Assembly: GCA_002269645.1 (NCBI GenBank)
Contig: NIVC01001641.1
Span: forward strand, 62,001-126,000
Direction: 5' to 3'
Source: Macrostomum lignano
Taxonomy: Eukaryota
Length of the DNA stretch: 64,000 nucleotides
Positions 1 through 64,000 of the stretch are shown one piece after another (within the stretch, counting starts at the first letter, position 1; the number at the start of each line of letters is the position of its first letter). The translations under genes and the position numbers were made by a program. The notes under the pieces are model-generated. The model did no database searches. It saw only the letters and a program-made list of their open reading frames with translations, and was not told where the DNA came from.

Positions 1-3247
<3,247 letters not shown>

Positions 3248-3399
3248 TGAGCAGGGGACTTCCCGCACCAGATTTTATTCAACAGTGTGTGTTTAGGAAG
3301 CAGTAGTCAATGCTGAGTTGTAGCATTGAGTGACTATTACTGATTGGAGAGTTGCATCAATGCAATTCAGATTAAGCGATTGATTAAATTTATCCTAAT

Positions 3400-3824
3400 A
3401 ATTCTAACTATTGGGGGTTTTGTTTTATAGACATTTGTCAGATCAATGTGTGTGCTATAGGAAGTCCTCTTGTCCCAACTGTGGCCAATTTGTTTTTTTG
3501 GCTCACTGGGAGAAAGAATTTTTGAATGCATTAAATTTTTTACTTACAAAAATATCAAGTTTACTGTTGATATTGGAAAGCATAAGAAGCTGGCTTTCTT
3601 GGATAATAAAGTTTACCCCAGTGGTGACTTGATTTCTACTAAAGTTTATTGCAAACCAAACTATATTGACCTTGAACAATAATGCTCTTTGTTCAAGGCA
3701 GTGAAAACTTGGTCTGATTAAATGCATGCTTCATTGGACTTTGGATTTTTATCATGAAGTTGAAATGCTCAGTCAAAAAAATTCTTTAATCCCTCTTTAA
3801 TTGTGTAAACTTATGTTAATGCTC
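3400..3824 (+). pseudogene. Decayed Penelope-like retroelement RT fragment
   Basis: Frameshifted pieces QINVCAIGSPLVPTVANL, FLAHWEKEFL, NIKFTVDIGKHKKLAFLD..VYCKP, KLGLIKCML and FYHEVEML. These follow the PLE RT order QxxGxxMGSPLxPxLAN / IKFT..LPFLD / VYRKP. Confidence 0.65.
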
Positions 3825-3851
3825 TATTAACATAAGAGCATTATGTTAATG

Positions 3852-6324
3852 GATTGCGTAGGTCCGAGAGGTCGCTGTTCGTGACGCCACGCGGGAACAA
3901 CAACACCGAGGCACTGGAGGACTTCCTGGAGAGGCAGGACATGGTGTCGGCCAACACCCGCTTCCGCAAGCCACTGAGCGGTCTCGCAACCTTCGTGGGC
4001 TGCAAGCGGAGGCGACGGAACGCGCGTGGCAGGAACGCAACCCGGAGACAAGCACAGCTCGACCACGTGCTCGTGCGTTTCCGTGAGCGTCGTCGCGCCG
4101 TCAACTGCCGAACCATCACGCCGCTGGCTCTGCGGTCCGATCACCGGCTCCTCATCTGCGACCTCAACCTTCGCGATCCGCTCTACCGTCCGCCGAAGCG
4201 GCCACCGCGGCGCTACTACCGCGCGCTCAGAGCCACCGATACGCAGCGTCGCTTTGCTAGCGCCTTTAACACCGCGCTGGGCGACAAGCGTGGAAGTGCC
4301 GAGTATGCGATAGTGTGCGCTGCAGTCAGAACCGCCGCGGAGCAAGCAGTCCCGATGATGCAACCGGCTCAACGTGGGCAGCCGGTCTGGCAGGACGACC
4401 CTGCGATTCAGGCAGCGAGGGAAGATCTGGAGAAGCTCCGCTTGAGCAGGCGACCAACCCGCGAGGCAGAGGCAGCTCTGGCAGCTGTCTACCTGCAGCG
4501 CCAACAAGCGGCTGTCGATGACGCCATTCAGGCTGTCTCTGCCGCTGGGCCCGATGCCAGAGGGCGCGTGGCCTGGTCCGCCATCAACGCTCTGACGGGA
4601 CGAAAGCGGCGCAATCCGCTGAACCTGGCTGGTGACACGCCGGACGAGCGTAGGAACGAGCTGCGCGAGTTCTTCGCCGCCATCGTCAACGCGCCGCCAC
4701 CCCCGCTGCCAGACAGTCTGACGCTGCCGCCGGAGACGCCGCTGCCGGCAGAGGAGAGTTTCAGCGTAGCCCCAGTCAACGCAGCCGACGTTGTCAAGCT
4801 CGCCCAGCAGTCACCGGGCGGGAAAGCGCTGGGTCCGGACGAGGTGCCCATCGAGGCGCTGCGCATCCCCTGTGTGGCCGCTGAGGTCGCCAGAGTGATG
4901 AACCGCGTGCTCTTCAGTGAGGCGGCGCCCAACGAATGGACCACGGCGCACATCGTCGCTGTTCCAAAGAAGCCGGGCACCACTAGGCTTGAAGACCATC
5001 GAGGCATCTGCCTTCAGTCCTGTGCAGCGAAGCTGTTCAACCGGATGCTGCTTTCGCGGTTGCAGCCCGTGCTGGATCCGTACCTGCGCCCAGAGCAGAA
5101 CGGGTTCCGGCCCCATCGCGGCACAGTGGCGCAGATCCTGGCTCTTCGCCGAGTCATCGAGGAGGCGCGGATTCGTCAGTCGATCCTGATTTTAATCTTT
5201 ATTGATTTCAAGAAGGCATTCGACTCGGTTGTCAGAGCCGTGCTTCCAATGGTGCTCCGCGCGTACAACGTGCCTGAGCAGCTGATCTCCGCCATCATGG
5301 CGATGTACCGTGATACGACAGCTGCTGTGACAACACCGGACGGCCTATCGGACTCCTTTGAGACATCCTCCGGAGTGCTTCAGGGAGATACGCTGGCGCC
5401 GTTCCTGTTCGTCCTGGTGCTTGACTGGGTGCTGCGGACTGCTCTTCCTACCGACGACGACGGTTTTCTGCTGCAGCGACGCGTGGGTCGACGTCAACCG
5501 GAGAAGCGGCTCAGCGTGCTTGGCTACGCCGACGACCTCGCCCTGCTGTCCTCGACCGTCGAGGGCGCCCAACGGCAGCTGGACAGGCTGGTTGCCGTTG
5601 CGGCGAGTGTCGGCCTGGTGGTCAACACGCAGAAGACCGTTGTGCTCTGCGTGCCGGACGACATCGAGGCTGCAATATTTTGCCGAGGCGCTGACGGGCA
5701 GGCGACCGAACTCCCGCGATGTCAGCAGTTCGTCTACCTCGGCGGTCTGGTTCCAGACGCTCGCGAGGACCTGCGACGCCGCCGCGGGCTTGCCTGGGCT
5801 GCCTTTCGTTCTGTGAGGGCAGTCCTGCAGTCCGAGGCCCTACCGGACCGCCAGAGGGCGGCGCTGTTCCAGGCGGTAATCGAGACCGTCCTGCTGTACA
5901 ACGCCGAGACCTGGACGCTGACGGACTCACTCGAACAGCAAGTCGATGCGGCGCACGCTGGTCTGCTGCGCGCCGCCTTCAACATCGGCGTCGAGCGAGT
6001 CACCAACGCGGCACTCTATCGCCGCGCTGGCCTGCCACGTCCAAGTGTTCTACTGCGCCGTCGGCGACTCCAGCTCGCAGGCCATCTCATCCGCGCCGAG
6101 TCGTACTGCCCACAGCCGGTGCAGGAGGTGCTGCTGCTCACGCTGCAGGCACCCTACCGGCGAGGTCAAGCGCGAACTCGGCGTTATGTCGACTGTCTGC
6201 TGGCTGACGCCGGCGCCCCGGACACTGCCGGTGGCGCGGCCTTTGTTCGCGCCCAAGCCATGAAGCGCGCCCTGTGACGCTGACTTTTACCATCATGACA
6301 GCGTATTTTGTTGTTGTTGTTGTT
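3852..6324 (+). mobile_element. 5'-truncated RTE-like non-LTR retrotransposon inserted into the Penelope remnant
   Basis: Long uninterrupted APE-RT ORF, short 3' UTR and (TTG)n tail at 6308-6324. Target-site duplication tgttaatgctc at 3814-3824 and 6321-6331. Confidence 0.9.
3854..6277 (+). CDS. LINE ORF: C-terminal part of AP endonuclease plus reverse transcriptase (807 aa, no stops)
   Basis: APE motifs QLDHVL and SDH; RT motifs EQNGFR, IDFKKAFDSV, QGDTLAPFLF, GYADD. No C-terminal zinc knuckle, which is consistent with the RTE group. Confidence 0.92.
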   Translation: MRRSERSLFVTPRGNNNTEALEDFLERQDMVSANTRFRKPLSGLATFVGCKRRRRNARGRNATRRQAQLDHVLVRFRERRRAVNCRTITPLALRSDHRLLICDLNLRDPLYRPPKRPPRRYYRALRATDTQRRFASAFNTALGDKRGSAEYAIVCAAVRTAAEQAVPMMQPAQRGQPVWQDDPAIQAAREDLEKLRLSRRPTREAEAALAAVYLQRQQAAVDDAIQAVSAAGPDARGRVAWSAINALTGRKRRNPLNLAGDTPDERRNELREFFAAIVNAPPPPLPDSLTLPPETPLPAEESFSVAPVNAADVVKLAQQSPGGKALGPDEVPIEALRIPCVAAEVARVMNRVLFSEAAPNEWTTAHIVAVPKKPGTTRLEDHRGICLQSCAAKLFNRMLLSRLQPVLDPYLRPEQNGFRPHRGTVAQILALRRVIEEARIRQSILILIFIDFKKAFDSVVRAVLPMVLRAYNVPEQLISAIMAMYRDTTAAVTTPDGLSDSFETSSGVLQGDTLAPFLFVLVLDWVLRTALPTDDDGFLLQRRVGRRQPEKRLSVLGYADDLALLSSTVEGAQRQLDRLVAVAASVGLVVNTQKTVVLCVPDDIEAAIFCRGADGQATELPRCQQFVYLGGLVPDAREDLRRRRGLAWAAFRSVRAVLQSEALPDRQRAALFQAVIETVLLYNAETWTLTDSLEQQVDAAHAGLLRAAFNIGVERVTNAALYRRAGLPRPSVLLRRRRLQLAGHLIRAESYCPQPVQEVLLLTLQAPYRRGQARTRRYVDCLLADAGAPDTAGGAAFVRAQAMKRAL

Positions 6325-7922
6325 AATGCTCGCATCCAATTAACTTAATATTTCAAATGCGTAAAGAATTTTTATATTCTGTATCTATGGGTTAATAACT
6401 GCATTAAACTATTTAAAGTGTACATGGGTGGGTGCCTTGTGATGTGTATACCACACAATTGTTGGATGTTATTGGAATATGCATTTTATTAGGATAATTA
6501 TAAGCATAACAGTGTCTTATAACTTAAGCATACATATTAGGAAACTTTAGTAACTACTATGCAGTGTGCAAGAGGAACAGTGAAAACTTATTCTAATATG
6601 TTTTACCAATTAGTTTGTCTGCAAAGCAGATCTTTGGTTCTATGCTTCCCTTCTTATTTTGCAACCTTAATATCAAAGTCAATAGTTGAGTCATTTTATT
6701 TGATGATACACTTACAACAGCAACAAGGAGGCCAGACAAATGATACCCTGCAGCTATGGACCAAGCTGGCTTAGACCATGGCCCCCATTGGCAGCAAAGC
6801 TAGCAAGTTATTTCTTGACTAGGCTGCATAGCTATATCATTCTAGCAGTAATAATTGTGGTCTACACTTGCATAGGGTGCCATTTTTTTATTCCCAGTCT
6901 AAGGCAATAGCACATGCCACTAGTAAGGTGATGGACAAGAAGAAAAATGCTGCAGGCAGCTACTCCTTGATTGGTGATATGGTGATACAAATAAGTAGAA
7001 CTAGTAAAGACTATAATACTTGTATATAGTATACAAGTTAGCATATAAGCAACTTTATTCTTAGCATAATTTTTTTATTAATATCAGCATAGAATAAAAA
7101 ACTAGAATTTTCATTCCATTGTATGCCTACCATGGTCTAGACTAGGGTTTGCACTGCAGTGCTGATAAATCCCTCTTCTCTTAACCAGCTTAGTAAATTA
7201 ACTGCACTTATAAACTATATTAACCTTTTTAATCATTGATCAATAAGCCTGCCTAGCATTAGCTTGAGTAATTTGCCAGGCAACTAATGACATAAAAATA
7301 CAAAATTTCTTGATTCCAAATAAGCTCTGAGAAATATCAGTCTATAATACATTAATTATAGTGGTAGTAGCACTATTATAATTATAGTAGGAATCAAAGT
7401 ATATACATATATATTGATTTGTGTTTAGACCAGAATGAACTATGTCAAACTTATAATTACTTGATTATGACTTGAACTACCTTCTCCCTGGAATTGAAGA
7501 CCTGGCAAATAGAATAACCCAATGGAATTAATGAGTTCTACACAAAAAATTAACTTGAATTGTGCAAACTCACATGTAGGAACTAGGTAACAATTCAAAA
7601 GTCTAAACTACCCCAATTTAGAATTTTGTCTCAAACTGCCCCCATCTTAGAGAGACCACTCCCTGCTAGTTTTCTATTAAAAAGGTCACCATTGAAACTA
7701 ATATAGTAATTACTTTATTATTTTAATATTAGAATAGAATCATGTACACATTTTTGAACAAAAAAAGTTCACTTAAAATGACCTATAGGAAGTTATCTAC
7801 ACCCAATGTGCAAGCATTCTTAGCAGTTATGCACTCTTTTATAAAAAATGAATCTCCTAAACCCAATATTTTCAAGCAAATTTGGCACAGTTTAGAAAAT
7901 GTACAAAAATGTACATTGTATA

Positions 7923-8573
7923 CCCATAGTGCGGAAGGATTTCTGTATACGACGGAAGGTAAATTTTCATTTCGGCCTGTTGTACGACAGTACAACAGGG
8001 ATTGGAAAATGGTACTAGTGTTGTACGACAGAGTTTGAGTTTAAGGAAGTGCTGTATGACAAAAATAGTGGCACTTACATATGTGGGTAGGTGCGGGAAA
8101 TTCTTGATATTGCGTTTTTTTAATATGCAAAGTAAAACAACAGATATATTGTACTTTTCTGCTTGCAATGTCAAGTATAGTTTTGCGCCAATAAAATTGA
8201 ATTTAAGAGTTTGTATGAATATAATACTGATAATTTAAATTACCCTTTGAGTAGAAAAGTGCAACTATTGAATTTTTACTTTTTTGCTTCAATGCAATAC
8301 GTTAACAACGACATTATGAGTTAGTTACGAGACTACGAGTATCTGGTACTGGTGTCTGATTGTCCATCAAAGGAATACTAACTATGTCTATACTTCAAAT
8401 ATGAGTTGTATGACATTGACAAGTGTATGATAGACAGACATGTAACATGTTTACATGTACGACAGTGTACGACATAGCGCCCCCCAAAAATTAGTGATGT
8501 ACGACATGTACAACAGGCGATCCCTGTGTACGACGGAGATTTCTGGCGTATACCCGTCCTTCCACACTATGGT
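7923..8573. mobile_element. Non-autonomous TIR DNA element with subterminal gtacgac repeats
   Basis: Termini cccatagtgcggaagga / tccttccacactatggt (15 of 17 complementary), TATA on both flanks, several gtacgac motifs near both ends. Confidence 0.7.
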
Positions 8574-9759
8574 TATACACAATGTTTAACAGTCTGTATC
8601 TTTGTAATCATATGTCTTAAACATGTAAACTATATGTCATTTGAAAGATCTATTTGTCTATTTTTCAATACATAGCCATATCTTACATATCAAAAAGTTA
8701 GAGCCATTTAAAGAAGACCACTTTTCACATTTTTTGTTTTTGCAAATGCTAAAATTAGGCATACTGGATACCCTACCTTAGCAATTACCTTTGTAGGAAT
8801 TGACATCTTGGCAAATTCCCCCATAAGCCTTGACAGTCAAAGTTATCCCCCATGGCCATCCTATGAACCTTGATATATCAATAATCTATCTGGCCTCCAT
8901 GAGCCTTGACATCTTAGCAATGCCCCCATAAGCCTTGAAATCTTAACAAATCCCCCATTAGCCTAGAAATCTTTGCAATCTAATAGGCCTAATTTTTTAA
9001 TTTTTGCTTTAATGTGTAGTTATATTTCCTTTTTCCTTTTACATGTATACACAGGGGCATAATCATTAGGAAAGACAAGGGGAGACATCATCCCTAATAA
9101 AAACTAGAGGCCCAAGGAGTCAAAGACATGCTAATGCTATGATTTTATCACCTAGGCCCAAGTAACCCTACCTTATGAACCATTAATTATGGTAATCAAT
9201 AATTTTGCTTTATAACAACAAAACATAGCATGTGCAGCATACATTCACAACCCCTTAGATTTACACTGGCCATACAACTTACTTTTAGACCAAAAATGTG
9301 AGTTACCTGTGAAATAAACTAGCAAAAATTAATGCAATTTTGGGTAAATGGCAGGAGTAACTATGACTGTCTTATTGAAGATGAATGCCTTGTCATTTAA
9401 GTAGAACTATGTTTATTTTTGGGTGAACATTTTTGCAACTTACACTAGGTCCACCACAATTTACATTATTGGTAGAATGGTAGCCATGGTAGTGTAATAG
9501 GCCGCATTTTATTAGTTTCTAGGAAAATTGTATTTTGAAAACATAACTATTGTTTTACTGTACGAATATGTTGAATATTTTTTATATATTGTATATTTTG
9601 CATATTACGAATATTATAGTTTGTTTTAAACCATTCTAAAATTTTTGCTATAAAAGGAAGCCCACTAGAGGCTAAGAATAATAAAGTCTTTGCTCTGCTT
9701 TGAGCTCGCGCTTGAATATTACAAGCTTAACCAGACAAATTCAGACTGAGTTTAAGAGT

Positions 9760-10260
9760 TGTTCCAGTATTACTCATTTTCTTTAGTAGTAGATACCAGT
9801 ATAGGAATTGCCCCAAGGTTGGGAATACAATCTGTCCTCAGAGGACGAGATAACCAGATCTAGGATCTGAGAAACCCTAGACTTAGGAGTCTAGTAACCC
9901 ACCTATAAAAGGCAGAAATCCTACCACAGGGTAGAGAAATCCAGGCTTAGAGTCTGAGAAACCCGCCTCAGGGCCAAATACCCAGCAAAGTGCGCTGTGA
10001 CCCTCTGATCCCGGCAACGCCCGGACTGAGAGAAACCCTCCTAGAGGAGTAAATTGGGGATACATAGAGTTAGAGGATTAGTGCCAAAAGACCGCTCAGG
10101 CCAGTAAAAGTACATACGCTACCAGTAAAAGTACATACGCTACCAATAAGAGTACATATGCTACCAATAGAAGTACATACGCTACTAGTAAAAAGCAGAT
10201 AATAACCAGCAATATTAACAAGAAGAAATAACCCCTGTAACAACTTTGGTGTCAGCGGTT
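9760..10260 (+). mobile_element. Possible LTR followed by a PBS-like sequence
   Basis: TGTT(9760)...AACA(10242) followed by tggtgtcagcgg, with internal ~21-bp tandem repeats. No second LTR or gag/pol was seen. Confidence 0.3.
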
Positions 10261-10543
10261 GAAATTGTATAGAGAGATGGAGCCCTACGGCAACTTTAGT
10301 GGCAATAGTGGGATATTATTAATAGAGGCAGAAGTAAGCCCTACGTCAGTAGGTTTGATAAAAAAATAATTAGGCCTATATTAATTGATAAAAAATAGTT
10401 ATATTAATAATTTAAAATTAGGCAGTTGTTATTGTTATTTTGTTACTATGTACATATAGGCCTAAATAGCAAAACTATTACTTTTATTGTCATAGGCCTA
10501 ATAAACCCTAATAATATTAGGCTTAGTTAAGTTAGGCCTAGTA

Positions 10544-10883
10544 GGCTTTTCATGAAGATTGGTTCAAGAACCAGATTAATTCCAATTCCAAAACCAGAAT
10601 TGGTAAGAAACTGAAAAGTTTCAAATTTTTCTATTTCTCTCTAATTATTACTTTTCAAGACAAAGTATAAAAACATGGCCTTTGCTTCTAAGGTTGATCA
10701 CTATTCTCTTTAAAAATGTTATTTCAAAATTTGTCCTGTTGTTTCCAAAGAAATTTTCTCCGACCGAATTCCAGAATCGGATCACGTTTCTAGAACCGAT
10801 TCTGAAAACGGAACAGACAATATGAAAAGCGTCGAACGAACCGATTCTTGTTTTGGAATCGGCTGACGGTAATATGAAAAGCC
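10544..10883. mobile_element. MITE, 340 bp
   Basis: 10-bp TIR ggcttttcat / atgaaaagcc, TA on both flanks, internal ccgattc/gaatcgg repeats. Confidence 0.6.
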
Positions 10884-11679
10884 TATTTGAGAGATTTTCT
10901 ACGAAAGAGAAAGTCCTAGTACCCGACTTTGTTTAGTATAACTAAAACAAAAATATTTTTTCCGTAACTAAATGTACACTCGACTTAATGGTATTTTTAC
11001 TTGTGTTTAGGGTTAAAAAATAAGTCAAGGGTTGAAATAAATAACAGTTATTTCCCGCATAGAAAATGGAAGCCATATTCCTAGTTTAAAATCACTTATT
11101 CTTTCATGTTAGCCAGCCAATCAGGAAAGTCGGAAGACGTTCCTAGTTAAAGTAGGAAGACGGAAGAATTGTTTAATTTAATGAGCGTCGCGGAAATTTA
11201 GGACTTATGTCCGAATTTATCTACTGCGGTTAGTAGTGCGCAAAGTTTTTTGCAGTAGTATTAAATGTGGATTTTAATATTTAGAAGCCCTGACGCCAAA
11301 TCTCAGCCGTTTTTTGCCCGCCGTAGCAACGCTAGCTCTAACACTATTAAATTTAACAAAAGTACATAACTCTTATCACGGATACGAGTCTGTTTAATGA
11401 CATAAACGTAGAATTTTTTCTTAATTTTTACACGGTCTCCAATCTCGATTATTTCTTTATTTAATTTTAACCATAGCTAATGCAAGAAAAATGAACAGTG
11501 AGCAGTTGGAGATGCGCGTGGGAAAGAGCGAATGCGTGAATGTATTCACAATATGTCTATAAGTAGAAACAGAAGAAAATAAGAAATAAAAAAGCAGTGT
11601 GTTTTGGGAATCGCATTTATATCCATTTTTTTTTTATGTTATAAGATTTTTTTGCAAATGAATGCAGTTAGCTGACACA

Positions 11680-12780
11680 CTTAGCTTCTAGGGGGCGAGC
11701 AGCTCGTCGAGTAAGTCGCCGCGGACAGCTAGCGTCTTCGCCATTTCAAGCTGTGCTCAAGCATATAGGAGCCGGAGTCGCATGTAAGAGCATCACGACC
11801 TGAAATATGATAATAAACAGCAAATATAAATGTGCCGTTGAAGTTTAACTTTTATAAATGGCGAACCTTTAGTGCGCTTTTATTATTATAAAATTGCAAA
11901 ACCTAAAACTTCAAATTATGATAATCATTTCTTTATATTTGCAAGGAAGTGACAGACATTGTTAATTAAGTTTGAAAAAATCTGGAAAATGCCTTTTTCG
12001 TAGAAAGTGACAAGGCTCCATACCTATTAGTTCGATTAGCTGTAGCAGCTCCTTAGTAACAGGCTTGGTGGCTGCCGTAGCATCGAGCGCAGCATTAGCC
12101 TGAATGGCGATGTCGAGTCACCGTTTGTTTATTGTTACGGCCGGGAGCTCCTCAACCAGATTACATGTACATGCCGCCTCATCGCCGTCCTGTCCAGTCG
12201 CGATGCCATTTTGCTCCTCCATCAACCGACGGTTCAGCCTCAGGCGTGTTTTCTTGTGTAGCCTGTCCAACCGTCCTACCACCGTGACTCTGGGCGCTGC
12301 ACAATTCGATCAACTTATCGAGCTTTTTGTTCATTTGCTCCAGTCGCACGGTTGCCGATTGTCGGCGCCCCTAAAAAGTTAGGGAAATTCATAAAACAAA
12401 ACATAACACAAATACTGTACAGCTAATACCACATTTTCTCATCTATAGTTTTGCAAGCTAGCCACCTACTGTAACAAATAAGTGCCAGCATATGTCCAGC
12501 ATATCATTCTCACCGTCTCTATTCCCATGATTGTGAGGCAGTTCCTGATCAGCGCAAAGGTAGGCAAAGCAGGGCCCATCAGACTCCCGGGTTGTAAACT
12601 GCTCGAAGAGCGTCCAGCTGCGGCTACATGTACTTTCCTCCCGTAGCATAGACGTAGAGGAGCCTCTTCTTTGCTCGCTGCAGTAATGACGCACAAGTCC
12701 TGTTCATTGACGGCTTGCATCGCATTCTGAGCAAAGCGAACTACGAACCATTTGTTTGATTGATGCTCCATGTGCAACCT
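11680..12780 (-). pseudogene. Decayed spliced gene of unknown type (possibly transposon-borne)
   Basis: Three GC-richer islands (~12460-12779, ~12030-12369, ~11680-11799), each preceded on the minus strand by a pyrimidine-rich AG acceptor. All contain stops or frameshifts. Confidence 0.35.
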
Positions 12781-15379
12781 GAAATAACTGCAAGGACAGT
12801 GAAAATAAAATTAGTCATATTTTTCGATGGTACTGCACTATTTTTGTGAAGCACATTTTTTATTAACTTTTGTGTTTCTTCTACCAACTTTGGCAGTTTT
12901 ACAACTTTACAGCTAGTACTTTTTAAACTTTCTACTTATTCCAGACAAATATACCTATATTATTCAAGAATATTTTGCTCTGACGGCTTCTACATGCCCA
13001 ACAGCATATACATTGCTTTTTATCTGACATGATAAAGCTAGAAGTCACTAATCACAATTAAAAAATATTTTATGAAAAATAACAAGGACAAAATACTACT
13101 GAGGATAAAAATCAAATGATGGGAGCTCAAAGTGCAAATGCAAGTTCATGCAAACAGGTTATTTTTGTGATTTAATGATTTAAAGTTATTTATTGATTTA
13201 TAATGTAATTCAATACTGAATTTTAAATGCCTTAAAATGAATTTTCATTGATAAGCAGGATTTTGAGTGACTATAAAACTGTGAACCATTTTAGTTGTTT
13301 ATTTCAAATTGTACAAAAATTATCTCTTTAAAATGAAGCTACCTAAAAGCTGAGATAGTTCTTACATTTAAAAAAACTACATGTTTTAGCTGCTAAAATT
13401 GAGGATAGAAGAACAAAAAGTTATGCTTCTTTATAGAGATTTCTAACTTTATTTTTTAATTAATATTTGATATTATAATATTAAAGTTAATATCTTGCAA
13501 TTAATATTTTGCTAAAATATATATTAGTATAACTGTAAAACATAATTCGTGTTCAATGTGTCTTTTACTTTGAAAGTTTCAAGACAGAATTTAAAAGATA
13601 TATTATATAAAATATCTATTCTTTATAAATAGCAGGACACACAAGACAAGGACTAAACAGTAATTAGTAGTATAGTTGCACACCTATCGCTTAGATCCTT
13701 AATTATTTTGGTTATTAATACCCTTTAAATAGTAGAAATGAACAAAAGAAAGCTAATTTCGAGATTGAGGCAAAAACTGAGAATGCGCACTTCCATGTTG
13801 CTAGCCGCGTCTCAGCCGCATCAAAATTTTAAACTCATGCCCCAGATGCGGCTGTAGTAAAATCTTATAGATTATGGTCTGAAAGTTACGTCCCAAAAGA
13901 TTGCGCGCGATAATTCGATAGTTCATTTATGTACAAGTGAATGCGCACGCTTGTAAAATAAAAATGTATGAGCAGCGCGATAACATTCAAATATATTACT
14001 TCTCAGGCTGCGTTTTATTTATGTGTGTACAGAAGTTCAGCCTAATATTTTAACTTTAAACTTTGAAATTTATTTACAGTTAGCTAAGTTCAACAGTCAT
14101 TTTTTTTAACCTTTTTTGATCCGTACTTTGTTAAAGTGCAATGAATTCAAACGTCAGTTTAACTTGGAAGCGATCTTAACTCTCATTCCTAGATAAACCT
14201 TGAATATTCACAGTTTAACTTGGAATTTAACCAGGAATCGGCTTGAATTTTTTAAGCGGGTTCTTAAAGGAAAAATTAAAAAATTGTTGGTTGTTTTTTT
14301 ATTTTTAGTCTGGTTTATAAAATTGTTCTTACATTAGCAAAAAATTCTTTGAAACATTTCAAATAATACAAAGTTCTGTCTACGCAAAATAAAAGAAATT
14401 TGTTTTACTGCTTACGTGCTGGTACGAAACAAATATTGTTTCAAAGAAACAATTATTTTTGAAAATTACACCTTATCGAGAGACGAAAAAACGTTTGTCA
14501 TTGCTGACCAAAAAAGTTTATGCGGAGTATAATAAGTTAACAACCGATATTGATACTAAAAAGCTTATAGTATTTGTAGAACTACCTAAGTTTTTAACTT
14601 TAAGCAAAGAAGTTAAGCTCTTTTTTGCAGGCACAGACATACAATGCGTTGGTTTGTTTTCTTTGGATTTTTGCTTGTCTGGGTATCACTTTGTGTTTGT
14701 GTAGACAGAAGCAACTTTAAAACATGTGAACAATCTGGGTAAGTTAAATTGTGTTGTAAATAAACAAGTAAATATTTTGTTTAGAAGAGACCAGTAAATA
14801 ATCTTGCCTTAACGGCAGTGTTTATTCCCACGGTACTGTAGGAATAATTTCTGTCTTATTCCAACGGTACCGTGGGAATAATTTTCTGCTTATCCGCACG
14901 GCACAATGACGAGATAGCTGCCATATCTTCTACATATATATGCTGTACGTGAATAGTTTATAGCTTTTTGAAAGGGAATTTGAATGGAGGATACTAAGAA
15001 GCTGTTGATCTACAAGTAGATCAACACCACGACCAGCGTTTTTTGCATAAAAAGGCCATTAAATCTTTACTTCTATTAAACAAATTGTCAAGCAAAGTTA
15101 TGTTGTTATACTGCACTTAAACCGTAAATACTTAACTAAATTATTCCCATGGCATATGTAGAAGATGGGGCAGCTATCTCATTAGTATGCTGTGCCCTGG
15201 ATGGAATTCTTGCAGAAAAATCACAACGCGTTATGCACTTGCAAGAAAAAAATGCGATTTTGCGTCAAAAAATCCGAAAAAAATGCATTGCAGAATTTCA
15301 GACAAAATTGCTAATTCTTAATATATGCAAAAGTGCGCTTGAGATATTGCATTTTGTAAAAGATAATTCTACTAGCTAA

Positions 15380-15674
15380 CATACATGCGCAACAGTCGGC
15401 CGAGTCGGCCAATCCGGCCAACTGATTTGGCAGCCAACCATGGAAGTCGCAAAAATGCCCACCCAAAAAACACCAAGTAGTAGTACTAAGTAGCTGACGA
15501 GGCATTTTTGCCTGATAAGACAGTCATGGTTACTCCCGCCGTTTACCCAAAGTTGCGTTAATTTTGCTTTAGGTTTTTTTACATGTAAGTCGCATTTTTG
15601 GCCAAAAACTACGTCGCATTTTTGTTAAAACTAAGTCGCACGGCCGACCGAATTTTGGACGTTGCGCATGTATG
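15380..15674. mobile_element. hAT-type MITE, 295 bp
   Basis: Perfect 14-bp TIR catacatgcgcaac / gttgcgcatgtatg and perfect 8-bp TSD ctagctaa (15372-15379 and 15675-15682). Confidence 0.85.
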
Positions 15675-15683
15675 CTAGCTAAA

Positions 15684-18590
15684 CAGGGGCGGGCAAACTT
15701 TTTAGAGAGTAGGCCAAATAATACTTTCGTTGAATAGCTGCGGGCCGGAGCTCAATAACGAGGCAACTTTCTTGGTAGATAGAAATACAGTTTAGTTTAT
15801 TTGCTTATCAAGCTTTTAATAGTAGGTTTCATTACAATTAGTGAAATACATGTATCATTGAATATGCAGATATTTGCTTTATATAAAGTTGAATTAACAA
15901 ATGAGAAGTTTAAGTAAAAATGACGTTTTAAAAATTACGTAACTGCTTTTACATCTGATGGCAATAACATCAGCGCTGATGAAAAAGTTATTAGTTACTT
16001 GCTATAGATGATACAGTTGATATTTAATGAAGGAAAATAGTACTAGCAATAGAAAAAAATGGACAATAAAAAGTGACATTGACAGGGAATTATAATAGGA
16101 AAGATACAAAAAGAAATACATTGACAAAATGCTCGAACAATGATGGGCAGTGATAGCATGCCGTTAGAGGAGATATTAGTGACAAATTTTGGTTGACAGA
16201 CATGCCCAATCTACAGTCTGTTAGCAGAAATTCAGTCATTCGAACTTAATGAGATGGGTGGTACTGTCTGCCCTGAAGAAGTGCTTCAAAATCCGGCTTG
16301 ATAGACGAAGTAGACAGCAGAAGGATATCATTAAGATGGCGGTCTGAAATCTGGGAACGAAGGCGAGATTTGATGAAGCTCATTTTGGAAAACAGCTGTT
16401 CGCAGCAATAGGTGCCCCCAAACATGGCCATAATACGTTGAACATGGGCGATGTAGTTTGGAAAGTTGTTGGATGGGAGAACAAGGTCCCAAAAGAAGGC
16501 TAGAGGGGAGGAAGTGCGGAACTTTGCCTTCAGTCCATCGTTGCACTGCAGCTCAACCAACTCCATCTGCAGGGCAGCTGGGGCATCATCCACCAAGCAG
16601 TCAAAGGGAGCAGTGAGGAGCTTGAAGTCCACAGCCAGGTGTCTGACTCCTGCAAAGCGGGAGGCAAACTCCTCCTGCAGAGAAGCCACAACCCCTGCGC
16701 AAGTGACCAGGTCCACGTCATCTGGGGCACAGGCAGCAAGACGAGGAAAGTGCACAAATGGACCAGCAGTCAGCTGAGCCTCCCACAAGCGTAGCTTGAC
16801 CTCGAATGCAGTGATCTCAGCGTGCATGTCCGTCACAAGAATTTCTTGGCCTTGAAGTTTTATATTGAGGGCATTCAGGTGTGCAGTGACATCAGTCAGC
16901 AGGGCCAGGCGAGCAAGCCATTTTGGGTCAGAAAAGCAGTCCGCATGGGGTAGATTCTTCTGGCGCAAAAATGTGACAATCTCCTGCTGTAGGTCATACA
17001 CAAGAAAGCATGGCCCCACGGCTCAGCCAGCGGACTTCGCAGAAGTAGAGCAGGTCTCCATATTGCGTATTCACCTCGTCCACTAGAGTCTGGAACTGGC
17101 GATGGTTGAGGCTGCTAGAGAGGATGGAGTTGACAACTTTCACTACAATCAACATGACATCAGCAAGTTTGGCAGACTTGGCGCACAGGGCCTCCTGATG
17201 AATAATGCAATGCATCTTTTGTATTGGCTGGGTATGGCCGGCAGCCTTACAGTGATGCACTAGGAGTGATGCGGCGCCTTTCCTCTCTCCAGTCATTGCT
17301 GGGGCACCATCGGTCATCACACACACAAGGCGAGAAAGATCAAGTGAGTGCTGCTCAACACACTGAAGCACAGCATCAAAGATGTCCTTGCCAGTGGTGG
17401 TGCCATGCAGTGGGACAAGCTGCAGAAACTCCTCGTGAATCTTGAGGTCAAAAGTGACTCCTCGGATAAAAATGGCCAGCTGGGCTGTATCTTTCATGTC
17501 AGTGCTCTCGTCAAGAGCTAGGGAGAAGGCAACTAGATCAGAGCAGCAGGTCTTCAGCAAGTCGTGCACATTGTCCGACATCTCCTCAATGCGCCGTCGA
17601 ACAGTACGGGATGAGAGGCTCACACTCTCAAAAGCAGAACGCTGTTCTGGACAGACAGAGTTCACCACAGTCACAAGGCACTCCTTGATGAAGTCCCCAT
17701 CCGAGAAAGGCTTCATCCGGCAAGCTAGTAGATGGGAGACCTCATAGCTTGCACGAGTCACCTTGTCGGCCTCAGTAGTCTGCTTGCGGAAGAGCAAAGT
17801 CGTCTTCTGCAGGTTGCCAGACAGCTTTGTGATAGCTTCTTTCTTCTTATCAGCAGGCATTTAAGCATAGGCTGATGTTTGGTGATTAGTTTCCCAGTGG
17901 CGACGCACATCGAATTCTTTAAGGATGGCCACAATCTTAAAACAGATAAGACACTGCACTTGGCCAAAGTGCTCAACAAAAAAGTACTTCTCCTGCCAAT
18001 CAGCTTTAAAGGCCCGACACTCGAGATCTACTTTTCTCTTTTTAGCAGGTTGAGGTGTAGTAGACATGATTAGATAGATAGATGGAAGGCACACTGTGAC
18101 ACTGAGGGAAATTTTATTTTAGGGGAACTTTTAGTTAATAGGCACATAAATAAACAGATTCGGGGAGAGGTGGTCTACCAACAGCAGGCTGCAGCCTGCT
18201 AAACAGTGCAGGGGCCAAATCAACTCTTTTCTCTCTGGATAATATAACAATGTCTAAGGCTTGATAGGAAGACTGCTAGAAAGGGGAAGAGAACTTATGG
18301 ACGTACGCCACGTGCCCAGAGGGACAGACAGCCAAATTGAGCTTAAGGTTGGGCACAGCCCATACCTTCGAATCTTAGAATCTGACAATATACTATATAA
18401 AGGGAGAGGGGAATAAGTATTTGTTTGCTTATTAGAGTCTAGACTCCTTAGTAGAGCCTTAGAATCTGGAAAATCTAGTGCCAGACTTATGCGGGCCGGA
18501 TTTTAATGCAAATGAGAAGCTATGTGGCGGGCCAGAAAATAAAGCCTCGCGGGCCAGATCTGGCCCGCGGGCCGGAGTTTGCCCGCCCTA
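15684..18590 (-). mobile_element. Full-length hAT (Buster/SPIN/Charlie-like) DNA transposon
   Basis: TIRs caggggcgggcaaact / agtttgcccgcccta, degenerate 8-bp TSD tagctaaa / gagctaag, internal transposase gene. Confidence 0.88.
16246..18067 (-). pseudogene. hAT transposase (GTF2IRD2/ZBED5-like) with one nonsense codon and one frameshift
   Basis: MSTTPQPAKKRKVD start; BED-like CLIC..H; LALDESTD, TDGAPAM, HCIIHQEALC, RWLSRG, YCCEQLFS. In-frame TAA at 17861-17863 and a frameshift near 17000-17020. Confidence 0.88.
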
Positions 18591-19782
18591 GAGCTAAGAT
18601 CACGAAGAAAAAAAGAATAAAAAGTAAAAACTAAATAAGGCACAAAAGTAAAAATTCGAAAAAATTCCATAAAAAGTAGAAACTCGTAACATTCTCTAAC
18701 ATATGTATTTGGATGAAAATTCAAATCACTACATTTTCTTAGATTGCATTTTTCATTATTGTCTTTCGTTATTTCGTTATTTTGCAACGTGCTAAGTACC
18801 AAAATAAAAAATGCGACCAATAAAAAATATTTTGCACGCCATAAAAAAATCGCATAATTCCGTTTGACTTAAGAAATACAAGAATTCCATCCTGGTGCTG
18901 TGCGGATAAGCAGAAAATTATTCCCATGATACTGTTGGAATAAGCCAGAAATTATTCCTACGGTACCATGGGGATAAGCACTGCTATCTTTAATATGCTA
19001 GGATCAAATAATTGAAAGCAATTCTAGTATGAGGGGCATAATCCAGGATAGAATTCTTGCTCAGGAATAGGAAAACGCATGCACATATTTTTGGAGCAGC
19101 ACACAAGCGCGCATGCTAGCTGTAAAAATAAATCATAATGTGGATCATGGCCCATGCAAAAAATGAAATTTCTAGTTTTTCAATTCTATGCTGACATAAA
19201 TAAAAAAATTGTTCTCAAAGTACAAAGTAGCTTGAATGCTATAATGTTTTAAATAAAATATTCATTAAAAATTATAAGAGTTTCACAAAACTTTAAAGTA
19301 ACTCTGCTAAAAACTATTATTCTTAGTTTTACTTTTGTTTTAAAATTTTCTGGCATAAAAACAACCTTTTGGACTATGAAAAATAGGAAAACTTAAGTGT
19401 ACATATACCAAATAACCATGTTGAATGCATGTAAAAGTCAAATCCTGTCTATGATTCTGTGGCAAACAGCTTCTTGTGCAAGCACATACATTTGAGCGTG
19501 TATACACCTTTGAGAGTGCATAAGTAGGCTCCTTTTCAATATTCAAATGTGCACAAATTTGACAAGCGTGAACAAAGATGTAACAAATTTTGTACAAGAA
19601 TTCCATCACGGGTATAAATGTAGTTTCCCACATTAAATATTTTCTAGATTTTTCTAGCATCTTTTTTTGCTGGATGTATGGTACCCATGAGTGATAGGCT
19701 CTTTCAGGCTCACAAATTGGATATAGCATTGTTATCAATGCTAAAGACGTTTTGGTGAACTTATGATGTGATACTTAATAAT

Positions 19783-19977
19783 CAGGGGCATAGGGAAAGA
19801 GGGTTAGGGGGTATATATCTCCCCAAAGAGCCTGACCAAAACTTTTTTGTTGCCCTTTATTGCTATACATGCTATTATGTGACTCTGTCATAGCACTTTT
19901 ATCTTGGTGTATCCCCCCATAGAAAATTCATCTTGGTGTATCCCCTCCCCTATAAGAAATTCCTGGCTATGCCCCTG
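19783..19977. mobile_element. hAT MITE, 195 bp
   Basis: 11-bp TIR caggggcatag / ctatgcccctg and perfect 8-bp TSD ttaataat (19775-19782 and 19978-19985). Confidence 0.9.
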
Positions 19978-20599
19978 TTAATAATCTGCAATACTTCTCT
20001 ATAATATGTTAAAAATAATGTATTACAATTTTACAAAAAATAATTTAATATGAGGAACTGCATTTATACTGTGTTAAGATTGTATATTAGTATATACTAG
20101 AACAAAATTTGGACTTCTTTAAGTTTATGTTAATAAAATACTTCCAACTTTCCAATTTTTTAAAACTTTCACCTGACACTTAAAGGATGTTCATAAGGGA
20201 AAATAATAAAAAAAGAAAAAAATTACCTTCAATGATGATGCAACCTTAATTTGTTAATTTTGTTAATCTCTTTATAGTGTCAATTAAAATTCAATAAAAA
20301 TTGTTTTGATTAATATTGTATCTAAAATTAACATTTTTTAGAAATAAAAAGATTAAGTTAATGTATTATGTAAGTGTAAAATTAAGAAGTTCCTAATAAT
20401 TCCTAATAATTCCTAATTCATAATTCCTAATTTATAATTCATAATTCCTAATAATATTAAAAATTATCGAATTTGATGTTGAGTTTTGTTAAAATAAAAA
20501 AATTGCCATGTCACAGTTCCCTTTTTAAAATTTGCTATATCCATGATGCACTGCTATGCTTATCTGTTATCTCCTAGACCATATTTTGATTTATTTATA

Positions 20600-21584
20600 C
20601 AAGGGGTGTCCAAAAAGTAGTCATACTTTCAACTGTAGCTCTCGTTCTACAGCTTCCTGTGATTTAAAATTTTATGAACTGATAGCGGCAAATCTCTTCT
20701 ACAGACTGATTTTTGAATTTTTTAAATTGATACCAGAGAACAAAAGTTTATACCCATGAAAGAACAGTACCTGTATCATAGAGTTACACAAATTATAGGC
20801 TGAGCTTCATGAGATCCATGCCGAGTAAGCTTTGATGAATTGTTGATTTCGGCTTGTCCAACCTGTCAGCAATCTCTCTAATGGTCATTCGGGAGTCCTC
20901 GTCAAGAAGATTCAGAATGGAGTCCGCCAGTACATCAGGTCGATGAACATATGGCCGCCCCGTCCGATGCTGATCTGCCAAGTCAGTCCTTCCCTCGCTG
21001 AACTGCTCCATCCATCAATAAACTGTCATTTTGCTGACCACAGAGGATCCATGCGCAGAGCAAAGTTTTGCGTGAATTTCTGAGGCACTATGGCCAGCAC
21101 CCCAAAGAGTGAAGATAGTACTTTGCTGAGCAACAACTGAGTGCACATCCATGTGTGTTGTCGAGTATGGGCAATGAAATCAATTGCAAAATGCAAGCTC
21201 CTCTGTTTGCAAGTAAAGTAATGAATTTAATGCTTTATTTTTCTGCGCATGATTCTGTCCATAGACAAATTTCAGTCAGTCACAGTGAGCATCATTTTGC
21301 AATTGGGCTTTGGTATTGCTTAAACAAGACATTTATCGATGCCTTCTTAATGAATAAGTGCAGAAGTCGACTATCATAAATTTTGATATAGTTTGTGTAA
21401 CTCTATGGTACAGGCACTGTTACTTTTGTGGGTATAACTTTTGTTCTCTGGTATCAGTTTTAAAAATTCAAAAAGCAGTCTGTAGAAGAGATTTGCTGCT
21501 ATCAGTTCATAAAATTTTAAATCACAGGAAGCTATAGAACGAGAGCTACGGTTAAAAGTATCACTACTTTTTGGACACCCCTCG
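20600..21584 (-). mobile_element. Internally deleted mariner/Tc1 element with ~200-bp TIRs
   Basis: TA|caaggggtgtccaaaaag ... ctttttggacacccctcg|TA. 20600-20797 mirrors 21378-21584. Residual transposase N-terminus at 20793-21152 (GRTDLADQHRTGRP, MTIREIADRLDKPKSTIH) with one stop; the catalytic domain is absent. Confidence 0.88.
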
Positions 21585-22780
21585 TATTTTGCCATTGTTT
21601 TCTATATTAATACTTCTTGCCAAATGATTATATAAGTAATAGTGTTCCGCCACTTCCATTCTCATCTGGCCTGCAACCATATAAGCTAGTGTTCCACTGT
21701 AAGGAGGGTCCATATACCGTAGCCATAGCCATAAACAAAACTATAGCTTATTCCAATTTTCCGTATTCTATAGCTGCAGGGACCCCAATATTACCATATT
21801 CCCGTAGTTCCCATAGCCATAGCTGTAGTTTTAACAAAAAGTCTAGAAAACAAAATATTTTGAATCAATAAGATAACCTGGTGCTTTAACAACTGTAAAT
21901 TAAGTTAGAAAATAAAAGAAGCACTCGATTGCCTTTGTAAGATTATATTTCATCTTTTTTCAGAGCAACAATACTTAATCCTTACTGAAAGTACTAATGC
22001 TAAACTTTTTCATATTAATAAAAATTAGAGTTTGCTAGTGTTTTATTGTACTTTTTTATGTTATTTTAAAAGTTTCTAGTTGATAATACAGTTTACTAAA
22101 AGTAGCTTTGTTTTACTCTACCTGTTTCGTAAGCACCTATTTTACCATACTTGCCATAGGATCCTGTAGCCATAGCTACGGCTACAGCAGAACACTAATA
22201 TAAGCTGTAATGCTATATTGCCTATGGTTACCCAGCAACAGTCAAAAGTTCCACTTGTACAAATCACGCACAGTTAGAGAGAAAACTTCTCAAGTTCACA
22301 TTAATAATGCACAGTAAAAGGCGAATAAAAATATCTTTGCTGGTTGGGCGGAACTCTTGACTTTTGTTGGGTATATATGGCTTTTGAGGTAAAATGAGTT
22401 TGCTGACCCCTGGCTTTGTGTAATTTGTGTTATCTTTATCTCTAGCTCCACTACAGCAGTCAGACAACCCTTGTCCTTAATACTCTTTTTTATTTGGAGC
22501 TGGACTAGAGGCTTTTAAATTTTATGCTCGTAAAGTGCCTTTAAGCGAAACTTAAATTGTTAAAATCTCTTTGGTGTGGTGTGACTAATTGTATATGTAT
22601 ATAGGGATGTCGACCCAGGGGTAGGGGAGTGTTCCCCTGGGAATTGGACTTGAGACCTGGAAAGAAAAAATGTGTAAAGTGCATTCGTAACTTAATTTTT
22701 GCCTTTTAGATAATAAACTGTTTCACATAAAGCTGATTGAAACTATGTTTATACAAGATTTTATTTTTTTCTACCACAAG

Positions 22781-25700
22781 ATTCTGCAAGCGTCACCGGA
22801 AATTTGCAACTGCGCAAGATGCCGCAGAAGCCGAAGGCGCCAACCAGTACCAGGTGGACCCGGCGTCCATTGCAACCGATGACAACGGCCTGTCAGCTGC
22901 TCTGGTCGATGCAGCCACTGGCAAACGGTTGAGCCTTCGACTAGCTCGCGTGGCAACCGTTACTGGGCGAACTTTTCGTCTGAAAATCAACGAATTTGCC
23001 GACGAAGCCAAGAGGCCCAGGTTCGAACCCGCGCCAGGCGACTCGCTGGTTGCCGACGTGGCCGAGGCGCCCGTTGCCATTGACAACAAGCAGCTGGACG
23101 GCAATCTGTACGTGCTCGAAGCCAAGGATGGCGCCAAGAGCGACGCTGCAAAGGTGAGGCGTGTGCGCTTTATGAGCATAGTGCCATAATAATAATTGAT
23201 TACATCTGCCCCAGCTCGGTCAGATGTGCAACCAACAGTCTCAGCTATCAGCCTCCGCATCTGAAGGCTGCATACGGCTGTTCAGTCCAATTACTATCGG
23301 GGTGGGGGTCGCCACACATACCCTCAGTTACCCCAGCTAATACTTGGCACCCGTTTTACAGCTGGGGTGAACTGAAGCAATGCAGAGTTGAGTGTCTTGT
23401 TTAAGGATATAAATGTGTTCCAGTAGGGTCAGGAATCGAACCCCTGACCTTTAAGTCGTGAGTCCGACAAACTAAATCAATCTTAGTTTAAGCGTATCAT
23501 GTTGCAGAATTGCTTACTACTAAGTAAGTAGTGTATAGACGGGCTATTTTGATTGTTCGAATCCCGTCGACCCCCCCCCCTCACAGGCCAAAGCTGTTCT
23601 CCAGCTCAAACCGTTCCGAGTCGACTGCCTACTGAACGATCGCCCCCTGATCAGCGTGAACTCCAAGAGCCGCCTGATGTGGGAGTTCCATCAGCAGAAA
23701 CCCGACGACTCAGCCGACAATTCCGACGGTCTCTACGACGAAGAGTTCAAAGGCCACCGCGATGCCAAGCCGCACGGCTCCTCGTCTGTCGGCATGGACG
23801 TGGCTTTCCCGGGCTTCGAGCACGTGTACGGTATCCCGGAGCACGCGGACAGCCTGGCCCTGCGCAGCACAGCCGGCGGCGAGCCCTACCGGCTGTACAA
23901 CCTGGACGTGTTCGAGTACGAGCTCAACAACCCCATGGCTCTGTACGGCAGCGTGCCGCTGGTGTACGCGCACTCGGCTAACAACACGGCCGGGGCCTTC
24001 TGGCACAACCCGTCCGAGACCTGGGTTGACGTTCAATCGTCCAAGTCTAGCGGCGGCGGCCTGTCCGCTCTGCTGACCAGCTTCGTCAAGTCCGCCTCGC
24101 CGTCCGAGGCCCTGACCGAGACGCACTGGATGAGCGAGTCCGGCGTCATCGACCTGTTCCTGTTGCTAAGCGACACTCCGCTGGGCGCGTTCCGGCAGTA
24201 CGCCAGCCTGACTGGCACCACGCCGCTGCCGCCGATCTTCTCCATCGCTTATCACCAGTGCCGCTGGAATTATAACGATGAGACCGATGTGCTTGAGGTG
24301 AGGCTAATTGACGCACTTGGCGCCAGCACTTCATGTGTTGAACTGTTAGCGGTTCAGTTTAATCGATTTGTTAAAGAGATTTTGATATTTATATACCGTC
24401 GGGACTTTAAATAGACCACACTGATGCTGAATAAACCCGATTAGCGCCTTATCTATAGACCCCATTGACGCCTTATCTATAGACCCCATTGACGCCTTAT
24501 CTATAGACCCCATTGGCGCCTTATCCGACTATTTTTGGTACCTTATCTAAAGACTAAATTGACGCCTAATCTATAGACAATACTGATACCAAAACAGATT
24601 TACCTTCAGACAACAATCAATACCAATATCATGTCTGCCCCTATACCCTTTCCAGGTTGATCGCAATTTCGACGAAAATGACATCCCCTATGACGTCATC
24701 TGGCTAGACATCGAGCACACGGACGGGAAGCGCTATTTCACCTGGGACTCGAACAAGTTCCCCAATCCCCAAGGCATGCTGGACAAGCTCAACGCCAAGG
24801 GCCGTCAGCTGGTGACCGTGGTTGATCCGCATATTAAACGTGACGATAACTGGGCGCTGTACCAGCGGGTTCGCGACGGCGACATCGCCGTGAAGAGTCA
24901 CAAGGATGACGGACTGTACGATGGCTGGTGCTGGCCGGGCTCGTCTGTGTGGCCGGATTTCATTGACCCGGCAGTCAGGAAGTGAGTCAGTCTTTAGACA
25001 TTCTGAGTAATCCCCCCCCCCGAGCCCTTGCCCATCTGAGCAATACCCATTCAGGTTTTTGGCATTCTGAGTAATTCCCCCCGAGCCCTGTCCCATCTGA
25101 GAAATACCCATTCAGATTTTAGACATTCTGAGTAATTCCCCCGAGCCCTTGCCCATCTGAGAAATACCCATTCAGATTTTAGACATTCTGAGTAATTCCC
25201 CCCGAGCCCTTGCCCATCTGAGAAATACCCATTCAGCTTTTAGACATTCTGAGTAATTCCCCGTGAGCCCTTGCCCAACTGAGAAATACCCCTTGAGTAT
25301 ATAGACATTCTGAGAAACCCCCCCGAGCCCTTGCCCATCTGAGCAATACCCATTCAGCTTTTAGGCATTCTGAGTAATCCGCCCGAGCTTTTGCCCATCC
25401 GAGCAATACCCATTCACTTGCACTCGCTTCAACAACAGGTGGTGGGCCAACGAATTCAAGGACTACGTAGCCGCCTACACCTGGAACGACATGGGCGAGC
25501 CGTCCGTGTTCAACGGGCCTGAGGTGACGATGCACAAGGACGCCAAGCATCACAACGGCTGGGAGCACAGGGAGGTGCACAATCTGTACGGTGCGCTCGT
25601 CCACCAGGCCTCCTGGGACGGCCAGCTGGTCAAGTCGCCGCAGCGGCGGCCGTTCGTGCTGACCAGGGCGTTCTTTGCTGGCTCGCAGCGGACTGCGGCT

Positions 25701-26017
25701 GTGTGGACTGGCGACAATGCGGCTAACTGGGATCACCTCAAGGTGCGCCTGCGTGACCTGTCTGCGTGTCTGCCACTGGCTGTCTGCCTGCCTTTTTGTC
25801 TGTTTAGCAGCTGTCTCTGTGTCCCTGTCTGTCTGTTTTCGACACTAATTGAGACAGACAGTCATAACGACAGTCATAATGTGTCTCTCTTTGTGCCTGT
25901 CTTAGCATCTGTCTGTCTGTCTTTCTGTCTCTCTGTCTGTCTGGGTGTCTGTCTGTCTTAGTGTCTGTCTGTCTGTCTGTCTGCCTGCCTGTCTTAATGT
26001 CTGTCTGTCTGCCTCAG

Positions 26018-26056
<39 letters not shown>

Positions 26057-27469
26057 AGTAGCGCCCACTAATTAAGGCCACGCAATTCCTCACCCCTCCT
26101 GCAGGCCTCGGTCCCCATGGTGCTGTCCCTGAGCATCACAGGCATCACATTCTCCGGCGCCGACGTCGGAGGCTTCTTCGGCAACACGGACCCGGAGCTG
26201 CTGGTTCGCTGGTACCAGGCCGGCTCTCTGCAGCCGTTCTTCCGAGCCCACGCCCATCTCGACACCCGCCGACGAGAGCCGTGGCTGTTGGACGCCCAGT
26301 ACAAGGAGGCCATCCGGTCCGCCATCCTGCTGCGCTACACCCTCCTGCCCTACCTGTACACCCAGTTCTACCTGTCAGCCAGGGACGGCCGTCCAGTGAT
26401 GGCGCCCCTGTGGGTGTACTATCCCAAAGACGAGGCCACGTTCAGCATGGACGATCAGCACCTGCTGGGACCGGATCTGCTGTTTAAGCCGGTGACGGAA
26501 GCCGGAGCTACCTCGGTTAGTGCAATACTTTTATATGCGTTTATTATACAAACGTATCAGAATCGCCCCTCAAAGTCAGATCCCCCGTGAGAATCGCCCC
26601 TCAGAGTCAGATCCCCCGTGAGAATCGCCCCCAGAGTCAGATCCCCCGTGAGAATCGCCCCTCAGAGTCAGATCCCCCCGTGAGAATCGCCCCTCAGAGT
26701 CGGATCCCCTGTGAGAATCGCCCCTCAGAGTCGGATCCCCTGTGAGAATCGCCCCTCAGAGTCAGATCCCCCGTGAGAATCGCCCCTCAGTCAGATTCCC
26801 CGTGAGAATCGCCCCTCAATCAGATCCCCCGTGAGAATCGCCCCTCAGTCAGATCCCCCGTAAGAATCGCCCCTCAGACGGCATCTCCATCAATTGCAGC
26901 TGTCAGTCTACCTGCCCAAGGACAGCATCTGGTACCGTCACGACACCTGGGAGGGCTTCGGCGGCGGCCAGACTGTCAGCCTCAGCGTCAGCCTGACGAC
27001 AATGTCGCTCTTCTACCGAGCCGGCGGCATTGTCGCCAGGCGCGACCGGCCTCGCCGCTCCTCCGCCGCAATGCGCCGCGATCCCGTCACCCTCGTGGTC
27101 CTGCTGGGCGGTCGCGACCGCCGCGCCTCCGGCCACCTGTACCTGGACGACGGCTACTCGCTTGAGCACAAGACCAGCTCGGCCTACCTTCACTGCCGCT
27201 TCAACTATGCCGACGGCTCGCTGACGAACACGCTGGTGCACTCCAGCCCGGCCTACGCCGACGCCGACCGGATCAAAGTTGAACGCCTGATCTTTGTGGG
27301 CGTGCGCACCAGGCCGAAGTCTGTCGTGCTGCCCGACGGCGGGGTGGGCGAGTTCACCTACACGGAGCAGTCCCGGCTGCTGGTGATCCGCCGGCCCAAC
27401 CTGCCCGTTGCCAAGGCCTGGACTGTCCGCCTGATGGACGCCTCCGCCAGCGGCCACGACGAACTGTAG
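22781..27469 (+). CDS. GANAB: Neutral alpha-glucosidase AB (ER glucosidase II alpha, GH31); signal-peptide exon not found
   Basis: Exons 22781-23153, 23587-24297, 24656-24981, 25439-25742, 26105-26515, 26900-27469, all GT..AG with consistent phase. Motifs [44 protein letters not shown] and C-terminal HDEL. Confidence 0.95.
23186..23480 (-). mobile_element. tRNA-derived CORE-like SINE (family A) in GANAB intron
   Basis: Diverged reverse complement of the 38012-38320 copy, including the B box and (ATT)n tail. Confidence 0.8.
24990..25420. repeat. ~60-bp intronic minisatellite, ~7 copies
   Basis: Unit ccgagcccttgcccatctgagaaatacccattcagattttagacattctgagtaattccc fills intron 24982-25438. Confidence 0.92.
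26565..26878. repeat. ~27-29-bp intronic minisatellite
   Basis: Unit gtgagaatcgcccctcagagtcagatcccc, ending ~20 nt before the acceptor at 26899. Confidence 0.92.
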
Positions 27470-27574
27470 CCGCTTGCGGCTTGGTGACCCTAAGCGGAAT
27501 TTTAGTTTAGCTATTGGAGCTGTTCTGAGCCATGGCCGCGTGGTAGCTGGCGGTTTGAGACAGTGACTGGCTAT

Positions 27575-27850
27575 CACTCCCAGATCCTCAGTTGCTGGGC
27601 CAGCTTCCCAGAGTGTCAGTTGCTGTGCCAGCCCTTCAAATACTCAGTTGCTGGGCGAGCCTCCCAGATCCTCAGTTGCTGGGCCAGCCTCCCAGATCCT
27701 CAGTTGCTGGGCCAGCCTCCCAGATCCTCAGTTGCTGGGCCAGCCTCCCAGATCCTCAGTTGCTGGGCCAGCCTCCCAGATCCCCAGTTGCTGGGCCAGC
27801 CTCCCAGATCCTCAGTTGCTGGGCCAGCCTCCCAGATCCCCAGTTGCTAT
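27575..27850. repeat. 28-bp minisatellite 3' of GANAB
   Basis: Unit cctcccagatcctcagttgctgggccag. Confidence 0.9.
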
Positions 27851-28619
27851 GTGACTATGGGATCAATCGACAATTTGCTTACTAATCATTCAGGCCAATG
27901 GCAATGCAGCGCTAATATTTACTAAACATTTCACATTTGGCTTAACTTTATGTTTAATGTTTAGCCTCACTGCTAGTTATTTTAAGCGGCTTAAGAAATT
28001 GCTCTGACCACTGTTGCAGGTACTTTCTATCCTACAAAACTGATCTAGTTTTTTACTATCCAAAAATGTAGAACTTTGCTTCTGTGCACTCCTGGCTCTC
28101 TATCTATGAAATATGAAGTTTTTTAAAGCCGAATGTTTTTCCGTAATTTGTTTCATATCTAAGTTATTTACTGTTTATGATTAATTCTGCTTAAATTCTT
28201 ATATTAGGTCGAATTCGCGCTAGTTTTGCTTTCTATAACCGCTTCTGTGTTTCTTGTGTCTCTGTGCACTTTCTTGAAGTGTTTTTCGCCGCTGTTAAAT
28301 GATCTTTTAGTCACAATCAAATTTCATAGCCTGTCTGTCATCAGCCCCCCTCCCAAGATATTTAACTTAGTAATCCTTTTGTACCGGACATAAGGTTAAA
28401 GACCGTCTCGTGCCAACTTTGAAATTTAATTAATCAGTGCGCACACCAACAAGTGCCCAGTTCTGTCTGTGACACACTTTCTCATTTCTCTAGCAATTGC
28501 TCCTGGTGGACTGTTTACACTCATAACTTTGTGAGTTTTCCTTCAAGTTGTGCAATATCTTCACTGGGTTAATAGTATAGTTGTATTTTTTCCTTTTTCT
28601 TTTTGTCTGAGAATAGTAA

Positions 28620-29245
28620 CGTCAAGGTCACGACCTTAAAAAGTTACCAGATCATGACCTTAAAACTATGTGGTTAGGTCACGGCCTGAAGACTTTGAGG
28701 TCACGACATGAAAACTATGAGGTTACGACCTGAAGACTTTGAGGTCATGACCTGAAAACTTTGAGGTCACGACCTGAAAACTATTAGGTCATGACCTAAA
28801 AACGTTAAGGTCACGACCTTAAAAGTATGACGTCACGACCTGAAAACTATTAGGTCACGGCCTGAAGACTTTGAGGTCACGACCTGAAAACTTTGAGGTC
28901 ATCGCAATCTTAATGATTAAGATGATCACTGTTTGCCTAATGATTAAGATTATTAAGAGGTTATTAAGATTATTAATCTTAATAACCTCATAAACCCATA
29001 AGCAGTAAGATCACGTCTTGAAAGACATTGTAGTCATGACCTGACAACTGCGAGGTCGCGACCTGAAAACTTTGAGGTCATCGCAATCTTAATGATTAAG
29101 ATGATCACTGTTTGCCTAATGATTAAGATTATTAAGAGGTTATTAAGATTATTAATCTTAATAACCTCATAAACCCATAAGCAGTAAGATCACGTCTTGA
29201 AAGACATTGTAGTCATGACCTGACAACTGCGAGGTCGCGACCTTC
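28620..29245. repeat. 22-bp minisatellite with AGGTCAYGACCT core, plus a duplicated ~179-bp block containing a 33-nt palindrome
   Basis: About 12 units over 28625-28890. The palindrome gaggttattaagatta-t-taatcttaataacctc occurs at 28957-28989 and 29136-29168. Confidence 0.85.
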
Positions 29246-30059
29246 ACCTTGGCTTGAAAAAATGCTTAAAAGTACATTTTACGCCAGCTTAGTGTGTTTT
29301 TTCGAGTACCACGTAATTGCGCTGTCATTTTTACTTAACGTATCTGTTGCCCATTGCCAAAAAGCCTGCTCTTAAGTCTCTTGCTCTTTCGGTTAACTCA
29401 ATAGTTAGGCATTCTGTGCTTTATTCTATTTTTTCACTGACTACCAGCTGGGATCAAATCAATGTGCTCGGTTGAATTCCCAGTTAGAAATCCCTCGGTT
29501 TTGTGTTTGCCATCTGCAACCCGATAATTGTTACTGCAACACTGGTCACTGTTTGCCTATACCGTGAATTGCACATCATTGCGCAGACCTTACACATGTT
29601 ACAGTTTCCTAAGCGTGTCTTTATCCATCACTTCTGCTCATAATCAGATCTGCTTTTTATCTTGTCTTTATTGCATTATTTCAAATGCTAAAATCCTTGC
29701 GTGTTTCTGTTTATTTCTGTCAGTCTGTCTGTCAATCCTCACTTCACAACCGGTTTCTGACGTACTGAACTGTAGTCCCTATTGATAATTAGACTATAAT
29801 GACTCTGTAGCAATTAGTTTTTTGTAGTTCCCTGGTTGTGTGGCACATTAGTTTACGAGTATAATTTGGATTAAGCGAAGTTAAACAATTAATACATAAA
29901 TATATTATACAACATTCAGTGCCATCAAACCGTTTATTATTAAAAACTGATTGACAAATACTTTTGTGCTGGTGTTGCCTTATTTAAAGTTTGAAAGCTC
30001 AAGTTTTATAGATTGCGACTGCTGTGAAGCTTATTTTAATTTATAATTGGGCTCTGTTG

Positions 30060-30590
30060 CCTCTCTGTGTCTGCTGTGTCTGCCGGTGCCTCTGTCTGTG
30101 TCTGCCGTGCCTGTCTGTGTCTGCCAATGCCTCTGGCAGTGTCTGCCGTGTCTGTCTGTGTCTGCCAATGCCTCTGGCAGTGTCTGCCTGCCTGTCTGTG
30201 TCTGCCGCTGCCTGTCTGTGTATGCCGGTGCCTCTGTCTGTGTCTGCCGGTGCCTCTGGCAGTGTCTGCCGTGCCTGTCTGTGTCTGCCAATGCCTCTGG
30301 CAGTGTCTGCCGTGTCTGTCTGTGTCTGCCAATGCCTCTGGCAGTGTCTGCCTGCCTGTCTGTGTCTGCCGCTGCCTGTCTGTGTCTGCCGCTGCCTGTC
30401 TGTGTCTGCCGGTGCCTCTGGCAGTGTCTGCCGTGCCTGTCTGTGTCTGCCAATGCCTCTGGCAGTGTCTGCCGTGCCTGTCTGGGTCTGCCGCCGCGTC
30501 TCTTTAACTGTTGTTGCCTGTCTGCCGCTGCCTGTCTGTCTGCTAGTGCATCTGGCCATGTCTCCATGTCTGCCGCTGTCTGTCCTGTGT
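30060..30590. repeat. TGTCTG-rich composite minisatellite upstream of the K2P gene
   Basis: Repeats of gtgtctgccaatgcctctggca / gcctgtctgtgtctgcc. Confidence 0.85.
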
Positions 30591-30875
30591 TTGCTATCTC
30601 TTCTATTTTAATCATTGGTTCTTCCGTGCCTCTCGGGCTGCCTCATGGTTTCATAAGCATTGTATTTTTTGTCTCTGCTAGAGCCCTAAGTCTTGGTTAA
30701 AGTAGGTTATCCGTCTTGTTTTTAGTCAGGTACAGCAATTGTTTGAGTTAAAAAAGCCAGTTTATATCTACGACTTTTATCTCTTGATGAACAGGGGACC
30801 GATTGAAACCGCATAGTTGCTAAGCGCTGGTAGGCAGGCCAACTGCAGCCTTAGAAGATCGGCTACTCCGCCATC

Positions 30876-32921
30876 ATGATGAACTCAACTGACGGCTCGT
30901 GCGAATCCAACAGCCGGTCCGCCCGCTGCCGCGGCTTCATCGATCAACTCGCTGAGCAGCGCTGGCTTCGCGGCTCGGCTTACCTGCTGCTGTACTTCCT
31001 GCTGTTCATGCCGTCTCTGGCCATGCTGTTCATGGCCATCGAGGGCCCGGTGGAAGAGCAGGAGAAGATCGCCCTGCGGCTGGCTAGGCTGGACTTCCTG
31101 GCTAATCACACCTGTCTGAGCGATGCCGAGCTAGAGCGCTTCCTGGCCATCGTGCTGGCGACTAACAATCGAGGCGTCTCCGCGCTGCGCAACGCCAGCC
31201 AGGGCCGCTCCAACTGGAGCTTCGGCCAGTCCCTGTTCTTCGCCACCACCGTGGTCACCACCATCGGCTACGGCCGCACCGCTCCGCTGTCCCATCTGGG
31301 CAAGGCCATGTGCATCGCTGTTGCTCTCATTGGCATCCCGCTCACCTTGCTGGCCTTCTCGCTCACCGCCGGCTGGCTCAGGCGCCTCTCGCTGCGGCTG
31401 CTGGTCTGGCTGAGGAACTGGTTCCCGCCCGATAGACAGGTGAGAGTCTGCAGCTCCCTGATCAGTCCCTGAATATGCCTCTCCGCTCCCTGATCAGTCC
31501 CTGAGTCTGCCTCTCCGCTCCCTGATCAGTCCCTGAGTCTGCCTCTCCGCTCCCTGATCAGTCCCTGAGTCTGCCTCTCCGCTCCCTGATCCGTCCCTGA
31601 GTCTGCAGCTCCCTGATCAGTCCCTGAGTCTGCCTCTCCACTCCCTGATCAGTCCCTGAGTCTGCCTCTCCGCTTCCTGATCAGTCCCTGAGTCTGCCTC
31701 TCCGCTCCCTGATCCGTCCCTGAGTCTGCCTCTCCGCTCCCTGATCCGTCCCTGAGTCTGCCTCTCCGCTCCCTGATCCGTCCCTGAGTCTGCAGCTCCC
31801 TGATCAGTCCCTGAGTCTGCCTCTCCGCTCCCTGATCAGTCCCTGAGTCTGCCTCTCCGCTCCCTGATCAGTCCCTGAGTCTGCCTCTCCGCTCCCTGAT
31901 CAGTCCCTGAGTCTGCCTCTCCGCTCCCTGATCCGTCCCTGAGTCTGCAGCTCCCTGATCAGTCCCTGAGTCTGCCTCTCCGCTCCCTGATCAGTCCCTG
32001 AGTCTGCCTCTCCGCTTCCTGATCAGTCCCTGAGTCTGCAGCTCCGCTCCCTGATCAGTCCCTGAGTCTGCCTCTCCGCTCCCTGATCCGTCCCTGAGTC
32101 TGCCTCTCCGCTCCCTGATCCGTCCCTGAGTCTGCAGCTCCCTGATCAGTCCCTGAGTCTGCCTCTCCGCTCCCTGATCAGTCCCTGAGTCTTCAGCTCC
32201 GCTCCCAGAGCAGTCCCTGAGTCTGCAGCTCCGCTCCCTGATCAGTCCCTGAGTCTGCAGCTCCGCTCCCTGATCAGTCCCTGAGTCTACCTCTCCGCTC
32301 CCTGATCAGTCCCTGAATCTTCCATGGACAACTAAAGTCCTCCATTCCAACCCATGAGTCTACTTTAGTTGTCTATGGGCTCAGTTTTCATGTGGGCAAA
32401 ATTCAGCCCGTGGATCATGACTAAATTCCCGCCTGCAGTCTCGTGCCGCCCTGCTCCACCTGTGCCTGATTTTCACCTGCCTGCTCGTCTGCTTCCTGCT
32501 GATCCCTGCCGCCGCATTCGCCCAATTGGAGCGGGACTGGACCTACCTGGACGCATTCTACTACTGCGTGATCTCGCTGACCACCGTCGGCCTGGGCGAC
32601 TTCATCGTTGGCGAGCACCCTGACCAGGAGAACCGCCTGCTGTACAAAATATTCGCGGTCGTTTACCTGTACGTCGGCCTCATCTTCCTGGTGTTTGCGT
32701 TGCGCAGCTTCGCCGACCTGCCCGACCTGAATCCGGGCCGGTTCATCTACTCCGAAGACCTGGACGCCCTTATTGACAGCGACCGGTACGATGTCTCCAC
32801 GGGGTGCAGCGGCGGTGGCAGCGAGGAAGCCAAACTGCTGTCGCCGTCGAGCCTGGGTTCAGCAACGGCATCTGGCGGCAGCGTCGGACCGCGCGGCTAC
32901 GACTCGACAGGGGTCAAATAA
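30876..32921 (+). CDS. KCNK1: Two-pore-domain potassium channel, TWIK-like (KCNK1/6 group)
   Basis: Exons 30876-31439 and 32439-32921 (phase 0). P1 is FFATTVVTTIGYG and P2 is YYCVISLTTVGLGD; four TM segments and a cap Cys. The GYG+GLG filter pair is typical of TWIK. The symbol is family-level. Confidence 0.88.
31445..32320. repeat. 32-bp intronic minisatellite
   Basis: Unit ctgagtctgcctctccgctccctgatcagtcc, beginning at the splice donor. Confidence 0.95.
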
Positions 32922-32999
32922 GGACAAATCATCAGTTAGGGATTTCCCTAACACTCAACACCCATCTGAGACCGGGGGTCGGGGACGTAACTGTTTTGC

Positions 33000-33306
33000 G
33001 CCACATGCACATTGGGGTCGGGTGGTGGGACTAAAGTTAAGATGAATGTTTTCACTTTCAATGTAAGGGCTGAGGGGAGCTCTTAAGTTCTTAGAATCGG
33101 GGACTCAAGAAACAAAGACAGAAATCTTTACACAACACGCACGTGGAGGTTGGAAATTGGAATGGGGGGGTTTAAAGTTAAAATATGTTTTCATTTTCAA
33201 TACAAAGGGAGCTCTTAAATTCCTGGGGTCAGGGACTCAAACAACAAATTATTGACACCACATGCACGTTGTGTTTGGGATGGTGGGGGCTTAAGTTAAG
33301 ATGAAT
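33000..33306. repeat. Diverged ~130-bp tandem repeat, ~2.5 copies
   Basis: Recurring cacatgcac...aagttaagatgaatg...gggagctcttaa...gggactcaa. Confidence 0.6.
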
Positions 33307-33534
33307 GAAGCCAATAGGGAAGCATCAAAGAAGGCCAGATTGCAAAGGAGGCTTCTTGGAAACCAGCTGATGAGTAGGCCATCGGCCTCGCAGATCTTGG
33401 TAAGAAATGGAGATTTTGTTACTTTCGTCACCTAAACAATATGAGAAAATGAGAGAAGGGAGAGAGGAGAGAGTGAGAAAGGGGCAGAAAAAAGAGAGGA
33501 AAGAAGAGAGGAGAGGCAAGAGACGATAGAGGAG

Positions 33535-33845
33535 AGGACGTTCGCCCTTGGCCTCAATTGTGCGGTCTCTGCAACTTGAGCAGCAGCACTTCGTGTAGCG
33601 GCTCAGGGCAGCGGGCCTCCGACCGGATGACGTGGCCAGCCAGTCGAAGTCGTCGGCTCTCATCGCCCGCGCAGCAGGTCAGAGGGCCGCATCGGGCAAG
33701 TTTTTGTGTGGCATTGGTCTCGCTGTCTAGACTGATGCGCACTCCAAACGCCGCACGCAGCATGGCCGCATGCGCAGCGTCCAGCTGCCTCTCCAAGGCG
33801 TTCATCAGGGCAGGTCTCGGTGCTGTACAACAGTTACGGAACGTT
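33535..33845 (-). mobile_element. Decayed 3' fragment of an RTE-like LINE related to the 3854-6277 element
   Basis: LERQLDAAHAAMLRAAF...RRLRLAGHVIRSEARCPEPLHEVLLL aligns with LEQQVDAAHAGLLRAAF...RRLQLAGHLIRAESYCPQPVQEVLLL of the intact ORF. Confidence 0.8.
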
Positions 33846-36800
33846 TACTGGCTACGGCTACGGATATGGATACGGATAGGCTACGGATACGGATAGGCTA
33901 CGGATATGGATAGGCTACGGATATGGATAGGCTACGGATATGGATACGGATAGGCTACGGGTACGGATAGGCTACGGATATGGATAGGCTACGGATATGG
34001 ATACGGATAGGCTACGGGTACGGATAGGCTACGGATATGGATAGGCTACGGATATGGATACGGATAGGCTACGGATACGGATAGGCTACGGATATGGATA
34101 GGCTACGGATACGGATAGGCTACGGGTACGGATAGGCTACGGATACGGATAGGCTACGGGTACGGATAGGCTACGGATATGGATAGGCTACGGATATGGA
34201 TAGGCTACGGGGATACGGATAGGCTACGGGTATGGATACGGATAGGCTACGGATACGGATAGGCTACGGGGATACGGATAGGCTACGGCTACGGATATGG
34301 ATACGGATAGGCTACGGATATGGATACGGATAGGCTACGGATACGGATAGGCTACGGATATGGATACGGATAGGCTACGGGTACGGATAGGCTACGGATA
34401 TGGATAGGCTACGGGGATACGGATAGGCTACGGGTATGGATACGGATAGGCTACGGATACGGATAGGCTACGGGGATACGGATAGGCTACGGATACGGAT
34501 AGGCTACGGATATGGATACGGATAGGCTACGGATACGGATAGGCTACGGATATGGATACGGATAGGCTACGGATACGGATAGGCTACGGATATGGATACG
34601 GATAGGCTACGGATACGGATAGGCTACGGATATGGATACGGATAGGCTACGGATACGGATAGGCTACGGATATGGATAGGCTACGGATATGGATACGGAT
34701 AGGCTACGGGTACGGATAGGCTACGGATATGGATAGGCTACGGATATGGATAGGCTACGGGGATACGGATAGGCTACGGGTATGGATACGGATAGGCTAC
34801 GGATACGGATAGGCTACGGGGATACGGATAGGCTACGGATACGGATAGGCTACGGATATGGATACAGATAGGCTACGGATACGGATAGGCTACGGATATG
34901 GATACGGATAGGCTACGGATACGGATAGGCTACGGATATGGATACGGATAGGCTACGGGTATGGATAGGCTACGGATATGGATACGGATAGGCTACGGAT
35001 ACGGATAGGCTACGGATATGGATACGGATAGGCTACGGATACGGATAGGCTACGGATATGGATACGGATAGGCTACGGATACGGATAGGCTACGGATATG
35101 GATACGGATAGGCTACGGATACGGATAGGCTACGGATATGGATAGGCTACGGGGATACGGATAGGCTACGGGTATGGATAGGCTACGGATATGGATACGG
35201 ATAGGCTACGGATACGGATAGGCTACGGATATGAATACGGATAGGCTACGGATACGGATAGGCTACGGATATGGATACGGATAGGCTACGGATATGGATA
35301 CGGATAGGCTACGGATACGGATAGGCTACGGATATGGATACGGATAGGCTACGGATACGGATAGGCTACGGATATGGATACGGATAGGCTACGGATACGG
35401 ATAGGCTACGGATATGGATACGGATAGGCTACGGATACGGATAGGCTACGGATATGGATAGGCTACGGGGATACGGATAGGCTACGGGTATGGATACGGA
35501 TAGGCTACGGGTATGGATACGGATAGGCTACGGGTATGGATACGGATAGGCTACGGGTATGGATACGGATAGGCTACGGATATGGATGTGGATAGGCTAC
35601 GGATATGGATAGGCTACGGGGATACGGATAGGCTACGGGTATGGATACGGATAGGCTACGGGTATGGATACGGATAGGCTACGGATATGGATTTGGATAG
35701 GCTACGGGTATGGATACGGATAGACTACGGATATGGATACGGATAGGCTACAGATATGGATGCGGATAGGCTACAGATATGGATGCGGATAGGCTACAGA
35801 TATGGATACGGATAGGCTACGGATATGGATAGGCTACGGGGATACGGATAGGCTACGGGTATGGATACGGATAGGCTACGGGTATGGATACGGATAGGCT
35901 ACGGATATGGATTTGGATAGGCTACGGGTATGGATACGGATAGGCTACAGATATGGATGCGGATAGGCTACAGATATGGATACGGATAGGCTACAGATAT
36001 GGATACGGATAGGCTGCGGATATGGATGCGGATAGGCTACAGATATGGATATGGATAGGCTACGGGGATACGGATAGGCTACGGATATGGATACGGATAG
36101 GCTACAGATATGGATGCGGATAGGCTACGGATATGGATGCGGATAGGCTACGGATATGGATGCGGATAGGCTACGGATATGGATACGGATAGGCTACAGA
36201 TATGGATACGGATAGGCTGCGGATATGGATGCGGATAGGCTACAGATATGGATGCGGATAGGCTACGGATATGGATATGGATAGGCTACGGATATGGATG
36301 CGGATAGGCTACGGATATGGATACGGATAGGCTACGGATATGGATACGGATAGGCTACGGGTATGGATGCGAATAGGCTACAGATATGGATACGGATAGG
36401 CTACGGATATGGATACGGATAGGCTACGGATATGGATGTGGATAGGCTACTGATATGGATACGGATAGGCTACGGATATGGATACGGATAGGCTACGGAT
36501 ATGGATGCGGATAGGCTACAGATATGGATGCGGATAGGATACGGATATGGATGCGGATAGGCTACGGATATGGATGCGGATAGGCTACGGATATGGATGC
36601 GGATAGGCTACGGATATGGATACGGATAGGCTACGGATATGGATGCGGATAGGCTACAGATATGGATGCGGATAGGCTACGGATATGGATACGGATAGGC
36701 TACGGATATGGATACGGATAGGCTACGGATATGGATGCGGATAGGCTACGGATATGGATGCGGATAGGCTACAGATATGGATACGGATAGGCTACGGATA

Positions 36801-37188
36801 TGGATACGGATAGGCTACGGATATGGATGCGGATAGGCTACGGATATGGATGCGGATAGGCTACTGATATGGATACGGATAGGCTACGGATATGGATACG
36901 GATAGGCTACGGATATGGATACGGATAGGCTACGGATATGGATGCGGATAGGCTACGGATATGGATGCGGATAGGCTACGGATATGGATGCGGATAGGCT
37001 ACGGATATGGATACGGATAGGCTACGGATATGGATGCGGATAGGCTACGGATATGGATGCGGATAGGCTACGGATATGGATGCGGATAGGCTACGGATAT
37101 CGATACGGATAGGCTACAAATATGGATGCGGATAGGCTACGGATATGGATGCGGATAGGCTACGGATATGGATGCGGATAGGCTACGG
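33846..37188. repeat. 3.3-kb GGATA-based satellite (17- and 23-bp units)
   Basis: Units ggataggctacggatac and ggataggctacggatatggatac. Confidence 0.97.
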
Positions 37189-38011
37189 GAAAACGGCGAA
37201 ACTCTACTCATCTCCCTTCCTTAGTAAGCAGGACACGGAGGATGTTACTTTCCGTGTGGAAAATTTTCACTTTTGAAATGCCCGTCAGTTTTAAAACGAG
37301 TCTCGTGGAGAAATTCCAGTCTCGTGTGCTAATAGTTATCTGGTTAGGCTGATCATTCCAGCGTTTTTCGTTTATAATATTTAAATATTTCAGTTTACAT
37401 TCTTTTGCTACTGCGGCGGCGAAGTTAACGATTTTTTGTGCCTAATTATTTCCATCCTATCTCGCCGTCACAATTTCTAAGTAGTATTGTTCGAATTTTT
37501 CTTTATTTTTTATTAATCCTTGCGGCCAAAGAACTGCAATTATGCAGTCCATTCGAATTACGAGTAGGTTAATTTTTCTGATTCCAAGTATCAATATGTC
37601 ATGTTATTTAAGCGTTAGAGATTTGATTCTATAATTTATGAAATATAAAGAATTTTTTGTTAACTGAGTGTTTATCGCCTTTAACTGAGATTTATTAGGT
37701 TTTTTGAGAAATTTGCGATCGATAATCCAGTTTTTTACTGCTATGATGTTTAAAAAAAATTTTTTTTCATATCAAATAAATATGTCTGACTAAATTATTT
37801 GAATCGAATTTTCTCCTTAGCAACAAATGTTTGCATTGGTTACGGGCAGTTACAAGCGTAAATCCCTCTTCTTGAGATAGACAGAATTATTATTAAAGAT
37901 CTTTTATTGCCCTTAGCAACGAAGGTCGCCTTGAAAACAGCGCCTAAAAGACTGGAGAGTGTGCGATACCGATTGATTTTGGTTATTAGGTGCAATTAGG
38001 GGGCTGTACTA

Positions 38012-38320
38012 GGGGATTTTAGCCTAGTAGTTAGAGCGTCAGACTCACGACTTGAAGGTCGGGAGTTCGATTCCCGATCCCACTGGAACAATTTGTGTCC
38101 TTGAGCAAGACACGTAACTCTGCATTGCTTCAGTTCACCCAGCTGTAAAATGGGTGCCAGCATTAGCTGGGGTAATTGAGGGTGTGTGGCGACCCCCCAG
38201 TCTATGGACTGAACAGCCGTACGCAGCCTTCAGATGCACCGCGCAATAGCTGCGGCTGAGCTGTCGGTTGCACATCTGGCCCAATTGGGACAGGTCTGAT
38301 CAATTAATATTATTATTATA
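38012..38320 (+). mobile_element. tRNA(Met/Lys-like)-derived CORE-like SINE (family A)
   Basis: A box tagcctagtagttagagc, B box gagttcgattccc, central gtgtccttgagcaagacacgtaactc...cagttcacccagctgtaaaatggg (38092-38154), and (ATT)n tail. A second copy lies at 23186-23480. Confidence 0.85.
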
Positions 38321-38560
38321 GGTGCAAAAGGTCTGATGTTTCAGTCTTTTTCAGGATTTCATGCCTCCAAAAATTGTATAAATTTCCAATTTGAGTGTTC
38401 GCAAGTTTAGTGGAAAGAGGATTACTGAGTTGAAGTTTTTGGAGTCTTTCACAGATTATAAAATTTCATAATTTGCTAGATGAAATCCTTGGCTGGCGTC
38501 AGTAATTTCTGCCGCGTCACACCTGCAAATTGCTGCACCTCTATTCGAGCACTACTAATC

Positions 38561-40541
38561 ATGCTCAGCATTCAGCGTGCCGTGCCGCTCCGAGGTGCCA
38601 AGGCGGCGGCCCTCTGCCGACGGCGGCTTTCCAGCTACGTTCAGGGCCAGAGCTCCGAGAGGGGCGTTCGGGAGTACTTTTACTTTATCGACCATCAGGG
38701 CCAGCTGTTCCTGGACGATGCGCGGATGAAGAATTTCACCTCTTGTTTCAAAGGTTTTTCATGCTCGATCGCATTGCCTATATGGGGGGGGGCAGAGCAG
38801 CTTAGAGTCAAATGCGCATCCGATTCTTGCGCCATGTGACCTCTGGTTCGATTCCGTGTGCAGTGACATTCATTTGTTGGAACAAATTGTCGTGTTCAAA
38901 AGAAACAAGCAGAACTTCAATTCAAACACTTTAAGAGATCTCAGCGCTTGCGGAAATTCGGTTCAAACAAAGTCCCTTTCTATTGAAACAGAAGTTCAAT
39001 TCAAACTGTCTGTAGCAAAAATTGTTCCTGAGTGACCCGCATGAGCAGCTTGGAAATTCAAAAGAAACAAAGTTACATTCTACAAAGTATTTCGACATAG
39101 ATTCTTAAAAGTTAATCTATTTTTTGTTTTCAATTTCACTGTGCTACATAACTGTACAATTGTTGCACACTAAGAATTGCCGTGAGTGTTGAATATGATT
39201 GAAATTGTTGGAAGAGGACGGAATCGATAAAGTTAATTGAAGCAGAATTCGAGGAAGAGGTCGTGAAACACCAGCCTCTGCAGTACGCTTTTCTAGCCAA
39301 CAGTGATAGAGACCGTATCATCAAGGCTGCTGATCGTAGGGATGACTGTGAAACTGGCGCGCCAAATTGGAGTCAAGAGGTCAACAGCGAACATACGTCT
39401 CTCGCTGCCTTGGTGGACAGGCAATTGATGGTTAGGAGGCTCAAGTTGACCAACTGACATTGACTCGTTCCGGTTCGACATTTTACTCTTATGTTCATCG
39501 ATATGTTGTGTTTTATCTCTTTGACGAAATAGAATGTAACTTTGTTTCTTTTGAATTTCCAATCTGCTCATGCGGGTCACTCAGGAACAATTTTTGCCAC
39601 AAGACAGTTTGAATTGAACTTCTTCTGTTTCAATAGAAAGGGACTTTGTTTGAATTGAATTTCCGCAAGCGCTGAGATTTCTTAGTGTTTAAATGCATTT
39701 ATTCAGAGCTTCTCTCACTTGAAGGATTCAAACGCTTGCTGCCTTGACTCAGTTTTTACCATAGACAGCCAGTAGAGAGGCTCTGAATGCATGTATTTTT
39801 TTCTATTTTGGATTCAATTGCTTGCTCGTAGGCTCAGCTAGTGTGAGAAATGCCATATTATTTTTTACGCATCAGTTTACCTCCGCTAATCCTTTCTCTA
39901 AGAGTAATCAAAGTGACTACTAAGATTTTAATTCATGCTCTAAGAGTTCATCCCACTGTCTAATGAGGTTGTCGCCCAAATCCAGGTGACCTCATGCAGT
40001 AGTTACTGGGTGGCTCCCCACCCGTCCCACAGAGCACAAATTCTTGGCCTTCTTCTTCTCCCGCCTGCGCGCGAACAACACGGACCGGTACAGGGACCAG
40101 TTCCCCTGGCTGTCCCCGTGCGGCCCGGAGCGGAACTACGTCCGCTGCGACGACCAGCCGATTGTGTTCACTCGTCTCCATGACAACCCGGACAATCCGG
40201 ACGAGTGCTGGCTGTTGTACAATCACTGCGGTGACAAGCTGAAGGTGCCGTTCCAGCCTGGCGGGGTGTGCATGCACCCGAGCAGCGGCCGGGTGTACCA
40301 CCCAGCAGGTGACCGGCACGGCGGCGTCGGCCTGATCCGCTCCCAGCTCGCCATCCAGCTGGCAACTAACTTTGTGTGGCGAGGCAGCGACTCTTCGTCG
40401 AACTCGTCGAGCTTGACCAGTCCGACTCATTTTGTTTGGCGGGGAGTTGAGCACGAGATCAATTCGGATTTGTTGAAGATTCTCGATACCAGAGAGCCGA
40501 GGTTTAGGGGGCTGTTTGTTGGAGTTGACAGCGAGGATTAG
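38561..40541 (+). CDS. C8orf82: UPF0598 protein C8orf82 homolog, putatively mitochondrial
   Basis: Exons 38561-38753 and 40033-40541 (phase 1). REYFYFIDHQGQLFLDDARMKNFTSCFK|EHKFLAFFFSRLR..CGPERNYVRCDDQPIVFT; Arg/Ala-rich presequence-like N-terminus. Confidence 0.9.
38923..39691. mobile_element. Foldback/long-TIR element in the C8orf82 intron
   Basis: ~38923-39085 is the reverse complement of ~39530-39691 (e.g. ttgttcctgagtgacccgcatgagcag vs ctgctcatgcgggtcactcaggaacaa). Confidence 0.8.
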
Positions 40542-41799
40542 TGCGGATCGCTGCAATTTTAAAGTTCGCGGGGAGTCGCCAGAATTGACTCTGAAATATT
40601 CGATTTCGTAAATCGGTTAACCTGTTCTCAAAAAGGCACGGTTTTTGGCATCCGCGCCACGCGCGCCACGACCCCTGATTTGATTCCGTGCGTAGCCTCA
40701 AATTCATTTAAGGTTAGGGTGCAAAAAAAATTTGCTGGGGAGGTGTGCGATTCACACACACCCATGATGGCCAAGGCACAGAGAGTCAGGGCCAAACACC
40801 CTCTTTTTGGCGTCTTAAAACCAAGTATAGGGCTCCTTAGTCAAGTTATAAGAGATGCAGGTGTAAGACTAACACCCTCTCAAGCGATAAAATTTACTTA
40901 GGTGGACATGGCCCCCTGTCCCCAAACCTTTGGCGACGCCACTACTGAACTTAGTTTGTTCGTTCATTTTTGTGATTGTAACATTGCATCGACATTTATA
41001 ATTTTATATGACTATTTGAATCCAGCACCTTCCGTGCACTTTTCTGCAACTTGTCTATATTTAAAATATACGCATTCACTCATTCATTCGTAAAGTTCCC
41101 ACGGTTTGAATTCAGAAAATTCTGTGCTTCGTCATTTACTCTTATTGCTTCAGCATTTCCTTCATACCTCATTAGTGCATGCAGCTCTTTGATCGCTTAG
41201 TGTGCTATCAAATTCACAACACAAGTGCAGTGCAGTCCATTATCAACGATCGGTCAAAGTGCGAGTGTAACAAAACGCAAAAAATGATACGTATTTTTAA
41301 CGTTTCTATAACTCTCGTTTTGTAGCACTGGCCGTCACCTGTCACACCTTTAATTATTTTGCTTTGCAGTGCAGTCTGGAGTTAAAACCCGTGCACACAA
41401 TGTACACCAGATATTCTGATTTAGTGTGGGCGTTCAGTCAGTGTACATTAGGTTTGACTTTTCCCGGCCCAGGCACGCTTAATCACGTGCTTCTGGCGTG
41501 ATTGTCACTGTACGCATTCTGGCAAGAGCGAGGGAACCCCACCAAGGACGATGTTGCTATTTTTAGCTTTCTGTCCAGCTATTTGGACGTGGAGTCGAAC
41601 AGACCTACATTTCTGTGTCCGAACAAACTGCGCACGTTTTCGTATGCGCAACGTTATTGAAGAACCCTTCTCTCGGTCTTTGCTTACAGAGTTTAATTGC
41701 GCTCCGGTGTGGACTTCATGGAGTCCAAAGATCTATAAATTTTGTGACTGCGTTGCAAGCGACACGCAAGGCTCTCAGCGCAACAGAGGCGAATAATAC

Positions 41800-41900
41800 T
41801 TATTGGTCACGCCTGCGCCGCATGCGAATGTCTTCTCCGAGTTGAATCAGTGATTATATATACGAGCTGAAGCCTGAATCGGTTCGCTAGCCAATGCTTT
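41800..41900 (+). promoter_or_regulatory. Putative promoter of the Cys2-like gene
   Basis: ATTGG and CCAAT boxes and a tgcgccgcatgcg NRF1-like motif, 100-200 nt upstream of the ATG at 42000. Confidence 0.3.
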
Positions 41901-41999
41901 CTGCTCAGCGATAGGATCTCAGAAGGCGCTGTTCTCAACCTGTCTGTCAGCTTTCTGCACTGGAAATTTCGCTCTCTGTACTGGGAATCAACCTGAGAG

Positions 42000-44900
42000 A
42001 TGCAGATGCTTCAGAGTAAGTTGTTTTTCTTGTCTGTTTAACTTGTAGTTGTCTGTCTTTCTTCTAAGACCTAGGCTACAAAGATTGTAGGCTTATTAGT
42101 TATAACAAGGAAGGATTCGAAGGTGCAGGCTTAATGCTTTTCCAATGAGGTCACGTGACTGAGTTAAAATCCTGAAGACGTTAAATTTCAAGGTATATAA
42201 CTTGAGAAAAACGGACTTAACAACTTGTCGCAATATCTTAAGTCAAGGATATACGTTTTAAAAACTAAAAAAACTTTTGACATTAATCAAAATTATTAAT
42301 GGTATAGTAATTATTTCCACGAAACCGTTTCTTAAAAGTAAGATGCATGTCATTTTACTTATGCAGTGCAAAGTCGCGTCAAATTATCTTTATTAACTTT
42401 TTTATCTCTTCACATGCTATAAATGTATTTCGAGTCCACGGCATAAATTAGGTGAAAATTACTCGGGGGCTCACTGCTCGTTATCAGAAGAATACTGATA
42501 AAATTGAGTCTACTTCAATTAGCCTGAACTTGAAGTGTCTCAAGCTTCTCGTCAGGTGTGCTATATATTGATATCTTATCTCCTTGGCTAATTAGGTAAC
42601 TTTATAATCTTCTCGCTGATTGCTTAGAACTCGCCGCTCAGCTGACTCGCAGCCTCAGCCCGGGCGGCCTTTCAACTTGCCGCCATCTCAGCGGCGGCGT
42701 CGGGCTGCCGAAGTCAGGCGGCGGCGACGGCGTTGGCGTTGACGACGGCGGCATATCGAAAGAGTTCGGCAAAAATGACCACCCAGTCATCAAAGAAGGC
42801 AATGGCGGCAGATCAAACGGCAAGTTGGGGACGTTCTCCGGCCTGACGCCCGACTTTCCCTGCATTGTCGGCAATCCGTCCAGCGGGCCGGAGCCAACCT
42901 ACGCCAGCGTGCCGAAGAACAGCTACCGCCTGTTTGAGTACCCGGACACCTTCTGCCTGGAGCTCAACTCTGGCCGCCTGCCCGGCTTCAAATTGGCCTA
43001 CGAGACCTGGGGCAGCCTCAACCCGGACGCCAGCAACGCCATCCTGCTGTGCACCGGCCTGTCAGCTTCTTCGCACGCTCGCAGCCACCCGCTGAACCCG
43101 GCCAAAGGCTGGTGGGAGTCCTTCATCGGGCCCGGCTGCGCCCTGGACACCGACAAGTTCTTCATCATCTGCGCCAACCTGCTCGGCAGCTGCTTCGGCA
43201 GCTCTGGTCCGTCAAGCGTCAACCCGGAGACCGGGGATCCCTACGCTACGACGTTTCCAGTTGTGTCAGTCACCGACCTGGTGCGCTCGCAGTTCCTGCT
43301 GCTTGACCAGCTGGGCATTCAACGGCTGCACGCCGCCGTCGGCTCGTCCCTGGGCGGCATGCTGTCTCTGGCCTCGGCCGTGGAATTTCCCGACCGGGTG
43401 AATCGGTGAGAGTTCGATAAAAGTCCACTGAGATCTTGGTCTGGGGCCATGAAGCCAGCTTTGGTCGAGTCCAGGTGTGGTTAAATTTACAGTTTAGACG
43501 TGCACTTTTGCTGGTCCGGCTAAGCCGCTTGCTTGCAGTTTGCTTGCACGGCAATTGCGACAACAATATCAAAATTGGCACGCCTTGCGATAAGAGACTC
43601 TCGGGGGGGGGGAGGGGGGGTGGGGCTCTGCTAATACGTTTACTGACGTTTGAAGGGCCGAATGGGCAGATTTCTGTCTCTGCAGGCTGTAAGACGGGAG
43701 ATAAACCATGGAAGGCGTTGCACCCCAGGGCTCCTACAATCACCTCAACGTGATTGACTTTATCATGCTCGTAAAGTTGAGACTCGGGATCGACCTCGTT
43801 ACAGGGAACTTATGTGTCTCGGCCCCCTTATCGATAGATTTCTACCGCTTTTGTACATGTGCCTATAATCCAAGGTGTGCTGCGCTTCTTACTTAGTAGG
43901 TCGAGGCTTTTAGTTGGGTATTTAAGTAGTTAGTTAGTTGGTTATCGTAGTTAGGGCGCTCTGATGTGCCAGCAGTCCAGGCTCGATTTCAAGTGCAGTC
44001 ACGTTAATTTTGAGCTAAATTGAAATCTCGGCTTGGCTCTGCTCGTGCAATTAACGCCTTTGATGGCCAACCACCAAGGCACAGTGAAGTGTACATGCCT
44101 AATGATAAATAAATCTGATATGCATGACTGCGTACGTATCCGCGCGCTTGTGTGCCTGCTCAGGGGAGTCGGCGGAATTAGTCAGTCAGTTAGTCAGTCA
44201 GTCAGTCGATCCCCCAGCCAGCGAGCGAGTAATTAGTGATGTCCTTTCCACTGATTAACTGAACTAAAAGTACAGATTCATGACCTTTCTCGTTATCTGA
44301 CCTGCATGTTAAACCATCGTTGGGATCAAACCTCAGGCGGGATCGAACCCCAGACAGTTCAACAGACTCCGGAAGCATCCAGAAGATCGTCAGTCCACCC
44401 CGCTCCTCATCCGCAGCCTCATCTCGATCTCGTCGGCCAGCTACAGCCATCCGACCTCCATCGCGATGCGCTACCTGCAGCGCAAGGCCATCATGACCGA
44501 CCCGCACTGGCGCAGCGGCCGCTACTACGGCTCCGACTACCCCAAGACCGGCATGAAGCTGGCCAGGGAGATCGCCACCCTCACCTACCGCAGCGGCCCT
44601 GAGTGGGAGACCCGGTTTGGCCGGCGCCGGCTGAACCCAGCCGCTCCGCAGGCTGTCAGCCTCTGCCCGACGTTCGTCATCGAGCAGTACCTGGACTACC
44701 AGGTAAGGCTCTGGTCGGGTTTCGGGTCTGGGATATTAGAAAAAATTTTTTTAGGATTTTATGAGAGATGCGTGTGTATTGGGCTGTGTGCACCCTGCCG
44801 CACTTTTAAGCGACGTTGTCACGCAACCGGCGAGAGGCATTATTTACTACCCATTCCGCCGACTCCCCTGAGCAGGCACACAAGCACGCGGATACGTACG

Positions 44901-46116
44901 CAGTCATACGCACAGGCACACACTCACACAAGAGTGTACAGCGAGCGGCCCAAACTTTATTTATCGTTAGGCATGTACACTTCACTGTGCCTTGGGGGTT
45001 GGTCCTCAAGGGCGTTAATTGCACGAGCAGAGCCAAGCCGAGATTTCAATTTGGACTCAAATTAAAGTCAACTCCAAAAACTTGAGTCAATTTCTCCAAT
45101 GAAATGTACACTCAGCAATATTTTGAAGTTTCCACACAGAAAACAGTGGTCAACAAGTGGCAGCTCTTTACCATGTTGCTAAGTGTATTTAAGGCTGTCT
45201 CGAATATTTTTGATGCAAGGTCTCAGGGGGTTCCTAAGAGGAAAGGCGACAGTAAGGAAGGGCGACAGTAAGTAAGGGCGACAGTAAGTAAGGGCGACAG
45301 TAAGTAAGGGCGACAGTAAGTAAGGGCGACAGTAAGTAAGGGCGACAGTAAGGAAAGGCGACAGTCAGGAAAAGGCGACAGTCAGGAAAAGGCGACAGTC
45401 AGGAAAAGGCGACAGTCAGGAAAAGGCAACAGTCAGTATGGAAAGGCGACAGTAAGGAAAGGCGACAGTAAGTAAAGGTGACAGTCAGTAAGGAAAGGCG
45501 ACAGTCAGGAAAGGCGACAGTAAGGAAAGGCGACAGTAAGGAAAGGCGACAGTAAGGAAAGGCGACAGTAAGTAAAGGCGACAGTCAGTAAGGAAAGGCG
45601 ACAGTAAGGAAAGGCGACAGTAAGGAAAGGCGACAGTAAGGAAAGGCGACAGTAAGGAAAGGCGACAGTAAGGAAAGGCGACAGTAAGTAAAGGCGACAG
45701 TCAGTAAGGAAAGGCGACAGTAAGGAAAGGCGACAGTAAGGAAAGGCGACAGTCAGAAAGGAAAGGCGACGGTAAGGCGAAGGCGAACCTGAAACCCCCC
45801 CTTCCAGGGCGAGGCCAGCTCCGTGCGTCTGGACCCCAACAGCCTGCTGTACCTGAGCAAGGCCATGGACCTGTTCGACGCCGAGGACCAGCTGGACAGA
45901 GTCATCTGCCCGGCTATGATTCTGGGCGTGCAGTCTGACATCCTGTTCCCCGTGGAGCAGCAGCGCCAGCTCGCCCAGCGTCTGCGCGACATCGGCCGCT
46001 GCCGGCGGGTCACCTACTTCGAGCTGACCTCGCTGTACGGCCACGACACCTTCCTGCTGGACGTGCACAACGTGGGCACGGCGGTGAAGGGCTTCCTGGA
46101 GACCGAGCACGCGTAA
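42000..46116 (+). CDS. cys2: MetX/Met2-fold serine O-acyl(succinyl)transferase, fungal Cys2-like, with mitochondrial-type presequence
   Basis: Exons 42000-42015, 42628-43405, 44417-44702, 45808-46116, all in phase. Motifs LLCTGLSASSHA, GWWESFIGPG..LDTDKFFIICAN.LGSCFGSSGPSS, nucleophile GSSLGGM, YRSGPEW, GVQSDILFP (Asp) and YGHDTFLL (His). Confidence 0.88.
43930..44180 (+). mobile_element. tRNA-derived SINE family B, partial copy
   Basis: Shares ggctcgat..aagtgc..gtcac.ttaat..gagctaaattg.aatctcggcttggctct..ccaaggcacagtgaagtgtacatgcct with the 57088-57440 copy. Confidence 0.8.
44778..45065 (-). mobile_element. SINE family B copy lacking the 5' head
   Basis: Reverse complement of the 57088-57440 copy from the body through the 3' tail. 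Confidence 0.82.
45240..45785. repeat. 16-20-bp purine-rich minisatellite ending at a splice acceptor
   Basis: Unit aaggaaaggcgacagt, with cagtaagt/cagtaagg variants. Confidence 0.93.
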
Positions 46117-46289
46117 CCATGCAGTTCTCTCCGGCTGGAGCTCGCGTTCAGCGAATTCTGACTTGCTGTTTTCAGCTTGCCAAGTGGTAGCTAAATTGTT
46201 CCTGTCTGCTTTTGCTGCTCTGCTGTCTTATCTAAGCTCACTGTTTGACGCCAGCACGCACCTGCTTCTCTTCCGGTCTCTGATCATCT

Positions 46290-46870
46290 CTTCTCTCTTC
46301 TTTGCTCTCCCATCTCCACTCTCCCATCTCCCCTCTCCCATCTCCCATCTCCCCTTTCATCTCTCCCCTCTCTCCTCTCCCCTCTCCTCTCTCCTCTCTC
46401 ACATCTCCCTTCTTCTCTCTCCTCTCTCCCGTCTTCCCTTTCCCCTCTCCTTTCTCCTCTCTCCCATCTCCTCTCTCCCATCTCTTCTCTCCCCTCTCCT
46501 CTCTCCCCTCTCCTCTCTCCCATCTCCTCTCTCCCATCTCCTCTCTCCCGTCTCCTCTCCCTCTCTTCTCTTCCCTCTTCCCTCTTCTCTCTTCCTCTCT
46601 TCTCTCTTCTCTCCTCTCTCCCCTCTCCTTTCTTCTCTTTTCTCTCTTCTCCTCTCTTCTCTCTCCTCTCTCCTCTCTTCTCTCTTCTCCTCTCTTCTCT
46701 CTCCTGTAGCCTCGCCTCTCTCCTCTCTCCCATCTTTCTTCTCCTCTCTCCCATCTCATCTCTCTCCTCTCTCGCCTCCTCTTTATTCTCTCCTCTCTCC
46801 CCTCTCCTCTCTCCCCTCTCCTCTCTCCCGTCTTCCCTCTCCTCTGTCCCCTCTGCTCTCCCATCTCTCT
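46290..46870. repeat. CT-rich low-complexity tract
   Basis: (ctctc/ctcct)n. Confidence 0.9.
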
Positions 46871-47444
46871 TATTTAAATGGACTTCTCATATTTATTTTC
46901 TGTGTATTTAATAATGAACGGATATTTTGACATAAAATTTATGAACCAAGAACCTTAGTCTGGCAGATTCAATTTTTTTATCCCTTATTTACTATCAAGA
47001 GTACTTTGTGTTTTTCACGTCAGCTGTACATTCATTGCAAACCATACTGAAACCGTGACTATTTCTTAAATCTATGCTTCAATTTGTTTATTAAATACTC
47101 GTAGATCGTGTCAAAAACATGCCAGACTCCTCCTTCATCATACTGTTTTTGAAAAACAACTGCTTCGATATTGTAGGAGATACATGTATTTTCAGATAAT
47201 AATTTTTTGTTTTGCAATAAAATTTCATTTTCATTCATCAATTCTTAAATTCTAAAGTACATTTGCCTAGCAAACGCCCACAAAGTAACTAAGATGTGGT
47301 TGTCTGTCCTGAGCTGAATTCCAGAGTCAAACCTTGAGTAGTCATAAAGCTTTTAACTTATTTAAAAAGACATCGGACGCCAGAAGCGCTTTTGAGTCTG
47401 AAAATATGATTTTTACAATTTTTAAACTATGAAGGTCGCCTCTT

Positions 47445-47910
47445 CGCACTCCCCTCCGCTCTCTTCTCACTCCCCTCCGCTCTCTTCTCACTCCCCTCCG
47501 CTCTCTTCTCACTCCCCTACGCTCTCTTCTCACTCCCCTCCGCTCTCTTCTCACTCCCCTACGCTCTCTTCTCCTCACTCCTCTCAGCTCTCTTCTCACT
47601 CTCCTCCGCTCTCTTCTCACTCCCCTCCGCTCTCTTCTCACTCCCCTCCGCTCTCTTCTCACTCCCCTCCGCTCTCTTCTCACTCCCCTACGCTCTCTTC
47701 TCCTCACTCCTCTCAGCTCTCTTCTCACTTTCCTCCGCTCTTTTCTCACTCTCCTCCGCTCTCTTCTCACTCCCCTCCGCTCTCTTCTCACTCCCCTCCG
47801 CTCTCTTCTCACTCCCCTCCGCTCTCTTCTCACTCCCTTCCGCTCTCTTCTCACTCCCTTCCGCTCTCTTCTCACTCCCTTCCGCTCTCTTCTCACCCCT
47901 CCATTCTCTT
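47445..47910. repeat. 21-bp CT-rich minisatellite
   Basis: Unit ctcccctccgctctcttctca. Confidence 0.92.
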
Positions 47911-48654
47911 CTATCTCGTCTCCGCCAATATTTGCCAAATCTGTTTTTAAAAGTCTCGACTGTACTTTGCGCATTTTGAGACGTCTGTCGCCCGCTACCT
48001 CTCAGTATGCTTCAAGCTTCAACCTGACACTCTGTAGAAGTTCTGCAGCTGCATTGGGCAGTAAAAACCACCAGCAGTTCAGCGCTAAACTCAGTCTCGA
48101 GCCGCGACGGCCGTGGTTCGATTCCTCGGGCGGCCACATTCATTTGGGGTTTGTGTGCACAAAATTTTGGCCAAGAGTTGCCGGGTGATTAACACATATA
48201 AAGCTAACCTTTCAAGGCACAAAGGGTGTACATTGAAGGGTTGTATTTCTCTTCTGCCCGCAGATGCCCGCAGCCCGCATGCGAATATTTGTTCATATTT
48301 TATGTATTATAGGCTGCTGCGTAAAACTGGCAATAATAAATTTGTCAAACTCGTCGATCAAAACAGATCGAGTGCTACATTTTGAATGCCTGTCATTTTA
48401 ATTTGCAATTGGCGCGCTTATTTGCCAAGCATAAATCTCAGATTTGTACTTTGTCGGATTCAATTCATCCTTCATAATGGTTTTAAAATCGGAAAATATT
48501 CTAGTAAAAGAATCTACCTGGACATCTATGTGGGTGCCTGTGAGAGTGTGAGTTTTACAATTGAAACCAAAGAGAAACCAAGGTAATTCTATTTAATCTA
48601 ACTTTCTAACCCAGCCCCGCTACTCTTCAATTGGTCCCTTTTAACCAAAATAGT

Positions 48655-60491
<11,837 letters not shown>

Positions 60492-60504
60492 CTGGCGAAA
60501 GGAT

Positions 60505-63500
60505 AGGTGGTGAATACATCACAGGGCATCAGTCTCTGGGGTTAGATTGTGGTGAATAGATCACAGGGCATCAGTCTCTGGGGTTAGATTGTTGTGAATA
60601 GATCACAGGGCATCAGTCTCTGGGGTTAGATTGTGGTGGATATATCACAGGGCATCCGTCTCTGGGGTTAGATTGTGGTGGGTCGATCACAGGGGATCAG
60701 TCTCTGGGGTTAGATTGTGGTGAATAGATCACAGGGCATCAGTCTCTGGGGTTAGATTGTGGTGAATAGATCACAGGGGATCAGTCTTTGAGATTAGATT
60801 GTGGTGAATAGATCACAGGGGAATAGGGGATCAGTCTCTGGGGTTAGATTGTGGTGAATAGATCACAGGGGATCAGTCTCTGGGGTTAGATTGTGGTGAA
60901 TAGATCACAGGGCATCAGTCTCTGAGGTTAGATTGTGGTGAATAGATCACAGGGCATCAGTCTCTGGGGTTAGATTGTGGTGAATAGATCACAGGGCATC
61001 AGTCTCTGGGGTTAGATTGTGGTGAATAGATCACAGAGCATCAGTCTCTGGGGTTAGATTGTGGTGAATAGATCACTGGGCATCAGTCTCTGGGGTTAGA
61101 TTGTGGTGAATAGATCACTGGGCATCAGTCTCTGGGGTTAGATTGTGGTGAATAGATCACAGGGCATCAGTCTCTGGGGTTGGATTGTGGTGAATAGATC
61201 ACTGGGCATCTGTCTCAGGTTAGATTGTGGTGAATATATCACTGGGCATCAGTCTCTGGGGTTAGATTGTGTTGAATAGATCACTGGGCATCAGTCTCTG
61301 GGGTTAGATTGTGGTGAATAGATCACTGGGCATCAGTCTCTGGGGTTAGATTGTGGTGGATATATCACAGGGCATCCGTCTCTGGGGTTAGATTGTGTTG
61401 AATAGATCACTGGGCATCAGTCTCTGGGGTTAGATTGTGGTGAATAGATCACAGGGCATCAGTCTCTGGGTTAGATTGTTGTGAATAGATCACAGGGCAT
61501 CAGTCTCTGGGGTTAGATTGTGGTGGATATATCACAGGGCATCCGTCTCTGGGGTTAGATTGTGGTGGGTCGATCACAGGGGATCAGTCTCTGGGTTAGA
61601 TTGTGGTGAATAGATCACAGGGCATCAGTCTCTGGGTTAGATTGTGGTGAATAGATCACAGGGGATCAGTCTTTGAGATTAGATTGTGGTGAATAGATCA
61701 CAGGGGAATAGGGGATCAGTCTCTGGGGTTAGATTGTGGTGAATAGATCACAGGGCATCAGTCTCTGAGGTTAGATTGTGTTGAATAGATCACAGGGCAT
61801 CCGTCTCTGGGGTTAGATTGTGGTGAATAGATCACAGGGCATCAGTCTCTGGGGTTAGATTGTGGTGAATAGATCACAGAGCATCAGTCTCTGGGGTTAG
61901 ATTGTGGTGAATAGATCACTGGGCATCAGTCTCTGGGGTTAGATTGTGGTGAATAGATCACTGGGCATCAGTCTCTGGGGTTAGATTGTGGTGAATAGAT
62001 CACAGGGCATCAGTCTCTGGGGTTGGATTGTGGTGAATAGATCACTGGGCATCTGTCTCAGGTTAGATTGTGGTGAATAGATCACTGGGCATCAGTCTCT
62101 GGGTTAGATTGTGTTGAATAGATCACTGGGCATCAGTCTCTGGGGTTGGATTGTGGTGAATAGATCACTGGGCATCAGTCTCTGGGGTTGGATTGTGGTG
62201 AATAGATCACAGGGCATCAGTCTCTGGGGTTAGATTGTGGTGAATAGATCACTGGGCATCAGTCTCTGGGGTTAGATTGTGGTGAATAGATCACTGGGCA
62301 TCAGTCTCTGGGGTTAGATTGTGGTGAATAGATCACAGGGCATCAGTCTCTGGGGTTAGATTGTGGTGGATATATCACAGGGCATCCGTCTCTGGGGTTA
62401 GATTGTGGTGGGTCGATCACAGGGGATCAGTCTCTGGGGTTAGATTGTGGTGAATAGATCACAGGGCATCAGTCTCTGGGGTTAGATTGTGGTGAATAGA
62501 TCACAGGGGATCAGTCTTTGAGATTAGATTGTGGTGAATAGATCACTGGGCATCAGTCTCTGGGGTTAGATTGTGGTGGATATATCACAGGGCATCCGTC
62601 TCTGGGGTTAGATTGTGGTGGGTCGATCACAGGGGATCAGTCTCTGGGGTTAGATTGTGGTGAATAGATCACAGGGCATCAGTCTCTGGGGTTAGATTGT
62701 GGTGAATAGATCACAGGGGATCAGTCTTTGAGATTAGATTGTGGTGAATAGATCACAGGGGAATAGGGGATCAGTCTCTGGGGTTAGATTGTGGTGAATA
62801 GATCACAGGGCATCAGTCTCTGGGGTTAGATTGTGGTGAATAGATCACAGGGCATCAGTCTCTGAGGTTAGATTGTGGTGAATAGATCACAGGGCATCAG
62901 TCTCTGGGTTAGATTGTGGTGAATAGATCACAGGGCATCAGTCTCTGGGGTTAGATTGTGGTGAATAGATCACAGAGCATCAGTCTCTGGGTTAGATTGT
63001 GGTGAATAGATCACTGGGCATCAGTCTCTGGGGTTAGATTGTGGTGAATAGATCACTGGGCATCAGTCTCTGGGGTTAGATTGTGGTGAATAGATCACAG
63101 GGCATCAGTCTCTGGGGTTGGATTGTGGTGAATAGATCACTGGGCATCTGTCTCAGGTTAGATTGTGGTGAATAGATCACTGGGCATCAGTCTCTGGGGT
63201 TAGATTGTGTTGAATAGATCACTGGGCATCAGTCTCTGGGGTTAGATTGTGGTGAATAGATCACAGGGCATCAGTCTCTGGGGTTAGATTGTTGTGAATA
63301 GATCACAGGGCATCAGTCTCTGGGGTTAGATTGTGGTGGATATATCACAGGGCATCCGTCTCTGGGTTAGATTGTGGTGGGTCGATCACAGGGGATCAGT
63401 CTCTGGGGTTAGATTGTGGTGAATAGATCACAGGGCATCAGTCTCTGGGGTTAGATTGTGGTGAATAGATCACAGGGGATCAGTCTTTGAGATTAGATTG

Positions 63501-64000
63501 TGGTGAATAGATCACAGGGGAATAGGGGATCAGTCTCTGGGGTTAGATTGTGGTGAATAGATCACAGGGGATCAGTCTCTGGGGTTAGATTGTGGTGAAT
63601 AGATCACAGGGCATCAGTCTCTGAGGTTAGATTGTGTTGAATAGATCACAGGGCATCCGTCTCTGGGGTTAGATTGTGGTGAATAGATCACTGGGCATCA
63701 GTCTCTGGGGTTAGATTGTGGTGAATAGATCACAGAGCATCAGTCTCTGGGGTTAGATTGTGGTGAATAGATCACTGGGCATCAGTCTCTGGGGTTAGAT
63801 TGTGGTGAATAGATCACTGGGCATCAGTCTCTGGGGTTAGATTGTGGTGAATAGATCACAGGGCATCAGTCTCTGGGTTGGATTGTGGTGAATAGATCAC
63901 TGGGCATCTGTCTCAGGTTAGATTGTGGTGAATAGATCACTGGGCATCAGTCTCTGGGGTTAGATTGTGTTGAATAGATCACTGGGCATCAGTCTCTGGG
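60505..64000. repeat. 42-bp satellite with higher-order blocks, running off the window
   Basis: Unit gggcatcagtctctggggttagattgtggtgaatagatcaca. Confidence 0.97.

What the first reader, a model, noticed from the sequence alone, without database searches (positions are those of the whole stretch)
42000..46116. Fungal Cys2-type serine O-acyltransferase in an animal genome (alternative cysteine biosynthesis)
Seen: an intact four-exon gene with a complete Ser-Asp-His triad and an N-terminal mitochondrial-type presequence built from a 16-nt micro-exon. The oxyanion turn reads TGLSA and the nucleophile loop reads GSSLGG. Established: homoserine acetyltransferases typically have HALxG there, whereas TGLS(A/P) marks serine-acylating members (fungal Cys2, DcsE). 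A Cys2 plus O-succinylserine sulfhydrylase route has been reported in corals and some other invertebrates, but not in vertebrates. Inference: this animal may make cysteine from serine and sulfide rather than only by trans-sulfuration. Canonical introns and host-like repeats argue against bacterial contamination.
Basis: partly seen in the sequence, partly recalled or inferred. Interest (0 to 1): 0.78.

Follow-up and report, generated by a model that had tools for sequence, protein, structure and literature searches.

The report
Flatworm copy of animal Cys2 enzyme
The gene is real: it is the flatworm Macrostomum lignano's own copy of Cys2, a serine-activating enzyme already known since 2022 to give many invertebrates a second route to cysteine, so this is a sound but ordinary finding.

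Summary
Window 42000-46116 (+) carries an intact four-exon gene with GT-AG introns. Its 462-aa product is identical to GenBank PAA65537.1, a "hypothetical protein" of the flatworm Macrostomum lignano.

It is a MetX-family alpha/beta-hydrolase acyltransferase:
- The catalytic triad is Ser246/Asp404/His439.
- It has every published marker of serine O-succinyltransferases: G149-L150-S151-A152, S246-L247, R283 and D440.
- It falls inside the eukaryotic MetX-G3c (Cys2) clade with 99% bootstrap support, among bilaterian animals.
- Its closest solved structure is the serine-acetylating enzyme DcsE.

The gene is native, not contamination or recent transfer:
- Two of its three introns share position and phase with Nematostella.
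- Codon usage matches the neighbouring host genes.
- The genome holds three syntenic copies under purifying selection (9 synonymous vs 2 nonsynonymous changes).

Salazar et al. 2022 showed the Cys2/Cys1a pathway across animals other than vertebrates, arthropods and nematodes. Their sequence tables contain no flatworm, so this adds a phylum-level data point.

Three things remain unverified:
- whether M. lignano has the Cys1a sulfhydrylase partner (my search was uninformative);
- whether the acyl donor is succinyl- or acetyl-CoA;
- whether the N-terminus targets mitochondria.

The "16-nt micro-exon" is only the coding tail of exon 1.

The parts
42000..42015 (+). Coding end of exon 1 (ATG CAG ATG CTT CAG A). 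The start codon is at 42000. The two other genomic copies lack the first ATGCAG and start at the second ATG.
   Evidence: in-frame TGA at 41994-41996
42016..42627 (+). Intron 1 (GTAAGT...TTAG), phase 1, 34% GC
42628..43405 (+). Exon 2. It encodes the low-complexity, presequence-like N-terminal extension (to about residue 100) and the first half of the catalytic domain. This includes T148-G-L-S-A152 (43053-43067) and the nucleophile elbow G244-S-S246-L-G-G249 (43341-43358).
43406..44416 (+). Intron 2 (GTGAGA...CGCAG), phase 2 inside the Arg265 codon. Its position and phase are shared with Nematostella and Owenia Cys2 genes. It contains the left arm of an inverted repeat (44001-44178).
44417..44702 (+). 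Exon 3 (286 nt), encoding the lid region including Arg283 (44469-44471), the residue matching Frateuria SST Arg183
44703..45807 (+). Intron 3 (GTAAGG...TCCAG), phase 0 between Q360 and G361. Its position and phase are shared with Nematostella. It holds the right arm of the inverted repeat (44853-45068) and a 16-nt tandem array (45239-45786).
45808..46116 (+). Exon 4, with catalytic Asp404 (45937-45939), His439-Asp440 (46042-46047) and the TAA stop (46114-46116)
38537..40541 (+). Upstream DUF4505 gene (Mlig006020g3). It carries the same transcriptional-unit name as the Cys2 gene, and older automatic models fused the two.

Best explanation
The locus is the native Macrostomum lignano orthologue of Cys2, the eukaryotic MetX-G3c L-serine O-succinyltransferase.

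**Inferred mechanism.** The enzyme is an alpha/beta-hydrolase-fold acyltransferase working by a ping-pong mechanism. Ser246, activated by His439 and Asp404, is acylated by the CoA thioester, most likely succinyl-CoA. The acyl group then passes to the hydroxyl of L-serine, giving O-succinyl-L-serine. The G149-L-S-A152 turn and Arg283 narrow the acceptor pocket for serine rather than homoserine.

A PLP-dependent Cys1a-type sulfhydrylase would then replace the succinate with sulfide (or a persulfide) to make cysteine. This route is independent of trans-sulfuration.

The roughly 100-residue disordered, basic, acid-poor N-terminus probably targets the enzyme to mitochondria, where succinyl-CoA is made.

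**Shown here:** gene structure, orthology, marker residues, fold, native origin and purifying selection.

**Inferred only:** substrate and acyl-donor specificity, cellular localisation, presence of the partner enzyme, and flux to cysteine.
For: - **Exact match to an annotated gene.** The model is identical to the annotated M. lignano protein. That annotation is built from RNA-seq transcripts.
- **Family scans.** Pfam Abhydrolase_1 scores 2e-28. NCBIfam places it in the MetX family.
- **Solved structures.** The best PDB sequence hit is DcsE 3vvl at 3e-87. The AlphaFold model has pLDDT above 90 for 243 residues and matches 3vvl with target-normalised TM 0.89 at 42% identity.
- **Marker residues.** All markers listed by Salazar 2022 are present: GLSA, S-L, R283 and D440. 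HAT and HST enzymes read H-A-L-x-G at the turn and N/D at the Arg283 position.
- **Phylogeny.** In an NJ tree (363 columns, 200 bootstraps), MetX-G3c including this protein gets 99% support, G3a+DcsE 98.5% and G1+G2 93.5%.
- **Identity.** It is 59-66% identical to animal Cys2 proteins and 54-57% to S. pombe Cys2 and A. nidulans CysA. It is 42-45% identical to bacterial SSTs and DcsE, and 35-40% to HAT/HST enzymes.
- **Shared introns.** Intron 2 (phase 2, Arg265) is shared with Nematostella and Owenia. Intron 3 (phase 0) is shared with Nematostella.
- **Selection.** Three syntenic intact copies exist. The window copy and L003 differ by 9 synonymous and 2 nonsynonymous changes (pN/pS 0.07, binomial P = 1e-4). 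The catalytic domain has no nonsynonymous change.
- **Codon usage.** GC3 is 0.87, against 0.79-0.80 in the neighbouring host genes.
- **Functional precedent.** Acropora Acys2, a member of the same clade, complements S. pombe cys2-delta.
Against: - No biochemical or genetic data exist for this protein.
- No M. lignano Cys1a appeared among the best 120 hits of a Lingula Cys1a search. One search shows that M. lignano ranks only 58th-95th of 120 from any orthologue's viewpoint, so this absence carries little weight.
- NCBIfam's equivalog model PRK00175 (homoserine O-acetyltransferase) scores above its cut-off, 386.6 against 331.
- DcsE, which also has the Arg, was described with acetyl-CoA. A. nidulans CysA was first described as an acetyltransferase. 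The acyl donor is therefore not settled by sequence.
- The N-terminus has only 3 basic residues in its first 30.
- The protein's 90% cluster contains only NCBI and UniRef records and no independent transcriptome-assembly record.
Confidence: 0.82

Rival explanations
1. Same enzyme family and acceptor (serine), but the physiological donor is acetyl-CoA. The enzyme would then be a serine O-acetyltransferase like DcsE, or like CysA as first described, and would feed an O-acetylserine sulfhydrylase.
For: The closest solved structure is DcsE, deposited as an L-serine O-acetyltransferase. NCBI names some animal orthologues "serine O-acetyltransferase-like". S. pombe cysteine synthase accepts both O-acetylserine and O-succinylserine according to PMC8577491.
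Against: According to Salazar 2022, Cys2-type enzymes are primarily succinyltransferases. This protein is in the G3c clade, not the DcsE/G3a clade. It keeps Arg283 and S-L, which are listed among the SST markers.
Confidence: 0.1
2. It is a homoserine O-acetyltransferase (Met2/MetX type) acting in methionine metabolism, as profile-based annotation would name it.
For: NCBIfam PRK00175 scores 386.6 bits, above its cut-off of 331. Several orthologues are named homoserine O-acetyltransferase in databases.
Against: - TIGR01392 scores 346.6, below its cut-off of 500.
- The turn reads T-G-L-S-A, not H-A-L-x-G, and Arg283 replaces the N/D of HAT and HST enzymes.
- It is separated from G1+G2 in the tree and only 35-40% identical to them.
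Confidence: 0.03
3. The enzyme is a genuine Cys2 orthologue, but M. lignano lacks Cys1a. The O-acylserine would then serve another purpose. It might feed cystathionine beta-synthase or another PLP enzyme, or act in sulfide detoxification rather than net cysteine synthesis.
For: No M. lignano Cys1a is among the 120 best hits to Lingula Cys1a. No other flatworm appears among the 120 best hits to the M. lignano Cys2, which hints at pathway erosion in the phylum.
Against: The absence is uninformative given M. lignano's long branch; the rotifer Cys1a known from Salazar's table is also missing from that list. Cys2 and Cys1a co-occur in the other animal lineages sampled. Strong purifying selection on three copies fits an intact pathway.
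Confidence: 0.05
4. The gene is bacterial or fungal contamination, or a recent horizontal transfer.
For: MetX enzymes are mainly microbial. The exons are GC-rich relative to the introns.
Against: - Three spliceosomal introns are present, two at positions and phases shared with a cnidarian.
- The nearest relatives are animals, at 56-64% identity.
- The gene lies on a 202-kb contig between animal genes: DUF4505, a furin-like convertase and a K+ channel.
- The same synteny holds on two further contigs.
- GC3 matches the neighbours.
Confidence: 0.005

Closest known systems
Acropora loripes Acys2 and the animal MetX-G3c subgroup (Salazar et al. 2022, Sci Adv, PMC9506716)
   Same: - Same clade (99% bootstrap).
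- 62% identity to Acys2 over the aligned core.
- Same GLSA / S-L / Arg / H-D markers.
- Same basic N-terminal extension of about 70-110 residues ahead of a conserved GPEP motif.
- Shared intron positions with cnidarian genes.
   Different: - It comes from a flatworm. Platyhelminthes are absent from that paper's text and sequence tables.
- It has only 3 introns, against many in Nematostella and Owenia.
- It is present in three near-identical copies because of the polyploid DV1 genome.
- It lacks the COBRA1/NELF-B neighbour seen in Owenia and Nematostella.
- It has not been tested functionally.
Schizosaccharomyces pombe Cys2 (Q10341) and Aspergillus nidulans CysA
   Same: Same MetX-G3c group, 54-57% identity and identical marker residues H/C-T-G-L-S-A-S and V-G-S-S-L/M-G-G. 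Loss of Cys2 causes cysteine auxotrophy in S. pombe.
   Different: The fungal proteins carry a long C-terminal insertion or extension (504-517 aa) that this 462-aa protein lacks. The animal protein groups with the animal sequences, not within the fungi.
DcsE, L-serine O-acetyltransferase of D-cycloserine biosynthesis (PDB 3VVL), and bacterial MetX-G3a SSTs (Xanthomonas, Frateuria)
   Same: Closest solved structure (E = 3e-87, 42-44% identity, target-normalised TM 0.89). Same T-G-L-S turn, and Arg at the Frateuria-183 position.
   Different: They form a separate clade (G3a+DcsE, 98.5% bootstrap). They have Pro rather than Ala after the GLS turn, no N-terminal extension, and are bacterial.
MetX/Met2 homoserine O-acetyl- and O-succinyltransferases (MetX-G1/G2; e.g. 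H. influenzae 2B61)
   Same: Same fold, same Ser-Asp-His triad and the same ping-pong acyl-enzyme chemistry.
   Different: Their turn is H-A-L-x-G, they have N/D instead of Arg283, they are 35-40% identical, and they form a different clade.

Membership tests
MetX-G3c / Cys2-type L-serine O-succinyltransferase | MetX-type alpha/beta-hydrolase fold with a lid domain | tested here: met
   Pfam PF00561 at 2e-28. MetX-family NCBIfam hits. AlphaFold model with pTM 0.78 matching DcsE at target-normalised TM 0.89.
MetX-G3c / Cys2-type L-serine O-succinyltransferase | Ser-Asp-His catalytic triad | tested here: met
   Ser246, Asp404 and His439 align with H. influenzae S143/D304/H337. They are invariant across 30 orthologues.
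MetX-G3c / Cys2-type L-serine O-succinyltransferase | Gly-Leu-Ser-Ala/Pro turn (X. campestris positions 52-55) | tested here: met
   G149-L150-S151-A152; the criterion is from PMC9506716.
MetX-G3c / Cys2-type L-serine O-succinyltransferase | Ser-Leu/Met at X. campestris 149-150, Arg at Frateuria 183, and Asp at X. campestris 360 | tested here: met
   S246-L247, R283 and D440.
MetX-G3c / Cys2-type L-serine O-succinyltransferase | Phylogenetic placement inside MetX-G3c with S. pombe Cys2 and Acropora Acys2 | tested here: met
   NJ tree with 200 bootstraps gives the clade 99% support. This is a distance method only; no ML tree was run.
MetX-G3c / Cys2-type L-serine O-succinyltransferase | Activity: serine strongly preferred over homoserine, succinyl-CoA as donor, and rescue of S. 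pombe cys2-delta | not testable with these tools
   Needs enzyme assays and yeast complementation.
O-succinylserine pathway (Cys2 + Cys1a) | A Cys1a-type O-succinylserine sulfhydrylase encoded in the same genome | tested here: inconclusive
   The Lingula Cys1a search listed 120 animal and protist orthologues but none from M. lignano. No tool here searches a eukaryotic genome directly.
MetX-G1 homoserine O-acetyltransferase (MetX/Met2) | H-A-L-x-G turn and G1 placement; score above the cut-off of the strict equivalog model | tested here: not met
   The turn is T-G-L-S-A and the protein lies outside G1+G2 (93.5% bootstrap). TIGR01392 scores 346.6, below 500. The looser PRK00175 model does pass, 386.6 against 331.
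MetX-G3a bacterial SST / DcsE | Placement in the G3a clade; G-L-S-Pro turn | tested here: not met
   G3a+DcsE forms its own clade (98.5% bootstrap) that excludes this protein. This protein has Ala152, not Pro.

The most novel reading that the evidence does not exclude
Macrostomum, an early-branching free-living flatworm of sulfidic intertidal sand, may be the only sequenced flatworm lineage that keeps Cys2. It may express Cys2 from a polycistronic, trans-spliced transcriptional unit together with an upstream DUF4505 gene. If the genome lacks Cys1a, the enzyme would have a role other than the published pathway, for example supplying O-acylserine to cystathionine beta-synthase or serving sulfide handling.
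Probability: 0.08. Interest if true: 0.5.

Novelty: new member of a known kind. Interest (0 to 1): 0.2.

Why it matters
- It adds Platyhelminthes to the animal lineages that carry the Cys2 step of the alternative, serine-plus-sulfide route to cysteine.
- It corrects a "hypothetical protein" annotation.
- It shows by shared introns that the gene is ancestral in animals, not acquired.
- M. lignano has working transgenesis and RNAi, so it could be a convenient bilaterian in which to test the pathway in vivo: localisation, flux from sulfide, and dispensability against trans-sulfuration.
- It does not change the current picture of animal sulfur metabolism.

Tried and rejected
1. **Search for the Cys1a partner.** I ran the search for homologous proteins with Lingula Cys1a. 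No M. lignano hit was in the 120 rows.
   - I followed up the divergent unnamed hits P0220 and P0243. Their loci L004 and L005 are 37-39% GC, intronless, and share no sequence with the window.
   - I also followed up P0190 (Logan SRR25726911, locus L006), a transcript whose coding sequence looks much less GC-rich by eye than M. lignano genes.
   - None of these is Macrostomum.
   - An amino-acid composition screen (GARP/FYMINK ratio) for GC-rich orthologues found no candidate.
   - A rank simulation with the Cys2 set showed that no available query would reliably bring M. lignano into a top-120 list. I therefore did not spend the third search.
2. **Literature and supplements.** No paper combines Macrostomum with cysteine synthase. 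Salazar's supplements contain no Platyhelminthes. Wudarski's held supplements do not list the gene.
3. **Spliced-leader start codon.** I asked whether the leader's terminal ATG (sequence from PMC8629364) could start translation at the exon-2 acceptor. It cannot: ATG|AACTCGCCGCTCAGCTGA hits a stop, so an upstream cis exon is needed. The older fused DUF4505-Cys2 models use a donor near 41652 and the same acceptor. I treat them as prediction artefacts or read-through of the precursor.
4. **Technical failure.** A Biopython bootstrap timed out and was replaced by a numpy NJ implementation.
5. **Contamination or HGT.** Rejected on the intron and synteny evidence.
Full report
**Observation.** Joining 42000-42015, 42628-43405, 44417-44702 and 45808-46116 through three GT-AG introns gives a 1389-nt ORF of 462 codons. 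An in-frame TGA lies two codons upstream of the ATG.

The translation is 100% identical over its full length to GenBank PAA65537.1, "hypothetical protein BOX15_Mlig006020g4" of Macrostomum lignano. That protein is encoded on contig NIVC01001641.1 of assembly GCA_002269645.1. The window is therefore flatworm DNA. The GenBank annotation derives from genome-guided RNA-seq assembly (StringTie/TACO/TBONE/TransDecoder; PMC5730564). The exon junctions thus have transcript support, although I could not inspect reads.

**What the protein is.**
- Pfam finds an alpha/beta-hydrolase fold (PF00561, 2e-28).
- NCBIfam places it in the MetX family. The loose equivalog PRK00175 "homoserine O-acetyltransferase" passes its cut-off (386.6 against 331). 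The strict TIGR01392 does not (346.6 against 500).
- The best solved-structure relative by sequence is 3VVL (E = 3e-87). This is DcsE, the L-serine O-acetyltransferase of D-cycloserine biosynthesis.
- An AlphaFold model built on 30 orthologues has pTM 0.78, with 243 residues at pLDDT 90 or higher. It also matches 3VVL best, with target-normalised TM 0.89 and 42% identity.

**Marker residues.** Salazar et al. 2022 (PMC9506716) list the residues that mark serine O-succinyltransferases within MetX. They are Gly-Leu-Ser-Ala/Pro at X. campestris 52-55, Ser-Leu/Met at 149-150, Arg183 (Frateuria numbering) and Asp360.

I aligned the flatworm protein with labelled references copied from that paper's Data S3, with DcsE, and with 23 orthologues. 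The flatworm protein has G149-L150-S151-A152, S246-L247, R283 and H439-D440. MetX-G1 and G2 homoserine acyltransferases read H-A-L-x-G at the turn and N/D at the Arg position. The catalytic triad is Ser246/Asp404/His439, mapped from H. influenzae S143/D304/H337.

**Phylogeny.** I built a neighbour-joining tree on 363 trimmed columns with 200 bootstraps.
- The eukaryotic MetX-G3c (Cys2) group including the flatworm protein gets 99% support.
- G3a+DcsE gets 98.5%, and G1+G2 gets 93.5%.
- The flatworm sequence nests among bilaterians.
- It is 59-66% identical to animal orthologues and 54-57% to S. pombe Cys2 and A. nidulans CysA.
- It is 42-45% identical to bacterial SSTs and DcsE, and 35-40% to HAT and HST enzymes.

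The 120 best database hits are animals (molluscs, annelids, a nemertean, a bryozoan, a brachiopod, echinoderms, hemichordates, amphioxus, tunicates, cnidarians, a tardigrade, a rotifer, placozoans, sponges), then unicellular relatives of animals and early-branching fungi. There are no vertebrates, arthropods or nematodes, and no other flatworm. Many hits are already named "serine O-succinyltransferase-like" by NCBI.

**Native gene, not contamination or transfer.**
- Intron 2 splits the Arg265 codon after its second base. Nematostella and Owenia have an intron at the same position and phase.
- Intron 3 lies between Q360 and G361 in phase 0, exactly as in Nematostella.
- The CDS has GC3 of 0.87, like the neighbouring host genes at 0.79-0.80, while the introns are 34-49% GC.
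- The gene lies between a DUF4505 gene and a furin-like proprotein convertase. A K+ channel gene, a GH31 glycosidase gene and a retrotransposon reverse-transcriptase ORF lie further out.
- The same DUF4505-Cys2-convertase arrangement appears on contig NIVC01001573. Cys2 and the convertase are also adjacent on NIVC01001037, where no DUF4505 gene was called in the stretch fetched. This fits the known partial genome duplication of the DV1 line.
- All three copies are intact, with the same splice sites.
- The window copy and the most divergent copy differ by 9 synonymous and 2 nonsynonymous substitutions plus one in-frame 6-bp indel. All protein changes lie in the N-terminal extension. pN/pS is 0.07, and the probability of two or fewer nonsynonymous changes out of 11 under neutrality is 1e-4.

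**The 5' end.** In the two other copies it is 10 nt, because the window copy carries an extra ATGCAG, giving MQ-MLQK... instead of MLQK.... Exon 2 has no in-frame ATG in the N-terminal region, so the start must come from upstream. The M. lignano spliced leader ends in ATG (PMC8629364). Joined directly to the exon-2 acceptor, it would read into a stop, so the cis exon is needed.

The gene shares its transcriptional-unit prefix (Mlig006020) with the upstream DUF4505 gene, and older models fuse the two. With the naming scheme, this suggests both are cut from one precursor transcript. That is an inference.

**N-terminal extension.** The first roughly 100 residues are predicted to be mostly disordered; pLDDT is below 50 for residues 1-72 and 91-97. 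The first 30 residues have 3 basic, 0 acidic and 6 Ser/Thr residues. Most animal orthologues carry comparable basic, acid-poor extensions. This fits a mitochondrial presequence, and it fits the mitochondrial source of succinyl-CoA, but it is untested.

**Mechanism.** By homology, the enzyme should run a ping-pong acyl transfer. Ser246 is acylated by succinyl-CoA, and the acyl group then passes to L-serine to give O-succinylserine. A Cys1a sulfhydrylase would convert that to cysteine.

The same-clade Acropora enzyme rescues S. pombe cys2-delta, and Cys2 enzymes are reported to be almost 300-fold more efficient with serine than with homoserine. Whether the donor is succinyl- or acetyl-CoA cannot be read from the sequence with confidence.

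**The partner.** I searched with Lingula Cys1a. The 120 listed hits cover most animal phyla but not M. lignano. A control using the Cys2 set shows that M. lignano ranks only 58th-95th of 120 from the viewpoint of any other orthologue. The known rotifer Cys1a is also missing from the list. The absence is therefore uninformative. Follow-ups on unnamed divergent hits showed they are not Macrostomum. No tool here searches a eukaryotic genome, so the partner remains untested.

**Novelty.** The pathway and its wide distribution in animals were published in 2022. That paper says both genes occur across all animal phyla except vertebrates, arthropods and nematodes. However, neither its text nor its sequence tables contain any flatworm. 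I also found no paper linking Macrostomum or flatworms to this pathway. The finding is a correct functional annotation of a "hypothetical protein" and a new phylum-level member of a known family. It is not a new kind of system.

**Verdict.** Novelty is low and interest is about 0.2.

Noticed in passing
window 44001-44178 and 44853-45068: An inverted repeat (arms 90-98% complementary) sits in introns 2 and 3 and brackets exon 3, which is 286 nt and not a multiple of 3. It is conserved in all three genomic copies. A further copy (86-91% identity) lies at window 57166-57357, so it is a dispersed short element. Such flanking inverted repeats can promote exon skipping or back-splicing.
   Followed up: partly
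window 45239-45786: A 16-nt tandem array (AGGAAAGGCGACAGTA, about 33 copies, with a 100-nt higher-order period) fills the 3' part of intron 3. It ends 21 nt before the exon-4 acceptor. Intron 3 is 1105, 1020 and 2605 nt in the three copies.
   Followed up: partly
window 46287-46869 and 47440-47912: A 583-bp (TCTCCTC)n microsatellite starts about 170 nt after the stop codon. A 21-nt tandem array of about 22 copies follows. Both are typical of the repeat-rich M. lignano genome and produce spurious long ORFs on both strands.
   Followed up: no
window 38537-40541 (+): An upstream DUF4505 (PF14956) gene shares the transcriptional-unit name Mlig006020 with the Cys2 gene. Older UniProt models (825 and 715 aa) fuse the two through a donor near 41652. 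They may be a polycistronic, trans-spliced gene pair.
   Followed up: partly
window 42000-42005: The window copy has a 6-bp duplication (ATGCAG) at the start codon that the two other genomic copies lack. It adds Met-Gln to the N-terminus.
   Followed up: yes
window 48655-56116 and beyond (-): A furin-like proprotein convertase gene (S8 pro-domain, Peptidase_S8, P-domain) lies tail-to-tail downstream of Cys2. The same neighbour is present at the two other copies.
   Followed up: no
window 3854-6277 (+); 23656-24414 (+); 32000-32921 (+): Three other features: an 807-aa ORF with a reverse-transcriptase domain (retrotransposon); an exon of a GH31 glycosidase gene; and the end of a two-pore-domain K+ channel gene (Ion_trans_2).
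   Followed up: no
L007 (Owenia) 1-526 and L008 (Nematostella) 2511-7213: In both the annelid and the cnidarian, the Cys2 gene lies next to COBRA1/NELF-B. This looks like conserved microsynteny, and M. lignano lacks it.
   Followed up: partly
L008 (Nematostella) 14949-15460: A 29-bp tandem repeat reiterates the end of a Cys2 exon together with its 5' splice site (…TATCCAGACAGGGTAAACcg|gtaagc…) about 18 times. This creates a ladder of potential donor sites.
   Followed up: no
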